Positions 1-64,000 of a stretch of 64,000 bases of DNA are shown here, one piece after another. The position numbers and the translations under genes were made by a program. The DNA lies in NCBI GenBank assembly GCA_029262855.1, contig JAJCYP010000076.1:4784-68783 (forward strand). The letters run 5' to 3'. Source of the DNA: Bacteroidota bacterium (GTDB taxonomy: Bacteria > Bacteroidota > Rhodothermia > Rhodothermales > UBA10348). The notes beneath the pieces are model-generated. The model did no database searches. It saw only the letters and a list, made by a program, of their open reading frames with translations, and had not been told where the DNA came from. Position 1 is the first letter of the stretch, and the number at the start of each line of letters is the position of its first letter.

Positions 1-2365
1 CCGGCGCCCTGGACAACCAGAGGGCGCTCTCCGTACAGGTCCGTGGTGAATACCACCATGTTGTCCGTCCCCTTAAGCCGGGAAAATGGACTCTCCGGAC
101 CCACCGACCGGACTCCAGTCCTGACGCGTCCGGGCTCGGCCGAGGCGACGTATTGCAGTCCGCTCCTCCCGGTCCAGTTTGAGTCGAACTCCGGGAGCCT
201 CGCCAGAAAGTCATTCACGGAGCAGTCCAGAAGGGCCGGCGGGACAAGCGACTCCACCTCGACGTCGGATCGTTCCAACGACCATCCGGCCTCGCGCGCC
301 AGCGTCAGGATCTTGCGGGCCACGTCTTCACCGCCCAGATCGTCCCGGGGATCCGGTTCCGTGAAGCCCTTCTCGCGCGCATCCAGAACGGCCGAGGAGA
401 ACGGCTGTCCCTCCGATACTCGGCCCAGCACGTAGGCCAGCGTCCCCGACAGGACGCCCTCAATGCGGTGCACTCTGTCCCCGGAAGCGACCAGATCGGC
501 CAGCGTTGAGATCACGGGTAGTCCGGCCCCCACCGTGGTTTCATACAGGAACGGGACGGCCCGCCTGGTCGCCGTGTCTTTCAGACTCTGGTAATACACG
601 AGTTCACCCGTATTCCCCCGCTTGTTTGGTGTCACGACACCGATTCCGCTCTCGAGCAGTTCCTGGTATCGGCTTGCAACATCCCCGGATGCGGTGGCAT
701 CCACCAGGATAAGCCGCTCGAGATGTGACTCCTTCAGGGCTTCGACGATGATGTCCAGAGATGTCGGGTCGCCCGTTTCCAGATCCAAGAGGGCGGTGGC
801 CGGGTCGAGGCCCTCGGAGTCCATCAGGTGACATCTGGAATTTGCCACGCCCACCAGGCGCAGGACCAGGTGGCGATCTTCGGCCAGCGCGGGCGCCTGC
901 CTCGCGAGTGTATCCAGAAAAGCGCCGCCGACAACGCCCGCTCCAATCAGGAACAGGTGGGCGCGTTCAAAGGAGCGGGCGAACGATTCGTGCAGGGCGC
1001 GAATGGCCCGCCGTGCATCGCCATCGGCAACGACCGTCGAAATGTTTGTCTCCGAAGCTCCCTGGGCGATTGCCCGAACGTTGATGTTCGCATAGCCCAG
1101 CGTGGAAAACATGCGCCCTGCGATTCCAGGCTGCATGCGCATTTGGTCTCCAACCACGGAGACCACGGCGCAATCATCCTCCGCATGGACGCGCTGGATG
1201 TCACCCCGGATGAGTTCCAGTTCGAAGGTCTTGGAAAGCGCCGCCACCGCTCGAACGGCATCGGCCTGACGTACCCCAATGCAGATACTCTGCTCGCTTG
1301 AGGCCTGTGAAATGAGGAGAACATTGACACCGGCCGCCGCCAGTGAACCGAAGGTGCGTCCTGAAATACCGGGCACCCCGACCATCCCCGCACCCTCAAC
1401 CATGATCAGGGCAATCCCGCGCACCGCCGTCACGGCTTTTACGGCGCCCTGAGAGGCCACGGACTCGGCGTGTATTCGCGTTCCGGCGGCCGCCGGATTC
1501 AGGGTGTTCTTGATTTCCAACGGGATGGACCGCTCCAGGAGGGGCCTCATCGTCCGGGGGTGCAACACCTTGGCCCCGAAATAGGCCATTTCACCCGCCT
1601 CTCGATAGCTGAGTGCCGGTAGCGTAAACGCAGCCGGGACCAACCCTGGGTCAGCGGAGAGGACCCCATCCACGTCTGTCCAGATGACCACCTTTTCCGC
1701 GGCCAGTACTCCACCCATAATCGTGGCTGTGTAGTCACTGCCGGAACGTCCGAGCGTGGTCTGGACGCCGGATTCCGTCGATGCGATGAACCCGGTGACC
1801 ACGGCCACCTCTCCTTCCGGCACCGCATCGTAGGCCTGCCGCGTCAGGGTCGCGGTGGTCGCGAAATCCACGTTCGCCTCTCCAAAGGCGTCATCGGTAC
1901 GAATCATCGAGCGGGCATCCAGAGCCACAGCCGGTAGCCCGGCCGCGTTCATGGCGGCGGCGACGATAGGAGCAGATGCGCGCTCGCCGACGCCAACGAT
2001 GGCGTCCCGTGTCCGGGGCGTGCACTCACGCAGCAGATAGATGCCGTCCATCAGCTCGCCAAGATCCCGAAAGAGATGTCCGAGTTCAATGCGCAGCGGC
2101 TCCACAGCGTCCCGGGAAACCAGGGCCCGCATGGTTTGATCATGACGCAGCCGAAGCGCCTCAAGCCGATCGGCGTGGGAGCCGGATCTGGAAAGTGCGG
2201 CATCCATGGCGCCAATCAACTCATCCGTGACACCCCCGAAGGCAGAGACCACAACCACTCGACGAATCGAAGCCGGCTCGGCCGCGACCAACCCAATGAC
2301 GGTCCGGATTCGCTCGGCCGTACTGACGGAAGTGCCGCCGAATTTGTAAACGCGCGTGGTCATTG
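1..2365 (-). CDS. bifunctional aspartokinase/homoserine dehydrogenase (ThrA-like). Start at 2365; 3' end runs off the window.
   Basis: Reverse-complement translation from the ATG at 2363-2365 reads MTTRVYKFGGTSVSTAERI..., the aspartokinase N-terminal signature. It continues through ACT-like regions and a homoserine dehydrogenase NAD-binding stretch (FLIGAGVVGGAFLD). The frame has no stop down to position 1. The ORF track omitted it because it is edge-open. Confidence 0.85.
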
Positions 2366-2538
2366 CGGTGAAGAGGGCGAATGAACGGGTATGCAGGGAC
2401 GCTCGGTTGCATCAACGCTTCTCCCCGATCACCGTTCGCCCGCCCGCCGTTCTTTGGAAGCCCCAACCCGAACCTGCCCATTTCTTCACGCCTGGACCGG
2501 TTGACTCCCAGGCCGGCTGCCGTAATTTCTTGGCTGCT

Positions 2539-2611
<73 letters not shown>

Positions 2612-2618
2612 CCCACAG

Positions 2619-2657
2619 ATTCCCGTAACTGATTGCATGGCTTTTGGTTACGGGAAT
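2619..2657. other. 11-bp perfect stem hairpin (ATTCCCGTAAC...GTTACGGGAAT) right after the tRNA
   Basis: Inverted repeat read directly from the sequence, with a 17-nt loop and no clear U-tract. It may be a tRNA terminator or processing structure, or the edge of an island insertion site. Confidence 0.35.
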
Positions 2658-2680
2658 GTTAGTTTGGGGCGCGGGGTTCC

Positions 2681-2830
2681 CTACCGCGTCTTGGCTCCTT
2701 CCCAGACCACGGTGGCGTCGTACCCGATCTGCTGAATCGCTGCAACGAGTTGGTCGTTCGCGGCGGTCTCATGCTGGAGTTCTTCCAAAAGGTCTTTCCA
2801 TTCGTGTAGACGAATACAGGACGATGACAT
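2681..2830 (-). pseudogene. Remnant in-frame fusion mini-ORF (49 aa): ArsR-family regulator N-terminus joined to a MerT-MerP-like C-terminus
   Basis: Translation is MSSSCIRLHEWKDLLEELQHETAANDQLVAAIQQIGYDATVVWEGAKTR*. Positions 2686-2744 match the 3' end of the gene at 18191-18249. Positions 2743-2835 match the 5' end of the regulator gene at 19078-19175, at about 93% identity. The junction lies at the microhomology CAAC-GAG. Confidence 0.6.
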
Positions 2831-2914
2831 GGCGATTAGTTAGGGCGTGGGCTGGCACTTCGCCTTCCGGTGACTCATATTCGGGGAGTCGCGCGATGAG
2901 TCAACCCTGGTGGC

Positions 2915-3838
2915 ATGGAGCAGCGAGTTTGTACTGGAAATGTAGCGCGATTGGCCGTCGGTTTCCTTCTCGCGTCGGTGGGAGCAGGATGTGGTGGGAA
3001 TCAGAGCGTCCCTCAGGTCGACTTCATGAGAGCCGAGGTGGAGCGGCCAGCCTCCGCGCCCGACAAGGAGCGTCCGCTGACTATGGCGGTTTCCGCGATG
3101 ACGTCGCCTCGACAGACTCTTCGCTACTACGACCAGATAGCCCTGGCCATCTCAACCGATCTGGATCGCCCGGTGCAACTGGTCCAGAGGCGCACCTACC
3201 AAGAGGTCAACGACCTCCTCCGGACCGGCCAGGTCGATGTGGCCTTCATCTGCTCTGGCGCCTACGTCGCTGCCCGGGAGGAATTTGACCTTGATCTGCT
3301 GGCCATCCCGCAGATAAATGGGCGCACGACGTACCGGTCCTACATCATCGCGGGGCCTGGCGTCGAGGGCGAGCGCTTTGATGACCTCAAGGGTCGGTCC
3401 TTCGCATTCACGGACCCGTTGTCGAACACCGGGTATCTGTATCCGATGTCGCGACTTGCCGATTCAGGCGAGAGCGCTGAGGTCTTTTTCACCGAGACCC
3501 GATTCACTCACGCGCACGACTACTCGATTCGCGCGGTGCGTCTCGGGACCGTAGATGCAGCGGCGGTGGAGTCACCGGTCTTCGAGTTCATGCGAAAGTC
3601 CGCCCCGGAGGAATTGGCAGGGATCCGTGTGATCGAGATCTCTCCAGAATACGGAATGCCGCCGGTGGTCGCGCCGGCCTCATTGGCGATTGAGGAGCGA
3701 GTGGCCCTGCGGCGTGTCCTGCTGAGAATGCATGGTGACTCACTCGGCCGAGCCGCGCTTTCCGCGTTGCACATCGACCGTTTCCGCGAGGGGGATCCGG
3801 CCGCGTACGACGGGATCCCTGCCCTGCCTGGATCATGA
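2915..3838 (+). CDS. PhnD-like periplasmic substrate-binding protein; lipoprotein-type signal; AioX/ArxX-like sensor partner
   Basis: The 307-aa ORF begins MEQRV...LAVGFLLASVGAGCGG (signal peptide plus Cys). The body resembles phosphonate/phosphite-binding PhnD-family proteins. Its stop overlaps the start of the kinase gene (ATGA). Confidence 0.65.
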   Translation: MEQRVCTGNVARLAVGFLLASVGAGCGGNQSVPQVDFMRAEVERPASAPDKERPLTMAVSAMTSPRQTLRYYDQIALAISTDLDRPVQLVQRRTYQEVNDLLRTGQVDVAFICSGAYVAAREEFDLDLLAIPQINGRTTYRSYIIAGPGVEGERFDDLKGRSFAFTDPLSNTGYLYPMSRLADSGESAEVFFTETRFTHAHDYSIRAVRLGTVDAAAVESPVFEFMRKSAPEELAGIRVIEISPEYGMPPVVAPASLAIEERVALRRVLLRMHGDSLGRAALSALHIDRFREGDPAAYDGIPALPGS

Positions 3839-5352
3839 GCGAAGGACGAAAACGGCTGCACATCCCGATTTTTTGGAAAATTAGCCTGGCGATCGTCTTC
3901 GTGGTCGCGGCTTTCGGATCGGTCAACCTCTACCTGATCCGGCAGAGGGTGACCGACACCGTGATCAAGCAGGCGGTCTACCGGGTCTCCACGCAGGCCG
4001 CTACGTTGGCGGAGTTGCTGCAAAAGGCTCTGTTGTACGATGACCTCATCGAGGTTCGCGAGCAGTTGGTGGACGTCGTTCGGGTTGACTCTACCCTGCA
4101 CTACGCTCTCGTTCTGGGTGCGCACGGTCGAGTGCTCGCGCACACCTTCGAACGGGGAGTACCGTCTGGCCTACCAGAGACCATCCGCGACTCCGATACG
4201 GCCACCGTCTTTCGGCGGACAGACACGGACGAACGGCTGGTCAATGTAAGTGCACTCATTCTGGGCGGACGCCTTGGAGAAGTCCACGTCGGGATGTCTT
4301 TGACATCTATCAACCGGCTTTCGGATGTCGTCCTCCAGACGTTCCTGCTCATGATAGCCGCTTTCCTCGCCACCGGGCTCGGCGGAGCGCTGTTGTTTGC
4401 CCGCTACCTGACGAATCCGGCAAAACGGATCGCGGAAACGGCATCATCGATTCGGCTCGACGAGCTTGGACAGGGCCGCCCTCCAAGTGTTCGGATCCGC
4501 ACGGGGCTTACGAGGGTGCTCCCAGGCGTTCCGCGGGTGGTAGACGAGATGGACATACTCGCTGACCGGTTCAACGAAATGTTGGAGCGACTCGACGGGG
4601 CCTACGCAGAACTCACTGTCGCCCAGGCCATGGCGTTGCGCTCTGAGAAGCTCGCGACAATCGGCACCCTGGCCGCTGGCATCGCCCATGAAGTGAACAA
4701 CCCCGTTGCAGGGATTCGAAACTGCGTTCGACGCATGCGCGAAAACCCCGAGAACGAGGAGCAACGTCAGAGGTACCTGAGTTTGATGGACCGCGCAGCC
4801 GAGCGCATTGGTCGGGTCGTGAGTAGCCTGCTACAGTTTTCCAGAATCCAGGACCAACCATACGCGCCGGTTTCCATCGGGGACGTGGTGGAGCGTGCGA
4901 TGGTTCTCGTGGTCCATCAACTTGAACAGAGCGCCATCTCGGTATCGAAGCGACTGGCCAAGGACGCTCCCATGGTGATGGGTAACGGCGGTGAACTGGA
5001 GCAGGTGGTGGTCAACCTCCTGGTTAACGCGATACATGCAACCGAGGACCGCAGACTGGCAAACGGCACGTTGGACACTCCTTCAAGTAGCATAATTGCT
5101 TCGGTCCGCGAGGCTGGGACAAACGTGCTATTGACCATCGAAGACCAAGGCGTGGGGATATCCGAGGAAGATCTGCAAAGCGCGTTCGATCCGTTCTTCA
5201 CTACGAAAGACTCCGAGAGGGGGACTGGGCTCGGCCTCGCGGTTTGTCGCAAGATTGTGCAGCAGCACGGCGGGAGGATTTCGCTCCGGAATTCTCATCC
5301 GCACGGCGCTGTCGCGGAAGTACTGATTCCGAAGATGAAGGCTAGCGCGTGA
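3835..5352 (+). CDS. sensor histidine kinase with periplasmic loop, HAMP, HisKA, HATPase; AioS/ArxS-like
   Basis: Two predicted TM helices flank a periplasmic domain of about 130 aa. H-box AHEVNNP, G-box DQGVGI and G2-box GTGLGL are present. It overlaps both neighbours, so translational coupling is likely. Confidence 0.8.
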   Translation: MSEGRKRLHIPIFWKISLAIVFVVAAFGSVNLYLIRQRVTDTVIKQAVYRVSTQAATLAELLQKALLYDDLIEVREQLVDVVRVDSTLHYALVLGAHGRVLAHTFERGVPSGLPETIRDSDTATVFRRTDTDERLVNVSALILGGRLGEVHVGMSLTSINRLSDVVLQTFLLMIAAFLATGLGGALLFARYLTNPAKRIAETASSIRLDELGQGRPPSVRIRTGLTRVLPGVPRVVDEMDILADRFNEMLERLDGAYAELTVAQAMALRSEKLATIGTLAAGIAHEVNNPVAGIRNCVRRMRENPENEEQRQRYLSLMDRAAERIGRVVSSLLQFSRIQDQPYAPVSIGDVVERAMVLVVHQLEQSAISVSKRLAKDAPMVMGNGGELEQVVVNLLVNAIHATEDRRLANGTLDTPSSSIIASVREAGTNVLLTIEDQGVGISEEDLQSAFDPFFTTKDSERGTGLGLAVCRKIVQQHGGRISLRNSHPHGAVAEVLIPKMKASA

Positions 5353-6680
5353 TGTCTCAGAAGCTGATCTACGTCGTCGATGACGAGGAAATCATTCGCC
5401 TGACATTGGCGGATGACCTGGCGGACGCGGGTTTCGAGGTTGAGGCGTTTACTGGTGCACGCGACTGCATGGCAGCGGCAACCGCTCGTCGGCCCGACGC
5501 AGTCGTGAGCGACGTCCGTATGCCGGGCATCGACGGCATGGCCCTGCTCAGGCGATTGAAGGAGTTGCATCCGGAGACCTGCGTTATTCTAATGACCGCA
5601 TTCGGTACCGTCGACACTGCCGTTGAGGCGATGAAGGCGGGAGCATTCGATTACGTCACCAAGCCCTTCGACCTCGACGAGCTCCTGATCCTCTTGTCCC
5701 GCGCCTTTGAGTTAGTCGGCAGCCGAAAGGAAATCCGTAGCCTCCGAGACCGATTGGGCGAGAATCATTCGCCAGAGTCCTACCTGGGCTCCAGCAAGAC
5801 GGCGGCGGAGACACGACGTCTTCTGCAGGAAGTGGCGGTCACCGAGGCGACCGTCCTCCTTGTTGGTGAAACCGGAACCGGCAAAGAACTGGCCGCCGGC
5901 GTCATTCATCACAGAAGCGGGCGTGCCTCCTCGCCCTTCATTCGAGTGAGTTGCGCCGTGCTTTCCAGGGAGGTATTCGAAAGCGAGCTGTTCGGCCACG
6001 TCAAGGGGGCATTCACCGGTGCCGAAAGGTCCCGCGGAGGACGATTTCAGGCAGGGAACGGGGGAAGCGTGCTGCTGGATGATATCGATGACATTCCACT
6101 CGACCTTCAGGTCAAACTACTTAGGGTACTTCAGGAACGAGAGGTAGAACCCGTCGGGGCGAGCCATCCTGTGCCGATAGACGTCCGAGTGATTGCCGCT
6201 ACGAAGAAGGACCTCGGCGAACTGGTCCGCCAGGGAAGTTTTCGGGAGGACCTGTACTACCGACTCAACGTGCTCCCGGTGGTTCTGCCTCCCTTGAGGG
6301 AGCGCCCGGAAGACATCCCTGACCTGGTTTTTCACTTCGCACGACAGATGGGTTGCCGGGCGGACGCGTTCTCCGAACAAGCGATCGCACGCCTCTGCTC
6401 GCACGACTGGCCGGGCAACGTGAGGGAACTGCGCAATGCGGTCGAGAGGATGGTGCTACTATCTGGAGGCCGCTGTATAGATATCGACAGGGTCCCCAGC
6501 GAAATCTCCACCTCGACCGGCGCGGAACCCCGATCTCTTGAAGCGCGGGTGGCGGCATTTGAGCGTGGGCTCATCGAGCAGGCGCTCGATCGATCAGGAG
6601 GGAATCGCGCAGAGGCGGCTCGTTTCCTCCAAATTCCTGCTTCCACACTAAGGAGCAAGCTGGGCAAGCACGAGCTGTAG
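5352..6680 (+). CDS. sigma-54-dependent response regulator (NtrC family: REC + AAA+ + Fis-type HTH); AioR/ArxR-like
   Basis: Receiver domain (VVDDEEIIRL...DVRMPGIDG). Walker A GETGTGKE, the GAFTGA sigma-54 contact motif, and a C-terminal HTH. The ATG overlaps the kinase TGA. Confidence 0.85.
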   Translation: MSQKLIYVVDDEEIIRLTLADDLADAGFEVEAFTGARDCMAAATARRPDAVVSDVRMPGIDGMALLRRLKELHPETCVILMTAFGTVDTAVEAMKAGAFDYVTKPFDLDELLILLSRAFELVGSRKEIRSLRDRLGENHSPESYLGSSKTAAETRRLLQEVAVTEATVLLVGETGTGKELAAGVIHHRSGRASSPFIRVSCAVLSREVFESELFGHVKGAFTGAERSRGGRFQAGNGGSVLLDDIDDIPLDLQVKLLRVLQEREVEPVGASHPVPIDVRVIAATKKDLGELVRQGSFREDLYYRLNVLPVVLPPLRERPEDIPDLVFHFARQMGCRADAFSEQAIARLCSHDWPGNVRELRNAVERMVLLSGGRCIDIDRVPSEISTSTGAEPRSLEARVAAFERGLIEQALDRSGGNRAEAARFLQIPASTLRSKLGKHEL

Positions 6681-6860
6681 GATGCGCGAGGATTCGCGGT
6701 TACCCTCCAAATATCGCGCCCTTCCTCTTTGCCGAACCGACCTGCGAGATGGAGCTAAGTCGTGCAAACACATGCCCATGATGAGGTTACGTGAATAGCC
6801 TGGCCCCGATCGGTACGCGATTCGTTTGCGGGGCCAGTCCGAGTCATCTCTGCCGTCCTC

Positions 6861-7853
6861 ATGACACAATCGAAGCCCTCGCTCCAGGACCGTTTCGGAC
6901 GGAGGCACACGTACCTTCGCCTTGCGGTTACCGAGCGTTGCAACCTCCGATGCCAATATTGCATGCCGGAGGAGGGATCCCCCAAGCGCTCCACGAACGC
7001 CTACCTGTCCGATCACGAGATCCTGACGGCGGTCGCGGCACTTGCGAGGACCGGGGTTGACCGCGTACGGCTCACGGGGGGTGAGCCGCTGGTTCGAAAG
7101 AACGTTCTGACCCTCGCCAGGCAACTCCGCGCCTGTGAGGGCATTGAGTCGGTTCGGTTGACGTCGAACGGCCTGCTACTCGGTCGGCACCTGCCGGAAC
7201 TGTTAGAGTCCGGAATCGACACGGTCAACGTCAGTCTCGATACGCTTCGTCCGAAGCGCTTCGAGCATATCACCGGTGGCACGGGTCACTCCACGATCCT
7301 GAGAGCAATCGACGACCTGATCGCAACCGGTGTCGTTCGGACAAAAATCAACGTCGTGTTAATGGCCGGAGTGAATGATGACGAGGTCGAGGACCTCGTC
7401 GCGTTCGTCCAGGATCGTCCGGTCGACATACGGTTCATTGAATTCATGCCCTTCGTTCAGAACGGCTGGAGCAAGGATCGGTACGTAGCTGAGCACATCA
7501 TCGTTGAGCGGCTTCGGCGGCGGTTCTCACTGAAGGTGGCGCCCACCGCAAAGAACGACACAGCCGTGATGTACCGAATTGCCGGCCATAGCGGCCGCAT
7601 CGGGTTCATCTCATCTGTTTCCAGCCCGTTCTGTCGAAACTGCAATCGACTACGGATTTCGGCGACCGGCCAATTCAGATCCTGCCTGTTTGGTGCGCCT
7701 AGCCTGGACCTGCGGAGTTTGCTCCGAGGTGGTGGGGATGAGAACGTGATTACTTCGGCCGTGCGCGGCGCCCTGCTTGGCAAGCACTGGGCTCACGATG
7801 GAAGACGGTCCTCGTCCGAAGCGGGTGCCCCGATGATCGCGATTGGCGGCTAA
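6861..7853 (+). CDS. moaA: GTP 3',8-cyclase MoaA (radical SAM, molybdenum cofactor biosynthesis)
   Basis: N-terminal CNLRCQYC radical-SAM motif and TGGEPL. MoaA family length (330 aa). Confidence 0.85.
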   Translation: MTQSKPSLQDRFGRRHTYLRLAVTERCNLRCQYCMPEEGSPKRSTNAYLSDHEILTAVAALARTGVDRVRLTGGEPLVRKNVLTLARQLRACEGIESVRLTSNGLLLGRHLPELLESGIDTVNVSLDTLRPKRFEHITGGTGHSTILRAIDDLIATGVVRTKINVVLMAGVNDDEVEDLVAFVQDRPVDIRFIEFMPFVQNGWSKDRYVAEHIIVERLRRRFSLKVAPTAKNDTAVMYRIAGHSGRIGFISSVSSPFCRNCNRLRISATGQFRSCLFGAPSLDLRSLLRGGGDENVITSAVRGALLGKHWAHDGRRSSSEAGAPMIAIGG

Positions 7854-8098
7854 GACGGGCCCCCGCGGACAAGCCGCTGTCAGTTGACTCAGACGGGGGG
7901 CGGCCTCGACTGTTCGGGTCGGTGGGCGATCGCAGTGGTCTCTTCTCACAACCCAGCGCCGAGTCGGCAACCGGCGGGGTTTCGCTCGCACGACGCGAAA
8001 TCTCGCGCATGCATTTGGGTCAACCCCGAAAGCGATGACTGGATATGGGGTTGTAAAACATGGACTTGACGGTCCTTTCCGATTCACTCGGGCCCAAA

Positions 8099-8113
8099 CG
8101 GCACGCTGTTGGT
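8099..8113 (+). promoter_or_regulatory. weak candidate sigma-54 (-24/-12) promoter upstream of the porin gene
   Basis: CGGCACG-N4-TGGT, 55-70 nt upstream of the ATG at 8167. The -24 half matches GGCACG well. The -12 half reads GT instead of the near-invariant GC. Confidence 0.2.
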
Positions 8114-8166
8114 GAAGAGGCTGACGAACCCAAACGAGACTCTTCGCCTCACGACCATAGACAGAC

Positions 8167-9177
8167 ATGAAAACCAAATACGTCCTGTTTTCTCTGGCCC
8201 TGCTGATCACCCTGCCGGCAGTGGCGCAGAACACGAAGATCAGCGGTTACATGTTCGGCGACGCGTACTACGTGGCCGCGGCTCCCGACGAAGACCTCGA
8301 AGGTAGAAGCGGCTTCCAATTCCGCCGAATTTACGTGACCCTGGACAGCGGTATCTCTGAGAACTTCGATACGAGGTTCCGCATCGAGGCAGCACACCCG
8401 GGCGACTTCACCACCAAAGCCAAAATGACGCCGATCGTCAAGGACGCCTATCTCCGTTGGAAAAAATCGGGCCACTCGGTCTATTTCGGACTGTCATCCA
8501 CACCAACCTGGTCGCGTCTGGAGTCCTTCTGGGGGTTCCGGTCGGTTGAGAAGACCCCGCTGGACCTGTACAAGTACGGCTCCTCACGCGACTTCGGCAT
8601 CGCGGCCAAGGGTCCTCTCGGATCGAGTGGCCGGCTGTCCTACCACGCGATGGTAGCGAACGGATCGGGTACGTCCTCGGAGACCAATGACGGCAAGAAG
8701 GCGCTGCTCTCGCTGGCTGTCGAAATGGTTGATGGTCTCACCTTTGAGGCCTACGGTGATTTTGAAGGCCTCGAGGGCGACACGGACCGGTCGACGCTCC
8801 AGGGCGCGCTCATGTACGGCGCGGACTGGGGGCGCGTTGGGCTCAGCTTCGCCCGTCACTCCCGCGGAGTTGCGGATGCAGATGCGATGACATTCGATGT
8901 GGCATCGGCCTTCATTGCTGCCGCCGTGTCGGATCGCAGCGATGCCTTCGTCAGGGTCGATCATCAGTTCGATCCCAACCCGTCAGCTGCCGGGATCTCA
9001 TATGTGCCGTTCGCGACGGCCGATGCGACGACTTTCCTGGTTGCCGGACTATCGATCAAGGCCGCAGACAACGTCTTTCTCCAGCCGAACGTGGAGCTGG
9101 TCTCCTACAGCATGGACACGGGAGACGCCCCTGCCGCGACGGTCATCCCTCGAATCACGGTCTACTTCAAACACTAG
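8167..9177 (+). CDS. outer membrane porin (signal peptide, beta-barrel, C-terminal ...YFKH)
   Basis: Signal peptide MKTKYVLFSLALLITLPAVAQ. Amphipathic beta-strand pattern throughout. The C-terminus has an aromatic residue at position -3. Confidence 0.6.
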   Translation: MKTKYVLFSLALLITLPAVAQNTKISGYMFGDAYYVAAAPDEDLEGRSGFQFRRIYVTLDSGISENFDTRFRIEAAHPGDFTTKAKMTPIVKDAYLRWKKSGHSVYFGLSSTPTWSRLESFWGFRSVEKTPLDLYKYGSSRDFGIAAKGPLGSSGRLSYHAMVANGSGTSSETNDGKKALLSLAVEMVDGLTFEAYGDFEGLEGDTDRSTLQGALMYGADWGRVGLSFARHSRGVADADAMTFDVASAFIAAAVSDRSDAFVRVDHQFDPNPSAAGISYVPFATADATTFLVAGLSIKAADNVFLQPNVELVSYSMDTGDAPAATVIPRITVYFKH

Positions 9178-9228
9178 AAGCCTCGCCGTAGGGTCACATT
9201 AATACTTCGCATTGGGAGGTCAATCAGA

Positions 9229-10179
9229 ATGGATCCGGAAATTGTCTATAACGTCCAGCAGGGCTTCTTCTGGGACTGGAAGGTCGCACTAGACCTCTTC
9301 CTCGGAGGAGCCGGAGTCGGTGCCTTCCTCGTTTCCGTGGGCCTGTATGAGTTTTGGGGTCGGAAGTACAAGCGCATCCCGCAGACAGCGGCATTTCTTG
9401 CGCCGGTTCTGGTCGGCGTTGGGGTTCTCATACTGATGCTAAAGCTCGGGCGACCCTTCCACATTTTTGAGACGTTCATCAACTTCGCGCCAACAGCTCC
9501 TCTCTGGTGGGGAGGCGTGTTCCAGACGCTCTTTATCGCGGGAGCGTTGTGGTACGCGCTTCTCTGGAGGGACTTGGAGCCCAATCCCAAGCGTAGGAAG
9601 CTCGGCCTGGCCTTGACGCCCCTAGCGCTGATTGTGGGTGGTTATCACGGGATGCTGCTCGCGGTAATTCCAGCGCGACCGCTGTGGAATACAGGACCGA
9701 CTGTACTCGCCGCCCTCGCCGCGTTTGTGACCACCGGTATCGCGGCCGTCATGCTTGTGCACCTGATCCGGATGAAGCTCGGCGGCCGTCTGGCGGATCC
9801 AGAGCACGTGCAGACCTTCCTGACCGATCTGACTCCGGTCAGACATGTGCTTGTGGGCGGGCTGATTCTCCAGTTAGGGACCTTCTTTCTCTGGTGGCAG
9901 AGCCTTCGCTTCGGAGATCTCGCGGATCGAACGGCGCTCGCCGTCGCCAACGCGGGCTTCGGGCCGATGTACTGGTGGCTGGGGATTGGCGTGGGTCTTG
10001 TGCTCCCGATAATTCTGGGGGTCGCCGCGGTCTGGAAGGACAGCCCCGAATACAATCCGCGGCGCCTGGTCTGGACAGTCGGAGTCGCGAGTTGTTTGAT
10101 ACTCGTGGGGGGGTTCTTCTTCCGCCTTTCTGTCGTCCTTGCAGGGCAACTCAACCCGCTGTACGTCACGCTCCCGTAG
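9229..10179 (+). CDS. NrfD/PsrC-family membrane anchor subunit of a molybdopterin oxidoreductase (ArrC/ArxC-like)
   Basis: 316 aa, polytopic with about 8 TM helices, NrfD-like. SD-like GGGAGG upstream. Lies immediately upstream of the catalytic subunit. Confidence 0.7.
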   Translation: MDPEIVYNVQQGFFWDWKVALDLFLGGAGVGAFLVSVGLYEFWGRKYKRIPQTAAFLAPVLVGVGVLILMLKLGRPFHIFETFINFAPTAPLWWGGVFQTLFIAGALWYALLWRDLEPNPKRRKLGLALTPLALIVGGYHGMLLAVIPARPLWNTGPTVLAALAAFVTTGIAAVMLVHLIRMKLGGRLADPEHVQTFLTDLTPVRHVLVGGLILQLGTFFLWWQSLRFGDLADRTALAVANAGFGPMYWWLGIGVGLVLPIILGVAAVWKDSPEYNPRRLVWTVGVASCLILVGGFFFRLSVVLAGQLNPLYVTLP

Positions 10180-10186
10180 AGAAGCC

Positions 10187-12763
10187 ATGATTAACCAAAA
10201 TGATATCACCATGACCGGGAAGGGTCTCTCCCGCCGCAGCTTTCTTAAGCGGACGAGTTGTGTTGGCGGGCTCGCGATTATCGGCGGTTCCCCGCTTTTG
10301 ACCTTCTTTACCGAGGACACCTCGGCCCAGCCCGCTGCACTCTTGGCTCGATGGGTAGCTTCTACCTGCCAGGGTTGCACAAGCTGGTGCCCAGTGGTGG
10401 TCAAAGTGGTGGACGGCCGCGTCGTCCACCTGGCTGGCAACCCTGAGTCGAAGGCAAACCATGGGAAAATCTGCCCACGGCCGAACCTCGCGCTTCAGCA
10501 GGTCTATGATCCGGACCGGCTGAAGACGCCCATGCGGCGCACGAATCCCAGGAAGGGACGGGACGAGGACCCGCAGTTCGTGCCCATCAGCTGGAATGAG
10601 GCCATGGGTCTTATCGCCGACAAAATGATGGAACTCCGCGAGAACGAGGAGACCCACAAATTCGTTTTCTTCCGGGGGCGCTACAGCTACAACCGCGACA
10701 TCATCTACAGCTCGGTGCCCAAGATATTCGGGTCGCCCAACGGCATTAGCCACTCTGCCATCTGTGCCGAGGCAGAGAAGTTTGGCGCCTACTACACGGA
10801 GGGCTACTGGGACTACCGCGACTACGACCTCGAACACACGCGATACGTGCTGTGCTGGGGTGCCGATCCGCTCTCATCAAACCGTCAAGTCCCGCACGCC
10901 ATCAACATTTGGGGCCATGTTCGCGACCGCGCAGAGATTGCTGTCATTGATCCTCGACTCTCAGCCACGGCTGCGAAAGCAAACGAGTGGCTCCCCGTAC
11001 TTCCCGGGGAAGACGGTGCCTTGGCTGTGGCCATGGCACATGTCATCTTGCGGGAGGGCCTCTGGAGCCGGGAGTTCGTGGGCAACTTTGCGGACGGAAC
11101 CAACCGGTTCCTCCCCGGCCAGACCGTGGACGAGCAGACCTTCGAGGAGATTCACACCAACGGCGTCGTGCGCTGGTGGAACCTGGAACTGAAGGATCGG
11201 ACGCCCGAGTGGGCGGAGACCCAGTGCGGCATTCCGGCAGACCAGATCCACCGTGTGGCAACCGGATTCGCGAAGGCGGCGCCAGCTGCCATCAGTTGGG
11301 TGTCTCCCGGCGCATCCATGCAGGCCAGAGGCGGGTATGCCGCCCTTGCAGCTCACGCCTTGAATGGCCTGGTCGGGTCCGCCGACAGTCAAGGCGGCAC
11401 CGTCCAAAAAACCAAGGTGCCAGCAGATGCCCTGCCCGACTTTTCGGCCTACCAGGACGACTTGGCCAAGAAGCTGTCAAAGAAACCGAAGATGGATCGG
11501 CGGGGCAGCCTTTCATTCCCAGCGCTTAATGCTGGAAAGAGCGGTGGTGGCGTCGTAACAAACAACGCGGCCGACTCCATTCTGAACGAGGATCCCTACG
11601 AGATCAAGGTGGCGATTGCCAACTGGGCCAACTTCGCCTTCTCGTGCTCGGGATCGGACCGCTGGGAACGTGCGCTCTCGAAACTGCCGTTCTTCGTGCA
11701 TATCACGACAAACCCGTCAGAGACCAGTCATTTTGCGGATATCGTACTCCCGGCGGCCCACCAGCTCTTCGAGAAATGGAGCTTCCTCAAATCGAAGCAG
11801 AACCTGCACGGCTACGCTAGCCTCACACAACCCATGATCGAGCCTCTCTGGGACGTCCGTCAGGACGAAACGGAGGTGCCCTGGTTGCTGGCCGAGGCGC
11901 TCGCGGAGCGCGGGTTCGACAACATGCTACGGTATTTCCAGGAGGCTTTTGCCGATCCCGAGACCGGGCAGCATCCAAGGACCAGCGCCGAGTTTGCCCT
12001 GACGTCCACGAAGATGTTCACCAGCCCGTGCTGGCATTCGGCCCACAAGGACTACGGAAAGTATGGGGACGCTCTGAACGGCTGGGACGACTTCGTGAAG
12101 AAGGGTGTGTGGAACTCGCACCGATTTGAAACGGGGAAGACGTGGGGCAAGTTCGGCACCGTCACGGGTCGCTTCGAATTCTACAGCGAAACACTGAAGA
12201 AGGCGCTCCAGGGCCACGCCGACAAGCACGGGGTGGGAATCGATGACGTGCTGGCGGCGACCAACTACACCGCTACCGGCGAGTTGGCCTTCTTGCCGCA
12301 TTTCGAGCCCGCGCTGCGGTGGGGCGATCCGTCGGAATTCCCGCTCATCTTCTTCGAACACCGGAGCCGTCTGAACCGCGAGGGTCGCTCGGCGAACTGC
12401 ACCTGGTACCAAGCCCACAAGGACGCTGACCCGGGCGACGAGAACTGGGACGATGTGCTGAAAATGAACCCGGTCGACGCGGAGCGACTCAATCTCACAG
12501 ACCGCGCAATGGTGCGGGTGGTTTCGACCACGGGTGAGATCACCGTAAGGCTGAAGCTATGGGAGGGCGTCCGCCCGGGCACCGTGGCTAAGTGCTACGG
12601 ACAAGGCCACTGGGCCTATGGACGAGTCGCGGCCACCGATTTTCAGCGGCGCATCCCTCGCGGCGGGAACAACAACGTGATCCTTCCCGCCGAGTACGAG
12701 CGGTTGAGTGGCTCGACCGCCCGCCACGGCGGCGTCGCTCGCGTAAAGGTCATCGCTGCATAA
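10187..12763 (+). CDS. molybdopterin (bis-MGD) oxidoreductase catalytic subunit, TAT-exported; Psr/Phs/Arr/Arx clade (candidate ArrA/ArxA)
   Basis: Twin-arginine leader SRRSFLK. N-terminal [4Fe-4S] motif C-X2-C-X3-C-X27-C (CQGCTSWC...27...C). About 860 aa. Followed by Fe-S and TorD subunits. The ATG at 10187 is preferred over the upstream ATG at 10139. Confidence 0.8.
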   Translation: MINQNDITMTGKGLSRRSFLKRTSCVGGLAIIGGSPLLTFFTEDTSAQPAALLARWVASTCQGCTSWCPVVVKVVDGRVVHLAGNPESKANHGKICPRPNLALQQVYDPDRLKTPMRRTNPRKGRDEDPQFVPISWNEAMGLIADKMMELRENEETHKFVFFRGRYSYNRDIIYSSVPKIFGSPNGISHSAICAEAEKFGAYYTEGYWDYRDYDLEHTRYVLCWGADPLSSNRQVPHAINIWGHVRDRAEIAVIDPRLSATAAKANEWLPVLPGEDGALAVAMAHVILREGLWSREFVGNFADGTNRFLPGQTVDEQTFEEIHTNGVVRWWNLELKDRTPEWAETQCGIPADQIHRVATGFAKAAPAAISWVSPGASMQARGGYAALAAHALNGLVGSADSQGGTVQKTKVPADALPDFSAYQDDLAKKLSKKPKMDRRGSLSFPALNAGKSGGGVVTNNAADSILNEDPYEIKVAIANWANFAFSCSGSDRWERALSKLPFFVHITTNPSETSHFADIVLPAAHQLFEKWSFLKSKQNLHGYASLTQPMIEPLWDVRQDETEVPWLLAEALAERGFDNMLRYFQEAFADPETGQHPRTSAEFALTSTKMFTSPCWHSAHKDYGKYGDALNGWDDFVKKGVWNSHRFETGKTWGKFGTVTGRFEFYSETLKKALQGHADKHGVGIDDVLAATNYTATGELAFLPHFEPALRWGDPSEFPLIFFEHRSRLNREGRSANCTWYQAHKDADPGDENWDDVLKMNPVDAERLNLTDRAMVRVVSTTGEITVRLKLWEGVRPGTVAKCYGQGHWAYGRVAATDFQRRIPRGGNNNVILPAEYERLSGSTARHGGVARVKVIAA

Positions 12764-12784
12764 CGGACCAAGGAGATACAAGAA

Positions 12785-13477
12785 ATGGCAAAGCGATATG
12801 GCATGGTGATCGACCTCCACAAGTGTGTGGGGTGTGCGGGTTGCGACATTGCCTGCAAGTCCGAGAACAACGTTACGGACGGTTTCGCGTGGTCCAACCA
12901 CATTTTGGAAACCCACGGTACCTTTCCCGATGTTCAATTCCGGTACATCCCGACGCTGTGTAATCACTGCGAGGACGCGCCGTGCGTGGCGAACTGTCCA
13001 ACCACGGCGATGCACAAGTCGGAGGACGGGCTGACACTCCACGATGCTTCGAAGTGCATTGGCTGCCGAGCATGCCAGGTAGCATGTCCCTACGGCGTAA
13101 TCTACTTCAATGAGAAAGCGCCTCATCCGCGCTTCATGGAAGACGACGAGGCCCTGATCCCAGGAGTTACGTCAACCGGGCAGGAGACTGCCGAGGCATC
13201 CGGAGCTCCGATTCCATACTACAACCCGGCGCGGGCTGAAACATATCCGGACATCCGACCGAAGGGGATTGTAGAGAAGTGCACGTTCTGCGACCACCGG
13301 CTTGCCAAAGGGGAGTTGCCCGCCTGCGTCGATGCATGCCCGGCCGATGCCCGTCTATTCGGTGATCTGGATGATCCGAATAGCGCTCCGGCCCAAGCGC
13401 TGGCCAAGCACGATTCCGATGTGCTGAAGCCAGAGCAGGGCACGAAGCCTCGCGTTTTCTACATTCGCGACTACTAA
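12785..13477 (+). CDS. 4Fe-4S ferredoxin-type electron-transfer subunit (PsrB/ArrB/NrfC-like)
   Basis: Four Cys clusters: CVGCAGCDIAC, CNHCEDAPCVANCP, CIGCRACQVACP, CTFCDHR..CVDACP. Strong SD AAGGAGA upstream. Confidence 0.85.
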   Translation: MAKRYGMVIDLHKCVGCAGCDIACKSENNVTDGFAWSNHILETHGTFPDVQFRYIPTLCNHCEDAPCVANCPTTAMHKSEDGLTLHDASKCIGCRACQVACPYGVIYFNEKAPHPRFMEDDEALIPGVTSTGQETAEASGAPIPYYNPARAETYPDIRPKGIVEKCTFCDHRLAKGELPACVDACPADARLFGDLDDPNSAPAQALAKHDSDVLKPEQGTKPRVFYIRDY

Positions 13478-13490
13478 CAAAGAGGTTGCC

Positions 13491-14117
13491 ATGGAGGAGT
13501 CCGCTGTCGAAACGGTTGTGCTGGATCAGGCCAGTCTTTTCTTCGCCTTGGCGCGCGCACTCGAAGAACCAAGGAAGTGGGGTGATGATCTCCCCTCAAT
13601 CATTCGCGCAGGGCTGGGTACAGGCCTCCCGCCCCTATCGACGCTCGGAGAGCGGCTGGCCGTCGAAGCCGGTGAGGCGCTTTCCGAGAGGGAGCAGATG
13701 TCGATTGAGCACGCCAGGTTGTTTGTGGGTCCGTTCGAAATAGTCGTCCCTCCCTGGGCGTCGCTTTATCTGGAAAAGGACGCCAGGCTGATGGGCGAGA
13801 TCAGCCAGCAAGCGGCGCGTGCTTACGCCGAGGCTGGGCTCGCGCCGGCGGCCGACCTCAGGGAGGCGCCGGACCATGTAACGCATGAATTGGAGTTCAT
13901 GTACTACCTGGCCTTTCAGGAGGCGACCGACAAGGACGGCGTCTGGCACGCCAGGCGGGCCGCCTTCTGGGTATCCCATTTGGGCCGGTGGCTGCCGCAA
14001 CTCGCCACCAAGCTCGCGGAAGCGAGCACTCACCCGTACTATGAGTCGCTGGCCGCTGCCTTGGCAGTGATCTGCCGTCGCATGGACCTCCTCTTTACCG
14101 ATGCTACAGAGGCGTGA
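13491..14117 (+). CDS. TorD/DmsD-family redox enzyme maturation chaperone (ArrD/ArxD-like)
   Basis: 208 aa, TorD-like length and composition. Sits directly after the Fe-S subunit. Confidence 0.6.
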   Translation: MEESAVETVVLDQASLFFALARALEEPRKWGDDLPSIIRAGLGTGLPPLSTLGERLAVEAGEALSEREQMSIEHARLFVGPFEIVVPPWASLYLEKDARLMGEISQQAARAYAEAGLAPAADLREAPDHVTHELEFMYYLAFQEATDKDGVWHARRAAFWVSHLGRWLPQLATKLAEASTHPYYESLAAALAVICRRMDLLFTDATEA

Positions 14118-14482
14118 AGGGGGGTCAGGCCGAATTTAAAGCGCTTTTAATCTCGCAATGCACTATGTCTCAACTCCCTCCGCCTCCCTCCGCCTACAAC
14201 CAGTTCGTGGACCGCTATCCGGATCTTGAGAGAGCTTGGGAGAGCATGGCCAAGGCTGGCACAGATGGCCCGCTCGACGCCCGGACTCAGCGTCTTATCA
14301 AACTTGCCATTGCTGTTGGTGCCATGAGAGAAGGGGCTGTCCATGCGAGTGCCCGAAAGGGTGTCGCGATGGGCATCGAGGCCAGCGAAATGGAGCAGGT
14401 AGTAGCGCTGGCCGCGAGCACGCTGGGAATGCCCTCTACGGTCGCGGCCTTTAGCTGGGTACAAGACGTCCTGAAACCCTAA
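14114..14482 (+). CDS. carboxymuconolactone decarboxylase / AhpD-like family protein
   Basis: AhpD-like core of about 110 aa. Its start overlaps the TorD stop by 4 nt. An alternative start is MSQLPP at about 14165. Confidence 0.5.
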   Translation: MKGGQAEFKALLISQCTMSQLPPPPSAYNQFVDRYPDLERAWESMAKAGTDGPLDARTQRLIKLAIAVGAMREGAVHASARKGVAMGIEASEMEQVVALAASTLGMPSTVAAFSWVQDVLKP

Positions 14483-14564
14483 GCGGCGTTGGTACTCGGC
14501 GTGGTCATCATGGTCGCGTTGGTCATGGTTCAGATCCCCAACGACATCACGTCTGGGCTTGAGC

Positions 14565-14584
14565 GGGACCTTTTGGTCCTTTTC
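14565..14584 (+). terminator. rho-independent terminator (GGGACC-TTTT-GGTCC + TTTT)
   Basis: GC stem followed by a T-tract, between the convergent AhpD-like and arsA genes. Confidence 0.5.
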
Positions 14585-14600
14585 GCCTGCCTGGTGGTTG

Positions 14601-16445
14601 TTACCCACGGTCCAGGAAGACTGGCGATGGGAGAATAGCTCGCTCGCCTCGTTTGCCAAATGCCTGGGCCTGTGGCCCGAGCGCCACGGAGAGATCACCC
14701 ACATACTCGGTTAGAGCGTCAACGCCGGACAGTTCCTTTGCCATCCAGGGCACCAGAAAGGTCCGTGTCGCATGCGTCTTGGCTACCAACTGAATTTGGC
14801 GTATCTCCGCCGCTGCCCGCGCCACGAGCAGCTTGTCCGTCGGCGACGCCGCAGCGAGGCTCTGGTTTATGACCCAGGCATACGGCGTGATGCTGGCGCG
14901 ACGGAGGTCGGCTTGCAGGCCTGCCGCCTCGAGGACAGGTGTCGTCTCAGGTAGTGTGACGATCAGCAGCTTGGTGTATGCGGGATCCTGCAGGCGCATC
15001 AGTGGGGTGGTGGCCCTTCCAGCCAGGCCGCGGGAGTTGCGCTCGACCTCTCGGTGGTAGGCGCCTGTCTGATCCAGCAGCAGCAGAGTGTGACCTGTTG
15101 GAGCGGTATCCAGCACAACGAATCCGCGCGCCGCTTCTCGCACCAGGTTCGAAAAGGCATGGAACACCGCCACTTCCTCGGTGCACGGGCTTCGGAGGTC
15201 CTCCTCGAGAAGCTTCTTGGCGTCGTCATCCAGATCCTTTCCTTTGGTGGCAAAGACGCGATCCGTGTACCTGCGAACCTCCTCCGCCGGATCAATGCGG
15301 CTCACGGTCAATCCTGGAAGGGAGCCCTTGACTGTCTGGACCAGGTGGGCGGCGGGATCGGTTGTAGAGAGATGCACGGTGTGGCCGTGCCTGGCCAACT
15401 CGACTGCCACCGCAGCGGCTATCGTCGTCTTGCCGACTCCTCCCTTTCCCATCACCACCACAAGTCCTTTTCCGGCGGCCTCGATATCCTGAACAAGGTC
15501 CGCGAGGGACGGGAGCTGCGGTGGCGCGGGAGGTTGGGCGGTGGCGGCTGGGCCGCCTGATACGCCAGACGCCAAGGCCCTCAGATGGGCGAGGCCGACC
15601 AGGTTGTGCGGCTGCAGTGGCACCGTATCGATGGGCAGTGACCGGAGTTCGGAGGGCAAGTTGTCCATCGCCGCCACCTGCCTGCGCTGCATGCCGGCGG
15701 CAAGTGGATCAGTCGACTCCGTGAGTGAAAAGACACCGTTGACCACGAGCCGCTGGCTCAATATGCCGAGATCTGCCAGCTCGTGGGCGGTCCGGGCGGC
15801 CTCGTTGAGAGCAGCCGGTTCGGGTCGGGTGACCAAGACCAGCGTCGTCGTCGCGGGATCGCGCAGCGAGTCGACGGCGGCGGCGTACTGTACGCGCTGA
15901 GACTGGAGTCCAGAGGCGGGGCCAAGGCACGATGCCCCGTCTGGGTTCGTGTCAATGAAATCGCCCCAGGCTGCGGGCAGTTGAAGCAGACGGAGTGTGT
16001 GTCCGGTCGGCGCGGTGTCGAAGACCACGTGGTCGAAGTCCTCCATCAGCGAGGCATCCGTCAGCAGCCGGGTGAAGGCATCGAACGAGGCGATCTCGGT
16101 TGTACAGGCGCCAGACAGACTTTCGGTGATCTGCTCAATAGCCGCAGGTGGGAGGAGCTGTCGAACGGGTTCTATCACGCGGTCACGATAGGCCTGAGCC
16201 GCTGCTTCCGGATCGATATTGACTACGTCAAGAAGCGGCACGCCCGACACACTCCGTACCTCGTGAGTGACCTCCGTCTCAAGCACCTGACCCAGATTGG
16301 ATGCAGGGTCGGTCGAAACCAGCAGCACGCGATGACCCTGGTCTGCCAGGGCAACAGCCGTAGATGTGGCAAGAGTAGTCTTGCCAACGCCGCCCTTGCC
16401 GGTGAAGAAAAGGTATCTCGTGGGCGATGTGATGAGAGTACGCAT
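14601..16445 (-). CDS. arsA: arsenical pump-driving ATPase ArsA (two homologous halves)
   Basis: Two P-loops GKGGVGKTT (the N-half reads MRTLITSPTRYLFFTGKGGVGKTT), DTAPTGH motifs in both halves, about 614 aa. Start taken at the internal ATG at 16445 that precedes the P-loop. Confidence 0.9.
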   Translation of the reverse strand: MRTLITSPTRYLFFTGKGGVGKTTLATSTAVALADQGHRVLLVSTDPASNLGQVLETEVTHEVRSVSGVPLLDVVNIDPEAAAQAYRDRVIEPVRQLLPPAAIEQITESLSGACTTEIASFDAFTRLLTDASLMEDFDHVVFDTAPTGHTLRLLQLPAAWGDFIDTNPDGASCLGPASGLQSQRVQYAAAVDSLRDPATTTLVLVTRPEPAALNEAARTAHELADLGILSQRLVVNGVFSLTESTDPLAAGMQRRQVAAMDNLPSELRSLPIDTVPLQPHNLVGLAHLRALASGVSGGPAATAQPPAPPQLPSLADLVQDIEAAGKGLVVVMGKGGVGKTTIAAAVAVELARHGHTVHLSTTDPAAHLVQTVKGSLPGLTVSRIDPAEEVRRYTDRVFATKGKDLDDDAKKLLEEDLRSPCTEEVAVFHAFSNLVREAARGFVVLDTAPTGHTLLLLDQTGAYHREVERNSRGLAGRATTPLMRLQDPAYTKLLIVTLPETTPVLEAAGLQADLRRASITPYAWVINQSLAAASPTDKLLVARAAAEIRQIQLVAKTHATRTFLVPWMAKELSGVDALTEYVGDLSVALGPQAQAFGKRGERAILPSPVFLDRG

Positions 16446-16482
16446 GGCGGGCACCAAGGGTGTTTCGTCGATCAGTCGTGGA

Positions 16483-16872
16483 TCAGCAGCAATCCGAACC
16501 GCTGTCCCCACAGCACGTCTCGGAGGTGACTTGCGCCGGGGTCTCCCGTCCACTGGCCCTACCGGACGGGCCGAATTGCAGGAGATGCGCCATTTCCACT
16601 AGGGACGGATGGCACCCCCGACTTACGATGAGACCATCCACGAGGAGGAGTGGCAGAACATCCATCCCTTCTGTGGTGATGGTCTGGTAAACCAGCGGAT
16701 GATTGACGAACGCGTCGGGGTTCGTGGCGAGGTTGAATCGTGATACTTCCGTGCCGAGGGCGGCCACCGATTTCAGGTCGGCGGCAAACTGAACCAGAAC
16801 GGGATCCGGATCACTTCCGCAAAGGCCAGTGGAGCAGCACATGGCAGGTTCGAATACCTGGAGATGAGGCAT
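16483..16872 (-). CDS. arsD: arsenic metallochaperone / trans-acting repressor ArsD
   Basis: MPHLQVFEPAMCCSTGLCG is the ArsD Cys12/Cys13/Cys18 motif. 129 aa. Start is the internal Met of the ORF-track ORF. Confidence 0.85.
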   Translation of the reverse strand: MPHLQVFEPAMCCSTGLCGSDPDPVLVQFAADLKSVAALGTEVSRFNLATNPDAFVNHPLVYQTITTEGMDVLPLLLVDGLIVSRGCHPSLVEMAHLLQFGPSGRASGRETPAQVTSETCCGDSGSDCC

Positions 16873-16904
16873 GATGAGTAGCGATTGGTGATACGCAGTT
16901 CCAA

Positions 16905-17276
16905 CTATTGTTGGTCGTGGAGGGAAGCCAAAGCGACCTCGGGCATGCAGCGAGCCTTCTCGCCCCTGTCCAGTACTTGTCCCAAAATGGAATCCAGGCC
17001 TTCTCGGAGGCGGAGTAGTTGCTGGCGGTCCAGGCAGTAGCAAGTTCGCTGCCCGTCCGTGTGGCTCACCACGAGGCCGGCCTGCTTGAGCACCTTGAGG
17101 TGCTGCGAAACAGTTGATTGCGCCAGAGGCAGCGCCTCAACGAGTGCGCCACACACGCATGCGTCTGCTTCCGCCAGCTCACGCAGTATGGCGAGCCGGG
17201 CCGGGTGGGCCAGGGCCTTCGCGCCTTCGGCTATACCACCGAGCAAATCGGGAAAAAGGTCAGCTTTGGACTGCAT
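16905..17276 (-). CDS. arsR: ArsR/SmtB-family metalloregulator
   Basis: HTH with the metal-binding CVC (ADACVCGALVEAL). First gene of the arsR-arsD-arsA operon. Confidence 0.85.
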   Translation of the reverse strand: MQSKADLFPDLLGGIAEGAKALAHPARLAILRELAEADACVCGALVEALPLAQSTVSQHLKVLKQAGLVVSHTDGQRTCYCLDRQQLLRLREGLDSILGQVLDRGEKARCMPEVALASLHDQQ

Positions 17277-17341
17277 CGTTGTGTAGTATTAATCGTTTAT
17301 CTAAGTTATACGATAGAATACGATAGCATCATGCACTCTGG
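17277..17341. promoter_or_regulatory. divergent promoter region between arsRDA and the phosphoesterase gene; direct repeat TACGATAG-AA-TACGATAG
   Basis: 65-nt AT-rich intergenic region containing ATTAATCG and a tandem 8-mer. This is the likely ArsR operator region. Confidence 0.4.
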
Positions 17342-18121
17342 ATGAAAATAGCCTTCTTCAGCGACGTTCACGCCAACCTACCAGCCCTGGAGGCGGTGTT
17401 CGCATCAATCGACGAGCATGCGCCCGACGCGGTCTATTGTCTGGGCGATCTCGTGGGTTACGCCCCCTGGCCCAACGAAGCAGTAGCGGCCGTTCGGGCG
17501 CGCCGAATTCCAACGCTGTCGGGCAACTATGATGAGGGAGTAGGTGTGAACTCTACTGATTGTGGATGTGCCTACAAGACAGAGGAGGACGAATTTCGCG
17601 GCGCTCAGTCGATTGCGTACACAAACCGGGTCGTGACTGCCGAGACTCGCCGGTATTTGCGTGGCCTGGCCAGCCACCAACGTCTGGAGATGCTCGCACC
17701 CCGAACGAGGGGCGCCCAGCCGTTCAGGCTCCTCATGGTTCACGGGAGTCCGGTCAAGATCAATCAATACCTCTTCGAAGACCATCCAGACAAGAGCCTG
17801 CTGCGTATGATGAGAGGAGCGGCCGCCGACCTTATGCTCATGGGACATACGCACAAGCCCTGGTACCGGGCCATCCACGACGAGGCGGAGGGTCGTTTTC
17901 GGCATGCCATCAACATCGGATCGGTGGGGAAGCCAAAAGACGGTGACCCTCGAGCCTGCTGGCTACTGCTGGACTTACCGGCTGAGGCCTCATCGGCCGA
18001 CGAACACGCGTTCGAACCGGAGTTCATTCGGGTCGACTACGACGTTGAGGTAGCCGCCCGCGCCGTAGAGGAAAGTCCGCTGCCAGACGCCTTCGCCGAC
18101 ATGCTTCGAAGAGGGCGCTGA
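17342..18121 (+). CDS. calcineurin-like metallophosphoesterase (MPP superfamily)
   Basis: FSDVHAN and GDLVGYAP motifs (DXH...GDXXD), plus GHTH later. Confidence 0.75.
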   Translation: MKIAFFSDVHANLPALEAVFASIDEHAPDAVYCLGDLVGYAPWPNEAVAAVRARRIPTLSGNYDEGVGVNSTDCGCAYKTEEDEFRGAQSIAYTNRVVTAETRRYLRGLASHQRLEMLAPRTRGAQPFRLLMVHGSPVKINQYLFEDHPDKSLLRMMRGAAADLMLMGHTHKPWYRAIHDEAEGRFRHAINIGSVGKPKDGDPRACWLLLDLPAEASSADEHAFEPEFIRVDYDVEVAARAVEESPLPDAFADMLRRGR

Positions 18122-18190
18122 TTCATCGTGACGAGCAACCCGAATACGGGGAGCGTGTCACGCGCGCCAGAGGTAAGAAACAGTCTTTCG

Positions 18191-18784
18191 TCAGCGCGTC
18201 TTGGCTCCTTCCCAGACCACGGTGGCGTCGTACCCAATCTTTTGAATCGCGGCAACAAGCTCCTCGGAGGTCACGCGGTCCGCATCGATATCAACGGTCG
18301 CATGCGGTGGTTCGTAGGTGACGTCGGCTACCTCGGCGCCTTCCACCTCGTTCAGGATCATCCGAACTGTGGTCGTGCAGGTCTCGCAGGTCATGCCCTC
18401 GACGGCCAGCACCACGCGCTGACCACCGGCTGTCTCATACGCCTGAGGCGCCGAGTCCGCCTTCAGCAGGTCGGGAGACATCGCGAGGCCTGCCGTCACT
18501 ATTACGGCAACCAGGAGCAGGCTGCGACGAGCCCGGGGCGACATCCCCTCTTCGCAGTCGCAATCCGGCCGGCGACTGTCGCGGACTTCCTTCACCACGG
18601 CAAAGGCCAGAAACACGCCGGCGGCGCCGACGAACCACCAGCGAAAGGGCTCAACCCATGCAAACGTGGTTGCCCACGCTCCGCCTACACCGGCGGCAAC
18701 CGCAATCAGGGGCAGCGTGCAGCAGGCGCTGGAAAGGACACCAAGGCCCAGGGCCCCCATCATCGAAGCGTTCGCGTTTTTCAT
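18191..18784 (-). CDS. MerT-like mercuric transporter fused to a MerP-like HMA domain
   Basis: TM1 contains vicinal Cys (SSACCTLPL) as in MerT. The C-terminal domain has GMTCETC (HMA, MerP-like). Confidence 0.75.
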   Translation of the reverse strand: MKNANASMMGALGLGVLSSACCTLPLIAVAAGVGGAWATTFAWVEPFRWWFVGAAGVFLAFAVVKEVRDSRRPDCDCEEGMSPRARRSLLLVAVIVTAGLAMSPDLLKADSAPQAYETAGGQRVVLAVEGMTCETCTTTVRMILNEVEGAEVADVTYEPPHATVDIDADRVTSEELVAAIQKIGYDATVVWEGAKTR

Positions 18785-19164
18785 TTATCGTTGAATGACA
18801 ATTTGATGGTTCGGGTCAGTCCAGTTTCGAACAGTCCGATCAGCCCTGACGAAAAGGCATTGTCCGGACACACCGAGTAGTAGATGGTCTGCCCATCGCG
18901 TTCAGACCGGACGAGGGCGTTCTCACGAAGGATCTTCAGGTGCCGAGAAATGGCCGGCTGAGAGATACCGAATATGTCGGCCAAGTCGCACACGCACAGC
19001 TGGCCCGCTCGCCAGAGGGCGTAGAGAATCCGCATCCGCGTCTGGTTTCCGGCCGCCGCCATGTAGCTGGACAGTGCCACGAGTTGGTCGTTCGCGGCGG
19101 TCTCGTGCTGGAGTTCTTCCAGAAGGTCTTTCCGTTCGTGAAGGCGAATGCAGGACGATGACAT
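18781..19164 (-). CDS. ArsR/SmtB-family regulator, the likely Hg-responsive regulator of the mer cassette
   Basis: MSSSCIRLHE...QLCVCDLADIFGISQPAISRHL has the CVC metal site and HTH. Divergent from merA. Confidence 0.7.
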   Translation of the reverse strand: MSSSCIRLHERKDLLEELQHETAANDQLVALSSYMAAAGNQTRMRILYALWRAGQLCVCDLADIFGISQPAISRHLKILRENALVRSERDGQTIYYSVCPDNAFSSGLIGLFETGLTRTIKLSFNDK

Positions 19165-19285
19165 GGCGACTGGGGCCTGAGTAGTGAGCAATAACTGTTG
19201 GGTTATGTTCGAAACTATCTCTGGTTTCGGCTCGTTGGTATCGAACTATAACGAATTTGTTACATAACCAAATAGCGAATGTTCC
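19165..19285. promoter_or_regulatory. divergent mer promoter/operator region with inverted repeats
   Basis: GGTTATGT (19201-19208) pairs with ACATAACC (19262-19269). There are TTCGAA-containing boxes at about 19208 and 19242. Confidence 0.35.
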
Positions 19286-20722
19286 ATGTCGGATTGCTGC
19301 AGCATTGAAAATGACCCCGCTGAGATGGCAGACCTCTTGATCATTGGTGGCGGCTCGGCGGCGTTCGCCGCCGCGATTGAGACCAGCACACTTGCAGGCA
19401 CGGCCGTGATCTTCAACGAAGGACTACCTGTCGGTGGAACGTGCGTCAATGTCGGCTGCGTCCCCAGTAAGGCCATGATCCGGGCGGCCGAAGCGGTCCA
19501 CCGCGCGAACGTCCAGCGGTTCGAGGGCGTGGCAACGAGCGCCCGGGTGTCCGACTTCTCGGCGGTAACGCGTCATACCACCGCGCTCGTTGAGGAGCTG
19601 CGCGACCAGAAGTACCTGAACATCATCGGGGGCGATGAGAATATCCGGCTGGTCGAGGCGCGCGCTCGTCTCATCGAACCGGGAGTGGTCGAAGCTGACG
19701 GGGCTCGCTACCGGGGGCGAAATGTGCTGATTGCTACCGGGGCGCGGCCGGCACTTCCCGCGATCCCTGGACTGGACACGGTTCCTGTCTTGACCAACGA
19801 AGACCTCTACCAGTTGGAGGTTCTCCCCGAGCACCTCATTGTCATCGGCGGCCGCTACATCGCCCTGGAAAACGCCCAGATGATGGCACGCCTCGGGAGC
19901 CGGGTCACCGTTCTTCAGCGGTCCGCGCGGATCCTCCCCACCGAGGCTCCAGAGATAACGGACGCCCTGACCGACCTTCTACGGGCCGAGGGTATCGAGG
20001 TGCTGACCGGCACCGCCATACAGTCCGTGGCGCCGGGCCCGGCCGGTGTGTCCGTCCAGGTTCTGGTTGATGGTGAGCCAACCCAGATCCAAGGCACACA
20101 CCTGTTCATGGCAACCGGCCGTCACGGCAACACGGAGGATCTCGGACTCGAGACGCTGGGAATCGCCACCGATGGAAGCGGCTACCTGAACACGGGCCCC
20201 GATCTTAGGACCTCGGTTCCGACCGTGCTGGGCGCCGGCGATGTGCTGGGCGACAACCAGTTCGTGTACACGGCGGCCTACGAAGGGAAGCTGGCCGCGC
20301 AGAACGCCTTCCGCGGGGGCAGCGCCCGTGCGGACTATTCCGTGCTTCCTTGGGTGGTGTTCACAGACCCTCAGGTGGCTGGCGTTGGCCTGGACGAGCA
20401 GCAGGCAGCGGCGGCCGGCATCGCGGTCGATGTATCCACGATTGGGCTGGATATGGTGCCTCGGGCCATCGCCGCTCGGGACACCCGTGGGTTCATCACG
20501 CTGATCCGGAATCGTTCGACCGACGTGCTCGTTGGCGCCCGCATTCTCGCGCCCGAGGGCTCGGAGCTGCTCATGGAGGTCGCACTGGCCATTCGGCACC
20601 GCGTCACCGTCGACAGCCTGAAGTCCATGTTCCACCCCTACCTCACCATGTCGGAAGGCATCAAACTGGCGGCGATTTCCTTCGACAAGAGTGTGGGCAA
20701 ACTCAGCTGCTGCGCGGCGTGA
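19286..20722 (+). CDS. merA: mercuric reductase MerA (core only, no N-terminal HMA domain)
   Basis: FAD site GGGSAAF, redox-active GGTCVNVGCVPSK, C-terminal vicinal Cys ...LSCCAA. Confidence 0.9.
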   Translation: MSDCCSIENDPAEMADLLIIGGGSAAFAAAIETSTLAGTAVIFNEGLPVGGTCVNVGCVPSKAMIRAAEAVHRANVQRFEGVATSARVSDFSAVTRHTTALVEELRDQKYLNIIGGDENIRLVEARARLIEPGVVEADGARYRGRNVLIATGARPALPAIPGLDTVPVLTNEDLYQLEVLPEHLIVIGGRYIALENAQMMARLGSRVTVLQRSARILPTEAPEITDALTDLLRAEGIEVLTGTAIQSVAPGPAGVSVQVLVDGEPTQIQGTHLFMATGRHGNTEDLGLETLGIATDGSGYLNTGPDLRTSVPTVLGAGDVLGDNQFVYTAAYEGKLAAQNAFRGGSARADYSVLPWVVFTDPQVAGVGLDEQQAAAAGIAVDVSTIGLDMVPRAIAARDTRGFITLIRNRSTDVLVGARILAPEGSELLMEVALAIRHRVTVDSLKSMFHPYLTMSEGIKLAAISFDKSVGKLSCCAA

Positions 20723-20724
20723 CG

Positions 20725-21081
20725 ATGAGGAAATTGCCGAGCATGCTGTTCTTCCTGGGCCTCGTGCTCTTTGCCAGCTGGTGTTGCAAGGCTCCGGAAC
20801 CTGCCGAGGCGGTTCCGGGCGCCACCGCTCAAAGCTATGAAGGCTCAGGAAGGGTGCTGTCTCTCTCTCCGCGATCCGTCCACCTCCAGCATGGGCCCAT
20901 TGGCGACCTGATGGGCGCGATGGAAATGACCTTTCTCCTCCGCGATACTCTCGACTCGGCTGCGGTCGCCGTTGGGGACTCGGTGAGATTCCGTCTGGTC
21001 CAGACCTCGAGCGGAGGGTTGCAGGTTGTCCGCATGGAGCAGGTTCGACAGGAGCAGTCAGATTTGAGAAAGGTCGTGTAA
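20725..21081 (+). CDS. CusF-like periplasmic metallochaperone (signal peptide; H...M.M site)
   Basis: The internal Met of the ORF-track ORF gives MRKLPSMLFFLGLVLFASWC. HLQHGPIGDLMGAMEMTF resembles the CusF His/Met site. Confidence 0.5.
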   Translation: MRKLPSMLFFLGLVLFASWCCKAPEPAEAVPGATAQSYEGSGRVLSLSPRSVHLQHGPIGDLMGAMEMTFLLRDTLDSAAVAVGDSVRFRLVQTSSGGLQVVRMEQVRQEQSDLRKVV

Positions 21082-21085
21082 CATT

Positions 21086-21101
21086 ATGGTTATATAACCA
21101 T
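21086..21101. promoter_or_regulatory. perfect 16-bp palindrome ATGGTTATATAACCAT upstream of the DUF302 gene
   Basis: Read directly. It shares the GGTTAT/ATAACC half-sites with the mer intergenic repeats. Confidence 0.4.
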
Positions 21102-21144
21102 CGGATCATATGTTACTACTCAACAACCTAATACCTCAATTGCC

Positions 21145-21612
21145 ATGCGTGTACTGTTCGCGTCTCTCTTCGCCCTCCTCCTCATTGGACAGGCTGAGCC
21201 CGCCGCTGCCCAGATGTCGGCACCTGACTACCTCATCACCAGCCCGTCGGGCTATGACTTTGCCGATACGGTCGACATGCTGAAGGGCTCCATTGAGGAG
21301 CACAACCTGATGGTGATCCAGGAGGTCGATGCCCAGCGCATGCTCCGGATGGTCGGCCGCACGGTGGGGGGGATGAAGCAGGTCCTCTTCTTTCACCCGC
21401 GGTACATGGCCCAAATTCTCGACGCGGATCCATCGGGCGCCATCGTTCCCCCGCTCAAGATCGCTGTGATGGAGCGTCCGGATGGCAAAGTGATGGTGCG
21501 CTACCCACGGCCTTCCAGCCTGTTCGCCGCGCACGAAGCACTTGCTGAGCTAGGAGAGGAGCTGGATGCCCTCGTTGCGGAAATCGTCGCGTCTCTGGCA
21601 CCGTCCAATTAG
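21145..21612 (+). CDS. DUF302-domain exported protein
   Basis: Signal peptide plus the conserved DUF302 core. This family is common in mer/ars neighbourhoods. Confidence 0.55.
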   Translation: MRVLFASLFALLLIGQAEPAAAQMSAPDYLITSPSGYDFADTVDMLKGSIEEHNLMVIQEVDAQRMLRMVGRTVGGMKQVLFFHPRYMAQILDADPSGAIVPPLKIAVMERPDGKVMVRYPRPSSLFAAHEALAELGEELDALVAEIVASLAPSN

Positions 21613-21616
21613 AACG

Positions 21617-22330
21617 ATGAAAAACATGCGCCGGCCTGCCGCGGTCCTGGCGGCTCTTTTCCTGGGAGGAGCCGTACCCATCCAACTCGTCACGCTGTCA
21701 TTTACGTACTCTCAGATAGTCAAGGGTGAGTCGTTGGGGCCAAAGGTGATCCGAACGGCCCACGAGTTTGGCCTTCCCTATTTCCTTGTCGCGCTTGTCC
21801 CAGCTCTCATCCTACTCGCCTTCCTTACGGTTTGGGCCAGGCGGGAGTACCCTGACCTCGCGCGACGCATCTTGATTGGCCTCGCGGCCGGCGCGGTGGC
21901 CACGGTGGCCCTTGACTTCTTTCGGCAGGCTGGGGTGTTGCACAGCTGGCTCCCGGGGGACACCCCGGTCATGTTCGGAAAGATGGTCACGGGTTCAAAT
22001 AACTTCTGGACCCTTTACCCGGTCGGCCTGCTGGTCCACTTTCTGAATGGCACCAGCTTTGGGCTGGTATTCGCCTTCGTTTGGGGCCGCCGCAGGACGC
22101 GGCTCAGGACGGTCGGATGGGCGGTGGCCTGGGCCGTGCTCGTCGATATCGGCATGATGACACTGCCGCCGATGGGTCCGATGGTCGGCCCCTTTGGGGT
22201 TCGCTTTGCCTGGCCCGAGTTGTTCTTGCTCACCTTGGCCGCCCACGTCGCCTTTGGAGTAGTACTGGGGCTGCTGGTCTACCAGTGGCTCCCGGAGCAG
22301 GACACAGGCATGATCACAATCACGGAATAG
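21617..22330 (+). CDS. hypothetical polytopic membrane protein
   Basis: MKNMRRPAAVLAALFLGG followed by about 6 hydrophobic helices. No recognisable family. Confidence 0.4.
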   Translation: MKNMRRPAAVLAALFLGGAVPIQLVTLSFTYSQIVKGESLGPKVIRTAHEFGLPYFLVALVPALILLAFLTVWARREYPDLARRILIGLAAGAVATVALDFFRQAGVLHSWLPGDTPVMFGKMVTGSNNFWTLYPVGLLVHFLNGTSFGLVFAFVWGRRRTRLRTVGWAVAWAVLVDIGMMTLPPMGPMVGPFGVRFAWPELFLLTLAAHVAFGVVLGLLVYQWLPEQDTGMITITE

Positions 22331-22437
22331 ACGACCCTCGGGCCGCGTTCCGACTACCGGTTTCGGTTCGTCCCGTCCGGAACTGGCCTGGTCAATTGCG
22401 GTACGGTCCCTGGAAACAGTGAGCTACCCCGCCCTCC

Positions 22438-22902
22438 ATGAGACATCAGCAGGCAGAGCGAGTGATCCGACTGATGTTGGTCGTGCTGCTGGTTTTTACA
22501 GCGGGATGGCCCATTCTCGCGTTTGCTTGCGCCGGCTCGGATTCGCCGATGGAAATGACCCCCACGGGCGAAGTGGCTGATCGCATTCCTGTACCGGTAC
22601 TCCGCCCACCCTGCGTGGACATGGCTTGCTGTGACGGGCACCGCCAGACGAACCAGTCCCCGGGCGTAGCATCTCCCGGCTGTGCGGACTGCCTATCGCA
22701 GCCTGAATTGGGCCCGAGTATGAGTCTGGCGTGCCAGAAGGAGTGCGTGCCCGAGGCTCGAGTTTCCTGGGCACCTCGCCACTCCTTGGTGCCGAGACTG
22801 ACCGAGAGATCGGCAGCAGCCGTTCGCGTTCAGTGGTCTCCGCGTGTGATAGTCGCCGCCCCCCAATCGCGGCAAGTCTTGTACGCCTCGTTCCTTATCT
22901 GA
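22438..22902 (+). CDS. hypothetical Cys-rich exported protein upstream of efflux system 1
   Basis: Signal-like N-terminus followed by 10 Cys. Coding status is uncertain. Confidence 0.3.
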   Translation: MRHQQAERVIRLMLVVLLVFTAGWPILAFACAGSDSPMEMTPTGEVADRIPVPVLRPPCVDMACCDGHRQTNQSPGVASPGCADCLSQPELGPSMSLACQKECVPEARVSWAPRHSLVPRLTERSAAAVRVQWSPRVIVAAPQSRQVLYASFLI

Positions 22903-23087
22903 CATCTCGTGCGGCCGTTCTTCCGCCGCTCAGCACGTTTCGCTGTGCCGCGGTAGATCACATCTGATCGCCGTAGGCGCCCCGCTGTAGACACGCTACC
23001 GGGCCAATCTCCGCCGCGCCCCCGCGCGGATCCCTATCTGCAGGGCTCTCCCAAGCAAAGGGACAGCATCTCCCTTTCCATAGTGGC

Positions 23088-24383
23088 ATGCCATCATTCC
23101 GCCTATTCGTTCTCGCGCTGGCTATTCTTGTCACCGGCCTGTCCAGCAAGGCATTGGCTCAGAATTCCCCGCCTGCCCCGGCGTCAAGGGAGCCGGTCAT
23201 CCACCTTGATGAGCTCATCCTAGAAGCGCTCGAGCGCAATCCGAGACTGCGCGCAACCCGTCTCGACGCAATCGCTCGCAGGGCGAGGGTCCTTGGCGCA
23301 GGAACACTACCTGACCCACTGTTTGAGGTTACCTATCAACCAGCGCCCGTGCTAACCGCGCGCGGAGCACAGCGGAGTCAGTGGCGCATCCAGCAGGTCA
23401 TTCCCTACCCGAAAAAGCGCAGCCTTCGCGCCGATATTGCCGGCGTTGAGGCCGACGTCGGTGAATCCCGGGCCGGGGTTTTGGCGGCAGATGTTGTGCT
23501 TCAAATACATGAGGTCTATTACGAACTCTACCGCAGCCAGCAGCGGGCGGCGCTCCTGAAGGAGTTCCAGACAGATCTCCGGCAGTTCGAGGATGTCACG
23601 GTGACCAGGTACGCGGTTGGGAGGGAGGCCCAGCCGAGTATCCTCAAGGTGCAGCTGGAACGGAACGCCATCAATCTTCGGTTGGAGCTTCTCGGTGAAC
23701 AGCGGCGGTCGACCGTCGCTCGGTTGGCAGCACTTCTCGACAGGCCCGACATGGGTGACCTGGGGGGCCGTATCGAGCTGCCGGAGGCACATCTACTGGA
23801 AGGGACGCTTCAAGCCGCCCTTGACCTGCTTCCGGAGGCGCACGAAGCGCGGCTTGAGACCCGTCTCCAAGACCTCAGGGTCTCTCTGGCCGAGCGCGAC
23901 TTCAGGCCCGACTTCTCGCTTGGCCTTACTTATTACGACATCGGATCGAGAGGCGTGACCGCCACCATGACTGGTCAGGATGCGGTAGCGATTACGGCTG
24001 GTATCCGAATCCCGATGTGGCGAGATCGCTTGAGAAGCAACCTGGATGCGGCTCGGGCTGCCCGCGGCGCGGTCGACGCGCACTACGAGGCGCTGATCCT
24101 GGACGTCCAGACTCAGACAACGAGTCTCAGAGAGAATGGAGCTCGCCAGAGACGGCAGCTTGAACTCATCGATGGCGTGCTCCTCCCCCAAGCCGAGGCA
24201 GCGGTCGAATCGTCCCTAACCCTCTACGCGACCGGCGAGGTAGGCTTTCTGGACGTGATCGATTCACAAAGAACACTCCTCGAACTGCGCCTCAGCCGCA
24301 TCGAGACCTTGGTCCGCTGTCTCAACACCGCGGCAGCCTTCGAACGAGCCATGGGCCGCTTTCCAACCCATGAAACCAATTAG
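23088..24383 (+). CDS. outer membrane efflux factor (TolC/CzcC family), heavy-metal RND system 1
   Basis: Signal peptide, LEEALERNPRL start, two OEP repeats. Confidence 0.8.
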   Translation: MPSFRLFVLALAILVTGLSSKALAQNSPPAPASREPVIHLDELILEALERNPRLRATRLDAIARRARVLGAGTLPDPLFEVTYQPAPVLTARGAQRSQWRIQQVIPYPKKRSLRADIAGVEADVGESRAGVLAADVVLQIHEVYYELYRSQQRAALLKEFQTDLRQFEDVTVTRYAVGREAQPSILKVQLERNAINLRLELLGEQRRSTVARLAALLDRPDMGDLGGRIELPEAHLLEGTLQAALDLLPEAHEARLETRLQDLRVSLAERDFRPDFSLGLTYYDIGSRGVTATMTGQDAVAITAGIRIPMWRDRLRSNLDAARAARGAVDAHYEALILDVQTQTTSLRENGARQRRQLELIDGVLLPQAEAAVESSLTLYATGEVGFLDVIDSQRTLLELRLSRIETLVRCLNTAAAFERAMGRFPTHETN

Positions 24384-25794
24384 CAAGCCAGCACCCGTCA
24401 ACGCCATGCTACACCAAGACCCCAAGCGGCGGCCCGTCAGGTCTCGCCGCTGGCCCGCTCTCGCGCTGCTCGCCACCGGGCTAATCATTGCCTTCTATTT
24501 GGGGCGATCAACTGCTCCGGCCCCCGAGCTCGGGGATGATCTCTCCGCCTCGGACGAGCTCGCCACTGGCGATGTGCTGTACTGGAGGGCGCCCATGGAC
24601 GCCAATGAAATTTATGACAGCCCTGGCAAGTCAAAGATGGGAATGGATCTCATTCCCGTATACGGTGAAGAGGCCCAGGAGGCCGCATCCGGGACAGTAA
24701 GGATCGACCCCGTGGCGCTGCAAAATATCGGCGTCCGCACGGTCCCCGTTGTGGTCGAGTCACTACCACGTGAGATTCGCACCACCGGCCGCTTCGTCAT
24801 GGACGAGCAGGGTGAGCGCATCGTCACGATGAAGGTGGGCGGATGGATCGAAAAGCTATACGCTGACTTCGATGGGATGCGCATCGGTGCGGGAGATCCG
24901 CTTCTGGAGCTCTTTAGTCCCGAACTCGTCTCGACGCAGGAGGAATACCTTCTTGCCTTTCGCAACATGGTGCGACTCGAAGGAACGGAGGCTGCCGAAG
25001 ATGGGCAGCGTTTGCTGGATGCTGCTCGCCGTCGTCTGGCCTACTGGGATATCTCCGAAGGCCAGATAAGCAAGCTCCAGGAGACGGGAGAGCCGCAACG
25101 CACCGTCCTTTTTCGTTCGCCGTGGTCGGGGGAGATCATGCGCAAGCAGGTCGCCGAGGGTGAGCATGTCGAGGCCGGCCAGACACTCATGGATATCGTG
25201 GATATTTCCAGGAACTGGCTCATTGTGGATGTCTACGAACGCGACCTCCCGTGGGTACGAACAGGCATGCCCGCGCGGATCGAGCTTCCGTACGATCCGG
25301 GCACGATCTACGGCGGCCGCGTCGAGTATCTCTATCACATGTTGGACGCGACGACACGGTCAGCGAAGGCGCGGATCCTGATGCCCGGCGGCCACCTGGC
25401 GCCGATAAAGCCTGGGATGTATGCCACGGTGTACCTGACGAGCTCCGCTGCGGCCCCGGCGCCCATTGTCCCCGAGGAGGCGTTGATCAGAACCGGAGAG
25501 GAGGAGTGGGTGATTCTGGCCCTCGGAGGCGGCAGGTTTCGGCCGGTTAGGGTCCAGGCCGGCCTGGCATCCAATGACCGTGTTCAGATCCTCGATGGTC
25601 TGCAAGGAGGCGAGCAGGTTGTAGCGGGTGCCCAATTCCTTATCGATTCGGAGGCCCGCCTCCGTGGCGCACTCGGATCGATGGTGGCCACCGACACCCC
25701 GCAGCAAACCGACTCCGGGGAGGCCATGAATATGGAGATGGGCACTGACCCGACTTCCCAAACGGGCGCGGATTCGATGAGGTCGCAGCGATGA
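24370..25794 (+). CDS. RND periplasmic adaptor (CusB/CzcB family), system 1
   Basis: CusB-like N-terminal YWRAPMD....MGMDLIPVY Met motif. Beta-barrel and lipoyl-like domains. Confidence 0.8.
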   Translation: MKPISKPAPVNAMLHQDPKRRPVRSRRWPALALLATGLIIAFYLGRSTAPAPELGDDLSASDELATGDVLYWRAPMDANEIYDSPGKSKMGMDLIPVYGEEAQEAASGTVRIDPVALQNIGVRTVPVVVESLPREIRTTGRFVMDEQGERIVTMKVGGWIEKLYADFDGMRIGAGDPLLELFSPELVSTQEEYLLAFRNMVRLEGTEAAEDGQRLLDAARRRLAYWDISEGQISKLQETGEPQRTVLFRSPWSGEIMRKQVAEGEHVEAGQTLMDIVDISRNWLIVDVYERDLPWVRTGMPARIELPYDPGTIYGGRVEYLYHMLDATTRSAKARILMPGGHLAPIKPGMYATVYLTSSAAAPAPIVPEEALIRTGEEEWVILALGGGRFRPVRVQAGLASNDRVQILDGLQGGEQVVAGAQFLIDSEARLRGALGSMVATDTPQQTDSGEAMNMEMGTDPTSQTGADSMRSQR

Positions 25795-28700
25795 GCCTAC
25801 TTGAGACCATTATCGAAAAGAGCGCCACCAATCGAGTGCTCGTCCTGCTCGTGACCACGCTCATCGCGGGAGCCGGTGTCTGGGCCCTGGTCAATACGCC
25901 GGTAGACGCGATCCCCGATCTCTCGGACGTGCAGGTAATAATTAAGACGGAGTTCGCTGGCCAAGGGCCGCAAATCGTAGAAGAGCAGGTCACCTATCCC
26001 ATCGCGACGGCCATGATGGCCGTTCCCAGGGCGAAGACGGTTCGCGGATATTCGATGTTCGGCACCTCCTTTCTCTATGTGATCTTCGAGGACGGCACCG
26101 ACATGTATTGGGCTCGAAGCCGGGTGCTTGAGTACCTCAACCAGGTAGCCGGGAGTCTGCCCCCAGGAGCCGAACCCGCAATCGGGCCCGATGCAACGGG
26201 CGTCGGATGGGTATTTCAGTATAGCCTTGTCGATACGACGGGCGCGCACGACCTGGCGCAGCTTCGGGCCATCCAGGATTTCTTCCTGAAGTATGAGTTG
26301 CAGGCCATCGATGGCGTCGCCGAGATCGCCACCGTGGGCGGATTCCAGAAGGAGTACCAGGTCGTCGTCGATCCGCAGAAACTCGACGCGTACAGCATCC
26401 CCATTTCCGCTGTCCGCGACCAGCTGGCCCAAAGCAACCGGGACATAGGCGGGCGAATCCTGGAACTCGGGGAGAGGGAGTTCATCGTGCGTGGAAAGGG
26501 ATATCTGCGCACTCTTGATGACATCCGAAGCGTGCCCCTCACATCGGTAAACGGCACCACCGTCACAGTGGGGGACGTAGCGCGGGTTCAGCTCGGACCG
26601 CAAATCAGACGCGGCATCGCGGAGAAGAACGGTGAGGGCGAAGTCGTTGGTGGAATCGTGGTGATGCGTTTCGGCGAGAACGCCCTGGAGGTCATCGAAA
26701 ACGTCAAGGCCCGGCTCGATGAATTGGCCCCAGGCCTTCCCGCTGGAGTTCATGTGGTGACCGAGTACGACAGGTCCCGCTTGATCCTGCGGGCCGTGGA
26801 TACGCTTCGCCGCAGCATCCTCGAAGAGATGATAGTTGTGGCCATCGTGGTCCTGCTATTTCTGCTCCACTTCCGAAGTGCGCTCGTCGCCATCGTCTCC
26901 GTCCCAATCGGCATCCTGATCTCGCTCCTCGTGATGCATTTGCTTGGAGTCAACGCCAACATCATGTCTCTGGGTGGGATCGCCATCGCGATAGGGGTCA
27001 TGGTCGACGCATCGCTTGTCATGGTCGAGAACGCCCACAAGCACATCGAGCGAAAGCGTGCTTTTCTCGGTCGCGATTTGGAGGGGATTGAGCGCATGCG
27101 GGCCGTCACTGATGCCGCCAAAGAGGTCGGCCCCAGCCTCTTCTTTTCGCTTCTGGTGGTAACCATCTCCTTTCTCCCGGTCTTTGCGCTTGAGCAGGTC
27201 GAAGGGCGCCTATTTCGCCCCCTCGCGCTCACCAAGACGTTCTCCATGGCGGCGGCGGCCCTGCTTGCGATAACCCTGGTACCAGCCCTCATGGTGATTC
27301 TGGTAAAGGGAAGGATCCGCCCGGAGGCAGCAAACCCCCTTTCCCGATTCTTCATTCGAAGCTATCGGCCGGTGATCCAGTGGACGCTACGGCATCCCGT
27401 GGCCGTCCTTGCGACTTCCGCGGTGCTGCTCATGGTCTCGCTGCTTCCCGTTCAGCAAATGCTGTTCGGCGGAACCCGCGTGCCCTTCACGCAGATGGGG
27501 TCTGAGTTCATGCCGCCCCTCGATGAGGGCGACCTGCTGTACATGCCATCGACGCTGCCTGGCGTCAGTCCGCAAAAGGCCAAGGAGATCCTCCAGCAGA
27601 CAGATCGCATCCTCGCGTCGTTCCCTGAAGTGGAAAGCGTGTTCGGAAAGATCGGTCGAGCTGACACCGCGACGGACCCGGCACCGCTGTCCATGGTGGA
27701 GACTACCGTGATCCTGAAACCCCGGTCCGCCTGGCGCACAGGGATGACCCGGGAGAACCTGGTCGCAGAGATGGACGCCTCTCTGCAGATACCCGGTCTG
27801 TCGAACGTCTGGACCATGCCAATCAAGAATAGAATTGACATGCTCGCCACGGGTATCAAGACTCCCGTCGGGATCAAGATTGCGGGACCGGACCTGAGCA
27901 TCCTCCAGGACCTGGGACACAGCATCGAGTCTGCTCTCGCCGGAGTCGAAGGGACGCGCTCGGTATTCTCGGAGCGGGTCATGGGAGGATCCTTTCTCGA
28001 TTTCGAGATCGACCGTGCAGAGGCAGCCCGCCACGGCCTCACCACGGGAGAAGTCCAGGCGGTCATCGAGAGTGCCGTTGGCGGAGTAACCGTGACAAAG
28101 ACGGTCGAGGGACTCGAACGCTACCCAGTCACAATTCGCTATCCGCGGGCGCTGCGAGACGACTTAGAGAGCCTGCGGAACGTCCTGATCCCCACGCCTT
28201 CGGGCGCTCAGGTGCCCCTCGGTCAGTTGGCGCGGCTGCAAATGTCAGACGGCCCTCCGATGATCAAGAGCGAGAATGCCCGCCCCAACGCGTGGGTCTA
28301 CATCGACCTACGAGACGGTTACGACGTCGGGACGTACGTGCCGCGAGCGAAGGAGGCTCTGGCGGGACTGGACCTTCCTCCCGGCTACTCACTTACATGG
28401 AGCGGGCAGTTTGAGTATCTGGAGCGAGCAAGCCAACGCCTCCGAACCCTCATCCCGCTCACGATAGCGATTATTTTCTTGCTGCTCTTCCTTCACTTCC
28501 AGGCGATTCCCGAGACACTCATCCTGATGGTTAGCCTGCCCCTCGCGATTGTGGGCGCCATCTGGCTGATGGTCGGACTCGGATATAATATGTCAATCGC
28601 CGCAGCCGTTGGATTCATTGCGGTGGCGGGTCTGGCAGTCGAGACTGGCGTGGTCATGCAGGTCTACCTCGACGAGGCGGTCGGCCGCTATCGGCGGGAA

Positions 28701-28988
28701 GGCCGCCTGACTTCCCCCACCGCGCTTCGGGATGCCCTGGAGGAGGGCGCGGTGGACCGGGTGAGGCCCAAGCTGATGACCGTCTTCACGACGCTAATCG
28801 CGCTCCTGCCAATCATGTTCGGGACGGGGACTGGTAGCGAGGTCATGAAGCGAATTGCGACCCCGATGGTGGGTGGCCTGGTATCCTCGACCCTCCTTAC
28901 CCTTTTGGTGATTCCCGCGGCATATGGCATCCTTCACGCCCGCCGCTTGAAATCGAACCCAGGCATCGGGCGGGACGGCACGCCGTAA
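25791..28988 (+). CDS. heavy-metal efflux RND transporter (CusA/CzcA family), system 1
   Basis: 1065 aa, 12 TM helices with two large periplasmic loops, HME-RND signature regions. Confidence 0.9.
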   Translation: MSLLETIIEKSATNRVLVLLVTTLIAGAGVWALVNTPVDAIPDLSDVQVIIKTEFAGQGPQIVEEQVTYPIATAMMAVPRAKTVRGYSMFGTSFLYVIFEDGTDMYWARSRVLEYLNQVAGSLPPGAEPAIGPDATGVGWVFQYSLVDTTGAHDLAQLRAIQDFFLKYELQAIDGVAEIATVGGFQKEYQVVVDPQKLDAYSIPISAVRDQLAQSNRDIGGRILELGEREFIVRGKGYLRTLDDIRSVPLTSVNGTTVTVGDVARVQLGPQIRRGIAEKNGEGEVVGGIVVMRFGENALEVIENVKARLDELAPGLPAGVHVVTEYDRSRLILRAVDTLRRSILEEMIVVAIVVLLFLLHFRSALVAIVSVPIGILISLLVMHLLGVNANIMSLGGIAIAIGVMVDASLVMVENAHKHIERKRAFLGRDLEGIERMRAVTDAAKEVGPSLFFSLLVVTISFLPVFALEQVEGRLFRPLALTKTFSMAAAALLAITLVPALMVILVKGRIRPEAANPLSRFFIRSYRPVIQWTLRHPVAVLATSAVLLMVSLLPVQQMLFGGTRVPFTQMGSEFMPPLDEGDLLYMPSTLPGVSPQKAKEILQQTDRILASFPEVESVFGKIGRADTATDPAPLSMVETTVILKPRSAWRTGMTRENLVAEMDASLQIPGLSNVWTMPIKNRIDMLATGIKTPVGIKIAGPDLSILQDLGHSIESALAGVEGTRSVFSERVMGGSFLDFEIDRAEAARHGLTTGEVQAVIESAVGGVTVTKTVEGLERYPVTIRYPRALRDDLESLRNVLIPTPSGAQVPLGQLARLQMSDGPPMIKSENARPNAWVYIDLRDGYDVGTYVPRAKEALAGLDLPPGYSLTWSGQFEYLERASQRLRTLIPLTIAIIFLLLFLHFQAIPETLILMVSLPLAIVGAIWLMVGLGYNMSIAAAVGFIAVAGLAVETGVVMQVYLDEAVGRYRREGRLTSPTALRDALEEGAVDRVRPKLMTVFTTLIALLPIMFGTGTGSEVMKRIATPMVGGLVSSTLLTLLVIPAAYGILHARRLKSNPGIGRDGTP

Positions 28989-29110
28989 TCGCGTCGTCGA
29001 CTCAAGGGCGGTAGCCGTTGGAAGCTTAGTACTATACGTCAAGTGGCCGGTCGAATACGCCAGGTCAGCCGGCCCGAAACCGAACCACCACGGTGTCGTA
29101 GGCCTTCGCG

Positions 29111-29563
29111 ATGGTGAAGCACTCTCGACTCCGACATTCCGCCCTCACGAGCCTGGCGCTGGCTGTGCTCATGCTCGTGGCGCCGATTGGCCCGCATGCG
29201 AGCGGACTGGTCCTCTGTCTGGAGAGTGACGGGTCGATCGCCCTGGAATTCCTGGCGGGCCTGGACTGCGCCGGCGAAGAGGATCACGATCCCCACGAGA
29301 GTCCGACCGTCCATGCATCGTCGGAGAGTGACTCGCATTGCCAGTCCTGCGTGGACGTGGCAATCGGTCTTTCGGCTGATCTGGACTGCTCCTCCTACAC
29401 CCTGACGGTCGCTCTGGATGGCCCACAGGTTGCCGTAGTAGAGACCCCGGCCTCGGAGTCGCGCCCCGCACCTCCGGGTGTTCTGAGTTCTAAAGACCGC
29501 GCACAGGATGTGTCCGTCGTCAATGCCGGACTGGCACCGGCCAGCTTGATTCTCAGGGTCTAG
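29111..29563 (+). CDS. hypothetical His/Cys/Asp-rich exported protein upstream of efflux system 2
   Basis: Signal-like N-terminus, then HDPHES...HCQSC. Confidence 0.3.
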   Translation: MVKHSRLRHSALTSLALAVLMLVAPIGPHASGLVLCLESDGSIALEFLAGLDCAGEEDHDPHESPTVHASSESDSHCQSCVDVAIGLSADLDCSSYTLTVALDGPQVAVVETPASESRPAPPGVLSSKDRAQDVSVVNAGLAPASLILRV

Positions 29564-29792
29564 TCGACCCGGCAGACTGACCTCTGGCGAGGCGTTCTTC
29601 GCCCGACCATGGAGGTCCCCCCAAGCCGGCAATCAAGTCCCGGGCCTGAGGTCTGCCCAAGCGGGAATCTCCTGAGTACGCCCACGGCCCCGAGGTCCGT
29701 TGTGCGCGGCCAGCGCCGCTTGGTACGGCGCCGGCCCTATTCCAATACGTGGCACCGAACCAGTCTGGCGGCGTCACCGAACTCCCTACACC

Positions 29793-32700
29793 ATGTTCGA
29801 ACGAATCATAGCGTTCTCACTGCGACAACGGCTCCTGGTTCTTATGGGGACCTTTGGCCTTGTAGTGGGCGGCGTGCTCGCCTTCTGGCAGTTGCCTATT
29901 GACGCCGTCCCTGACGTCACAAATAATCAGGTCCAAGTGCTGACGCAGGCGCCCGCCCTGTCGCCTCTGGAGGTAGAGCAGTTGGTTACTCGGCCTATCG
30001 AGCTCGCCCTGAAGTCACTGCCCGACGTCGTCGAGCTGCGCTCACTGTCCAGGTCCGGGATTTCCGTGATAACGGTGGTCTTTGAGGAAAGCGTCGAGAC
30101 CTACTTCGGAAGACAGCTCATCCTGGAACGCCTGCGTGAGGTCGACAGCGACCTGCCCGGCGGAGTCGAGACGCCTCAACTGGGACCGGTATCCACCGGC
30201 CTCGGGGAAATTTTCCGATATGTCGTGCGGGATGAATCCGGAGTCTACTCCGCGATGGAGCTCCGCACGATTCAGGACTGGATCATTCGGCGCAATCTCC
30301 TGGGTGTCCCCGGTCTCGCAGAGGTCAACTCGATTGGGGGATACCTCAAACAGTACCAGATCCTCGTAGATCCGGCGAAGCTCGTTGAGTACGGCCTGAC
30401 GCTCCGCGAGGTATTCCAGGCCGCCTCTGAAGCGAGCGGGACCGGTGGCGGTGGCTACATAGAACGGGGTCCGGAGCAGCTGACCGTCCGGTCTGTGGGG
30501 CTTGTCCAAAGCATAGACCAACTGGGGCGAACGGTAATCCGGTCCGTCGATGGGACGCCTGTAGTCCTGGCTGATGTGGCCGAAGTGGCGATTGGTCCGG
30601 CGCTGCGTTTTGGTGCGGCCACCGAGGACGGACAGGGAGAAGTGGTCACCGGAATCGCGATGCAGCTGAAGGGTGCAAACGCACGTGTGGTCGTGTCAGC
30701 CGTGAAGGATCGCGTCGCCGAGATCCAGGAAATGCTCCCCGAGGGTGTGTACATCGAACCCTATTACGACCGGACGGAACTGGTGGGGCGGACCATATTC
30801 ACCGTCGGCAAGAATCTCGGGGAAGGTGCCATTCTGGTCATTCTGGTCCTCCTGCTTCTACTGGCGCATCTCCGGTCCGGCCTCATTCTGGCCAGTGTGA
30901 TTCCACTGGCCATGCTCTTTGCGGTCATCATGATGGTCCTGACCGGCCAGACCGGCAACCTGATGAGCCTGGGGGCAATCGATTTTGGATTGGTGGTCGA
31001 TGGCTCGCTCATCATCGTCGAAAGTGTGCTGAGGCTCCTGTCGAGCCGCCAGAAGGAAGGCACGTCGTTGATGGATGACCGGGGAATGAAGCAGCTGGTC
31101 TACTCAGGCGCCGTGGAAATGGTGAGCGCGGCCAAGTTCGGCGTGTTCATCATCATCATTGTCTATCTCCCCATCATCTCGCTCGAGGGAATTGAGGGCA
31201 AGCTGTTCAGGCCCATGGCGCTGACGGTGAGCTTTGCGCTCATCGGCGCATTGCTCCTCTCGGTGACGTACGTCCCGGCGATGTGCTCGCTGTTTCTACA
31301 GGGCCGCAAGCCGGTTCGTCACTCCCCCATCATCGAGTGGATCGGCAGGGTGTATCGGCCGCTGTTGAGCCGGGCCCTCCAGCACGGGAAGCCGCTGGTG
31401 GGAGCGACGTTGGCAGTCTTGGCGCTCTCGATATTTGGATTTACACGGCTCGGGGGCGAGTTCATTCCGAAGCTGGACGAGGGGGACCTGTCCATCCAGA
31501 TCATCCGTCTTCCCTCGGTTTCGCTGACCGAATCCCTCAAGATCACCGGCGAAGTGGAACGGCGAATCGCAGCGTTTGCTGAGGTCAAGACCATGGTATC
31601 GAACACGGGCCGGGCCGAAGTGTCCACGGACCCGATGGGTGTCGAGGTGTCGGATGCCTACGTGATTCTCAACCCGATGGATGAGTGGCCCCTGATCGAT
31701 GGGCGCCGTCGATCCAAGGCCGAGCTGGTTGAGGCCATGAGCCACGCGGCCGAGGAGGTAGCGGGCGCGGGATTCCAGTTCCTCCAGCCCATCGAAATGC
31801 GCACGAATGAGCTGATAGCCGGAGTCCGCGGAGACCTGGCTCTGAAGATATATGGGGAATCCTACGACGTCATGAATCCCCTGGCCGAACAGATCGCGGG
31901 AATCCTGCGCCAGACCCGCGGCGCGGCCGACGTGACGGTGGAACAAACGAGCGGCTTCCCCCAGCTCGTAATAATCCCGGATCGCGAGGCCATGGCCCGC
32001 TATGGACTCAGGTCGGCAGACATTAACACGCTGATCGAGACTGCGGTGGGGGGGAAGAAAGCTGGAGAAATCTACGAGGGCGAGCGGCGGTTTGATCTGG
32101 TAGTCCGCTTTGGAGACCAGGTGCGGGAGGACGTGAGCGCGCTCCGTAAGACTCTGGTGCCGGTCTCCAGCGGGGCCCGGGTACCCCTGGAAACCTTGGC
32201 CGCCATTCGGGTGGAAGAGGGGCCGGCTCAGATATCTCGAGACGAGGGCTCGAGGTACGTCACCGTTCAGGCAAACATCCGGGGACGGGATGTGGCCTCC
32301 TTCGTGGCGGATGTCCAGGAGACGGTCGGGACCGACCTGAGTTTCCCGCCCGGCTACAGGCTGGAGTACGGCGGTCAGTTCGAGAACCTCAGGGCCGCCA
32401 CGCGGCGTCTGTCTGTGGTCGTGCCGCTCGCCTTGCTCCTGATATTCCTGCTGCTGTTCCAGACGTTCGGATCCGTGAGAATCGGTGTCTTGATCTTCCT
32501 GGCCGTTCCCATGGCGGTGATTGGCGGAGTTGCCGGGCTGTTCCTGACCGGCCTTCCGTTCTCCATCTCCGCTGGAGTTGGATTCATCGCCCTCTTCGGA
32601 ATTGCGGTCCTGAACGGGATCGTGATGGTGGCAGCCTTCCGGAAGTTTGAGCGAGAGGGTATGGACCGGCTATCCGCGGTCGTCGCCGGTTCGGACGAAC

Positions 32701-34214
32701 GACTTCGTCCCGTCATTACGACGGCAACCCTGGCCGCGTTGGGCTTTGTCCCGATGCTTCTGGCGCAGAGTGCCGGTGCGGAAGTGCAGCGCCCCCTGGC
32801 CACCGTGGTCATCGGCGGCATCGTAACCTCGACCTTGCTGACCCTCTTCATCCTCCCCATTGTCTATGCCTGGTTTGGTGGTCCCGCACTGTCCGGACCG
32901 GGGTCCACCGAGCCCGAGCAGTTCACACCGGTCTCGAGCGGAAGGACATCCGCCGGTCCGGTGGCCTTGGGTGCCCTTCTGTTCCTGGGACTGTGCGTCC
33001 CCTCCGGCTCCGCCTTGGCCCAACAGGGGGCTGATGACGCCATTTCCCTTGAGGAGGCTCGAACGAGAGCCGTGGAGGTCTCTCCACCGCTGTCCATCGG
33101 TACGGCGAGGCTCGACAGGGCGCGTGCGCAAACCCGGTCGGCGGGAATGCTACCGGATACGGAGGCGTTCTACGTGGTTGACGGGGAACGGCTGGATGGA
33201 GTCAGCACCGCGCGCGAGACCGCGATTGGGGCGGGGCAGGAATTCCCCCTCTTCAGCATGGCCGCCGGCAAGCGGGCTGCCTCTCGCCGGGCATCTCTTG
33301 CCGAGATCGAACTCCTTGGCCTACGCCGGGCGGTCCTGCTGGAGGTCGAACTCGCGTACGTCCGCCTCCAAGCCGCACAGTCACAGCTTGCTCTGGCGGA
33401 TTCTGCGGTTTCCATCGCCCAGACGTTCTGGGAGTCAGCCGCGCGCCGCCGAGAACTCGGCGATACGGGTCCGCTGGAGGCGCTTCAAGCGCGCGTGGCG
33501 TATTCGGAATCCGTTCGGGCGAGAGCTGCAGCCGCGGGAGATCACCTTGCCGCTCGTTCCGGGCTCGCCTTGTTGTTGCAGATGGACCCCGGCCGCGGTC
33601 TCGTGGCTGAGGACCCGCTGGGACATTTGGGTCCCCTCCAACCACGGGAGGGGCGTTTGGACCTGGCAGCGCGAGCCAGCCCGGAGGTGGCCGCACGCCA
33701 GGCCGCGGTCGCGGTAGCCGAGGCCCAGTCGAGGATTGTCCGGACCGGGCGCCTTCCCAGCCCGCGACTCGAGCTATCCAGCCAGACCCGAGACGGCGGC
33801 TCGGGATACTTCGGTGCCGGGATCGGACTGACCCTGCCCCTGGGTCGCTGGTTCAACCGTGGTCCCGAACGCGCCGCGGCAGCCGGAATCGCCCTCGCCC
33901 AGGCCGAGCTGGGACAGGCCCGGCTGGAGGTCCAAACCCGGCTGGCCGCTCTACTGGCCCGCTACGAGGCCAGCCGGCGCGAGGGACGGGAGTACGACGA
34001 GACCATCCTGCCCCAGGCCCGGGAGGCCTACCGGATTGCGCTCCGCCTTCGGGCGCTGGGAGATGCCTCCTACCTGGAAGTCCTGAGTGCGCAGACCGTC
34101 CTGATAGCCTCGGAGCGCGCCGCCACAGAATCCCATCTACTGACGGCCACCCTCCGTGCCCAAATCACTGCACTCGAAGGCCTGGAGGCCGATGAGTGGC
34201 ACACCACTCGCTAA
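29793..34214 (+). CDS. CusA/CzcA-type RND pump fused in frame to a complete TolC/CzcC-type outer membrane factor (single 1474-codon CDS; stop codon lost or genuine fusion)
   Basis: The RND part starts at MFERIIAFSL and ends ...LPIVYAWFGG. The frame then continues with no stop through a signal-peptide-like segment PVALGALLFLGLCVPSGSALAQQ and a full OMF domain (ISLEEARTRAVEVSPPL... to the end). The ORF-track frame 29700..34214 is one ORF. Confidence 0.75.
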   Translation: MFERIIAFSLRQRLLVLMGTFGLVVGGVLAFWQLPIDAVPDVTNNQVQVLTQAPALSPLEVEQLVTRPIELALKSLPDVVELRSLSRSGISVITVVFEESVETYFGRQLILERLREVDSDLPGGVETPQLGPVSTGLGEIFRYVVRDESGVYSAMELRTIQDWIIRRNLLGVPGLAEVNSIGGYLKQYQILVDPAKLVEYGLTLREVFQAASEASGTGGGGYIERGPEQLTVRSVGLVQSIDQLGRTVIRSVDGTPVVLADVAEVAIGPALRFGAATEDGQGEVVTGIAMQLKGANARVVVSAVKDRVAEIQEMLPEGVYIEPYYDRTELVGRTIFTVGKNLGEGAILVILVLLLLLAHLRSGLILASVIPLAMLFAVIMMVLTGQTGNLMSLGAIDFGLVVDGSLIIVESVLRLLSSRQKEGTSLMDDRGMKQLVYSGAVEMVSAAKFGVFIIIIVYLPIISLEGIEGKLFRPMALTVSFALIGALLLSVTYVPAMCSLFLQGRKPVRHSPIIEWIGRVYRPLLSRALQHGKPLVGATLAVLALSIFGFTRLGGEFIPKLDEGDLSIQIIRLPSVSLTESLKITGEVERRIAAFAEVKTMVSNTGRAEVSTDPMGVEVSDAYVILNPMDEWPLIDGRRRSKAELVEAMSHAAEEVAGAGFQFLQPIEMRTNELIAGVRGDLALKIYGESYDVMNPLAEQIAGILRQTRGAADVTVEQTSGFPQLVIIPDREAMARYGLRSADINTLIETAVGGKKAGEIYEGERRFDLVVRFGDQVREDVSALRKTLVPVSSGARVPLETLAAIRVEEGPAQISRDEGSRYVTVQANIRGRDVASFVADVQETVGTDLSFPPGYRLEYGGQFENLRAATRRLSVVVPLALLLIFLLLFQTFGSVRIGVLIFLAVPMAVIGGVAGLFLTGLPFSISAGVGFIALFGIAVLNGIVMVAAFRKFEREGMDRLSAVVAGSDERLRPVITTATLAALGFVPMLLAQSAGAEVQRPLATVVIGGIVTSTLLTLFILPIVYAWFGGPALSGPGSTEPEQFTPVSSGRTSAGPVALGALLFLGLCVPSGSALAQQGADDAISLEEARTRAVEVSPPLSIGTARLDRARAQTRSAGMLPDTEAFYVVDGERLDGVSTARETAIGAGQEFPLFSMAAGKRAASRRASLAEIELLGLRRAVLLEVELAYVRLQAAQSQLALADSAVSIAQTFWESAARRRELGDTGPLEALQARVAYSESVRARAAAAGDHLAARSGLALLLQMDPGRGLVAEDPLGHLGPLQPREGRLDLAARASPEVAARQAAVAVAEAQSRIVRTGRLPSPRLELSSQTRDGGSGYFGAGIGLTLPLGRWFNRGPERAAAAGIALAQAELGQARLEVQTRLAALLARYEASRREGREYDETILPQAREAYRIALRLRALGDASYLEVLSAQTVLIASERAATESHLLTATLRAQITALEGLEADEWHTTR

Positions 34215-34269
34215 GATGACATCACGATCAAACGCAGACCGCCTCCTCCCACTGAGACCCCTGAATCCG

Positions 34270-35445
34270 ATGAACCGTTCAACATTCGTCCTGGCCTCAA
34301 TGCTTGCCCTGGGGGCCCTGCTTTGGACTGGCTGTGGCTCCAACGCCGGCATGAGTCCCCAAGCGTCCGAGGCGCAGACGGAAGCGGAGGCGGAGACTCA
34401 CGATTCCGAGGAGATAGTTCTAACCGCCGAACATATGGAGCAGGCGCAACTTGAGACCGCTACGGTCAGCCCGACCGTCTTGCGAAGTTCATTCACCGTT
34501 CCGGGTCGCGTTGTATCCTCGCTTCAGGGGTCGGCCCACGTGGGGGTCTTGGTTTCGGGCCGCGTGGTTTCCCTCATGGTAGACGAAGGTGCCACGGTTC
34601 GACGGGGTCAGGCCCTGGCCGGGGTGGAGAGCTTCGAAGTCGTCCGGCTCAAGGCGGAGTACCACGAGGCCCATGCCAGGCTGGAGCAGGCCGCCTCCGC
34701 CCTTGATCGAGAGACGCAGCTTGTCGCCGAAAAGCTTGCCCCGGAGAGGGAACTGGAGGAAGCAGCCAGCGCCCAGCATACCGCGGAAGCGGTGGTACAC
34801 GCTGCCGCTTCGAAACTGTCCGCTCTGGGAGTCCTACCCGAGTCCATTGCCGAGAACACCGAACTGGAGGGCGGGAGGATGACCGTACGTGCCCCCATCT
34901 CCGGAACGGTTACTGCGCGGCTGGTGAAGCTTGGCGAGTTCGTCGAGCCGAGCGATGACCTTTTCCAGATCGCTGCCGAGGCATCAACCCTGATCGAGGC
35001 TCAGGTACCTGCCGCCAGCGTCGACCTCCTCCGCATCGGATCGGTGGGCACGGTCGTGACCGCTAATCAAACCATCTTACAAGCGCGCGTAGTCTCGGTG
35101 GCCCCCATCGTTTCCAGCGAGAGCCGGACCGTCGAGGTCCGATTGGAACTCTCTCAGGGGAGCCTGCGCCCGGAGACATTCGTCGAAGTGCGATTTGAGA
35201 CCGTGGGTGAGCGGGAGGCCCTTGTCCTCCCGGCCTCCGCCGTGGACAGGGAGGGCTCATCGGCGTACGTGTACGTTCAGGAGTCGCCGGGGCGATTTCG
35301 ACTGGCAGAAATCCGCATCGCTGCCGAGACGGATGGATTCGTCGAGGTTTCGGCCGGCCTCGAGGCCGGGCAGGCGGTGGCGGTGTCGGGGGTGTTCTAT
35401 CTCCGCTCAGCCCGACAGAAGGGGGAACTGGCTGACCATGATTAA
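34270..35445 (+). CDS. RND periplasmic adaptor (CzcB/CusB family) lipoprotein, system 2
   Basis: MNRSTFVLASMLALGALLWTGCGS lipoprotein signal. MFP domains. Confidence 0.75.
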   Translation: MNRSTFVLASMLALGALLWTGCGSNAGMSPQASEAQTEAEAETHDSEEIVLTAEHMEQAQLETATVSPTVLRSSFTVPGRVVSSLQGSAHVGVLVSGRVVSLMVDEGATVRRGQALAGVESFEVVRLKAEYHEAHARLEQAASALDRETQLVAEKLAPERELEEAASAQHTAEAVVHAAASKLSALGVLPESIAENTELEGGRMTVRAPISGTVTARLVKLGEFVEPSDDLFQIAAEASTLIEAQVPAASVDLLRIGSVGTVVTANQTILQARVVSVAPIVSSESRTVEVRLELSQGSLRPETFVEVRFETVGEREALVLPASAVDREGSSAYVYVQESPGRFRLAEIRIAAETDGFVEVSAGLEAGQAVAVSGVFYLRSARQKGELADHD

Positions 35446-35668
35446 TCCACCGCCCGGTGGCCCACCCCAATCACGAAGGCCACCCCTATGGTGCCGAACG
35501 CGATCCGATTCGAAGGCGAAATGGCGCGCCGTGCACTTCTGAGTCCCAAGGCGAGACCCGCCGTGGCCCGTATGCCCCGATTTGGCTCGAAAAGCCCTTC
35601 ATTTCTCGTTGGCACGCAAGTGGTGTAGGGTGTTCGAAACGTCTGACCGACCACAACCTACTAGCACA

Positions 35669-35995
35669 ATGCGAGCAATTCTCCTCCTCTTGTTCCTCGG
35701 CACATCACTGACGGCCTGCGATTCTGGGGCACTGACCGATAGCCTCGACACCGAAACGGCAGCTCTCCGTTCCAGCGAAACCAGCGTTCTCGTTCAATCG
35801 GGCGACGTTGCGTCCAAGGGTGGCGAGAAGTTTACCATCTGCCACGTTCCTCCCGGCAATCCCCCCAACGCCCATTTCATCTCTGTCGGTAGCCGCAACG
35901 CCGTAGACATGCACGTCGAAAACCACGCCGGAGATTTTGAGTTAACACCCGGAATGATGATGACCTGTCCAATGATGCCGGGCGGTGGCGACTGA
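35669..35995 (+). CDS. small Met/His-rich lipoprotein (putative Cu(I)-binding)
   Basis: MRAILLLLFLGTSLTAC lipobox. C-terminal MMMTCPMMPGGG, HVENHAGD. Confidence 0.45.
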   Translation: MRAILLLLFLGTSLTACDSGALTDSLDTETAALRSSETSVLVQSGDVASKGGEKFTICHVPPGNPPNAHFISVGSRNAVDMHVENHAGDFELTPGMMMTCPMMPGGGD

Positions 35996-36018
35996 TTCTC
36001 GCCCTAAACGGATGGAGA

Positions 36019-36055
36019 AGAGAGGACGTCCGAATGTGGCGTCCTCTCTTTTTTG
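36019..36055 (+). terminator. rho-independent terminator (10-bp stem AGAGAGGACG/CGTCCTCTCT + T6)
   Basis: Read directly. Lies between convergent genes. Confidence 0.65.
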
Positions 36056-36163
36056 CCAGGCGGCATCCAACGGCCACGGCGATGGAGCCACATGATCCCT
36101 TCCAGCGGGCGCGGGCCTTGGATATGGCGGCAGAGTCCCTGAGGGCTGCCGACCTCGACGTGA

Positions 36164-39100
36164 CTACGAAGCGCTCCCCGCCAACTCCCCGACGCGAGGT
36201 CCGAATCGCAGATAGAGCGCAGGTACGACGACCATGTTCAGGAAAGTGGACGTGAGGAGGCCACAGAGAATGACAATGGCCATGGGTGTCTGGAGCTCCT
36301 TGCCGGGTTCGCCCCCACCCAACGCCAGCGGGATCAGCGCGAGCCCCGCGGTCAGGGCAGTCATGAGAATAGGGTTGAGGCGTTCCATGGAGCCGTGAAA
36401 GACGGCATCGGCCAGCGTGTGGCCCGCCTTCACCAGGTAGGTATAGTGGCTGACCAACAAGATCCCGTTCCGGACGGCCACGCCAAACAGGGTGATGAAT
36501 CCCACGAGGGCGGCCACGTTCAGTTCGCCATTCAGGAACAGGAAGACACCGATCAAACCGCCCGTCAGGGCCAACGGCAGGTTGACCATGATGAGGAGGG
36601 CCGACCTGGCGCTGCCGAACTCCTTGAAGAGGACCAGGAATATCAGGAAAATGGACAGGATCGAAAGAAGGGCGATGGTCCGGGTGGCTGCCCTGGCACT
36701 TTCGAATTGCCCGCCGTATTCGATGCTGTACCCCTGCGGGACGCTCACGCCGGCCTCTATGGCCGTCTTCATGTCCGCCACCACGCTCCCGACGTCCCGA
36801 CCCGCCACGTTTGATGAGATGACGATCTTCCGCTGGACCTTCTCCCGGCTGATTGTATTCGGGCCGCGTTCTTCCCGAACGAGGGCGAGGGATGACAGGG
36901 GGACCATCGGTCCGAGCGGCGTGGATATCAGGGCGCTCTGAACCCGCTCTTTGCTCCCTCGGTCGCCCACGGCAAACCGAACTACCAGGTCATACTTGGC
37001 CTGTCCCTCCCGGATTTCCGATACCGTCTCGCCAGCGAAGGCAATATCGATGGACTCCGCGAGATGTCCGGGAGTCACTCCATACGCGGACATCGCCCGT
37101 CGGTCAGGGTAGACGCGCAGTTGGGGCACGTCTGCCTGCTGCTCAACGGACAGATCCACGACCCCGGGCACTCCCTCGATGGACCCTCGAATACTCTCAG
37201 CGACGCGCCGGAGTTCATAGAGGTCAGGTCCAAACAGCTTTATGGCAATCGAGGCCCGCGTGCCCGAGAGCATGTGATCGATTCGGTGCCCGATGGGCTG
37301 GCCGATGGTAATGTTGGTGCCGGGCACGAGGGTCAGCCTGGCGCGCAGTGATTCGAGCACCTCATCCAGCTCGTGCCCGGCAAGGTCCAATCGCACGTCA
37401 ATTTCCGCAGCATTGGCTCCCTGGGCATGCTCGTCCAGTTCGGCTCGTCCCGTCCGACGCGACGTTCCAACTACAGCCGGGTGGGCGAGCACGATGCGCT
37501 CGACCTGCCGGCCCATTTCGTCGGAAACATCCAGTGCTGTCCCGGGCACGGTTACGGCTGAGATGACGAGCGTCCCTTCCTGAAACTCGGGCAGGAACCC
37601 GCGGCCGAGAAATGGAAACGCCAGGGTGGTCAACACCAGGAGCAGCGCTGCCGAGACGACAACGGCTCCTGTATGGCGCAGGACGAACGCGAGCGTGCCC
37701 CCGTACCCACGCTTGAGGCGCGTAACCAGCCAGCTGTCGCGCTCGTCGGTCATGAAGCGAGCCTTGGGGAGCAGATAGTAGCAGAGGACCGGCGTAACCG
37801 TGACGGCAACGACCAGGGAGGCGACAATCGAAACGATGTAGGCAAAGCCGAGCGGCCTCAGCATTCGGCCCTCCACTCCCGAGAGAAAGAAGAGGGGCAG
37901 AAATACAATGGTGATAATGATCGTCGCATTCAGGATTGGCCCACGAACCTCCTTTGACGCCTCGTAGACCACCGTCAATCCAGGCAGCCGATCCCGTTCT
38001 GGTCGCATCCGGTTTTCCTTCAGTCGCCGGAAGACGTTCTCTACATCGATGATGGCATCATCCACCAGCGCGCCGATGGCAATCGCCATGCCCCCGAGCG
38101 TCATCGTGTTGATCGTGACCCCAAGGGCCTTCATCGCGAGCACCGCAACGGCCAGGGACAGGGGAATCGCAATCACCGAGATTCCCGTGGTCCGGAAATT
38201 CCACAGGAACAGAAAGAGAATCAGCACTACGAGGATCGCCCCATCGCGCAGGGCCTCCACCACGTTTGATACGGCCAGCGTGATGAAGCTCGATTGGCGA
38301 AAGATTCCCCGATCAATCACCATCCCCTCGGGCAGTTGTGCTCCAATCGCGTCGAGTTCCGCGTCGATTCGCTCCGTGAGTTCCAGTGTGTTCGCACCGG
38401 GCTGTTTCTGGATAGACAGGACCACCGCAGGCTCACCGTTGAGGGATGCGGTGCCAAATCGGGGGGCCGGGCCAATGGCGACATCGGCAACGTCCCTCAG
38501 GAGTATGGGCACACCGCTCCTGGTGGCGACGACCGTTTGGGCCACATCCTCGACCGACCGCGCTCGGCCCAGGCCTCTGATGAGTATCTCCTTGCCGCTC
38601 TCGTGGTAAATCCCGCCTGAAGCGTTCGCGTTCGATGCCGCGGAAGCTTCCACAACCTCAATAAGGCTCACACCGTACGTCCGCAGCTTCGACGGATGTA
38701 CGCTGACCTGGTACTGCTTGACCTGCCCGCCAATCGGGACGACCTGGGAGACACCCTCAACCGAAAGCAGCCGTTTGCGAACGAGCCAATCGGCCTCGGA
38801 GCGAACCTCCATCAGGGAGTGCTCGCTGCTGGTCATGCCGATCAGAATGATCTCGCCCATGATGGACGTTATCGGAGCCATGACGGGGGGGTCGAGATCG
38901 TCCGGAAGCTGGGTCGTGACCAATTGGAGCTTCTCGGACACGATCTGGCGTGCCCGGAAGATGTCTGTCCCCCAATCGAATTCGACCCAGACAATGGAAA
39001 TCCCCTGAGCAGTGGATGAGCGAACCCTGCGAACCCCGGAGGCTCCGTTGACGGCCGTCTCGATGGGGTAGGTGACGAGAGACTCCACCTCCTCAGGGGC

Positions 39101-39268
39101 CATGCCGTGGGCTTCGGTAAGCACCGTGACCGTCGGTGCCGTCAGGTCGGGAAAGACGTCCACCGGGAGCGTGGCGGCCGCCCAGACACCGGCCGCCATG
39201 AGAACGGCAGCAGCGGCAAGCGCCACGACCCTGTTGGACAGGGACCATTGTATGATTCGATCGAGCAT
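36164..39268 (-). CDS. heavy-metal efflux RND transporter (CusA/CzcA family), system 3
   Basis: 1034 aa, HME-RND topology. N-terminus MLDRIIQWSLSNRVVALAA. Confidence 0.9.
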   Translation of the reverse strand: MLDRIIQWSLSNRVVALAAAAVLMAAGVWAAATLPVDVFPDLTAPTVTVLTEAHGMAPEEVESLVTYPIETAVNGASGVRRVRSSTAQGISIVWVEFDWGTDIFRARQIVSEKLQLVTTQLPDDLDPPVMAPITSIMGEIILIGMTSSEHSLMEVRSEADWLVRKRLLSVEGVSQVVPIGGQVKQYQVSVHPSKLRTYGVSLIEVVEASAASNANASGGIYHESGKEILIRGLGRARSVEDVAQTVVATRSGVPILLRDVADVAIGPAPRFGTASLNGEPAVVLSIQKQPGANTLELTERIDAELDAIGAQLPEGMVIDRGIFRQSSFITLAVSNVVEALRDGAILVVLILFLFLWNFRTTGISVIAIPLSLAVAVLAMKALGVTINTMTLGGMAIAIGALVDDAIIDVENVFRRLKENRMRPERDRLPGLTVVYEASKEVRGPILNATIIITIVFLPLFFLSGVEGRMLRPLGFAYIVSIVASLVVAVTVTPVLCYYLLPKARFMTDERDSWLVTRLKRGYGGTLAFVLRHTGAVVVSAALLLVLTTLAFPFLGRGFLPEFQEGTLVISAVTVPGTALDVSDEMGRQVERIVLAHPAVVGTSRRTGRAELDEHAQGANAAEIDVRLDLAGHELDEVLESLRARLTLVPGTNITIGQPIGHRIDHMLSGTRASIAIKLFGPDLYELRRVAESIRGSIEGVPGVVDLSVEQQADVPQLRVYPDRRAMSAYGVTPGHLAESIDIAFAGETVSEIREGQAKYDLVVRFAVGDRGSKERVQSALISTPLGPMVPLSSLALVREERGPNTISREKVQRKIVISSNVAGRDVGSVVADMKTAIEAGVSVPQGYSIEYGGQFESARAATRTIALLSILSIFLIFLVLFKEFGSARSALLIMVNLPLALTGGLIGVFLFLNGELNVAALVGFITLFGVAVRNGILLVSHYTYLVKAGHTLADAVFHGSMERLNPILMTALTAGLALIPLALGGGEPGKELQTPMAIVILCGLLTSTFLNMVVVPALYLRFGPRVGELAGSAS

Positions 39269-39284
39269 TTTCGGGGGTCCGGAT

Positions 39285-40799
39285 TCAGTGGGCGTGGCCT
39301 TCGGCCGCGATTTCAGACGTGCTCAACGAGCCCAAATACACTTGGTAGGCGCCAACGGTCACAACGTGTTCGCCCGCCGACAGCCCGCTCTCGACCAGCG
39401 TCTGGAGACCATCGGTTTCCCCGAGACTCAACCGCCTCCTGGCGAAAGACTCGCCTCCGATCTGCACATACGCGACGGGCTGGCCATCCTCGCGGAGAAT
39501 GGCCTCATTCGGAATCGTTATCCCGGACCTCGCGCCACCCACTTCCAGCAATGCCACCGCAAATTGGCCAATCTTCAGAGAGCGATCCGAGTTCGTCACC
39601 GTCGAGATGACCGGCAGCGTTCGCGTTTCCGGATCTATGACCGCTCCGATGGAGACGATCCGGCGGGACCAGTACCGACGGCTGGTCCCCTCCACCGTGA
39701 AACTCGCCCCGGCGGCGTCATTGACCAAGGCCGTCTGACTGGCGGGGATGTTCAGCCGGAGCCAGACCTCATCGGGATCTACAACAACGAACAGGCTCTG
39801 GCCGGACTCCACTCGCTGGCCGGGAACGAACGTTCGGGATTGCACGATACCAGAGATTGGGGACCGGGCGACGTACTCGTATCCCTTGCTTGCCCCGCCC
39901 ATGGCCCCCAGCGCGGCCTGAGACAGTTCGAGATCGTGGCGTGCCTCGATGAGCCGTCGCTCTGGGATGGCCTCGGCGGCGAAGAGTCTTTCGAGCCGTT
40001 CCACTTCCCGGTTGAGTCGCTGTCCGTCTGCCACGGCCCGGGCGAACGAATTGTCCTGACTCGTCGGGGACAGGACGACCATCGTCTGGCCAGCCCGGAC
40101 GCGGCTACCGACCGCTGGCGCATTCAGATTGGTTTGCGCGCGCGCCAGGCCGCTCACGGGAGACGCCACCTCCGCCACCCGGCCCGCTGCCGGCTCGATG
40201 ACACCAGTCACCTCAATCGTAGTCGGAAGCGACTCGACTCCGACCGCCACCACCTGGAAGTCGATGGGCCACTGTTGTTCTTTCAGGAACGAAATGCCGG
40301 CTGCCTCAGCCTCCTCTTCGTGCGGGATCGCACCGGGCGTTGCGTAGACCTCCACACGCCCCACGGCAATCGTGTCTGACAATTGCGGTCCACGCGCAAT
40401 CATGGCGAGTTGATAGGTACCGGCGGTGGAGATCAGTGGTCTCGGCGTGTAGATGCCCGGCCTGGCAGGCGAGGCGGAGACTGTGGACTGAACCGTACCG
40501 TCTGCGGCCCTGAACACCAGTTCCAGTCCCCCTTCGGTCACCGGACTGAAGTCTGACAGCCGTGTGAGGTGGACCGCCCAGGGCTCACTTTCCACGCCGG
40601 CAACCATCGGCGGATACTCGAAAAACAACTCGCTCGCTTCGGTCCAGACAGTGACGGCGATGCCAGCGTGCTCCTGCTCACCAGAGGTGGTCCCAGCGGG
40701 CAGGCCATCGCTGGAGCAGGCCGCGAGTCCAAGAACCAACGTTGCCGGCAGGAATACCGTACTACGAATGCGTCGTAATAGCCGTGTGGATGTGCGCAT
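39285..40799 (-). CDS. RND periplasmic adaptor (CzcB/CusB family) lipoprotein, system 3
   Basis: Lipoprotein signal ...LGLAACSS. MFP domains. Confidence 0.8.
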   Translation of the reverse strand: MRTSTRLLRRIRSTVFLPATLVLGLAACSSDGLPAGTTSGEQEHAGIAVTVWTEASELFFEYPPMVAGVESEPWAVHLTRLSDFSPVTEGGLELVFRAADGTVQSTVSASPARPGIYTPRPLISTAGTYQLAMIARGPQLSDTIAVGRVEVYATPGAIPHEEEAEAAGISFLKEQQWPIDFQVVAVGVESLPTTIEVTGVIEPAAGRVAEVASPVSGLARAQTNLNAPAVGSRVRAGQTMVVLSPTSQDNSFARAVADGQRLNREVERLERLFAAEAIPERRLIEARHDLELSQAALGAMGGASKGYEYVARSPISGIVQSRTFVPGQRVESGQSLFVVVDPDEVWLRLNIPASQTALVNDAAGASFTVEGTSRRYWSRRIVSIGAVIDPETRTLPVISTVTNSDRSLKIGQFAVALLEVGGARSGITIPNEAILREDGQPVAYVQIGGESFARRRLSLGETDGLQTLVESGLSAGEHVVTVGAYQVYLGSLSTSEIAAEGHAH

Positions 40800-40802
40800 G
40801 GA

Positions 40803-42053
40803 TCAGGGGATATCGTGACCAACGGCCAACGTCAAATTGAAGTAGGCCATCCGTAGATCGGCCTCAAGGTCAATGAGCATCCGACGCGCGTCCCGGAAGG
40901 CGTCCGCCGCGTCAAGTAATTCAAGCACCGACATTTCGCCTTCCACGTAGCCTGTCTCAGCCGACTCAATCATGGAGTCCATGTCAACAAGAAGTTGGTC
41001 GGACAAGAGGTCTCGCTGATCCCACAGGGCGGCATAGGAGGCGTAGGCGAGGCGCACCTCGCCCTCCACCAGACTCTGGGCTTGGGCAATTCTCGCCCCC
41101 GACGCTGCAAAGCGGGCCTCATTGGCCTGGATGAGTCCGCGGTTCCGATTCCGAATCGGCAGGTCAAATGAAAGTCCGATCAGCAGGCCGCGGAATCCGT
41201 CGGACTGGCGTTTGAATCCACCCAGAACTGTCGGCGAAGGTGTTCGTGACCTCGTGACGAAGTCGAGGTCGGCCTGCGCCGCCTCAGCCGACGCGCGAGC
41301 ACTCACCAGTTCGGACCTGCTCGTCCGGGCCAGCTCCAATGCGCGCTGCAGCGTTATCTCACGAGACGGCGGCGCCGTCTCAAGGCGGGGTGCAAGGCTG
41401 GTCGCGGGGCTTTCCGGCAAGATTAACTGGGAAAGCAGGCGCCGTGCATCCCGCACTCCTGACATCGCCCTTCCAAGCTGGAGTTCGTACCGCGCCCGCT
41501 CAAGCCTGAGCCGGCGGAGGCTGTACCCGGATATCTCTCCAGAGTCTTTCTGGACCACACCGTCCTGCTCCGCCTTGCGAAACAGTTCGACCAACTCCTC
41601 CAGGACGAGGACGTGTTCCTCCTCGCGGACCGCGGTGACGAAGGCTTCCTTGACCCGCAACGCCGTTCGAGCACTGTCGACGCTGAAGTTGGCTCGTGCC
41701 GCCGCAGCCAGTCGATCCGCCGCGAGTGTCCGCGCAGACCGGATGCCCGGCCATTCAATGCGCTGACTCAGGTTGACGTACGTCTCCGAATCGGTCTGCC
41801 CGTCCCGCCACTTCGGCTCGTGGGAAACGGACAATCCGGGATTGGGGTATGCAGCCGCCTGGCGGGCGAGTGAGGCCATTTCGGCCGCCCTCGACCTCGA
41901 TATGGTCAGACTCAGGTTGTTCTCGGCGAATAGCGCCAACGCCTCGTCGAGATTGACGCGCCGAGGTTCGACCTGCGCTGTGGCTGGGCTCGACGAAAGC
42001 AGTAAGGCTGCCAGCAGGCTCAGAAGAAGAGGCGTACGGCCCTTGTGTGGCAC
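40803..42053 (-). CDS. outer membrane efflux factor (CzcC/TolC family), system 3
   Basis: Signal peptide. OEP repeats. Confidence 0.8.
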   Translation of the reverse strand: MPHKGRTPLLLSLLAALLLSSSPATAQVEPRRVNLDEALALFAENNLSLTISRSRAAEMASLARQAAAYPNPGLSVSHEPKWRDGQTDSETYVNLSQRIEWPGIRSARTLAADRLAAAARANFSVDSARTALRVKEAFVTAVREEEHVLVLEELVELFRKAEQDGVVQKDSGEISGYSLRRLRLERARYELQLGRAMSGVRDARRLLSQLILPESPATSLAPRLETAPPSREITLQRALELARTSRSELVSARASAEAAQADLDFVTRSRTPSPTVLGGFKRQSDGFRGLLIGLSFDLPIRNRNRGLIQANEARFAASGARIAQAQSLVEGEVRLAYASYAALWDQRDLLSDQLLVDMDSMIESAETGYVEGEMSVLELLDAADAFRDARRMLIDLEADLRMAYFNLTLAVGHDIP

Positions 42054-42153
42054 GGTGAGAGCGGGATGATGATGAATGAGCGACCCGCAGGTCGCGACGT
42101 TGAAACAGCACGGGGGCTGTGACGCAGATAGTAGGCCGCCGCTCCTGTAGTGC

Positions 42154-42184
42154 TCCTTTCGCGTACCTTTCGTTTTTCAAAGGT
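42154..42184. promoter_or_regulatory. candidate OmpR-family regulator box: direct repeat CCTTTCG at 11-bp phasing plus overlapping imperfect inverted repeat
   Basis: CCTTTCG at 42154-42160 and 42165-42171. Inverted repeat TACCTTTC/CAAAGGTA. Lies in the divergent region between system 3 and the regulator gene. Confidence 0.3.
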
Positions 42185-42190
42185 ATCCAG

Positions 42191-42926
42191 CGTGCCCTCT
42201 CCGCCCCTGGCAGTTCTGATCGTGGAAGACGAGGCAAGTCTCGCGGCCCCGCTTCGTCGTGGCCTGTTGGAGGAAGGGTATGCCGTGCGAGTCGTGGCAT
42301 CAGCGGAGAGCGGCCTGGACGAACTCGCCACCGGTGAGTACGATCTGGCCATTGTCGACTGGAGGTTGCAGGGGATGGACGGCCGCGACTTGATCCTGGA
42401 GGTCAGGCGGCGCGACTCGAACATCCCCATTCTCATGCTCACCGCCATGCGCGATCTGGACCACCGGGTTGCCGGTCTTGACGCCGGGGCCGACGACTAC
42501 CTGACCAAGCCGTTTGCGTTCGAAGAACTTCTGGCCAGGCTCCGAGCACTCTCGCGTCGAATCCAGGACACGATGTCAAAGCCGGCCAGTCACGAGATCC
42601 ACCTCAAGTTTGGATCAATCGAGATGGACACAGCACGTCGTACAACGACGGTAGCTGGGATGGCTGTTGACCTACGCGCCAAGGAGTACCATCTCCTGGA
42701 GCAACTCCTGCGCAGCGACGGGCACGTGGTGACTCGGACGATGATCGCAGCGCGTGTCTGGGACTCACCCTTCGGCGTTACCGACAACGCGATTGATGTC
42801 ACGGTCTCCAACCTGCGTCAAAGACTCGCGCGGCTCGAGCGCGCCGACCAGGCGGTACTGGTCGAGACGGTCCGCGGTGTGGGATATCGACTTCGACTTG
42901 CAACTGCGCCCGGTACGCAATCGTGA
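42191..42926 (+). CDS. OmpR-family response regulator (CusR/CopR/CzcR-like)
   Basis: Receiver domain (LIVEDEASL...DLAIVDWRLQGMDG) plus winged helix. Start taken at the GTG at 42191. The ORF-track ATG at 42150 would add 13 atypical residues. Confidence 0.75.
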
Positions 42927-44350
42927 CGAAGCGCGGCATCTATGTATTCTCACGCCTCTCGATATCCACCCGACTGACGGTTTGGTATGGCCTCGCTCTG
43001 GTCACTCTGCTGTTTCTCATGGGGGTCGGTGTCTACACGGGCATACACCTTAGCCTGCACGCCGATTTCGAGGCCCAGCTGGAGGCCGATGAGGCGTTGA
43101 TCCTCTCGCGGGTCCAGGTTGTCGATGGCCTGCCGGAACTGGAATGGGAGTCCCTGCCACGATCACTCCCAATCAGAATCGATGGTCCACTCGGGACCTA
43201 CGTCAGAGTGTTGGGTACCTCCGCCGAGCCCCTTGGAACGAGTCCGAATTTTGAGGAACATCCTGACTGGATCCCAACACTCCCCCTGCAAGCGCAGGCC
43301 GGGGCTCCGGCCACAGATTGGGTCGGACTGCCGGCCCGGACGAGATACGCGCCCATTGAGGATGGCGAGGGCGCGGTAGTCGGAACTCTGGAGGTGACGA
43401 GGCTGGAGTCTGAGCTTCATCGCGAACTGCATCGACTCCGCTGGATTCTGGCGATCGGTGGATTGATCGGGGCTGCGCTGGCCATTGCCAGCGGTTACGC
43501 CCTCGCGAAACAAGCCCTGCTCCCAGTGTCCCTGATCGCCGCCGCAGCGCGCCACATCGACCCTGGTCTTTCGGGGCAGAGGATACCGACGGAGTTTGGG
43601 GCTCACGACGAGCTTTCAGACCTGGCCAGTACCCTGAATGAGTTATTGGAGCGCCTGGATGCGTCCTTTGAGCGCGAGCGGCGCTTCAGGGCTGATGCGG
43701 CCCACGAGATGTTCACCCCCATTTCCGCCATGCGCAGCGAGATCGATGTCACCCTGCGACATCCGCGCGACGGATCAGGCTACGTCGGGACGTTGCGCAC
43801 CCTCGACGAACATCTTATGCGGCTGTCGCGGATTGTGGATGACCTGCTACACTTGGCGCGCGCGGAATCTGACACCACCCCGGCCCGGGTCCCGGCGGAC
43901 CTCCGGGAGGTAACCCGGGAAGTTCTCGACCGCCTCCGAGGTCCCGCCGAGGCAGGCGGAGTCATATTGTCCCTGCAGAGCTGCGAGCCAGGATGTCAGG
44001 TGCCCATTGACGCCGTCCATCTGGCGGTTGTGGTGGAAAACCTTGTCGACAACGCCCTGAAGTACACCCCTTCCGGTGGGACGGCGTCTGTGGGCATCGG
44101 GGCGGAGCGCGACCAGGTTATTCTGAGGGTTCGCGACACCGGCGTTGGCTTTTCACCGGAGGAGGCTGAGCGCGTATTCGATCGCTTCTACCGATCGGGT
44201 CGTGGAACGGCGCGGGGGAATGGCCTCGGGCTCTCGATCGCGAAGGCCATTGTCACCGCCCACGGAGGCAGCATTGAGGCCTTCAGTTCCGGCGCCAACA
44301 TGGGGGCCGAGTTTCTTGTGCGCCTGCCCGCCGTGCTGGACTCTGATTGA
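42923..44350 (+). CDS. sensor histidine kinase (CusS/CopS-like)
   Basis: Two TM helices with a periplasmic loop, HAMP, HisKA (AHEMFTPIS), HATPase. Confidence 0.8.
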   Translation: MTKRGIYVFSRLSISTRLTVWYGLALVTLLFLMGVGVYTGIHLSLHADFEAQLEADEALILSRVQVVDGLPELEWESLPRSLPIRIDGPLGTYVRVLGTSAEPLGTSPNFEEHPDWIPTLPLQAQAGAPATDWVGLPARTRYAPIEDGEGAVVGTLEVTRLESELHRELHRLRWILAIGGLIGAALAIASGYALAKQALLPVSLIAAAARHIDPGLSGQRIPTEFGAHDELSDLASTLNELLERLDASFERERRFRADAAHEMFTPISAMRSEIDVTLRHPRDGSGYVGTLRTLDEHLMRLSRIVDDLLHLARAESDTTPARVPADLREVTREVLDRLRGPAEAGGVILSLQSCEPGCQVPIDAVHLAVVVENLVDNALKYTPSGGTASVGIGAERDQVILRVRDTGVGFSPEEAERVFDRFYRSGRGTARGNGLGLSIAKAIVTAHGGSIEAFSSGANMGAEFLVRLPAVLDSD

Positions 44351-44400
44351 GGAGCGCGTAGCGCCCGGTCTCTCACGACGAAATTGATGCCCGTCCACGA

Positions 44401-47400
44401 TCAGTCCCGATGCACCCTGTCCGGTGGGACCTTTTGTTGCCCGCGGTCACGAGGCCGGGGTTCCCGGTCACTTGCTGGACGCCGTACCTCGACCACTTCG
44501 GCGAGTGCCGCGGTCAGGTCGTCGATTTTGAGCGGTTTCTTGAGTATCGCGTCCATCCCTGCGATCCAGCATGCCTGCTGATCCTCTTCGAGGACGGCGC
44601 CTGTCAGCGCGATGATTCTCGGCATGTCTTCAGGTGCCAACACCCCCTTCATTTCCTGGGTCGCTTCGAGACCGTCCATCACGGGCATCTGGACATCCAT
44701 GAGTACGGCATCGTAGCGGGCTGACTGCGCCGCTGCGAGCGCCTCCTGTCCGTTTGTCACAACATCCGCGTCGTGTCCGAGACGAAAGAGCATCCGGGAG
44801 ATGAGCATTCGGTTGGTCGGATGATCGTCGGCCACCAGGATGCGGAGTCGAGGCTGGCGTGTTTCGGCCGCCCCCCCCTCTATGGCTGTGACCACGCCCT
44901 CGATGGCGTCCGGAAAGGCTTCATCGAGTACCCCAAACAGTGAAGAGCGCTTTATTGGTTTGCTGATAGCCTGAACGCTGTCGCCGTGATCCGCTCGATG
45001 CCCCACTGCGTGCAACACCACACGGGCCACCGTCAGGTCCCCGTTTTCGCGGCAGCGGAATGCATCGTCCAGGAGCTCGGAGCCGGGCGTGTCGGCGTCT
45101 ACCAGGACAATGTCGAACTCGGCCTGCGAATCAAGTATCGCGACGGTCTCGCGAGCTCCCTGGGCGTGATCTACAGCTACCCCCCAAAACGCCAGTTGCC
45201 GCTGGACTGCGGAGGCTGTCTCCTGAACGTGAGTAACGAGGAGCGCCCGTTTACCAGCAAACTGATCCGGCCGCGACGGTTGGGTCTGGATGGACGACTC
45301 GTCAACGGAAAGTGAAATGCTGAAGTGAAACGTAGACCCGCTGCCTTCCAGACTCTCAACGTGCAGCGAGCCGCCCATGAGCGTGCACAAACGATCGCTG
45401 ATGGCAAGACCCAGGCCTGTCCCTCCAAATTTTCTGGTCGTGGACGTGTCCGCCTGAGTGAAAGGCGCGAACAGCGTGTTCAACCGGTCTTTGGGAATTC
45501 CGATGCCCGTATCGATGACCGCGAATCGAATCGACGCTGTCTCCCCGGTGACTCTTTCGACCTCAACCCGGACTGTCACAGAGCCTGATTGCGTGAACTT
45601 CACGGCATTCGCCACCAGGTTGACCAGCACCTGTTGCAGCCGTGTCTCGTCGCCCATGAATCCGTCCGGCAACTCGGGCGAAACGTCCCCCACCAGCTCA
45701 ATTTTCTTGGCGGCTGCCTGCGCGGACAGCAGTTCAAGCACCCGCTCGACCACTTTCCGTACCGAGAACGGACTTGTATCGATCCGCGTCTTTCCCGCTT
45801 CGATCTTGGAATAGTCCAGAATATCGTTGATGATGCCCAGGAGCGAATCGCCTGAAGTCTGGATCACGCCAACGTACTCCTCCTGTTCTTTGTCGAGCTC
45901 TGTCTCGGCCAGAAGGCTGGCAAATCCAAGAACGCCGTTCATGGGCGTCCGGATCTCGTGGCTCATGTTGGCGAGAAACTGGGCCTTGACCCGCAGTGCT
46001 TTCAGAGCCTCTTCTCGCGCCTCAATCAGGGCAGCTGTCCGCTCCGACACGGTGGTTTCCAGAAGACGCTGGCGCTTTCTCAGAGACCGCGTCCGGACTT
46101 CGAATACCAGGGCGAGTCCACCCAGAATGGCCACCACCAGAACCAGCACAAACCACCAGCGCTGCCAGATGGGCGGCCGTATGGTCATCTCGTAGCCTTC
46201 GGTGGCAGCGCTCCAGTTTGTCCCGTCTACGGAGGCCTGTACCCGAAACGCGTAGGATCCGGGTTTCAGGTTTGAATAGGTTGCGAGTCGCTCGGAATGC
46301 GGAGGTGACCAGTCGGCATCGAAACCGTCCAGCATGTGCCGATACCGCATCCTCTCCGCCGCCCGGTAGCTCAGGGCGACAAAGTCGAATGTAATGTGGT
46401 TTCGGCCTGCCGGTAGCTCCAGGTTTTTCGGCAGACCGGTCCTCTCGTCGATATCGACCCCTCCGCGGGCCCAGTCTGGCCGCTCCATGAACAGTCGAAT
46501 GTCCGTGAGAATGGCCTTGGGCGCAGGGGCGCGGGTCTCGATTGCATTTGGAGCCAACCGTGACACGCCTGCCGCGTGGCCAAACCACATCGCGTCCTGA
46601 TCGTCGGCGAAGACGGCATGCAGATTCCCTTCGATGCCGATGAAGCCTTCGTGTTGGCCGTAGCGCTGCACCACAAATCTGCCGGAATGATCGAGCGTGG
46701 TCACGCCTACTCGATTCAGGCCATTATTCGTGCCCACCCAGAGATCCTCTGTCGGTCCAATCGCCATGAAGAGGACGGCATTGTCAGTCAGCCCATCGCC
46801 GGTATCAACGATGTCGATGGACACCTTATCGCCCGGCGTGGCTGGTCCATGGATGACGCTCAGTCCTCCGCCGTATGTACCGACCCAGATCCGCCCAAAT
46901 CGGTCCTCCACCAGGGTGATGGCCTCGTCGTGCGACAGGCCATCCTCCTTCGTGATGGTCCGGACCCCCCGCCCGGTGAGCACGGAGAGTCCATGCCCTC
47001 CAGCAAACCAGACGCTGCCATCCGAAGCCTGGAGGACGTCATAGATTTCCCGCTCGGCCAGTCCTTCAACCGTCCGTAGCACTGAGCCATCGGCAAGGTA
47101 CGCCCCCTCCCCCAGCGTGCCGATCCAAATTTTCCCGTTTAGACCACGTCGAATAGCGCGAACGTCATTGACGGACTCACCGGAGTCATTGAGGATCTCG
47201 GTGATCCGGTCAGACGCCAGTTGGAATACGCCCCGGGAGGTCCCCACCCAGAGCACTCCATTTTCGTCGAGGGTGACCGCGCGGACACTGCGTCCTCTGA
47301 ACGGGGTGTCGTCAAAAGGAACCGGATCCATGGACCCGGCTGCGAATCGCTTGAGCCCGCCCTCGAGACCGAACCAGTAGTCTCCATCCCGATCCTGGGC

Positions 47401-48390
47401 GATGTTCCAGACGGTCCTCCCGTCGAATCGCTCCAGGTCGTTCATGTGGGTGAACGGACTGTGGGTATAAAAGAATACGCCTTTGCCGCTCGTGCCGATG
47501 TAGACGTTGGACTCATGATCTGTCGCCAGACTCCAGACGGGCACCGCTTGAAGTGCGCGCGATCGAATGGGGGAAACCACTCCGTTCTCGAAGATGGAAA
47601 CCCCGACCTCGGTGCCTATCCAGATTGCGCCCAGACGGTCTTCCAGGAGCGCGCGCACGCGATTGTTACCCAACCCATCAGAGACATCAACCGTTTCGAA
47701 AGCGTGCCCGTCCCATCGCGCAGCCCCGTGATCGGTCCCAACCCAGACTTCGCCGTTTTGTGTTTCCATCAGGGCGGTCACACTGTTGTCCGGAAGTCCG
47801 TCCCGGGTGCTTACGTGCATCCAGGTACCCCGCTGCATGCGATACATGCCCGAGCCGGAGGTGCCCACCCATAATTCGCCGTTTCGGGCGGAGAGGAGAG
47901 ACAGCACCGGCACATCGCGGGCCGGGCCCTGTGGGCGAAAGGCGCCTCCACGCATCACAAACGTACCGGCCTCGGTAGCGGCCCAGAGGCGGCCCGAGTG
48001 GTCCTGCGCCAGGTCGTAGACCTTGTGCTTCGGATCCAGGCCTGGGACCGCCGTGATCTTCCCGCCGACCATTCGGTTAACGCCGGTTCGGGTTGCGAAC
48101 CAAAGTGTGCCGTCGGTGGATTCGCGGATCTTGAAGACGGAATTCGAGAGCAGCCCGTCTTCCGTTGTAAAGACTTCGAACCCGACCCCGTCGAATCTGG
48201 CGACGCCACCGCCGAACGTGGCAAACCAGACGAAACCGCGACTGTCCTGGTGAATGTCCCATACCTGGGACTGCGGCAGGCCGTCAGCCAACGAGAGATT
48301 GCCCAACAGGTGCTGCGCCTGTGTCGAGACCGGGGCGGCCAACGAAACCACAAGAGCGATCCAGAGGGGGAAGATCGCGTTACATTTCAT
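44401..48390 (-). CDS. hybrid sensor histidine kinase with N-terminal beta-propeller/Y_Y_Y sensor, TM, HisKA-HATPase and two receiver domains
   Basis: 1329 aa. Signal peptide, then repeated WF/WV..T..G propeller motifs, TM WWFVLVLVVAILGGLALVF, H-box SHEIRTPMNGV, and a C-terminal receiver (RILVADDHPTNR...DVQMPVMDG). Confidence 0.85.
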   Translation of the reverse strand: MKCNAIFPLWIALVVSLAAPVSTQAQHLLGNLSLADGLPQSQVWDIHQDSRGFVWFATFGGGVARFDGVGFEVFTTEDGLLSNSVFKIRESTDGTLWFATRTGVNRMVGGKITAVPGLDPKHKVYDLAQDHSGRLWAATEAGTFVMRGGAFRPQGPARDVPVLSLLSARNGELWVGTSGSGMYRMQRGTWMHVSTRDGLPDNSVTALMETQNGEVWVGTDHGAARWDGHAFETVDVSDGLGNNRVRALLEDRLGAIWIGTEVGVSIFENGVVSPIRSRALQAVPVWSLATDHESNVYIGTSGKGVFFYTHSPFTHMNDLERFDGRTVWNIAQDRDGDYWFGLEGGLKRFAAGSMDPVPFDDTPFRGRSVRAVTLDENGVLWVGTSRGVFQLASDRITEILNDSGESVNDVRAIRRGLNGKIWIGTLGEGAYLADGSVLRTVEGLAEREIYDVLQASDGSVWFAGGHGLSVLTGRGVRTITKEDGLSHDEAITLVEDRFGRIWVGTYGGGLSVIHGPATPGDKVSIDIVDTGDGLTDNAVLFMAIGPTEDLWVGTNNGLNRVGVTTLDHSGRFVVQRYGQHEGFIGIEGNLHAVFADDQDAMWFGHAAGVSRLAPNAIETRAPAPKAILTDIRLFMERPDWARGGVDIDERTGLPKNLELPAGRNHITFDFVALSYRAAERMRYRHMLDGFDADWSPPHSERLATYSNLKPGSYAFRVQASVDGTNWSAATEGYEMTIRPPIWQRWWFVLVLVVAILGGLALVFEVRTRSLRKRQRLLETTVSERTAALIEAREEALKALRVKAQFLANMSHEIRTPMNGVLGFASLLAETELDKEQEEYVGVIQTSGDSLLGIINDILDYSKIEAGKTRIDTSPFSVRKVVERVLELLSAQAAAKKIELVGDVSPELPDGFMGDETRLQQVLVNLVANAVKFTQSGSVTVRVEVERVTGETASIRFAVIDTGIGIPKDRLNTLFAPFTQADTSTTRKFGGTGLGLAISDRLCTLMGGSLHVESLEGSGSTFHFSISLSVDESSIQTQPSRPDQFAGKRALLVTHVQETASAVQRQLAFWGVAVDHAQGARETVAILDSQAEFDIVLVDADTPGSELLDDAFRCRENGDLTVARVVLHAVGHRADHGDSVQAISKPIKRSSLFGVLDEAFPDAIEGVVTAIEGGAAETRQPRLRILVADDHPTNRMLISRMLFRLGHDADVVTNGQEALAAAQSARYDAVLMDVQMPVMDGLEATQEMKGVLAPEDMPRIIALTGAVLEEDQQACWIAGMDAILKKPLKIDDLTAALAEVVEVRRPASDREPRPRDRGQQKVPPDRVHRD

Positions 48391-48394
48391 GTGG

Positions 48395-49120
48395 TTAGCC
48401 CGTGCTTCCGATTGTTGCCCGATGTGCTTCTGCCTCCTTCAACTCGTGACGGAGAAGATTCGAGTCAACCGGTTTGGTCAGGTAGGCCACCATGCCGACC
48501 CGCTGACACTCGGTTCTGGCCTGCTGGGTAACATCAGCGGTGACGGCCACGACTCGGGGCGGGGGTACCAGCCGGGCCACAATGGCTTCGGTAGCTTCGA
48601 TGCCTCCCATGCGCGGCATGTGCAGATCCATCAGGATGGCATCGTAAGGTTTCGCAATGGCCATCTCTACCGCTTGCTCGCCGTCCATGGCGATGTCGGC
48701 TTCGTAGCCCATCCGTCGCAGCAATAGCTGCATGACCTTCCGATTGATTGGATTGTCCTCGGCCACGAGGATCTGGAGACCGAGATCTTCCGCCGAGGCG
48801 TCGTCCGCAGCAACCCGATCCGTGCCCGAGTCGGAGGTAGTCAATGGGGGCTCGGTCTGGACCCGGGAGGACGCTGCGGCCTCGGCTTCTTTGGGCGCTG
48901 CGTTGGAGTTTGCCTCGCGGGCGCCGGGCGGAACCGGTGAGCGATCCGCGGAAGCTCCAGCAACTTCCTGTTCTGGAGGCTTGGCGGACACGTCGTCCTC
49001 GGTTTGTGTACGATCAGAACGACTCGCCCCGAAGGCCTTGAGTGCTGAAAACACTCCGCCGATGAGCCAAATGGACTCTAGGAGCCCTAACGATGTAAGG
49101 GGGACGACGGTGTACATCAT
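48395..49120 (-). CDS. receiver-domain (REC-only) protein with N-terminal TM segment
   Basis: LQILVAEDNPINRKVMQ...DLHMPRMGG receiver domain. N-terminus MMYTVVPLTSLGLL... An upstream ATG at 49159 is also possible. Confidence 0.65.
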   Translation of the reverse strand: MMYTVVPLTSLGLLESIWLIGGVFSALKAFGASRSDRTQTEDDVSAKPPEQEVAGASADRSPVPPGAREANSNAAPKEAEAAASSRVQTEPPLTTSDSGTDRVAADDASAEDLGLQILVAEDNPINRKVMQLLLRRMGYEADIAMDGEQAVEMAIAKPYDAILMDLHMPRMGGIEATEAIVARLVPPPRVVAVTADVTQQARTECQRVGMVAYLTKPVDSNLLRHELKEAEAHRATIGSTG

Positions 49121-49189
49121 CTTCCTGGTGTGGTGAATACTCCTTATATCGGCCGCCACGCGAAGTAATCAAGGGAGCTGGTCTGATTT

Positions 49190-49762
49190 ATGCACGGCCC
49201 AGAGTCCAGCCGCAGCCTTTCAACCTTCCGTTCTATAGCCTTCGCCCTCATGGACTTACTCGCACTGCTCCAGAACCGCCCGGCAGAATTCAACGCGTGG
49301 CGGAAAAGAAATCCGGAGGCCGAAGTCGATCTGTCTGGTTCTGACCTTTCGGGGCGTCACCTGGAGAAGGCAGACTTCAGCAATGCCAATCTGGCAGGCA
49401 CGACGTTCGCTGTCGGTGACTTTGCCGGTGCCGACTTCTCGGGCGCAGATCTGTCGGGTGCTTCGTTCACGGGTGCAGATCTGAGCAACTGCCGATTTGA
49501 GACCGCCCATATGGCTGGTTGCGACCTGAGCTACGCCACCCTGACACTCGCCAATTTGAAGGGAGCCGACCTGGCCGGCGCCCGGCTCACGGAAGCCCTT
49601 CTGCACGGCTGCAACCTGTCTGGCGCGCACATGGATGGCGCGGTGCTGCGTCGAGCCATCCTCACCGGTGCCAACCTCTCCGGTGCCGACCTCTCTGGCG
49701 CAGACCTGACGGGCGCTTCGCTCGACGGAGCCGTCATGCCGATTTCCCTTGCCGCAGGTTGA
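49190..49762 (+). CDS. pentapeptide-repeat protein
   Basis: Tandem A(D/N)LSG pentapeptides over about 150 aa. Confidence 0.8.
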   Translation: MHGPESSRSLSTFRSIAFALMDLLALLQNRPAEFNAWRKRNPEAEVDLSGSDLSGRHLEKADFSNANLAGTTFAVGDFAGADFSGADLSGASFTGADLSNCRFETAHMAGCDLSYATLTLANLKGADLAGARLTEALLHGCNLSGAHMDGAVLRRAILTGANLSGADLSGADLTGASLDGAVMPISLAAG

Positions 49763-49771
49763 GGCCGCCCT

Positions 49772-51985
49772 CTAGCGAATGAACGTGTAGGTGTACTTGA
49801 GCAGGAGCATCCTCCCTCCGGTCACCGGCAGGAACGGATTCTCCCGCTCCCGGTCCAGATTCAAACCGGCATTGTATACCAGCCAGAGGTCGTTTCCTTC
49901 TCGGAAGTTGTACCTGAAACGTGCGTTCGTGGACACCACATCGGCCGCCGAGTTTATCTGAACAAAGCCGTTGATCGAGACCCGGGTATTGAATCCTATC
50001 TGAACTCGAACGCGGGCCAGATGGACATCGAACGATTGATCGCGGTCCGCGAAATCCACTCGATTGTACTGATAGCTGGTCTCGAGCTCCAGGAACGGGG
50101 CCGGGCTGAAGGACGGCGAAATTTGTATCTCCGCCCGTGTCCCGTCATAGAAGGTCCCGTACGACACCCCAGATTGCCCCCTGATTATGCCGCCGGACGG
50201 CATCCTCAGCCTGGCCGAACCGGTCACGAACTCGTACTGCCCTGCCGGAACGGTGGTGTCCTCCGGAAACCCCACTTCGCTCGTGAGGTCGTCCAACTGG
50301 TATTCGGCCTCGAGTGTCAGGTTGTGGCCCGTCTTGAACTCCAACGTCAGGTTGGTGAGCCAGAAGGCCGACTCCAGGGAGTTGTCTTCCCTTCTGAAAT
50401 AGGCGCGCCACAGCGACATGGGAGCAACGCGTCGAAAGACGGACTTCTCGCCCGGAAACCAACCATATCCGACGCCAAGACGCGGTGACACATAATCGAC
50501 ACGAGTGCTGAAACCCACCCCCGGGTCGTAGGCATTGCCACTGTAGGTGGCCCCGCCGCGATAACTCAGCCCTGCCTGAGTGCGCCGCTCCCACCAGAGG
50601 CGTGCGAGCGCGGCATCGTCATAATCGGCATCGGAAACGTCGTCGAACGTCTGGGCAAACTGCAGTGTGACGTAGTCGTCGCCAAAAAGCCTGAACGTTC
50701 CATCAAGACCATAGGCCACGTTGTACGCGCCGTCCTCGGCGATTCTACTCGTGACAATGCCTCCTGCCGACGAGTAGTCATTGAGCACCCGACGCCGCAG
50801 CCGAAGCACGCCGAAGTTTTCGGTCGGAACCGTTTCGCGACCGTCATCGACATCAAACGTGGCGCGCGCCGTCTGCATCTCTATGAGACCGACATCCCAC
50901 TTCCCTATCCGGCCAACAACACGGCCCCCGCCCAGAATGGGGACCGGACCGTACTCGGACAGTCCGATCGTTCTGGAGTGAAACAGCCGATCGGTTCTTC
51001 CGGTCGAGAAATCGAAAATCCCTGCCCGCTCCTGGAAGAACTGCCGCTTCTCCGGGAAGAACAGCGAGAACCGGGTGAGATTCACTTGCTGATCATCGGC
51101 CTCCACCTGCGCAAAGTCGGTGTTGACCGTGAGGTCCAGCGTCAGGTTCGAGCCCAGCGTCTGTTTGAGATCTATGCCAACGTCCGACGTGTAGGTGCCG
51201 TCGATCTCGTACGCGGTTCCGGCCTGGTTGAGCGCGTTTACTCCAGTTGCCCCGGCGGCCGCATAGGGCGTGATGTAGAGCGGTTTCCTGCTCTTTACGC
51301 CTTCCAGTACGACGGTCTGGGCCTGGCTCGGCTTGGCGAAACCCATTCGGAATGCCGGGTCGATGGCGGGAAAAATGTGGCGTTCGTTCTTTCGGGAAAT
51401 GAAGCGGTAGGAGATCAGTCCCATCCGAACCAGGCCTGACTCATCAATGAAGCCAAGGCTCGTGTTGGGAATCCTCATTTCGGCATACCAGCCGTGCTCA
51501 TCCCGGCTCGTGCTTACGTCCCAGTAGGTATTCCAGCTGGAATTCACGCTCTCGAATCCCCCCTCGCCGTCGCCCGAAATAGCCATGTCAACCCGCACGC
51601 CGTTCGGGGTGGTGAAAAACCAGAGCGCGTTCTCGTTGTCGTTGAAGGTGTCGAGCACGAGACCAAACGTGTCATCGCCCGAGTACTTGTCGCGATACAG
51701 CGTATTCGCCCTGATCCCGGAGGCCTCCGAGTCCAGCATCCGGGCTCCGACATACAGGAATGAATCGTCGTAGCCGATCAGGATCTCCGTCTGCTCGGAC
51801 GGCGGCATGCCGAATTCGGGCTGGTACTGAATCATCGGCAGAGACCGGACCCCTCGCCACTCGTCCTCATCGATCTGCCCGTCCAGCCGGATCGGCACTT
51901 CCAGCCTGGTCAATCGCATTTCATCCTGTCCCGAAGCGGGCAGAGCGGCTAGCGAGACGAGAAGAAGAAAAAGGAAGGCGCGCAT
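49772..51985 (-). CDS. DUF5916 / CBM9-like outer membrane-associated protein
   Basis: Signal peptide MRAFLFLLLVSLAALPASGQ. The N-terminal domain (RLDGQIDEDEW) is CBM9-like. Large beta-rich C-terminal region. Confidence 0.6.
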   Translation of the reverse strand: MRAFLFLLLVSLAALPASGQDEMRLTRLEVPIRLDGQIDEDEWRGVRSLPMIQYQPEFGMPPSEQTEILIGYDDSFLYVGARMLDSEASGIRANTLYRDKYSGDDTFGLVLDTFNDNENALWFFTTPNGVRVDMAISGDGEGGFESVNSSWNTYWDVSTSRDEHGWYAEMRIPNTSLGFIDESGLVRMGLISYRFISRKNERHIFPAIDPAFRMGFAKPSQAQTVVLEGVKSRKPLYITPYAAAGATGVNALNQAGTAYEIDGTYTSDVGIDLKQTLGSNLTLDLTVNTDFAQVEADDQQVNLTRFSLFFPEKRQFFQERAGIFDFSTGRTDRLFHSRTIGLSEYGPVPILGGGRVVGRIGKWDVGLIEMQTARATFDVDDGRETVPTENFGVLRLRRRVLNDYSSAGGIVTSRIAEDGAYNVAYGLDGTFRLFGDDYVTLQFAQTFDDVSDADYDDAALARLWWERRTQAGLSYRGGATYSGNAYDPGVGFSTRVDYVSPRLGVGYGWFPGEKSVFRRVAPMSLWRAYFRREDNSLESAFWLTNLTLEFKTGHNLTLEAEYQLDDLTSEVGFPEDTTVPAGQYEFVTGSARLRMPSGGIIRGQSGVSYGTFYDGTRAEIQISPSFSPAPFLELETSYQYNRVDFADRDQSFDVHLARVRVQIGFNTRVSINGFVQINSAADVVSTNARFRYNFREGNDLWLVYNAGLNLDRERENPFLPVTGGRMLLLKYTYTFIR

Positions 51986-52066
51986 GCTGTCGTGATCTGG
52001 TTGCCGGCTGAACGTAGGGGTCTGGACAGTTGAAACCTGGACGAATGCGCTTTCGGGGTGTGATTC

Positions 52067-52918
52067 TCAGAGACCAAAGAAATCGAACAGGAACGTTCGA
52101 TTGTCCGGTGACTCGGTGTACCAAGCATGAACCCCATCGGTCATCTGATAGAGATGCACGCGTGTGCCCGAGTCGCACTGATTCCATTCGATGGCCGCGA
52201 GCGTCGCTTTGCCGGACCGGTAGGTAGTCTGCACCGCGGGTTCGCAGGAACGCTTGTCGGCCCAGAATTCGGCGGTGTCTTCGGCCGACAGCAGGCTGAA
52301 CGCCCCGTTGTTCGTCCCGGCCCACGGAAGAATGGCGTCCCGCCTGCCGTGCAGCGTCAATACGGAGACCGGGTTGGCGGCCCCGCACATCTGCGAAAGA
52401 GGTACCGACATGGGCGCCGAGACAGCCGCAACCCGGCTGATCCGATCACCCATGGCGCAGGCAAGCCGATACGCGAATAGTCCGCCCTGCGAGTAACCGA
52501 GTGCAAAGGTGCGTTCCGGTGACACGCTATAGCGGGCGGACACCGAGTCGATGAGCGCCTCTACGAATCCGAGGTCATTGATCTGGAGGCGGTCGGCGAT
52601 GTTGCAGTTGCATCCCTCGGCCCAATTGCCCTTTGCCGCCGTCGGATAGGCGATGATCAGGTCATCCGTAGCCCGTTCGTCGAGCCCCGCACCTGCCTGA
52701 AAGCTCCGCCCGGAATCGCCCGAACCGTGGAGCGCGATGAGCAAATGGACCGCATCGCCTTCCGCAATGCCGTCCGGGATGTAGAGGCGGACATCCCTGA
52801 GTGTGTCATCTACCGCGATGAAGATGTCCTCGGTTGAGCCTGCGTCACCTGAAACGAGATCACAGGCCGCTGTGGCGAGCATGCAGGTCAACAAGAGTGG
52901 GATGGATAGCACCTTCAT
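52067..52918 (-). CDS. PHB-depolymerase-family esterase (alpha/beta hydrolase) lipoprotein
   Basis: Lipobox LATAAC. Nucleophile elbow GYSQGG. HG oxyanion hole LIALHGSG. Confidence 0.7.
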   Translation of the reverse strand: MKVLSIPLLLTCMLATAACDLVSGDAGSTEDIFIAVDDTLRDVRLYIPDGIAEGDAVHLLIALHGSGDSGRSFQAGAGLDERATDDLIIAYPTAAKGNWAEGCNCNIADRLQINDLGFVEALIDSVSARYSVSPERTFALGYSQGGLFAYRLACAMGDRISRVAAVSAPMSVPLSQMCGAANPVSVLTLHGRRDAILPWAGTNNGAFSLLSAEDTAEFWADKRSCEPAVQTTYRSGKATLAAIEWNQCDSGTRVHLYQMTDGVHAWYTESPDNRTFLFDFFGL

Positions 52919-53002
52919 GGGCGCAAGTTATGGGGCGTGGGCGTGATCGAGACGCCGCCCGGAGAGCCTCCCGGACCGTTCGCCAAATCAGCAGGCCGGC
53001 AC

Positions 53003-53494
53003 TTACGCAGCCTCTTTGGTTCGACCTCCGTCCAGCTTACGCACAGGTCTGGGTACAAACTCTGCCGGAATGCGAGGGCGTTCGCACAGCTTGCCTTCCT
53101 TGTCGACTGCCGCCCAGATGGTGGGAAGCGCGTAGATGTAGCGCCCAATGCCCCACTGGACCGCGGCTCTTCGCATGGCCGCACTCAGCCCTCCTTTCAC
53201 AGGCTGAATGTCCGTGTTCTCGGCTCCGTCCCACTTGGTTATCCATTCCGCGGGCGCTCCGTCCCGCAGAACGCGAACCGACAGGCCACACACCACGCCG
53301 CCGGCGGGTCCGGGCGCGTACTCATTTCGCCAGTTTTCTGGTCCGCATACCTGATCCAGTCGGTCCATGATAGCTCGATTGGACAGGAACGGAGCCGCCC
53401 TGGCCTTGCTCCGATCGGCGGAGAGCCCGATCGGCTTCCATTTCAGGTCGGCTTCTTCGAAGAAATCGGCGAGTCGGCGCAAATCGTAGGACAT
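53003..53494 (-). CDS. Rad52/Rad22-family single-strand annealing protein (phage Sak-like)
   Basis: Conserved stretch AIMDRLDQVCGPENW...AMRRAAVQWGIGRYIY characteristic of bacterial Rad52-family proteins. Confidence 0.55.
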   Translation of the reverse strand: MSYDLRRLADFFEEADLKWKPIGLSADRSKARAAPFLSNRAIMDRLDQVCGPENWRNEYAPGPAGGVVCGLSVRVLRDGAPAEWITKWDGAENTDIQPVKGGLSAAMRRAAVQWGIGRYIYALPTIWAAVDKEGKLCERPRIPAEFVPRPVRKLDGGRTKEAA

Positions 53495-53535
53495 GGTCTT
53501 CTCTGTTGCTGGGTTTCCCCAAGGATACAGAGGGG

Positions 53536-53557
53536 GTGTGACAGCAAATTGTCACAC
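53536..53557. promoter_or_regulatory. perfect inverted repeat GTGTGACA-N6-TGTCACAC upstream of the Rad52-like gene
   Basis: Read directly, 42 nt upstream of the ATG at 53494. Confidence 0.45.
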
Positions 53558-53658
53558 GCGGTACCACCGATGCCGAAACGCGTGAAGTAACGACGCGAAT
53601 TGCCTGATGACGTAACTGCGGATATAATGGGACGTAAAGTTGGGTAACCTCCTCTGTT

Positions 53659-54279
53659 ATGGACTCCGTCTATTTCATCAGCCTGATCGTAGGTGGATTC
53701 TTCGTCCTCCTGTCAATCTTCGGCGGCGCAGATCACGAAGGTGACTTTGACGCGGATGTGGATGTGGATGTGGACGTCGATTTCGATGCAGACCACGATT
53801 TTTCCGTCGAAGGCGATCTGGGTGTGGGCGCCCATGCCGGATTCGATTCGGACGTAGGGGCGGGCGTCGGGTTTGTGGACCTGCTTTCGGTCCGCGCCCT
53901 GTTTCTTTTCGCCGCGTTCTTCGGACTGACAGGCACACTCCTTGAACTGAACGGCACCGCCGAGCCCTTTGTCGCGATTCAAGCCGTGCTGATGGGGCTG
54001 TTTGCCGGGCTCGGGGGTAACTATGTGATCAAGCGGTTTGCCTACAAGGAGGTCTCCTCCTCGATCGGTGAGCGGGATTACAAGGGTCGGACCGCCAAGG
54101 TTGTGCTCCCGTTTGAAGGAGACGACCGCGGCACCATTACCCTGAATGTCAAAGGACAGCGGCTGCAGCTGACGGCCCGGTCGCTGGATCTGGAAAGCCT
54201 GGAAGCCTTCGCCCCAGGAGACGAAGTCGTCGTTATCCGCATGGACGGACGCGTCGCAGAAGTGGTCAAGCCCAATTAG
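53659..54279 (+). CDS. YqiJ/NfeD-like membrane protein with an acidic (D-V/D-F)n repeat and a C-terminal OB-fold
   Basis: TM, then DFDADVDVDVDVDFDADHDF (encoded by a GATGTG-type tandem repeat), a second TM, and an NfeD-like C-terminal beta domain. TATAAT lies about 36 nt upstream. Confidence 0.55.
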   Translation: MDSVYFISLIVGGFFVLLSIFGGADHEGDFDADVDVDVDVDFDADHDFSVEGDLGVGAHAGFDSDVGAGVGFVDLLSVRALFLFAAFFGLTGTLLELNGTAEPFVAIQAVLMGLFAGLGGNYVIKRFAYKEVSSSIGERDYKGRTAKVVLPFEGDDRGTITLNVKGQRLQLTARSLDLESLEAFAPGDEVVVIRMDGRVAEVVKPN

Positions 54280-54344
54280 TAGTCTGGCATCGTGCCGGAA
54301 TCCTTCCACGTCAGGTGATTTCTGCGCCCCTCCCGTTCACCGAT

Positions 54345-54986
54345 TCAATGTCCGGCGTGCGGATTGACACGCTTGGCCAAGACGCCATTGTTCCAATGCG
54401 TCTCCATGGACATAGAACCTTCCGCGCCGTACTGCAACCACGTTCCGGTCCGTTTGCCCTCATCAAAGTGGGTCTCCCACTTGACCGACCCGTCCGGATA
54501 GTACCACGTGGTCGGACCGTGTCGGGTGCCTTGTTTGTAGGAAGTCACGAGATGCACGTTGCCGTGGTGGTCGTAGACTTTCTCCTCCCCGTGTAGCTGA
54601 TTTGCCTTCCACGGTCGCTCCGCACGCAGGGTACCCTTGGCATCCCACATTCGAGCTGGCCCCTCCCGTATGCCTTCGGCGTAGAACGTCTCACTCTCTT
54701 TGCGGCCGTTCACGTGCCAGCCTACCATGTGCAGCGGTGCGCCATCGACGTACAATACTTCCCGCTGTTTGGCGCCGGACGCGGAGTAGAACGCCCATTT
54801 TCCTGAGCGCCTTCCGTCCTCCAGTTCACCCTCCAGGCCATCTCCGACGACGAGGCCGGAGTAGGGTTGCTGTGCCGATGCGGCGTAATACACGCCGTCG
54901 CGTTGCTCCAGATCATCCAGACTGACCTGCGCCAGCGCCGGGGTGGCACAGATGAGTGCCACCCACACCAAGCTTGCGTACTTCAT
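54345..54986 (-). CDS. MORN-repeat (YwqK-like) exported protein
   Basis: Signal peptide MKYASLVWVALICATPALAQ. Repeated G..W..Y..G motifs. Confidence 0.6.
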   Translation of the reverse strand: MKYASLVWVALICATPALAQVSLDDLEQRDGVYYAASAQQPYSGLVVGDGLEGELEDGRRSGKWAFYSASGAKQREVLYVDGAPLHMVGWHVNGRKESETFYAEGIREGPARMWDAKGTLRAERPWKANQLHGEEKVYDHHGNVHLVTSYKQGTRHGPTTWYYPDGSVKWETHFDEGKRTGTWLQYGAEGSMSMETHWNNGVLAKRVNPHAGH

Positions 54987-55546
54987 GATCGGTCGGTCTT
55001 GGTTTCTGAACTCGCGCGCTCGATAAGACTGGCCCACTGCGCCAACTCCATGGGATCCCAAACCGGAGACATGGACTCCTTGGCCACGGCTGGGTCCACG
55101 CCCTCGACCATGGTCCGGTACAGGTAGGTGAAGGCGGAAGCGCGCATGTTTGCGAAGCAGTGGACAAACACCTTTCGGTCCTTGTTCATCTCCATGACCT
55201 CGTAGAACATCTTGAGATCCCGCATCGAAGGCTCAGACCAGGAAACAGGAATGTGCACGTACGTCAGGCCGGCCTGCGTAACCAGAAAACCCTCCAATGA
55301 ATTGGCGGTCTCCGAAGCGGTGGCCAGATTCACGACGACGTCGTACCCCGCCGTGGCAAGCGATTCGATCTGGTCGTACGAAATCTGACCCGCGGTAGCG
55401 AGTTGATTCGAGATCTTGACGTAGTTGTGGATGGTTGCCAGGTCTTCGTCGGCCGCCTGACCTCGGACGGGCGCCACCAGAATGGCCGCAAACAGGGATA
55501 GCGTTAGGATGCGTGACATGGATTTAATCAGGTGTTGGAAGTCCAT
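54983..55546 (-). CDS. DUF442/TIGR01244-type CX5R phosphatase-fold protein (exported)
   Basis: VHCFANMRAS matches the HCX5R(S/T) PTP-loop signature. Signal-like N-terminus. Confidence 0.55.
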   Translation of the reverse strand: MDFQHLIKSMSRILTLSLFAAILVAPVRGQAADEDLATIHNYVKISNQLATAGQISYDQIESLATAGYDVVVNLATASETANSLEGFLVTQAGLTYVHIPVSWSEPSMRDLKMFYEVMEMNKDRKVFVHCFANMRASAFTYLYRTMVEGVDPAVAKESMSPVWDPMELAQWASLIERASSETKTDRS

Positions 55547-56777
55547 CCGCCAGAATCGACTTCATCACGGTGACGAAGCGATCCAGCTCAGGAAGGGTGG
55601 TATAAATACCGGGCGATACGCGAATGCCAGACACGTTGACCTGGCGAATCGGTCTGACCCGTATGCGATAGCGATCCCAAAGGTGGTTTCTCAGGGCCAG
55701 GGGATCCATTTCTGCGACCTCAACAGTGGCCAGCGCGCCCGCACTACCGGTCTCAGTCAAGAGGAGCACCCTGGCCTCCCCGGACAGCCCGTCCAGCCAG
55801 TAGTCTCTCAGATAGCACAGCCTGTCGAACTTCTCCTGGCTCCCGATGCCCTCATGAAACCTGAGGGCCTCGGCCAGAGCCAGGAACGGCGCAGACGCCC
55901 TCGTGCCGGCGTCCTCAAACTTTCGAATGTCGCTCTCCATTCCCGCGCGGGCCGGCATCAGGGGCCAGACTTTAGGGATGTGCTCGCGTTTCACGTAGAG
56001 AAGGCCGGTCCCTTCCGGGCCCATGATCCACTTGTGCAAACTCGTTGCGTAGAAGTCACACTTCAGATCCCCGACGCTGAAGGGCAAGTGACCGAACGTC
56101 TGCGCCCCGTCCACCAGGACCGGGACTCCATGAGTGTGGGCTATCCGCACGATTTCGCGAATCGGAAGGACCTGACCGGTCAGATCGACCATGTGACAGC
56201 ACATCACCAGCCGCGTGCGGGGCGTTATCGCCTGTTCGATAGACCGAACCAAATCCTCGGGATCCATCAGCGGGACGCCCACTGGTACCGAGCGAATGAC
56301 GATCCCGTCACGGGCGCTGCGTTGTGTCCAGGTCTGCATCATCCGGGGATAGTCATGATCGGTTGTTACGATCTCGTCGCCGGCCTCCATGGGAATCCCG
56401 AGTTGGCAGATTTCCATGCCCTCGGACGTATTTCGAGTCAGGGCCAGTTCCTCCGACTCACACCCGAGCAGATTGGCCAGACCGCTTCGCACCGACTCGA
56501 TTTGCGCTGCCACCTCCCCTTGATGCGCATAGAACGGGCGTCGATTCGACGCCGCCTGATGGGCGCTCAGCGCGTCCATGACACTCTTGGGCGCTGGGCA
56601 AACTCCGCCATTGTTCAAGTGGGTCAAGCTTCGGTCCACCGCGAACGCCTGCTGGACCGCGTACCACTCGTCAGTCTGATGGGCCAGCAGGGGCGCGGCC
56701 ATCGCGAGTCGCGCGGCCGGCAACGTGGCCAGCGAAGCGCCACCGGCGGTTCTGAGAAATCGTCTTCGCGTGATCAT
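55524..56777 (-). CDS. class V aminotransferase-fold PLP enzyme with twin-arginine signal peptide
   Basis: MITRRRFLRTAGGASLATLPAARLAMA TAT leader. PLP-lysine context SLHKW. Cysteine desulfurase / isopenicillin-N epimerase-like fold. Confidence 0.7.
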   Translation of the reverse strand: MITRRRFLRTAGGASLATLPAARLAMAAPLLAHQTDEWYAVQQAFAVDRSLTHLNNGGVCPAPKSVMDALSAHQAASNRRPFYAHQGEVAAQIESVRSGLANLLGCESEELALTRNTSEGMEICQLGIPMEAGDEIVTTDHDYPRMMQTWTQRSARDGIVIRSVPVGVPLMDPEDLVRSIEQAITPRTRLVMCCHMVDLTGQVLPIREIVRIAHTHGVPVLVDGAQTFGHLPFSVGDLKCDFYATSLHKWIMGPEGTGLLYVKREHIPKVWPLMPARAGMESDIRKFEDAGTRASAPFLALAEALRFHEGIGSQEKFDRLCYLRDYWLDGLSGEARVLLLTETGSAGALATVEVAEMDPLALRNHLWDRYRIRVRPIRQVNVSGIRVSPGIYTTLPELDRFVTVMKSILADGLPTPD

Positions 56778-56841
56778 GAGTCCCTCCTCGTTGAGAGAGC
56801 CTACGGGACCTGCTGGCGAGCGGCCATCCCGTTGGGACGGA

Positions 56842-57981
56842 CTACTCGGAGCGGGGACGAGTGGGCTCTATCAGGGGCGAAGTGCGGAGCGGCAAGTCCA
56901 GATGCACGGCGAGTCCCCCGGAATCGGACGATCGAAGGTCGAGCCGATAGTCGGTCCCATAGAGCCGGTCGAGCCGATCAACCAGGTTGGACAGGCCGAC
57001 GCCGGCGGTAAGTGGATCCGAATCGTTCGACAAGCCGGGTCCGTCATCGGAAACCTCGAGGCGCAGCCTGTCCACAGCGCGCGCGCGAATCCCGATGCGA
57101 CCCTTGCTGCCCTGCGGCACGACGGCGTGCTTGATGGAATTCTCGACCAGGGGCTGGAAAACGAAGGTTGGGACCAGGAGCTCTCCGAGTTCGGGTGGCA
57201 CATCGATGGAGAGTTCGAGCGCCTCGTCGAATCGCATGCGCTCGATCTCCAGGTACTCGGCCAGGAATTCCATTTCCTCGCGCAGGGTCACCTCGTGATC
57301 GTTGCTCTTGTCGAGCGCCCGTCTGAGCAGCCTGCTCAGACGATTGATCATGTCGTCGGCCTTTTTGGGCTCTCGGTACATGAGCGCTGAAATTCCGTTC
57401 AGCGTGTTGAACAGGAAGTGGGGATGCAACTGCATGCGCAGGACATCGAGTCGGGCCGTCGCCAACTCGGTCTCAAGCCGGGCGGCACCGAGCGCCTTCT
57501 CGTGGTCACGGAGGTAGGCCTTGACCGCGTGAGCCGCCCCGACAATCGCCCAGTAGATGAAAAAATTCAGGTACAGACTGCTCAGGACATGGAATTCCAG
57601 GGCGTCGTAGAAACCATTGTGGGGACTGTTGTATCCGGGGAGAAACATGATTCCCACCTGATAGAGATCATGAATGGCCATCACCAGGAACGCCCCAAGC
57701 ACGTACCCGAGCGTCCTGACCGCGCGATGCTGGGCCACGATCGGCTTTTGCCAGGCAAACTCGAACACCACGGGCGTCAGAAGCACCCAACCAGACCACC
57801 ATAAAGCGGGCCATTCCATGACGGCCCAGAAATTTGCCTCCTCGTTGAGCCGCATGGAATAGCGCGCGTAATTCTGGGTAGCCGTACCCAGCACGATGAG
57901 CAGACAGAGGCCAGCCGCCGTCCCCGTGACAATCAGCAGGCGTCTCCGGGTTTCCCGATCCAGTTCGAACGCTCCTTCCAT
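56842..57981 (-). CDS. LytS/YehU-family sensor histidine kinase (5TM + His_kinase + HATPase)
   Basis: LHPHFLFNTLNGISALM H-box of the LytS family. Start set at the ATG at 57981 (MEGAFELDRE), which is the first ATG downstream of the regulator gene stop at 58056 (no overlap). Confidence 0.7.
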   Translation of the reverse strand: MEGAFELDRETRRRLLIVTGTAAGLCLLIVLGTATQNYARYSMRLNEEANFWAVMEWPALWWSGWVLLTPVVFEFAWQKPIVAQHRAVRTLGYVLGAFLVMAIHDLYQVGIMFLPGYNSPHNGFYDALEFHVLSSLYLNFFIYWAIVGAAHAVKAYLRDHEKALGAARLETELATARLDVLRMQLHPHFLFNTLNGISALMYREPKKADDMINRLSRLLRRALDKSNDHEVTLREEMEFLAEYLEIERMRFDEALELSIDVPPELGELLVPTFVFQPLVENSIKHAVVPQGSKGRIGIRARAVDRLRLEVSDDGPGLSNDSDPLTAGVGLSNLVDRLDRLYGTDYRLDLRSSDSGGLAVHLDLPLRTSPLIEPTRPRSE

Positions 57982-58055
57982 GATTGGCAGTATACCGCGC
58001 GCTCCCTGCGGCCGGGGGGATTGTGTGACGGATGGCAAATGGGTGGGACGAGTGT

Positions 58056-58808
58056 CTACTCCTCGAATCGTTTCAATGCGCTCCGGTACCCGCGGCTGAG
58101 CCTGAGCTCCGTGCCGTCCAGCAGACGAACCTGGTAGTCTCCCTTGAAGGTGGCTCTTAGATCTCTGATCCGCTCGATGTTGACGATGGTTGATCGATGG
58201 ATCCGCAGGAACTGCTCCGGATTCAGTCTCTCCTCGAGCCCGGACATCGTCTGCCGGGTGAGGTGCTCCTTCTTGCCCGCGTGCAGCGTCAGGTAGTTGC
58301 CGGAGGCCTCGATCCAGTCGATGTCCTCCACCCGCACGAACTCCATGCTCTGGTGCCCCTTGACCATCAGTCTTGAGGGGTACTCCTTGGCGGCAGTCAT
58401 TTGTGCCAGGGCAGCTTCCATTCGGCGAGTCAGGTCTCCACGGTCCCCAGCCAGCGCAATCACCCGATCCAAACACCGATTGAACCGCTGCTCATCGAAC
58501 GGCTTCAGCAGGTAATCCAGCGCGTTTACCTCGAAGGCACGCAGCGCGTACTCATCGTACGCCGTGACGAAGACTACCGGAGGCATCGCCTCCGCCCCAA
58601 TCGCCTCGACCACCTGAAAGCCGGTCTTGAAGGGCATCTGGATATCCAGAAATACAAGGTCGAACGTCTGCGCCGAGAGCAGCCGCACGGCCTCGCCTCC
58701 ATCGGACGCCTCCGCCTTCAGGGTGACATCCGTCCGGCCCTCAAGCGCATTGCGGAGACGCTCGCGGCCCAGGGGTTCGTCATCGGCGATCAGTACGTTG
58801 AGGCCCAT
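58056..58808 (-). CDS. LytR/AlgR-family response regulator (REC + LytTR DNA-binding domain)
   Basis: MGLNVLIADDEP...DIQMP receiver domain. C-terminal LytTR (IEASGNYLTLH...RIHRSTIVN). Confidence 0.8.
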   Translation of the reverse strand: MGLNVLIADDEPLGRERLRNALEGRTDVTLKAEASDGGEAVRLLSAQTFDLVFLDIQMPFKTGFQVVEAIGAEAMPPVVFVTAYDEYALRAFEVNALDYLLKPFDEQRFNRCLDRVIALAGDRGDLTRRMEAALAQMTAAKEYPSRLMVKGHQSMEFVRVEDIDWIEASGNYLTLHAGKKEHLTRQTMSGLEERLNPEQFLRIHRSTIVNIERIRDLRATFKGDYQVRLLDGTELRLSRGYRSALKRFEE

Positions 58809-59119
58809 GTGGAATTCGCGACAGGCTGTGTAAGAATCAGAGTGGCAAGGTGCACCTTTTTCGGGAGAATCCCGTCTTCGTTGCGAGACCATACCTCAGG
58901 CCTCCTATGCGCCTGGCTTCCCCACTGAACTTCGGCCTAGTGGTCTCGTTCACCTGACCCCCGGAAGACCATGCGAGCCCTCCCTGCTCTTCTTCTCCTC
59001 GTTATCCCTCAAAGCAGCGGGCGCTCCGTGGAGGCCTGGCCGCTCCCTCAAGTAGGTGAACTCCATGATGTCCTAGATTAAATTAACAGCGGCCCGGTCG
59101 CACAGCAGTAGACACAGCC

Positions 59120-60385
59120 ATGGATCCGATCATCATCCCCCTCGTGGCCATTCTGGCCATCCTCGCTGTCCTCGGTATTATCAGGACCAATCTGAAGATC
59201 TGTCAACCCAATGAGGTGCTGATCTTCTCGGGGCGGACACGCCACTTGAGCGACGGCGGAAAGGTGGGGTACCGCGTAATCCGCGGAGGTCGCGGTTTTC
59301 GGGTGCCCATCATCGAAAAGGTGGATCGCCTGTTCCTCAACACGATCCCCCTCGACCTGACCGTCAGCAACGCCTACTCCAAGGGCGGCATCCCCTTGAA
59401 GGTACAGGCCATCGCTAATATCAAGATCTCGTCCCGCGAGCCCGAGTTGGGCAACGCGGTAGAGCGTCTGCTGGGTAAGCCGTTGGACGAGATTCAGCTC
59501 ATTGCCAAAGAAACCCTGGAAGGAAATCTCCGCGGCGTCCTGGCCTCATTGACTCCTGAAGAGGTAAACGAGGATCGACTCAAGTTTGCCAAGGAGCTTC
59601 TGGAAGAGGCCGACAATGATCTTGGCGCCCTGGGTTTGCAGCTGGATACCCTGAAGATCCAGAATGTTGACGATGATCGCGGATACCTGGACGCCATTGG
59701 CCGGCAGAGCACCGCACACATCATTGCCGCAGCCGAGGTGGTGGAAGCCGACCAGCGCGAGCAGGCGAAGTTGGCGGAGGCGAAGGCTGACGAAGCGATT
59801 GTCCAGGCCCAGAACCGGGTGCGCATCATCAGAGCACAGTTGGGTGCCCAGGCCGAGGCTGAAGAGGCCAAGATCAGTGTGGCAGGTGACGTGGCCCGGG
59901 CTCGTGCCGAGCAGGAACTGGCCGAACAGGAGATCCTGCTTGCCCAGAAACGGCAACAGGCTGAGATCGTGGTCAAGTCAGAAGCGGAGCGGGAGGCCAA
60001 GGAGAATGCGGCCAAGGGTAACGCCGCCCGGATCTTCGAGGACGGACAGGCGGAGGTCCGGATTCTCCAGGAGAAGCTGGAGCTCTGGAAGAGCGCCGGC
60101 GCCGATGCGGAACGTCTCTTCCTGATTCAGATGCTCCCCGACATCTTGAAGGAGGTCATCAAGACCGTCGACAATCTCACCATCGATAACCTCACGGTTG
60201 TGGACTCCGGCGGAGCCGGCGCGGGTGTACCTGCGGTGTTCAATCAGATCGCCGGCGCGACCCCCGCTCTGCTCGAGAGCCTGAAGGCGACCACGGGAAT
60301 CGACGTGGCGGGGATGCTTCGCCAGGCATCCGCAAGGCCTGCTGCCGAAATCGAGGTGACGACCGGGGGCGACTCGGCTGGATGA
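59120..60385 (+). CDS. flotillin / SPFH (band 7) family protein (YqiK-like)
   Basis: N-terminal TM, SPFH domain, then a long Ala/Glu-rich coiled-coil (EAKADEAIVQAQ...). Confidence 0.8.
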   Translation: MDPIIIPLVAILAILAVLGIIRTNLKICQPNEVLIFSGRTRHLSDGGKVGYRVIRGGRGFRVPIIEKVDRLFLNTIPLDLTVSNAYSKGGIPLKVQAIANIKISSREPELGNAVERLLGKPLDEIQLIAKETLEGNLRGVLASLTPEEVNEDRLKFAKELLEEADNDLGALGLQLDTLKIQNVDDDRGYLDAIGRQSTAHIIAAAEVVEADQREQAKLAEAKADEAIVQAQNRVRIIRAQLGAQAEAEEAKISVAGDVARARAEQELAEQEILLAQKRQQAEIVVKSEAEREAKENAAKGNAARIFEDGQAEVRILQEKLELWKSAGADAERLFLIQMLPDILKEVIKTVDNLTIDNLTVVDSGGAGAGVPAVFNQIAGATPALLESLKATTGIDVAGMLRQASARPAAEIEVTTGGDSAG

Positions 60386-60416
60386 CCAACCAGCCCACTC
60401 CTGACAGGAGGCCGTA

Positions 60417-61028
60417 TCAGGAAGCCTGACGCCGGTCAGCTGGCCGACTGACGGCCTCCTCAAACTCGCGCGTCCACTCAGCGGGGCGATTGATCCGGCG
60501 TCGGCGTACCGTCGCTGCCAACCTACCATCCCACCCTTCTGCGGACAGCGTACTCCGACCGGAGTGAACCCGCCGGACCGTCGAAAGCGCTGCCAGTCGA
60601 GCCGACTTGCCGGCCTTGAACAGGGACGGCTCGGCGGCCTCCAAGAGGCTGACAACGGCCAGGGCATTCTTCTGTGCGTCCAGTCGTGATACGCAGAATA
60701 CGACGTCATACGCTCCGTAGACCAGCAAGACCGCCTCGCGCTCCTTGGCCGACTCGCCAACCAGCACGGCGGCCCTTCTCCCGCCCTTTTCCAGGACGAT
60801 GTCCGCCGATACCGAGCCGATGGGCGTGGCAACGCTCTGCCCAACTCGCATGGCGCAGGACTCGTTCAGCGCCCGGCGAAGCGTATGCACAAGCATTCTC
60901 GGCGAGTCACTCCGAGTGGCTTTGCCCGGAAGCGGCGCCCGCGGCGACTGCGGATCCCTTTCGCTCTCGGATGAGCGCCGGCTCCGGCTCAGTTGGTCTA
61001 CGCTTGGATTCACTGTGATTGCCTGCAT
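60417..61028 (-). CDS. hypothetical protein, possible PD-(D/E)xK-like nuclease fold
   Basis: ADIVLEKGG...VLVGESAKE resembles a D...E.K nuclease core. This call is weak. Confidence 0.3.
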   Translation of the reverse strand: MQAITVNPSVDQLSRSRRSSESERDPQSPRAPLPGKATRSDSPRMLVHTLRRALNESCAMRVGQSVATPIGSVSADIVLEKGGRRAAVLVGESAKEREAVLLVYGAYDVVFCVSRLDAQKNALAVVSLLEAAEPSLFKAGKSARLAALSTVRRVHSGRSTLSAEGWDGRLAATVRRRRINRPAEWTREFEEAVSRPADRRQAS

Positions 61029-61068
61029 GGCCTTCTCCCTTGGTTACGATACAAGGGTACAAAGGGTT

Positions 61069-61088
61069 ATATGACATCGATATGTCAT
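61069..61088. promoter_or_regulatory. inverted repeat TATGACAT-CGAT-ATGTCATA upstream of the 60417..61028 gene
   Basis: Read directly. It has the same TGACA-N6-TGTCA core as the 53536 palindrome. Confidence 0.4.
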
Positions 61089-61164
61089 ACCCCACACACA
61101 TTAGTCACATGTTTTTTTGTTTTCCGCTCGCGATCCTGGATCGCTACGGACTCCATCGCGCCGA

Positions 61165-61689
61165 TCAGACTCGGTAGCGATAGCTCAGCTTGAGGAAGAA
61201 GCCGTCGTTGAGCCGGGTGAAGTCGTTGAACCGATAGGTCTGCGGCTCCGAGAGATTCGCGGCGTACCCAAGAAAAAGCACCGTCCCGGGAGTCGGTCGA
61301 TAAGAAAACAGCCAGTCGAATTGGAACGAGTTTGTTCGCCGCTCCCCGACCGGACTGTACGTCCCGCTCGACTCGTCCAGCACCACGATGGGGCGATTGG
61401 TTCTTGAATCGTCCCGGAGGGCGTCCCGAAAATTGGAATCATACTGCCCAACCACTCGGACAAAGAGTGACGGTGTCATCTGGTATTCCACCTTCAGCCG
61501 TGGAACGCGATGGATACCAACATTGGACTGGTCCGTCACCCGGACGTCATCACGGCCTCCCACCAGAAAGAGGCTTCCCGAGAACTGTCGCCACCGTGGC
61601 GTGGCGAGCCCGGACCAGAAACCGAGATTGGTCAGTCGGTCGACCCCCACGTAGGGCGTCGGCACGCCCCCCGGGCTCTCGGGCGCCAC
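61165..61689 (-). pseudogene. C-terminal remnant of a second DUF5916-family gene copy (the N-terminal ~560 aa are missing)
   Basis: The C-terminus ...FQFDWLFSYRPTPGTVLFLGYAANL...NDGFFLKLSYRYRV aligns with the C-terminus of the 49772..51985 protein (...RFRYNFREGNDLWLVYNAGLNL...GGRMLLLKYTYTFIR). There is no signal peptide or N-terminal domain, and the gene abuts the upstream gene. Confidence 0.4.
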
Positions 61690-61705
61690 GTAGTAGTCGG
61701 TTTGA

Positions 61706-63442
61706 TCAGAATCGTTGGATAAAGAGTGGATAAGCGTGCCCCGACGGAGTCACCAAAAAAACCGGGCCGGCCGGCAGGTCCGAGATGTCCAGCACGCCAG
61801 ACTTCGGAGATCGGGACGTCAGGCGCCGCCCCAGAAGATCAAAAATCATGATGGTCTCCGCGCCTTGGACGTTTACCTGGTCAGAGGCCGGGTTGGGAAA
61901 CGGCGGCGCCATCTCACGGCCAGGGAGCGGCGAGTCGGGCTCGACAAACGTCACCCCTCGCGACCCACCGTACCGAAGCGTGTGGTATTGACCCGGATCG
62001 ACCCCGAACCAGTGGTCCTGGGTGCCGTCGGGCCAGCTGACCGATACCTGGTCCACCTCAGTTTCGCCCGCCAGACCAAAGTGCGCGGGTAGAATGCTCT
62101 GGCCCAGGAAGTCTATCCCGTCCATGTAGCGCCGCTGTACGCTTCCTCCGGCCGACACAGTGACCTCGGCGCCGACTCCCCAGCGATTCAAGGGCGGACC
62201 GTCCAGCCAGAAGCCGATCCAGTTGCCCGGACTGGTGGTTCGTTTCATCAGCACGGATTGGCTGCGGAAATTCCCGATCAACAGATCAAGGGCGCCGTCG
62301 CTGTCAGGATCAAAAACCGTGAGCCCCCGTGCCTCGGCCCAGGAATCCGTACCGGTGGCCTCCGACCGATCCACGTACAGGACACCGCCTGCCGGCGGTT
62401 GACGCGCCTCCAGGAACCGGTTGCCGGAGGGGTCCGTGGGAAAGCCCGTGACCGTGTAGAGGTCCTGGTCTGCATCGTTGTCGGCGTCAAAAAACTCGAC
62501 GCCCCAGGCCCAACCCGTCTGCGCGATTCCAAAGCTCTCCGCACTCTCCACGAAGCGGGCCGACTCGCGCAGAAACAGCGGATTGGGATACCGGTCGGCA
62601 ATGTTGGTGACGAAGATGTCTGCCTTGCCGTCCCGATTGACATCGGCCAGCGCCACACCCATCCCGTTTCCTTCGTCCTCCAGGCCCCACGCAGCCGTGT
62701 CCTCGAGGTACGTCCCATCGCCCTGCTGCAAATAGAGTCGGTTGGGGCCGAAGTCGTTGATCACATAGAGGTCATTCAGACCGTCCTCATCGACGTCCAT
62801 GGGGAGGGCTCCCCACGAAAACCCGCCATCCACAAGACCGCGCGCGGCCGCCTCTTCGGTAAACGTGCCGTCACCCTGGTTCATGTAAAGGCGATTGGGA
62901 CCGACCCAGGCGGAAACGTACAAATCCAGATCACCGTCGCCATCGAGGTCCGCCCAACTCCCCGCCACATCGTTTGCGGTGTCGTCAGTCCCGAAGACCC
63001 CTGCACGTACGGTGACGTCCTCGAAGGTGCCGTCGCCGCGATTCCGGTAGAGGCGGTCCGGTCCGATGCGGGCCAGGAAGAGATCGGGCAGGCGGTCTCC
63101 GTCAAAGTCTCCCCACGAGGCCCCGAACCGGTTGCCCTGCTGGCCCCGGCGGTACCCGCCATCGAAGGGCTCGATGCCCGATCCGGCGGTGATTTCCTCG
63201 AAGGTCCCGTCGCCCCGGTTCCGGAACAGATGATTCCACGTGGTCGGGTCGGATTCATCCCGCTCTTCCGGTGAGACCACGTACAGGTCTACGTCGCCGT
63301 CCAGATCGATGTCTGCGGCCGCCATTCCACTCGCCCGAAGAATGGACTCCAACCCGGCCTGCGCAGTGACGTCCGAGTAGGGCTGGGCCGACACCGACAA
63401 CGGGACGAAGAGCAGAATGGCGATGAGGAGAGATCTGGGCAT
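61706..63442 (-). CDS. FG-GAP/ASPIC-UnbV (CRTAC1-like) repeat protein with T9SS C-terminal sorting domain
   Basis: Signal peptide. Repeated DxDGDGxxDL calcium-binding FG-GAP motifs. C-terminal about 80 aa (...VNVQGAETIMIFDLLGRRL...GVLDISDLPAGPVFLV...) resembles a Por secretion tail. Confidence 0.7.
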   Translation of the reverse strand: MPRSLLIAILLFVPLSVSAQPYSDVTAQAGLESILRASGMAAADIDLDGDVDLYVVSPEERDESDPTTWNHLFRNRGDGTFEEITAGSGIEPFDGGYRRGQQGNRFGASWGDFDGDRLPDLFLARIGPDRLYRNRGDGTFEDVTVRAGVFGTDDTANDVAGSWADLDGDGDLDLYVSAWVGPNRLYMNQGDGTFTEEAAARGLVDGGFSWGALPMDVDEDGLNDLYVINDFGPNRLYLQQGDGTYLEDTAAWGLEDEGNGMGVALADVNRDGKADIFVTNIADRYPNPLFLRESARFVESAESFGIAQTGWAWGVEFFDADNDADQDLYTVTGFPTDPSGNRFLEARQPPAGGVLYVDRSEATGTDSWAEARGLTVFDPDSDGALDLLIGNFRSQSVLMKRTTSPGNWIGFWLDGPPLNRWGVGAEVTVSAGGSVQRRYMDGIDFLGQSILPAHFGLAGETEVDQVSVSWPDGTQDHWFGVDPGQYHTLRYGGSRGVTFVEPDSPLPGREMAPPFPNPASDQVNVQGAETIMIFDLLGRRLTSRSPKSGVLDISDLPAGPVFLVTPSGHAYPLFIQRF

Positions 63443-64000
63443 GAGTCCCTCAGAATACGGACGATCCGCTCGTGAGGAAATGACTCCGGGAATACCCTGC
63501 CGCTAGTCCAGGCCCTTAAGGCGGATCCACACTGGGGGTCTATGATAAATATGCTGTTCCAGGAGACCGGATAGTCCGAGTACAGCACCCCAGGCAGCCC
63601 CTCGACCTCCGGCCTTTCTGCCCACGACGGCTTCGCCCACCGCGGCGCCGAGCGCAATTTGAGTCATTGACACTCCCCGCGCTGAAGCGCGAGGATTCTT
63701 CCTTCATCTCAAGCCGCCTTGCCAACCGTGGTTGACATCGGTCTTCCGCTCGATCCAGAAGCATGGGGCGATGGACATCGCCCATACGGCGTGTCCCGCC
63801 GCAAGACATTGATGGCCGCATTCACATCACGATCATGCTCGCTGCCGCAGGCAGGGCACGCCCATCTTCGGATGTGGAGGGGCAGTGATCCCGTCCGGTG
63901 GCCACAGTCGGAGCAATCCCGACTCGTGTACTGCGGAGCGACAAGGACCACCTCCTTGCCGTACCACGCGGCCTTGTACTGGAGCATGCGCACGAACTGC
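63443..64000 (-). mobile_element. right end of an IS200/IS605-family element (tnpB 3' end plus about 260 nt expected to carry omega-RNA/RE)
   Basis: TnpB elements carry their guide RNA and subterminal hairpin downstream of or overlapping the tnpB 3' end. Here that is the non-coding stretch 63443-63708. Confidence 0.4.
63709..64000 (-). CDS. tnpB: IS200/IS605-family TnpB (RNA-guided nuclease, OrfB), C-terminal part; N-terminus beyond window edge
   Basis: ...VVLVAPQYTSRDCSDCGH...RRWACPACGSEHDRDVNAAINVLRR is the zinc-finger/RuvC-III end of TnpB. The ORF is open to the window edge. Confidence 0.75.
   Translation of the reverse strand, partial: QFVRMLQYKAAWYGKEVVLVAPQYTSRDCSDCGHRTGSLPLHIRRWACPACGSEHDRDVNAAINVLRRDTPYGRCPSPHASGSSGRPMSTTVGKAA

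Follow-up and report, generated by a model that had tools for sequence, protein, structure and literature searches.

A probable polyprotein precursor joining an RND metal pump to its outer membrane factor in Bacteroidota

Does a gene that reads in frame from an inner-membrane pump into its outer membrane channel encode one protein or two? The question is raised by an RND transporter and an outer membrane factor (OMF) that share a reading frame in a 64,000-nucleotide stretch of DNA from a Bacteroidota bacterium (the window). An earlier, sequence-only reading had proposed a covalent link between pump and channel or, alternatively, the recent loss of a stop codon with an internal GTG start for the OMF. 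Our comparison with homologues shows that the fusion is real and conserved in its family, and the sequence signatures at the junction point to processing into two parts.

The fused reading frame and its surroundings

In the ORF listing, 29700..34214 (+) is a single open frame, with its first ATG at 29793 and a TAA stop at 34212-34214. The 1473 codons run without interruption through a full CusA/CzcA-type RND transporter and a complete TolC-like OMF (Table 1). The in-frame fusion described earlier is borne out by this ORF and by its Pfam, TIGR00914 and OEP domains; its length had been given as 1474 aa, one too many, and that of the OMF as about 410 aa, against 397 aa for the predicted mature domain.

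Table 1. Features of the fused gene and its neighbourhood (window positions)
Feature	Position	Strand	Description
Fused RND-OMF ORF	29793..34214	+	1473 aa + TAA; predicted 157.7-kDa precursor: RND, linker, internal signal peptide, OMF
Heavy-metal-efflux RND transporter domain	29793..32876	+	residues 1-1028; full 12-TM ACR_tran
Cytoplasmic linker	32877..32942	+	residues 1029-1050; unconserved, predicted disordered (pLDDT <50)
Predicted internal signal peptide	32943..33020	+	residues 1051-1076; would act as TM13
Predicted signal peptidase I site A1076/Q1077	33020/33021	+	family motif and Q-rule form
Predicted mature outer membrane factor domain	33021..34211	+	residues 1077-1473; 397 aa, 42.4 kDa; TolC/CusC-type protomer
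Periplasmic adaptor (CzcB/MFP), lipoprotein	34270..35445	+	lipobox LWTGC, Cys at 34333-34335
Paralogous HME-RND system	23088..28988	+	C-B-A order; RND 34% identical to fused RND
Second paralogous HME-RND system	36164..42053	-	C-B-A order; RND 35% identical to fused RND
Small Cys/His-rich ORF	29111..29563	+	150 aa; signal-peptide-like N-terminus; upstream of fused gene

Pfam ACR_tran (PF00873) matches residues 5-1028 of the fused protein (E 2e-279) over profile positions 1-1020 of 1021, and NCBIfam TIGR00914 (CusA/CzcA family) scores 1198.4 bits over residues 1-1028 against a cut-off of 701.45. The solved structures nearest to the RND part are ZneA (E 2e-207) and then CusA, and both chains align end to end. 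TM4 has the sequence DFGLVVDGSLIIVES, in which D397, F398, G399, D403, G404 and E410 are invariant in an alignment of 25 fused homologues. According to Nies's classification, the acidic proton-relay motif in TM4 of the divalent-cation type is reportedly DFG..DG..VE(N); the TM4 of the window fits it, except that the final N is S. The fused gene probably belongs to a czc/zne-type heavy-metal efflux system, for which we infer a metal substrate.

The OMF part matches Pfam OEP (PF02321) in two stretches, to residue 1460 (122.6 bits; cut-off 22). An AlphaFold2 model of the monomer has a mean pLDDT of 87.5, which exceeds 90 through the OMF part. There the elements follow the TolC order, with short helices, two beta-strands, a helix of ~65-70 residues and one of ~35 residues, all occurring twice, together with equatorial elements. 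Foldseek matched the OMF to TolC, VceC, OprM, OprN, CusC and SilC (E 1e-14 to 1e-17; 400-425 aligned columns; TM 0.67-0.78 on target length). As modelled, the OMF part is a complete, canonical protomer, and its trimer is predicted to form a channel.

The adaptor gene probably starts at an ATG 55 nt past the fused-ORF stop; a longer ORF, opening at GTG 34156, shares nucleotides with the 3' end of the fused ORF. Its product scores 145.5 bits with TIGR01730 (cut-off 94.9), and its closest specific model, CzcB/NccB TIGR00999, gives 168 bits, below that model's own cut-off of 319. The two neighbouring paralogous systems are in C-B-A order, as stated previously. The small Cys/His-rich ORF has no Pfam or NCBIfam match and shows only weak motif resemblance (E 0.24) to an ORF upstream of one homologous fused gene (locus L001); its membership in the efflux system is uncertain. 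The window holds a metal/metalloid island, and homologues elsewhere adjoin genes for P-type ATPases, CDF proteins, ArsR and multicopper oxidases, a metal-resistance context.

Conservation of the fusion

An open frame in the window alone is weak evidence for a fusion, because all three frames are open over the 141-nt linker (window G+C, 61%). By sequence comparison, the decisive support comes from homologues. The RND-OMF fusion is kept in at least 178 of them, at 38-64% identity and in many genera, including cultured Flavobacterium, Pedobacter, Chitinophaga, Dyadobacter and Leeuwenhoekiella; finished chromosomes and type strains are among the carriers. At the 90% identity level, more than 100 clusters of 1445-1533 aa, 41-64% identical, contain both PF00873 and PF02321. 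A scan of species-representative genomes found 80 loci, 70 of them, several in type strains, with an unbroken fused ORF of at least 1400 aa. One identical fused protein occurs on 22 independently assembled contigs. An MFP gene lies immediately 3' on the same strand in 70/70 fused loci; the A-C-B order noted earlier, with the adaptor following, is real and conserved, and the [A~C]-B operon layout is invariant.

A sequencing or assembly error, or gene decay, could in principle have removed a stop codon. The window probably derives from a metagenome-assembled contig, its linker is open in every frame, and false fusions do occur in the family (protein P0040 is a frameshift artefact, and locus L065 carries a frameshift). 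However, the same architecture recurs in all those independent sequences, third-codon-position GC across the linker is highest in the frame of the fused ORF, and the RND and OMF domains are both full-length and well conserved. Its retention in so many divergent homologues means that the fusion did not arise by error or by the recent loss of a stop codon, and an artefact or pseudogene has a next to negligible probability.

The architecture had been thought undescribed. This holds for the literature searched, in which we found no published description of an RND-OMF fusion, but not for sequence databases, where it is common and labelled simply as CusA/CzcA family transporter. The window's own fused protein has no record in a large protein collection. 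In the PDB, no chain covers the RND and OMF parts together, and the longest RND chain among those listed has 1069 aa.

An internal signal peptide at the junction

The junction reads ...IVYAWFGG-PALSGPGSTEPEQFTPVSSG-RTSAGPVALGALLFLGLCVPSGSALA-QQGADD. Both the signal-peptide-like hydrophobic segment and the topology proposed for it, with a cytoplasmic RND C-terminus and one extra membrane pass, were confirmed as described and as feasible, respectively. The segment has an n-h-c form: an n-region of R1051, an h-region of VALGALLFLGLCV and a c-region of PSGSALA, with helix breakers P1070/G1072 and A1074-L-A1076 at -3 to -1. It has the form of a signal peptidase I (SPase I) signal placed directly before a mature OMF domain, but internally. 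In the AlphaFold2 model it is of low confidence (pLDDT ~55), and the OMF fold begins 5 residues past the predicted cut.

Across homologues the linker varies in sequence and in length (3-69 aa), yet Q1077 is kept in at least 90% of family members amid these otherwise unconserved residues. In a rule-based scan, whose counts cannot be taken as independent because the sequences are related, the hydrophobic core is followed by small-x-small-Q in 107/108 proteins and in 172/177 (97%) of a larger set; after 1882 other hydrophobic 15-mers from these proteins, the rate is 4.8%. In 100/108 proteins a basic residue is present within 10 aa upstream, in 137/172 Pro or Gly occurs at -8 to -4, and uncharged runs have a median length of 17.5 aa. 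A lipobox was not found at the junction: LGLC does not fit one, and its Cys is not conserved among homologues.

The predicted site matches the secreted proteins of the same DNA. A 'Q-rule' of SPase I substrates has been described for Bacteroidetes and Ignavibacterium (PMC5837995; PMC10653852). In the window, 8/8 N-terminal signal peptides end in small-x-small/Q (as ALA/Q, ATA/Q or VSA/Q), including those of both stand-alone OMF paralogues (...SSKALA/QNS in the plus-strand system and ...SSPATA/QVE in the minus-strand system). Separate RND and OMF genes, which might have been the rule among orthologues, were seen in Flavobacterium notoginsengisoli (locus L073), where the RND gene has a stop codon, followed by a spacer of ~120 nt and an OMF gene that begins at a separate ATG. 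In this stand-alone OMF the N-terminal signal peptide ends ...TTTFA/QQKISLEKA; at the same position its fused congeners (loci L046 and L021) have ...STFSFA/QNTQKVTLEEA, and the OMF parts are 70-73% identical.

The junction looks like an ordinary cleavable signal for export, so the most likely outcome is that the protein is cut in two. We put the probability that the chain is a precursor polyprotein, cut by SPase I at A1076/Q1077 into two normal parts, at about 0.75. The ribosome would make a single 158-kDa chain, whose 12-TM RND part would insert into the inner membrane and leave its C-terminus on the cytoplasmic side. The cytoplasmic linker, short and variable, has a basic residue at its end, after which the signal-peptide-like hydrophobic segment would insert N-in/C-out as a 13th span and begin Sec-dependent translocation of the OMF part. 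SPase I would then cut, probably after A-L-A1076, and set free a 42-kDa OMF with Gln1077 as its first residue, which in Q-rule organisms is probably cyclised to pyroglutamate. The free OMF would form a trimeric channel in the outer membrane, and the 115-kDa RND protein may keep the linker together with the used signal peptide at its C-terminus as an extra helix, TM13. These two proteins and the lipoprotein adaptor, which has a gene of its own, would assemble into a tripartite pump of the usual kind. What the fusion probably gains is that pump and channel protomers are necessarily made together in a 1:1 ratio, each channel protomer being freed beside its pump. One point against the proposal is that cleavage of an internal signal peptide lying behind a 12-TM domain is unusual for bacteria.

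The OMF might instead be initiated separately, at an internal start and with its own signal peptide, the read-through product being minor or degraded. The start would be GTG 32961 here, and 29/72 fused genes have some in-frame start before the hydrophobic core, which is an ATG in 18; in an Ignavibacteria-type clade the linker even resembles a native N-terminus (KMSTHIKATIF...). However, 43/72 fused genes lack any in-frame ATG, GTG or TTG from which a signal peptide with a basic n-region could be made, so independent initiation cannot be the general route. In the window, GTG 32961 is the only candidate and lies within the hydrophobic core; because it follows the only basic residue, an OMF made from it would be without an n-region. 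An unused frame should also be broken by indels or stops in the linkers, especially in AT-rich Bacteroidota, but all 178 members are open. Even with internal starts, ribosomes translating the RND part must still make the fused chain, because that part has no stop codon. Some independent initiation is possible in the 29 members with a potential start; as an account of the fused genes it is unlikely. The earlier suggestion, a stop codon lost recently and an internal GTG as the start of the OMF, is refuted by the conservation of the fusion, the lack of usable starts in most fused genes and the position of GTG 32961.

A permanent covalent tether, the other earlier suggestion, would leave the chain uncleaved and join each RND protomer through a 13th TM helix to an OMF protomer, from inner to outer membrane. 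The frame is continuous and conserved, RND and OMF are both trimers whose stoichiometry allows a 1:1 fusion, and cleavage is deduced from sequence signatures. Geometry and sequence both speak against it. The TolC-type fold has its N-terminus in the equatorial domain, some way up a 100 Å alpha-barrel and far from the inner membrane, and in assembled RND pumps the tip of the barrel is at least 70 Å above that membrane. Between the end of the hydrophobic core (V1069) and the first structured OMF residue (D1082) there are ~12 residues (at most ~42 Å when extended), and homologues are equally short from the Gln to the first helix. A tether is sterically implausible because only these residues are available to span >100 Å. 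It also leaves the conserved -3/-1/+1 pattern without explanation; this nearly invariant SPase I site matches the secreted proteins of the window, and the split orthologue uses the same segment as an N-terminal signal peptide. We regard a permanent tether as very improbable. It is likewise highly doubtful that the chain stays uncut, or is cut only after assembly, as one polypeptide anchored in both membranes, which would make it a covalently linked trans-envelope pump. A milder version allows for cleavage: by keeping the 13th helix and releasing the OMF at its own pump, the system may enforce assembly in cis, in which case each RND trimer would build a private channel instead of using a shared OMF pool.

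Comparison with known systems

The proposed precursor has its closest relatives in the HME-RND systems CzcCBA, ZneCBA and CusCBA. It shares with them a CusA/CzcA-family RND protein (TIGR00914), an OMF and a lipoprotein adaptor of the CzcB type, as well as acidic residues D397, D403 and E410 in TM4 and a metal-resistance context. In contrast to these systems, RND and OMF share a single ORF that includes an internal signal peptide, the genes run [A~C]-B rather than C-B-A, and the mature RND protein is predicted to carry a 13th, C-terminal helix.

An analogy is offered by the FbcH cytochrome b-c1 precursor of Bradyrhizobium japonicum, whose subunits, according to Thöny-Meyer and colleagues (~1989-1991), are reportedly separated after translation. 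There, too, a polytopic inner-membrane protein leads through an internal signal peptide into another subunit of its complex; however, the proteins are unrelated in sequence, and neither FbcH product leaves the inner membrane, whereas the OMF must reach the outer membrane.

With Q-rule substrates the fused junction shares the n-h-c signal, small residues at -3/-1 and Gln at +1, but its signal is internal, after a 12-TM protein, rather than N-terminal, and cleavage and pyroglutamate formation are predicted. Viral membrane polyproteins, such as bunyavirus glycoprotein precursors, are processed by the host's signal peptidase, which cuts at internal signal peptides (PMC7926653); these signals likewise split one chain into separate membrane or secreted proteins. 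Such polyproteins use eukaryotic ER machinery and have no homology to the fused RND-OMF protein. A natural uncleaved fusion in the RND superfamily is Thermus thermophilus SecDF (PMC8277102), where two components of an RND-superfamily machine also lie on one polypeptide. Unlike the parts described here, SecD and SecF are inner-membrane halves of one 12-TM unit, which stay fused and have no signal peptidase site between them.

A fused pump–channel frame in a metal-resistance island

Tripartite efflux pumps are textbook three-gene machines; a standing question is how the cell balances the amounts of inner-membrane pump and outer-membrane channel and brings the two together. In the system described here, both are most likely made as one chain and split by signal peptidase I (SPase I) at an internal signal peptide. 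Our searches indicate that it belongs to a large family, often met in genomes of Bacteroidota, Ignavibacteria and Rhodothermales-like or Chlorobi-like bacteria.

The sequence-only reading had proposed a single frame joining an inner-membrane RND pump to its outer membrane factor (OMF), and the ORF listing, Pfam and NCBIfam agree on such a frame at window 29793–34214. From the first ATG (29793) it comprises 1473 codons and a TAA stop, not the 1474 aa first given. Pfam matched the full ACR_tran model at residues 5–1028 (E 2e-279) and two OEP repeats reaching residue 1460, and NCBIfam model TIGR00914 (CusA/CzcA family) scored 1198 bits against a cut-off of 701. The solved structures nearest to the RND part were ZneA (E 2e-207), then CusA; the longest PDB chain among the matches listed for this part has 1069 aa, leaving the fused form without a solved structure. 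At the junction, TM12 (...LPIVYAWFGG) is followed by 22 non-hydrophobic residues and then by R-TSAGP-VALGALLFLGLCV-PSGSALA-QQGADDAISLEEA. In this window of 61% G+C, each of the three frames runs open through the 141-nt linker, so the open frame alone is weak evidence for a fused protein.

The OMF part had no match in the PDB by sequence at E 1e-3 and was identified by fold search only. An AlphaFold2 model of residues 1005–1473, built from 44 aligned sequences (mean pLDDT 87.5), places TM12, a disordered linker, a low-confidence helix at the hydrophobic segment and a confident fold that begins at residue 1082 (model residue 78) and has its elements in TolC order. Foldseek matched the OMF model to TolC, VceC, OprM, OprN, CusC and SilC over 400–425 columns. 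The OMF is thus complete, as the sequence-only reading held, with a mature size of 397 rather than about 410 aa.

An exact look-up of the fused protein in the protein collection gave no match, and its best hit there is 64% identical. The same collection holds an entry (P0121) 100% identical to the MoaA of the window (6861–7853), and the source annotation may have dropped the fused gene or labelled it a pseudogene. This MoaA is 45–47% identical to its best organism-named matches (Rhodothermales, Rhodocaloribacter), which makes the organism a deep-branching relative outside the classical Bacteroidetes.

The Pfam layout of the window confirms that the adaptor gene follows the fused ORF and that the two flanking systems, at 23088–28988 (+) and 36164–42053 (−), have the C-B-A (OMF-adaptor-RND) order. 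These are distant paralogues, with RND parts 32–35% identical. The window is a metal/metalloid island containing ArsA, a Tat-exported molybdopterin oxidoreductase, MoaA, a pyridine-nucleotide disulphide reductase, DUF302, three HME-RND systems and two-component regulators. Fused homologues likewise lie in metal-resistance contexts, near P-type ATPases, CDF, Zip, ArsR and multicopper oxidase genes. The closest specific family model for the adaptor is CzcB/NccB, with a score under that model's cut-off. Because this model, ZneA as the nearest structural relative and a conserved TM4 D-D-E agree, the predicted substrates are probably divalent metal cations.

A metalloid module, possibly an arsenic redox and resistance island, adjoins the efflux systems, with MoaA and a sigma-54 two-component pair upstream. 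The small ORF preceding the fused gene has no Pfam match. An ORF upstream of the fused gene at homologous locus L001 shows a similar DCA...HC..SC pattern; homology to the ORFs upstream of other fused genes was not significant by BLAST (E 0.24 against L001). The window ORF may encode a CutF-like metal-sensing leader protein (compare PMC9973294). The small predicted lipoprotein downstream of the adaptor has no family match and is not kept downstream of the homologous operons examined.

Features of the window and sites of its predicted N-terminal signals (a bar marks the predicted cut)
Feature	Position	Strand	Details
Open frame of the fused ORF	29700..34214	+	ORF listing
Adaptor gene	ATG 34270	+	55 nt past fused-ORF stop; lipobox LWTGC
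Small upstream ORF	29111-29563	+	150 aa; signal-peptide-like N-terminus; Cys/His motifs DCAGEEDH..., HCQSC; Pro-rich near C-terminus
Small predicted lipoprotein	35582-35995	+	directly downstream of adaptor gene; MRAILLLLFLGTSLTAC|DSG
Molybdopterin oxidoreductase	metalloid module, 10139-16553		Tat signal; 874 aa
4Fe-4S subunit-like ORF	12785-13477		metalloid module
Chaperone-like ORF	within 10139-16553		metalloid module
Duplicated ArsA ATPase	14601-16553	-	metalloid module
OMF1 (stand-alone OMF of a flanking system)			ALA|QNS
OMF3 (stand-alone OMF of a flanking system)			ATA|QVE
DUF5916 protein			ASG|QDE
FG-GAP protein			VSA|QPY
ORF	8167-9177		AVA|QNT
DUF302 protein			AAA|QMS
Hybrid kinase			TQA|QHL
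Tat-exported molybdoenzyme			TSA|QPA

Spread and origin of the fusion

The frame might reflect a recent stop-codon loss or a sequencing error, in which case orthologues should be two separate genes. Instead, the same fusion is conserved across a family, which refutes this explanation. Over 100 clusters of 1445–1533 aa, at 41–64% identity and each with PF00873 and PF02321, were recovered from a collection of 5.8 billion proteins; those with an organism name come from Rhodothermaceae, Chlorobi, Kapabacteria, Ignavibacteria, Bacteroidetes, Armatimonadetes or Sandaracinaceae. In a scan of one genome per species, from which the best 80 loci were taken out of at least 600 matches, 70 of the 80 carried an unbroken fused ORF of 1400 aa or more, and in all 70 the adaptor gene lay directly downstream on the same strand. 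One identical fused protein is shared by 22 independently assembled contigs. Cultured carriers include Fibrella rubiginis, Sinomicrobium weinanense, Aequorivita viscosa, Taibaiella koreensis, Pedobacter yonginense KCTC 22721, Chitinophaga dinghuensis DSM 29821, Dyadobacter psychrotolerans, Leeuwenhoekiella marinoflava DSM 3653 and several Pontibacter, Muricauda and Flavobacterium, F. hibisci and F. calami among the last. These genes of about 1450 aa are annotated merely as 'CusA/CzcA family transporter', and gene-content surveys of efflux systems therefore miss the OMF within them.

Bins bearing the labels Gemmatimonadota (L030), Armatimonadetes (P0064) and Sandaracinaceae (P0017) also hold fused genes. 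A Bacteroidota-type fused gene lies in a chromosome labelled as the gammaproteobacterium Glaciecola amylolytica (L018, CP034120.1); either the record is mislabelled or the gene was transferred horizontally.

In a neighbour-joining tree of RND parts, the 178 fused sequences occupy nearly the entire tree. Among the unfused relatives, 12 form one clade, usable as an outgroup, and three are isolated tips within fused clades, a distribution that fits a single old origin of the fusion with rare secondary loss. The nearest unfused relative (in the clade of protein P0115) has a C-B-A operon, and the clade members have no OMF gene downstream. Plain stop-codon loss out of a C-B-A operon is thereby ruled out as the origin, and a rearrangement must have come before or with the fusion.

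Two other fused proteins depart from this layout. P0040 (1814 aa), a close relative of the window protein, appears as an RND-OMF-adaptor triple fusion. At residues of about 1360–1430, an Arg/Ser/Pro-rich stretch that looks out of frame leads into an adaptor with its own Met and lipobox (MNTYLNTLRLLFSLLLLLATGC); we rejected it as a true triple fusion, and it is most likely a frameshift artefact or pseudogene. P0097 (1437 aa, junction at about 1040–1065), a single cluster nested within the RND-OMF clade, joins the same RND subfamily to an adaptor and not an OMF. Here the hydrophobic segment inside the chain closes with a lipobox, MLASAVLIGC|SEK, a sign that signal peptidase II may process it. 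In Bacteroides thetaiotaomicron, BT3968–BT3969 are listed as an adaptor and a CusA/CzcA transporter with no TolC-family gene, whereas the other three HME operons in that table include one (PMC10434189). BT3969 may be an RND-OMF fusion in a model organism amenable to genetics.

The junction as a probable signal peptidase I site

Among homologues the linker varies from 3 to 69 aa and is not conserved in sequence, but it ends alike: one or more basic residues lead into a short hydrophobic core, and small-x-small and Gln follow, often with Pro or Gly in between. This small-x-small-Gln motif was present in 107 of 108 database homologues, with Lys or Arg at most 10 residues upstream in 100 of them. 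In the combined set it was found at 172 of 177 junctions (97%), compared with 4.8% when 1882 further hydrophobic 15-mers in these proteins were put through the same test; as the sequences are related, these figures are a contrast and not a probability. The uncharged run before the site has a median of 17.5 residues, Pro or Gly occurs at −8 to −4 in 137 of 172 cases, and Q1077 is one of few columns at least 90% conserved outside the RND part.

A preference for Gln after the SPase I cut, the 'Q-rule', has been described in Bacteroidetes and Ignavibacterium (PMC5837995, PMC10653852), and the fused junction has, judged by sequence, the form of such a substrate. Small-x-small|Q also ends all eight N-terminal SPase I-type signals readable in the window (at 8167, 21145, 23088, 42053(−), 48390(−), 51985(−), 63442(−) and 10139), so that the rule seems to hold in this organism; the junction, SALA|QQG, matches their form. 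Lipoprotein processing by signal peptidase II at C1068 was rejected: LGLC is unfit as a lipobox and the Cys is not conserved.

A natural split supports the comparison with ordinary signal peptides. In Flavobacterium notoginsengisoli (L073, 6000–6400) the RND stop is followed by a spacer of about 120 nt and an OMF gene that has a separate ATG and encodes the N-terminal signal peptide MMRTKYKINIKFFRGKFICLLIMFLLVCTTTFA|QQKISLEKA. At the same position, the fused proteins of F. calami and another Flavobacterium (L046, L021), with OMF parts 70–73% identical to it, read ...RKNTMKTPIITIIVLLISTFSFA|QNTQKVTLEEA. In position, the internal hydrophobic segment of the fused form thus corresponds to a standard cleavable signal peptide. 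Locus L065 has a frameshift within the OMF part, and at L069 an OMF-like gene follows some 1.4 kb downstream, in a different frame; like L073, both are secondary departures from the fusion.

The OMF could instead start from an internal GTG, as the sequence-only reading had suggested. The sole candidate in the window, GTG 32961, falls within the hydrophobic core and past the only Arg. Of 72 fused genes inspected at the DNA level, 43 lack any in-frame ATG, GTG or TTG from which a signal peptide with a basic n-region could result, and such an ATG is present in only 18. We therefore rejected an internal GTG start for the OMF; some internal initiation may occur in some species. That the frame stays open across linkers of widely differing length, AT-rich genomes included, points to an OMF dependent on translation begun at the RND start.

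A further alternative is that the chain stays uncut and bridges inner and outer membranes. The single frame would permit such a tether; the conserved SPase I-type junction and its short reach weigh against it. In the AlphaFold2 secondary structure, the predicted cut lies 5 residues ahead of the first structured OMF element and the end of the hydrophobic core about 12, giving a reach of at most about 42 Å. The N-terminus of a TolC-type protein sits in the equatorial domain of a 100 Å alpha-barrel, and in assembled RND pumps the tip of this barrel stands 70 Å or more above the inner membrane. From these positions and textbook dimensions we strongly infer that a canonical OMF could not reach the outer membrane as part of an uncut chain, and we regard a covalent bridge as very improbable.

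Proposed processing and comparison with known systems

We put the probability that the fused ORF encodes a conserved precursor polyprotein processed by SPase I at about three in four. One chain of about 158 kDa would be made, its RND part inserting in the inner membrane and the linker remaining cytoplasmic, consistent with the positive-inside rule. The hydrophobic segment would then insert N-in/C-out and initiate OMF export, and SPase I would cut at A1076|Q1077 (window 33020|33021). The predicted products have computed masses of 115.3 kDa (RND with an extra C-terminal helix) and 42.4 kDa (OMF), and the OMF would begin with Gln1077, probably as pyroglutamate. The released OMF, the RND and the lipoprotein adaptor would form a normal tripartite pump. 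The likely advantage of fusion would be fixed 1:1 co-synthesis and, more speculatively, local release of the channel protomer.

If true, this would be among very few natural membrane polyproteins of bacteria, with an outer-membrane beta-barrel/alpha-barrel protein supplied by the C-terminal end of a polytopic inner-membrane one and the RND transporter left with a 13th helix. The reading is directly testable in the cultured carriers, with the split version in the same genus as a control.

In the literature searched we found no description of a natural RND-OMF fusion, and the 2021 Chem Rev review, in the portion available, makes no mention of one. The fused [A~C]-B (RND~OMF-adaptor) system is widespread and apparently undescribed. 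Its components are ordinary members of their families; it differs from ordinary tripartite RND systems in its layout, its internal signal peptide and the predicted 13-TM mature RND. The closest working analogues, neither of them homologous, are the cytochrome b-c1 precursor FbcH of Bradyrhizobium japonicum, reportedly separated into its subunits after translation, and viral polyproteins cut by signal peptidase.

Follow-up and report, generated by a model that had tools for sequence, protein, structure and literature searches.

In a window of 64 kb of chromosomal DNA from a member of the Rhodothermales (the whole stretch that was analysed, 64,000 nucleotides, 61% G+C), two genes are preceded by the same palindromic box, and, judging from its conservation across this order, the palindrome is a regulatory site common to two gene families rather than a chance occurrence. 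One of these families comprises single-strand annealing proteins (SSAPs) of the Rad52/Sak type, and the other is an unannotated group of proteins with a PD-(D/E)xK fold. Based on the architecture of the site and on its linkage to regulator genes in other bacteria, we propose that it is probably recognized by a homodimeric regulator of the wHTH-WYL-WCX type, akin to DriD, PafBC and YafY, and that this regulator would sense ssDNA and control a LexA-independent DNA-damage regulon. A preliminary description of this DNA, made from the sequence alone, had suggested a small DNA-repair or recombination regulon under a common dimeric factor, and comparative genomics supports this suggestion well. The type of factor that it had in mind, an SOS-like repressor, is probably the wrong one: no published LexA motif that we checked matches the box, and the features of WYL regulators, especially those of the DriD type, provide a better fit.

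The Rad52/Sak-like gene, the 203-aa protein gene and their genomic setting

The first of the two genes (53003..53494, minus strand) codes, from an ATG start, for a protein of 163 aa that was recognized as Rad52-like in the preliminary description. The Pfam Rad52_Rad22 profile (PF04098) matches its residues 28-130 with an E-value of 5.5e-12 (46.3 bits, the cutoff being 20.3), phrog_1097 is matched with an E-value of 1.9e-47, and the N-terminal beta-beta-beta-alpha fold of Rad52 is present, so that Pfam, PHROG and fold all agree on a member of the Rad52/Sak family of annealing proteins. Sequence searches of the PDB with this protein and with the 203-aa protein discussed below returned no match for either. 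The window protein is a short form, which lacks the long C-terminal tail of many orthologs. That tail is of low complexity (alignment A2, P0015-P0117) and has at its end an aromatic-(F/M)-M-P motif, which is conserved, or, in some orthologs, LPF or VPF, endings that recall the C-terminal tip of SSB; the window protein and the orthologs most similar to it have no such tail, and their C-terminal end reads KEAA.

The Rad52-like gene is flanked by an alpha/beta-hydrolase esterase gene (52067-52918, minus strand) and by a gene for an NfeD/YqiJ-like membrane protein (53659-54279, plus strand). Both neighbors had been named beforehand and are corroborated by domain matches, which on the NfeD side amount to a weak match (E-value 2.8e-4) that is backed by synteny. 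The gene order DUF5916 outer-membrane protein, 203-aa protein, Band_7 flotillin, NfeD-like protein, (Amt, P-II), Rad52-like protein and esterase recurs in several metagenome-assembled genomes (MAGs). The isolate Rhodocaloribacter litoris, whose genome is complete, keeps the block consisting of Band_7, NfeD-like, P-II, Amt and Rad52-like genes and has the gene for the 203-aa protein approximately 1 Mb from it; a box precedes the Rad52-like gene as well as the 203-aa gene. Given this conserved host synteny and the ordinary nature of the neighbors, the Rad52-like gene is not prophage-borne; the synteny across the MAGs and one isolate, together with the housekeeping-type neighbors, rules out a prophage origin of the locus, and the remaining genes of the window likewise serve ordinary cellular functions. 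The gene is also solitary, as had been noted at the outset: no exonuclease gene adjoins it in the window, and it therefore does not form the SSAP-exonuclease module of phages. The best protein matches for the window come from Rhodothermales MAGs. Chromosomal orthologs of the Rad52-like protein from Rhodothermales show 54-93% identity to it, and at least 193 homologs were recovered from IMG/VR phage contigs, with identities of at most 57%. Inheritance of the box itself from a phage is ruled out by 80 IMG/VR loci with Rad52 homologs (1.09 Mb), none of which has a box at that gene. The Rad52-like gene has the look of a phage SSAP gene that was domesticated long ago, and in Rhodothermales it is now fixed in the chromosome.

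Two other loci of the window deserve mention in their own right. The 174-aa ORF at 61165-61689 (minus strand) covers no more than the C-terminal end of the DUF5916 outer-membrane protein, which has approximately 780 aa at loci L003 and L131, and this gene appears to have been truncated by a deletion in the window genome. At the window edge, an ORF (63709-63993, minus strand) encodes a TnpB/Cas12f-like TNB zinc-ribbon domain (PF07282, E-value 5.7e-26) and probably belongs to an IS200/IS605-family element running off the end of the window.

The second boxed gene (60417..61028, minus strand), apparently co-regulated with the first, codes for the 203-aa protein, to which no match was found in Pfam, PHROG or NCBIfam. 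The protein displays a restriction endonuclease-like alpha-beta-beta-beta-alpha-beta core and, overall, a PD-(D/E)xK fold (Vsr/DUF559-like) with a C-terminal beta-beta-beta-alpha module. Its earlier characterization as nuclease-like therefore stands with respect to the fold but not with respect to the catalytic residues, since the D...(D/E)xK signature is not conserved among 23 aligned members of the family: the first catalytic position is Asp or Glu in most of them, and the Glu of the (D/E)xK element is found in 4 of the 23, with the window protein having a Leu in its place. As this Glu is mostly missing, nuclease activity of the subfamily is doubtful, and the 203-aa protein may be a DNA-binding derivative rather than an active nuclease. 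The family is small, with 33 representatives at 50% clustering of 1.84 billion proteins, and every member with a named source comes from Rhodothermales; a copy with 100% identity to the window protein is present on a contig of 68.8 kb. No homolog occurs in the 80 phage loci encoding Rad52 homologs, and the protein is hence not a co-domesticated phage exonuclease; this absence and the unconserved catalytic motif together eliminate it as the exonuclease partner of a phage SSAP. In one MAG (L129) a second paralog (P0130; L129:10656-11312) is convergent to a gene for a HhH-GPD DNA glycosylase.

Conservation of the box and geometry of its promoters

Upstream of the Rad52-like gene, box 1 (53536..53557) is a perfect 8+8 palindrome, GTGTGACA-GCAAAT-TGTCACAC, with its core at 53539-53554; 41 nt lie between it and the ATG, and it would occupy approximately positions -42 to -21 of the promoter. 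A putative -10/-7 element, TATCCT (TATCCTTG; 53522..53527, minus strand), is situated 8 nt downstream of the box. The 22-bp box 2 (61069..61090; ATATGACA-TCGATA-TGTCATAC, core 61072-61087), which lies in the promoter of the gene for the 203-aa protein, includes the palindrome TATGACAT-CGAT-ATGTCATA (61070-61089, 40 nt upstream of the ORF) and is followed, after 9 nt, by the putative -10/-7 element TACCCT (TACCCTTG; 61054..61059, minus strand). Both the perfect palindrome ahead of the Rad52-like gene and the recurrence of its TGACA-N6-TGTCA core ahead of a nuclease-like gene had been noticed in the preliminary description and are borne out here. The window of 64 kb has two copies of this core, compared with a mean of 0.05 in dinucleotide shuffles, none of 100 of which reached two occurrences.

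Across Rhodothermales-type DNA we observed 26 boxes, which are evenly divided between promoters of Rad52 orthologs (13) and of members of the 203-aa family (13), precede the start codon by 38-59 nt in both families and yield the consensus yTRTGACA-N6-TGTCAYAr. The boxed Rad52 orthologs are those of the window and of loci L001, L002, L003, L004, L006, L008, L133 (R. litoris), L134, L135, L338, L339 and L340; the box of L004 has one mismatch, and in L134, L339 and L340 the boxed gene stands among different neighbors. Upstream of the Rad52 orthologs of one Rubricoccaceae MAG and one Peribacteria MAG the box is absent. On the side of the 203-aa family, a box precedes each of the two paralogs of the L129 MAG, and boxes are also found before distant members with approximately 25-30% identity (L004, L338, L339, L341, L342, L343 and L344). 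A position weight matrix (PWM) matched 308 kb of Rhodothermales DNA 24 times at 14 bits or more, versus 0-3 times in shuffles, and at least 10 of the boxes were found only after this PWM had been built. All of these matches are located before genes of the Rad52 or 203-aa families and none elsewhere; the motif is accordingly enriched in promoters, and only two target families were seen in the loci searched.

While the flanks have diverged between distant genomes, the sequence of the half-sites stays the same instead of merely covarying, which argues for recognition by a protein rather than for an RNA hairpin. A hairpin or terminator is in fact ruled out by this invariance together with the location of the site upstream of the predicted -10 element. 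In two promoters of distant 203-aa members (L343:9922-9943 and L344:9922-9943 (R. litoris)) the promoter-proximal half contains TGACA and not TGTCA, suggesting that the middle base of TGxCA is free. Of the 22 sites tabulated, 21 have a TAnnnT hexamer, in many cases TAnnCTTG, that starts 8-9 nt beyond the 22-mer, and none of these boxed promoters has a -35 hexamer. We take the TAnnnT hexamer to be a putative -10 element.

Some of these promoters contain further elements. Directly upstream of box 2, the sequence ATATGT-N5/6-ATGTGTGT in gene orientation (61091..61112, minus strand) represents a second conserved element, which is common to the closer 203-aa promoters (window, L001, L003, L129 and L135) and absent from the Rad52 promoters, and which could be an UP-like element or the site of a second factor. 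At L006:5915-5956 the Rad52 box shows a tandem duplication of its distal half and the adjoining flank, with GTTACAGGGTGACACTGG followed by GTTACAGGGTGACACTAACCTGTCAT. In L002, L003, L008 and L135 a palindromic GAAGCGCTTT/AAGCGCTT element precedes the Rad52 box by approximately 20-60 nt; in the last three of these the divergent neighbor is an ammonium transporter gene, and the element may be part of the regulation of amt rather than of the Rad52-like gene.

Candidate regulators of the box

A scan of metagenome contigs for TATGACA-N6-TGTCATA followed by TAnnCT recovered at least 120 promoters, mostly from low-GC gut-type bacteria, and among these the largest cluster of downstream genes codes for regulators with the Pfam architecture HTH_11-WYL-WCX. 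Such a gene directly abuts the box in 47 of the 120 boxed promoters listed, as judged with an HMM built from these same proteins, and this linkage comes mostly from low-GC Firmicutes-like contigs that are phylogenetically far from Rhodothermales. With the same HMM, no such gene was detected at any of the 120 control loci listed, which have the bare palindrome only. Other genes downstream of the boxed metagenome promoters encode GyrI-like/Cass2, DinB-superfamily, radical-SAM and SAP-domain proteins. An HMM search for a WYL regulator gene in the window and in approximately 300 kb of Rhodothermales loci returned none. Scanning the collection with the bare 14-nt palindrome was uninformative, with at least 120 random viral matches.

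Apart from its bearing on Rhodothermales, the promoter type ...TATGACAyAnnGnTGTCATA-N9/10-TATACT is very widespread in loci L218-L337, mostly low-GC metagenome loci, in which it drives genes for a WYL regulator and for GyrI-like/Cass2, DinB-superfamily, DUF1706, SAP-domain, zinc-ribbon and radical-SAM proteins. These promoters point to a large, apparently uncharacterized WYL regulon in Firmicutes-like bacteria.

We favor a WYL regulator over an SOS repressor because the half-sites, the AT-rich spacer and the position over an absent -35 element match those of DriD-type sites, and because outside Rhodothermales the box adjoins genes for WYL regulators. As the targets are an SSAP and a protein with a nuclease fold, they fit a damage response, and the fully palindromic site implies a homodimer. 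The missing -35 element and the rigid spacing favor activation; based on this promoter architecture, the regulator may well activate its targets instead of repressing them.

The alternative that fares best, though we regard it as unlikely, is a WYL-family repressor acting in the manner of CapW and BrxR, that is, a dimer seated on the core promoter that leaves when ssDNA binds its WYL domain. Such a repressor would agree with the operator proposed in the preliminary description, since the box covers the -35 region, a classic operator position in which a bound dimer can occlude RNA polymerase, and CapW and BrxR do bind palindromes of approximately 20 bp, from which ssDNA releases them (PMC11662680). 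However, a rigid distance between box and -10 element in promoters with no recognizable -35 is typical of activation of the DriD or PafBC type (PMC11804915, PMC13004042), and the published CapW site bears no resemblance to the box (PMC11662680).

We see little chance that the box is instead the operator of LexA or of another S24-peptidase repressor of Rhodothermales, which would place both genes in a classical SOS regulon. Both targets would be plausible SOS genes, a canonical LexA is present in Balneolaeota, the sister phylum (PMC7739468), and LexA motifs, which as a rule are palindromes close to the promoter, differ widely from phylum to phylum (PMC8565304). Nevertheless, the box does not match the reported motifs that were checked, including GGA-N5-TCC as well as CTAA-N5-TTAG of Bacteroidetes (PMC8565304) and TTACACATATTTTWTACATA of Balneolaeota (PMC7739468). 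Furthermore, its fixed phasing with the -10 element and the absence of a -35 element are atypical of LexA operators, and elsewhere it is tied to genes for WYL regulators and not to those for S24 proteins. Searches with tblastn of the window and of all Rhodothermales loci that were fetched detected neither lexA nor recA.

Similarly improbable is a different dimeric regulator that has nothing to do with DNA damage and responds, for instance, to another stress, the resemblance to WYL boxes being convergent: the regulator gene was not found in the approximately 300 kb of Rhodothermales loci searched, in which two target families were seen, and WYL regulators can sense other ligands, such as c-di-GMP in the case of MbpR (PMC11880434), but at least 14 matching positions, the asymmetry of the spacer and the distance to the -10 element are all common to the promoters adjacent to WYL genes, and both targets are proteins of DNA metabolism.

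Under a homodimeric WYL regulator, the reading that we prefer, DNA damage would generate ssDNA, which would switch the regulator and cause both promoters to fire. The most likely route would be a DriD-like recruitment of RNA polymerase to promoters devoid of a -35 element, the alternative being release of a WYL repressor; as ssDNA would act by either activation or derepression, induction by DNA damage is predicted either way. The induced products would be a Rad52/Sak-type protein that anneals ssDNA or binds its ends and a protein with a PD-(D/E)xK fold. Both might act on resected DNA ends in LexA-independent repair, in a manner functionally akin to the damage-induced DdrA of Deinococcus. More tentatively, these elements might add up to a previously undescribed LexA-independent damage response of Rhodothermales, in which a DriD-like WYL activator, turned on by ssDNA, would control, as a conserved core, a domesticated phage Rad52/Sak protein and a lineage-specific, possibly non-catalytic PD-(D/E)xK partner, both of which would constitute a host-owned, RecA-independent pathway of single-strand annealing or end protection that arose in parallel with DdrA/DdrB of Deinococcus.

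To our knowledge, the WYL-controlled damage regulons documented so far are those of Actinobacteria (PafBC), Alphaproteobacteria (DriD) and Moraxellaceae. In the literature that we searched, we found no description of LexA or the SOS response in Rhodothermales or of the DNA-damage response in Rhodothermota. If the proposal is correct, a nearly identical WYL box and promoter geometry would be present in distant phyla, a phage SSAP would have been taken over by the host as a lasting repair gene throughout an order, and a small unannotated PD-(D/E)xK-fold family would gain a testable functional context. With the 22-bp box as a handle, the whole regulon could be mapped and its regulator sought in cultured strains, for instance Rhodocaloribacter litoris.

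Comparison with known systems

DriD, the WYL activator of an SOS-independent damage response in Caulobacter, binds ATACGAC-N7-GTCGTAT, a site with an AT-rich center and with a critical G and C in each GxC, and the DriD regulon includes the endonuclease gene bapE, recA and recJ (PMC10853764). The sites of DriD overlap the place where a -35 element is missing and maintain a constant distance from the -10 element (PMC13004042). The DriD site and the Rhodothermales box are both pseudo-palindromes of approximately 20 bp, their half-sites reading TAyGAC and their center being AT-rich, in which the critical G and C of GxC are kept. Both lie over an absent -35 element at a fixed distance from the -10 element, which in the present case is a predicted one, and both have dispersed targets that include recombination or nuclease genes. 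The apparently free middle base of TGxCA is likewise as expected if only the G and C are read, as by DriD. In the didA promoter (PMC13004042), TGTC begins, by our count, 16 nt before the inferred -10 hexamer, and the same arrangement is seen in the Rad52 promoter of the window, with TGTCACACCCCCTCTG followed by TATCCT. The two systems differ in spacing, as the box has GAC-N8-GTC and is thus 1 bp longer than GAC-N7-GTC of DriD, and in the half-site, which is TATGACA in the box versus TACGACA. They also differ in phylum, Rhodothermota versus Alphaproteobacteria, and in their targets, for which the former has a Rad52-like SSAP together with a new PD-(D/E)xK-fold family and the latter has didA, bapE, recA, recJ and dnaG.

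Among other WYL regulators, MbpR of L. plantarum binds CAATGGTGACA and GAAAGGTGTCA, with the T, G and C of TGxC being critical (PMC11880434). These sites correspond to the spacer and the promoter-proximal half of the box. The promoters controlled by PafBC contain the RecA-NDp motif, tTGTCRgtg-8nt-TAnnnT, which resembles TGTCACAC-8nt-TATCCT of the window. In mycobacteria, PafBC governs an ssDNA-activated, LexA-independent damage regulon, in which it replaces the -35 contact and its motif lies at about -26, immediately upstream of the -10 element (PMC11804915). PafBC is a heterodimer that recognizes a non-palindromic half-motif and binds only with RNA polymerase (PMC10853764, PMC11804915), whereas the Rhodothermales site is a full palindrome.

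With regard to the Rad52-like protein, DdrA of Deinococcus radiodurans protects 3' ends and does not anneal, illustrating that membership in the family is no guarantee of annealing activity, and it is regulated by DdrO/IrrE at the 17-bp palindromic RDRM, a motif of a different type from the box (PMC6300522). Like the Rhodothermales gene, DdrA represents a chromosomal, non-prophage member of the Rad52 family that stands alone without an exonuclease and has a palindromic promoter motif. DdrA is damage-induced, as is proposed for the Rhodothermales gene, and the two differ in that the former is controlled through the RDRM by DdrO/IrrE and the latter has a WYL-type box and a product much closer to the Sak/Rad52-like SSAPs of phages. 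Those SSAPs (phrog_1097; Sak of the lactococcal phage ul36 and of the staphylococcal phage 80alpha) have the same fold and belong to the same family, but the Rhodothermales gene is embedded in host synteny with a host-type box and has no phage neighbors. The closest precedents are DdrA, in functional terms, for the Rad52-like gene and the DriD regulon for its regulation.

Follow-up and report, generated by a model that had tools for sequence, protein, structure and literature searches.

A conserved five-gene block pairing a LytTR two-component system with a predicted Tat-exported PvdN/C-DES-like PLP enzyme and two further exported proteins in Rhodothermales-type bacteria

The window, i.e., the whole stretch of 64,000 nucleotides that was analyzed, carries five intact open reading frames (ORFs) on the minus strand that lie exactly inside positions 54345–58808. 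They encode a response regulator (RR), a membrane sensor histidine kinase (HK), a class V PLP enzyme, a PTP-fold protein, and a MORN-repeat protein (Table 1), and the close same-strand spacing described in the earlier note was found at these positions. The RR and HK genes are separated by 74 nt and the HK and PLP genes by 64 nt, while the PTP-fold gene begins 4 nt past the stop codon of the PLP gene and shares a 4-nt ATGA overlap with the MORN gene; the last three genes (PLP–PTP–MORN) are predicted to be translationally coupled. By sequence, their products are all predicted to be exported, as had been claimed, with one twin-arginine leader and two Sec-type leaders, the latter being the N-terminal hydrophobic leaders of the PTP-fold and MORN proteins.

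Table 1. Features of the five-gene cluster and its candidate control regions.
Feature	Positions	Strand	Description
Response regulator, REC + LytTR DNA-binding domain	58056..58808	-	250 aa; start MGLNVLIADDEP
Candidate LytTR operator A	58025..58052	-	CTCGTCCC-N12-TCCGTCAC, 20 nt start-to-start; between RR stop and kinase start
TATACT, possible -10 hexamer of the kinase gene (putative)	57989..57994	-	7 nt before ATG
Membrane sensor histidine kinase	56842..57981	-	379 aa; ~4 TM + His_kinase (PF06580) + HATPase_c
Candidate LytTR operator B	56834..56881	-	Half-sites TTCGCCCC / CTCGTCCC / TCCGTCCC, 20-nt intervals
TAGGCT, possible -10 hexamer of the PLP–PTP–MORN transcript (putative)	56798..56803	-	Same offset as for operator A
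Class V (fold-type I) PLP enzyme, PvdN/C-DES-like, Tat-exported (predicted)	55524..56777	-	417 aa
Twin-arginine signal peptide	56697..56777	-	MITRRRFLRTAGGASLATLPAARLAMA/AP
PTP-fold protein, 3GXG ('DUF442-like') family, Sec-exported (predicted)	54983..55519	-	178 aa
MORN-variant repeat protein, Sec-exported (predicted)	54345..54986	-	213 aa; mature protein cysteine-free

Regarding the two-component system (TCS), the RR contains the Pfam domains Response_reg (2.2e-23) and LytTR (2.6e-25), that is, a REC domain with its acceptor Asp (FLDIQMP in the sequence) and a C-terminal LytTR domain, in agreement with the LytTR regulator previously assigned here. Orthologue alignments open at residues 1–6 of the called start rather than at ATG 58892 further upstream, and the best NCBIfam models, BtsR (167 bits, cut-off 246) and LytR (150 bits, cut-off 375), both scored below their cut-offs. 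The kinase has His_kinase (PF06580, 1.9e-26) and HATPase_c domains, the phospho-acceptor motif HPHFLFN, hydropathy peaks at residues 15–33, 94–112, and 132–150, and an additional Trp-rich segment at about residues 50–75. Its description as LytS-type holds for the LytS/YehU-type His_kinase/HATPase_c core but not for the sensor, as no 5TMR-LYT or GAF domain was detected by Pfam. Membership of the LytS/BtsS sensor kinases was rejected, since Pfam returned His_kinase and HATPase_c only; neither LytS nor BtsS matched in NCBIfam. When compared to AgrCA, LytSR, and BtsSR/YpdAB, the system shares the REC–LytTR regulator and, with LytS and BtsS, the PF06580/HATPase_c core, whereas it differs in its kinase architecture, in the low BtsR and LytR scores, and in its predicted targets, exported enzymes in place of holins, transporters, or peptides.

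Direct repeats that may act as LytTR operators precede both the kinase and the PLP gene. The motif was noticed by eye first; in the unbiased 7-mer enrichment test that came afterwards, covering three non-coding zones of ten clusters (this one and the counterparts described below), TCGTCCC ranked first (13 observed vs. 0.47 expected, P 6e-15, seven loci) and TCATCCC second (10 vs. 0.36). All motif matches lay on the coding strand (19 vs. 1.06 expected). The element ACTCGTCCC-N12-TCCGTC occurs exactly twice in the 64 kb against 0.01 expected, before the kinase gene and before the PLP gene, where candidate operator B overlaps the kinase stop codon. A TAnnCT hexamer follows each copy at an equal distance of 30 nt: candidate operator A lies 30 nt upstream of TATACT, whose 59-nt offset from the box start is the same as that of TAGGCT below operator B. 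TATACT was not among the matches of a sigma-70 consensus scan, and a GGAGG ribosome-binding site lies between TAGGCT and the ATG of the PLP gene (56777). Across the clusters, pairs or triplets of TTC(G/A)TCCC direct repeats phased at 20–21 nt were found ahead of the kinase and PLP genes in eight of ten, including equivalents of operator A in the RR–HK spacers of L009, L010, L015, L086, and L088 and arrays equivalent to operator B immediately preceding the PLP gene in L003, L010, L018, L086, and L088; L014 and L087 showed no clear array at the threshold used. The array search, which covered 3.18 Mb in total on both strands, returned 11 further places outside the clusters (~160 cluster-free loci). 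LytTR regulators such as AgrA recognize direct repeats that occur in pairs a short way upstream of their promoters (PMC4227749), and the paired repeats upstream of the predicted target promoters here resemble them; the phased layout is what would be expected of a LytTR operator. The control by the LytTR system suggested in the earlier note thereby gains in silico backing from conserved repeats that appear to constitute a new element. We know of no described LytTR regulator with the half-site TTC(G/A)TCCC, and to our knowledge the combination of these genes with a probable DNA control site is previously undescribed, the component families themselves being known.

At least nine more Rhodothermales-type genomes contain orthologues of the cluster, with PLP enzyme identities of 52–67%. 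The comparison of related genomes that had been advised revealed an identical gene set and order amid unrelated flanks in nine further genomes (L003/L006, L009, L010, L014, L015, L018, L086, L087, and L088), so that the LytTR TCS, the Tat-exported class V enzyme, and the two Sec-exported proteins make up one conserved block, in support of the module surmised earlier. Because the block recurs with different flanks in at least nine further genomes, it is best taken as a functional module conserved in Rhodothermales-type bacteria. That the five genes are merely chance neighbors without a common function is extremely unlikely: the 64- and 74-nt intergenic gaps could hold separate promoters, but this reading is already contradicted by the conservation data, the block being kept in ten genomes among unrelated flanks, with an identical cis element preceding two of its genes and apparent translational coupling of the final three. 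A PADLOC search for anti-phage defence returned only generic class V matches to SspA and DndA, and none for the other four proteins.

The PLP enzyme matches Aminotran_5 (PF00266; 1.7e-45, 156 bits vs. a cut-off of 21.5) and belongs to class V, with the Schiff-base lysine K249, located in SLHKW, invariant in 14 homologues. Its leader reads MITRRRFLR...LAMA/AP, with a T-R-R-R-F-L-R motif and an AMA-A site; R4, R5, and F7 show no variation among 14 homologues (47–67% identity) from Rhodothermales, Longimicrobia, Thermoanaerobaculia, and others, and the low pLDDT of the leader region is expected for a signal peptide. This conservation of RR and F across several phyla substantiates the twin-arginine leader reported for the enzyme, and we infer that its export depends on Tat. 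Such a route had been called uncommon, a view that is weakened here: Tat export of PLP enzymes is experimentally established for PvdN and PtaA, PvdN being exported folded and PLP-loaded with a twin-arginine leader (PMC6206403), and the present family, with RR-x-F across several phyla, has more than 3,000 matches at E<=1e-20.

Among PDB sequences, C-DES was the best single-sequence match (1.9e-33), followed by PvdN (7e-32), while PvdN was the best match in the family-profile search (6.5e-50); Foldseek TM-scores were 0.83/0.89 for PvdN and 0.79/0.86 for C-DES. The best NCBIfam model was also PvdN (NF051467), aligned at full length including the leader with 152.9 bits vs. a cut-off of 650; PvdN equivalog membership was rejected on this score and because no cluster carries pvd genes. 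The suggestion of a cysteine desulfurase had to be abandoned as regards the NifS/SufS/IscS type, given that a 9-residue deletion lies opposite THCAQPLLKRF, the catalytic Cys site of Brucella SufS, and that the SufS NCBIfam model scored 139 bits vs. a cut-off of 475. No Cys was found in the desulfurase-loop region of 14 family members. As the NifS/SufS Cys loop is absent, the enzyme is predicted to be a lyase or tailoring enzyme of the Cys-less PvdN/C-DES branch, and since the PLP-stacking His of PvdN, C-DES, and SufS is replaced by an invariant Tyr143, its reaction may differ from theirs. PvdN, the Pseudomonas periplasmic pyoverdine-tailoring PLP enzyme, which does not cleave C–S bonds, shares with our protein the class V fold, the twin-arginine leader, and the lack of the desulfurase Cys loop (PDB 5I90/5HH9), but is only ~24% identical and has His where Tyr stands here; moreover, pyoverdine genes are not nearby, and the partners here are PTP-fold and MORN proteins under a LytTR system. 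Likewise, C-DES, the Synechocystis cystine C–S lyase (PDB 1ELQ/1N31), is a Cys-less class V enzyme, but it is cytoplasmic, without a leader, ~26% identical, and its His114 aligns with Tyr143.

The neighboring protein had been described as a DUF442 CX5R phosphatase, of which the PTP fold was recovered while the motif was not: VHC-FANM-R-AS is a C-X4-R loop of six residues, and its alignment to the C-X5-R phosphatase TpbA and a DSP needs a one-residue gap. Membership of the classical PTPs/DSPs, which have an H-C-X5-R-(S/T) P-loop, was rejected on this loop length. The protein falls instead within the 3GXG family, with full-length homology and the same HC-x-AN-x-RAS loop as 3GXG/3GXH, the Shewanella putrefaciens 'putative phosphatase (DUF442)' (PDB 3gxg: E 3.3e-27, residues 29–170; profile E 2.2e-34). 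We know of no published function for 3GXG. In Pfam, PTP-NADK matched at 7e-10 (38.9 bits) and BLH_phosphatase/DUF442 (PF04273) at 26.2 bits vs. a cut-off of 26.1; the best NCBIfam models, Blh (41.6, cut-off 625) and the TIGR01244 sulfurtransferase family (31.8, cut-off 85.85), were both below threshold. For the AF2 model (pLDDT 86), Foldseek placed 3gxh first, then Tk-PTP, TpbA, and DUSPs, with 2F46 ranking 48th. The loop H120-C-F-A-N-M-R126-x-S (HCFANMRAS), with the single Cys121, is invariant in 22 homologues; Cys121, Arg126, Glu76, and Asp101 are invariant among the homologues as well, and the position directly after the IPV strand is Asp or Glu in most family members and 3GXG and Ser in the cluster-associated Rhodothermales proteins. 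The C-X4-R length equals that of DUF442, but the canonical C-R-T-G-T-R with its conserved Gly is here C-F-A-N-M-R, the Gly being replaced by the invariant Asn124. The same loop length is found in NMA1982 (C-R-T-G-T-R), the only stand-alone C-X4-R protein known to have been studied biochemically, which is a phosphatase in vitro (PMC10716126), while in Blh the DUF442 domain functions as a sulfurtransferase and has a rhodanese-like site (PMC5823870). The last protein of the block belongs to MORN_2 (PF07661; 2.8e-13, 48.9 bits vs. a cut-off of 29.6).

In the wider families, the pairing of the PLP and PTP-fold genes is a lineage-specific rather than a general trait. For the PTP-fold family, 71 of 80 species-level loci lack a neighboring PLP gene, and for the PLP family, PTP-fold, MORN, and TCS genes are absent from all 80 metagenomic loci. 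In Shewanella, Marinobacter, and Ferrimonas the PTP-fold gene is found alone and, as it mostly occurs this way, it is not an obligate partner of a PLP enzyme; in L011 it adjoins the MORN gene even without a PLP gene, with no two-component system nearby. In L062 and L068 (Gemmatimonadota), a second Tat class V clade (26–28% identical) overlaps the PTP-fold gene head-to-tail by 4 nt, and the L068 operon additionally includes a class I/II aminotransferase of the Tat type, along with an ORF that overlaps and encodes a multi-pass membrane protein. RidA occurs in 8 of the 80 metagenomic PLP-family loci (immediately downstream in 7), the representative inspected having a lipoprotein leader, and a lipoprotein RidA also lies downstream in Rhodocaloribacter; this adjacency is consistent with enamine release by beta-elimination. 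No NRPS, siderophore, or PvdM/PvdO genes were found in any of the ten clusters.

We propose that the kinase, with ~4 TM helices, a His_kinase/HATPase core, and no extracytoplasmic domain, would phosphorylate the REC–LytTR regulator, which most likely binds the TTC(G/A)TCCC direct repeats 20–21 nt apart. Binding at the putative sites and promoters before the kinase gene would lead to autoregulation, and before the PLP gene it would activate the coupled three-gene operon for periplasmic proteins. The PLP enzyme would fold and load its cofactor in the cytoplasm, leave via Tat, and cleave a C–S bond in the oxidising periplasm, in cystine, the form expected there, or another S-substituted amino acid; aminoacrylate would then yield pyruvate and NH3, and the persulfide or thiol product would pass to Cys121 of the PTP-fold protein, for which the MORN-repeat protein is probably a binding or scaffold partner. 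A regulated module of a periplasmic PLP C–S lyase and a PTP-fold sulfur acceptor is, tentatively, our best overall explanation, although we place it below an even chance; its preferred chemistry, a C–S lyase with a sulfur-accepting partner, is more doubtful still, and we infer both the substrate and the sulfur transfer. The sulfur-processing idea raised previously is plausible, and an acceptor role would fit the loop length shared with DUF442, the sulfurtransferase activity of the Blh domain, the sub-threshold Blh and TIGR01244 matches, and the coupling of a second Tat class V clade to the PTP-fold gene in L062 and L068. Counting against this reading, both families are usually apart, Tyr143 occupies the stacking site, and PvdN performs no C–S cleavage. 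In structure, the PTP-fold protein also comes nearest to genuine phosphatases (Tk-PTP, TpbA, DUSPs), NMA1982 acts as a phosphatase in vitro (PMC10716126), and the DUF442 Gly is an invariant Asn here.

A true phosphatase role for the PTP-fold protein is nearly as likely as the preferred chemistry. In its specific form, which we consider unlikely though the strongest competitor, the same regulation would govern scavenging of phosphorylated amino compounds such as phosphoserine, phosphoethanolamine, or phosphotyrosine, phosphate being freed and the PLP enzyme deaminating or cleaving the amino moiety. Active phosphatases, including periplasmic TpbA, follow 3gxh in the Foldseek order, PTP-NADK is the best Pfam match, the invariant Cys121, Arg126, Glu76, and Asp101 suit a P-loop, E-loop, and general acid, and a C-X4-R loop supports PTP catalysis in NMA1982 (PMC10716126). 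The family is, furthermore, mostly a stand-alone exported enzyme, and the Tat aminotransferase and membrane ORF of L068 suggest periplasmic nutrient processing. Weighing against such scavenging are the change of the conserved P-loop Gly to Asn, the Ser in cluster-associated Rhodothermales proteins at the Asp/Glu position of putative catalytic role, and the lack of a known phospho-substrate joining a PTP-fold enzyme to a PvdN/C-DES-type enzyme.

It is improbable that the PLP enzyme tailors, in the manner of PvdN, a secreted or periplasmic metabolite or peptide at its free alpha-amino acid end, with the other two proteins as accessories: PvdN is the top profile and structural match and the best NCBIfam model, leader included, but 153 bits is far under its cut-off, the stacking His is Tyr, the ten clusters have variable flanks without NRPS, siderophore, or PvdM/PvdO genes, and RidA neighbors in the wider family indicate elimination chemistry. 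Still less probable is a periplasmic amino-acid epimerase or racemase making or removing D-amino acids for the cell envelope; periplasmic PLP racemases exist and several database sources name homologues isopenicillin-N epimerase, but this label is an automatic transfer, the nearest solved relatives are lyase or tailoring enzymes, and the RidA adjacency again speaks against it. To a similarly low degree, the PTP-fold and MORN proteins could be periplasmic accessory regulators of the kinase rather than metabolic partners, as TpbA, a periplasmic signalling phosphatase (PMC4409338), acts on TpbB. The kinase has no periplasmic sensor domain and the two genes occur together without the PLP gene in L011, but L011 likewise lacks a nearby two-component system, and a kinase gene is mostly absent where the PTP-fold family occurs.

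Returning to the C–S lyase with a sulfur-accepting partner, SufS–SufE, CsdA–CsdE, and IscS–IscU are operons in which a class V enzyme is encoded next to its sulfur acceptor, and the cluster resembles them in that a class V PLP gene is directly followed by a gene for a small protein with a single essential cysteine. It differs from them in the absent Cys loop, in a proposed acceptor with a PTP fold rather than a SufE/IscU fold, and in the predicted export of both proteins. If the proposed chemistry is true, the module would be the equivalent, outside the cytoplasm, of the usual pairs of class V enzyme and neighboring sulfur acceptor.

The coordinates and gene list of the earlier note were right: five intact minus-strand open reading frames occupy 54345-58808, separated, in gene order, by gaps of 74, 64 and 4 nt and finally by an ATGA start/stop overlap (table below). 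An extension of the regulator reading frame to 58892 is unlikely because the alignments of its orthologues begin at MGLNVLIADDEP. The kinase had been described as LytS-type, which holds for its LytS/YehU-type core; its N-terminal part consists of three clear hydrophobic helices and one Trp-rich helix, and neither a 5TMR-LYT nor a GAF domain was detected with Pfam, so that a true LytS/BtsS kinase is ruled out by the absence of the sensor domain. The components are each of a known kind, the regulator and kinase forming a LytTR two-component system and the others being a class V PLP enzyme exported by Tat, a C-X4-R protein of PTP fold, and a MORN repeat protein, and none of them reached the curated threshold of a characterised orthologue group. 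A defence system was ruled out, as PADLOC returned nothing specific. The scan for sigma-70 promoters and terminators, which is uninformative for this lineage, gave no match between the genes.

Features of the five-gene block and copies of the candidate operator element
Feature	Coordinates	Strand	Evidence or position
REC + LytTR response regulator	58056-58808	-	Pfam 2.2e-23 and 2.6e-25
Membrane histidine kinase	56842-57981	-	His_kinase PF06580 1.9e-26, HATPase_c
Class V aminotransferase-fold protein (PLP enzyme)	55524-56777	-	Aminotran_5 1.7e-45; N-terminus MITRRRFLRTAGGASLATLPAARLAMA followed by AP
PTP-fold protein, 178 aa, Sec-type leader	54983-55519	-	
MORN_2 repeat protein, 213 aa, Sec-type leader	54345-54986	-	
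ACTCGTCCC-N12-TCCGTC copy	58027-58053	-	Regulator stop to kinase start
ACTCGTCCC-N12-TCCGTC copy	56836-56862	-	Overlaps kinase stop, upstream of PLP gene

When the genomic context was compared in related genomes, as the earlier note had proposed, the five genes were found with order and orientation kept in nine further genomes or contigs (homologous loci L003/L006, L009, L010, L014, L015, L018, L086, L087, and L088), with PLP proteins 52-67% identical to that of the window. The flanks were unlike in every cluster locus inspected, including peptidase/sulfatase and MacB/PadR genes, MFS genes, glycosidases, and others. Because gene order is constant while the flanking genes differ, the five-gene block travels as a unit; chance clustering of the five genes is excluded. 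A mobile-element insertion was likewise ruled out, neither direct nor inverted terminal repeats being present at the block borders. An identical copy of the window PLP protein is on record at NCBI and in Logan assemblies from two sequencing runs, and its nearest named relatives are Rhodothermales MAGs. PLP homologues of 50% identity or less (Rhodocaloribacter L005, L089, and 80 metagenomic loci) occur without the other four genes. Some variation was also observed around the block and its parts. For example, one Rhodothermales MAG carries three extra exported-protein genes between the PLP and PTP-fold genes (L010:3974-6891), one encoding a DJ-1/PfpI-family protein and two encoding PD40 beta-propellers, the second judged by eye, and in another cluster the regulator gene is closely preceded by a tRNA-like stretch (GCCCTCGTAGCTCAGTGGATAGAGCG...; L086:2660-2740). 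At L011:3598-5301, the PTP-fold and MORN genes are kept together directly after a gene for a bacterial-like globin, and neither PLP nor two-component genes accompany them.

In the window, the whole block is situated between an NfeD-like gene (53659-54279, plus strand; a weak Pfam match of 21.5 bits, below the cut-off) and a flotillin/SPFH gene (59120-60385, plus strand; Band_7 6.9e-21, FloT 177 bits), both on one strand. Since NfeD and flotillin genes are as a rule found side by side, insertion of the block may have separated such a pair; its borders have no terminal repeats, and relatives carry the block elsewhere. Other genes outside the block comprise a 163-aa minus-strand reading frame (53003-53494) matching the Rad52/Rad22 single-strand annealing family at 5.5e-12, a family unusual on a bacterial chromosome and typical of phage-derived recombinases, and an exported alpha/beta hydrolase (52067-52918, minus strand), whose best NCBIfam match is the extracellular short-chain PHA depolymerase catalytic domain type 1 (3.7e-30; 105 bits, below the cut-off of 150).

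Regarding the regulation of the block, recurring TTCGTCCC/TTCATCCC words were seen by eye in the intergenic spacers of the ten clusters, and a motif-free 7-mer test carried out afterwards compared three non-coding zones of these clusters (4.8 kb) with the rest of the loci. TCGTCCC was the top 7-mer, with 13 occurrences in 7 loci versus 0.47 expected (P 6e-15); TCATCCC occurred 10 times versus 0.36 expected, and TTCGTCC and CGTCCCA, overlapping versions of the same motif, were also among the top words. All motif copies were on the coding strand (19 versus 1.06 expected). Pairs or triplets spaced 20-21 nt from start to start were present in eight of the ten clusters, L014 and L087 being the two without clear repeat arrays. 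In a survey of 172 loci (3.18 Mb, both strands), phased pairs were concentrated in cluster-bearing loci and in the same zones, with one exception within the PLP gene of L018, and only 11 were found in non-cluster loci. Single TCRTCCC words showed no enrichment across the window (29 versus 32.7 expected); only the phased pairs, not the single words, are specific.

The 64-kb window contains exactly two copies of the element ACTCGTCCC-N12-TCCGTC, compared with 0.01 expected, and a third half-site is located 20 nt further upstream of the copy preceding the PLP gene. A TAnnCT hexamer is found 30 nt downstream of each copy. In front of the kinase gene it reads TATACT, at a distance of 7 nt from the ATG; in front of the PLP gene it reads TAGGCT, with GGAGG between it and the ATG. 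That these hexamers belong to promoters is conjecture. The typical LytTR unit consists of 9 bp and a 12-bp spacer. AgrA, a LytTR regulator, binds to paired direct repeats that closely precede the promoter (PMC4227749), and because the paired repeats of the block resemble this layout, we infer that the regulator would autoregulate the kinase gene and activate the PLP-PTP-MORN operon. Control of the three exported proteins by the LytTR system through these arrays is thus probable. As regards separate transcription of the genes, a point raised in the earlier note, the block may have more than one promoter, all sharing a single element, and co-transcription is required for the last three genes.

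The PLP enzyme was claimed by no curated family. Its best single-sequence PDB matches were the cystine C-S lyase C-DES (1.9e-33) and the periplasmic pyoverdine-tailoring enzyme PvdN (7e-32, aligned from residue 3, leader included), and PvdN ranked first in a family-profile search (6.5e-50). The AF2 model (pLDDT 86) superposed best on PvdN (TM 0.83/0.89, rmsd 2.4 A), with TM values of 0.79/0.86 for C-DES. The earlier note had suggested a cysteine desulfurase or epimerase-like enzyme; the Schiff-base lysine K249 (SLHKW) is invariant, and a 9-residue deletion lies opposite the SufS loop bearing the catalytic cysteine, with no cysteine at that position in the family members aligned. As the loop is deleted, a NifS/SufS desulfurase mechanism is impossible and the desulfurase assignment had to be abandoned; by its sequence, the enzyme is best placed with the Cys-less enzymes C-DES and PvdN. 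The invariant Tyr143 aligns with the PLP-stacking His of C-DES and PvdN, and forms an invariant D142-Y143 pair where PvdN, C-DES, and SufS have this His; a Cys194-His195 pair is also invariant in the family.

The earlier note considered Tat export of PLP enzymes uncommon; PvdN and PtaA are established cases (PMC6206403). The RR-x-F motif was invariant in 14 aligned homologues from several phyla, and more than 3,000 of 8,000 candidates scored matched the family at E<=1e-20, so that the predicted Tat leader is characteristic of this family rather than rare. Twelve loci carry a DUF2784 membrane protein gene directly upstream of Tat-PLP members. RidA genes occur in 8 metagenomic loci of the wider family and are the immediate downstream neighbour in 7 of the 80; in Rhodocaloribacter, a lipoprotein RidA gene is likewise downstream of the PLP gene. 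These genes directly follow, with a median gap of 0 nt, Tat-PLP members without PTP-fold, MORN, or two-component genes (L130, L005, and six more metagenomic loci), and both copies inspected (Ribonuc_L-PSP; L130:1460-1912 and L005:7560-8020) have a lipoprotein-type leader; a periplasmic RidA seems noteworthy in itself. Because RidA removes the enamines and imines arising from PLP-dependent eliminations, these neighbours favour lyase chemistry.

The PTP-fold protein is clearly homologous to PDB 3GXG/3GXH (E 3.3e-27), which structural genomics deposited as 'putative phosphatase (DUF442)'; our literature search found no functional study of this entry. Its Pfam DUF442 score is at threshold (26.2 versus 26.1), PTP-NADK scoring higher, and its model (pLDDT 86) matched 3gxh first and then the active phosphatases Tk-PTP, TpbA, and DUSPs, the canonical DUF442 structure 2F46 ranking only 48th. 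The mature protein has a single cysteine, in the loop VHC-FANM-R-AS, which is invariant in 22 homologues. The C-X5-R phosphatase proposed in the earlier note was ruled out, since this loop is C-X4-R and HMMER matches it to the C-X5-R loop of TpbA only by opening a one-residue gap. The family is widespread in Gemmatimonadota and Acidobacteriota and present in gamma-proteobacteria, and its gene stands alone in 71 of 80 species-level loci and in Shewanella, Marinobacter, and Ferrimonas. A general partnership with PLP enzymes was not found in gamma-proteobacteria, in most Gemmatimonadota and Acidobacteriota, or in the 80 metagenomic PLP loci. In two Gemmatimonadota loci, L062 and L068, the PTP-fold gene directly follows, and overlaps by 4 nt, a gene for a class V enzyme with a Tat leader; these enzymes are only 26-28% identical to the window PLP protein. 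Because they belong to a different clade, recruitment of the PTP-fold protein to periplasmic PLP enzymes has occurred at least twice. The genes form an operon-like row of four reading frames (L068:4408-8997 of Gemmatimonadota MAG SP311, also L062:5721-7528). In L068, this row begins with a class I/II-type aminotransferase, judged by eye, with the Tat-type leader SRRGFMGG, and ends with an overlapping, apparently multi-pass membrane reading frame downstream of the PTP-fold gene; it recalls the PvdN/PtaA pair of periplasmic PLP enzymes.

The data above establish the gene content and its conservation, the export signals, the missing Cys loop, the C-X4-R loop, and the repeat arrays. Taken together, the proposed module would be switched on by the LytTR system through its TTC(G/A)TCCC operator; the Tat-exported Cys-less C-S lyase would make persulfide from periplasmic cystine, and this would be loaded onto the PTP-fold C-X4-R carrier with the assistance of the MORN protein. 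That the PLP enzyme is a periplasmic C-S/beta-lyase whose substrate is cystine or a related S-substituted amino acid, with the PTP-fold protein accepting the persulfide or thiol and the MORN protein as its binding partner, is put forward tentatively, and the complete extracytoplasmic sulfur relay under dedicated LytTR control is more doubtful still. In its main rival, which we regard as unlikely, the architecture is the same and the PTP-fold protein is a real phosphatase acting on phospho-amino compounds. Both activities are documented for a C-X4-R loop on this fold: NMA1982, whose loop has a conserved Gly, acts in vitro as a PTP-type phosphatase (PMC10716126), and the Blh DUF442 domain, which has a rhodanese-like site, functions as a sulfurtransferase (PMC5823870). 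The Gly position is an invariant Asn in our protein. Residue 93, immediately following the conserved HIPV strand, is Ser in the window protein (IPVSW), as in most of the other aligned Rhodothermales members, and acidic (Asp/Glu) in 3GXG (IPVDW) and the majority of the family; should it be the general acid, the proteins of the cluster may no longer be competent phosphatases. Phosphatase and sulfurtransferase activity cannot be distinguished from the sequence alone.

Smaller rivals concern the PLP enzyme and the module as a whole. PvdN-like tailoring of a metabolite would agree with the structural superposition, and a PvdN orthologue is ruled out by gene context and by score (the best NCBIfam match, 153 bits versus a cut-off of 650; SufS, 139 versus 475). 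Epimerase activity and accessory signalling roles are further minor candidates. Literature searches on periplasmic PLP enzymes exported by Tat and on isopenicillin N epimerases with a twin-arginine leader gave no results. Kynureninase, prompted by Cyclase-family neighbours in 8 loci, was rejected, as the neighbouring genes are convergent and the best 25 NCBIfam matches included no kynureninase model.

Our literature search yielded no account of these five genes as a conserved combination, of a recurrent link between the 3GXG family and Tat-exported PLP enzymes, or of the TTC(G/A)TCCC phased-repeat element. Whichever reading holds, the gain is incremental rather than conceptual because the components are familiar. 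To our knowledge, LytTR systems are abundant and little studied in the Bacteroidota/Rhodothermota lineage, for which the arrays offer a concrete candidate operator. If the phosphatase reading is true, the PTP-fold protein would represent a second C-X4-R phosphatase type; if the sulfur relay is true, persulfide would be handled outside the cytoplasm, SufS-SufE would have a periplasmic counterpart, and the 3GXG family would have its first function. The block would, for the first time, place two large and uncharacterised exported protein families in a functional context, the 3GXG PTP-fold proteins and the Tat-dependent PLP enzymes, the latter with thousands of members in Rhodothermales, Gemmatimonadota, and Acidobacteriota.
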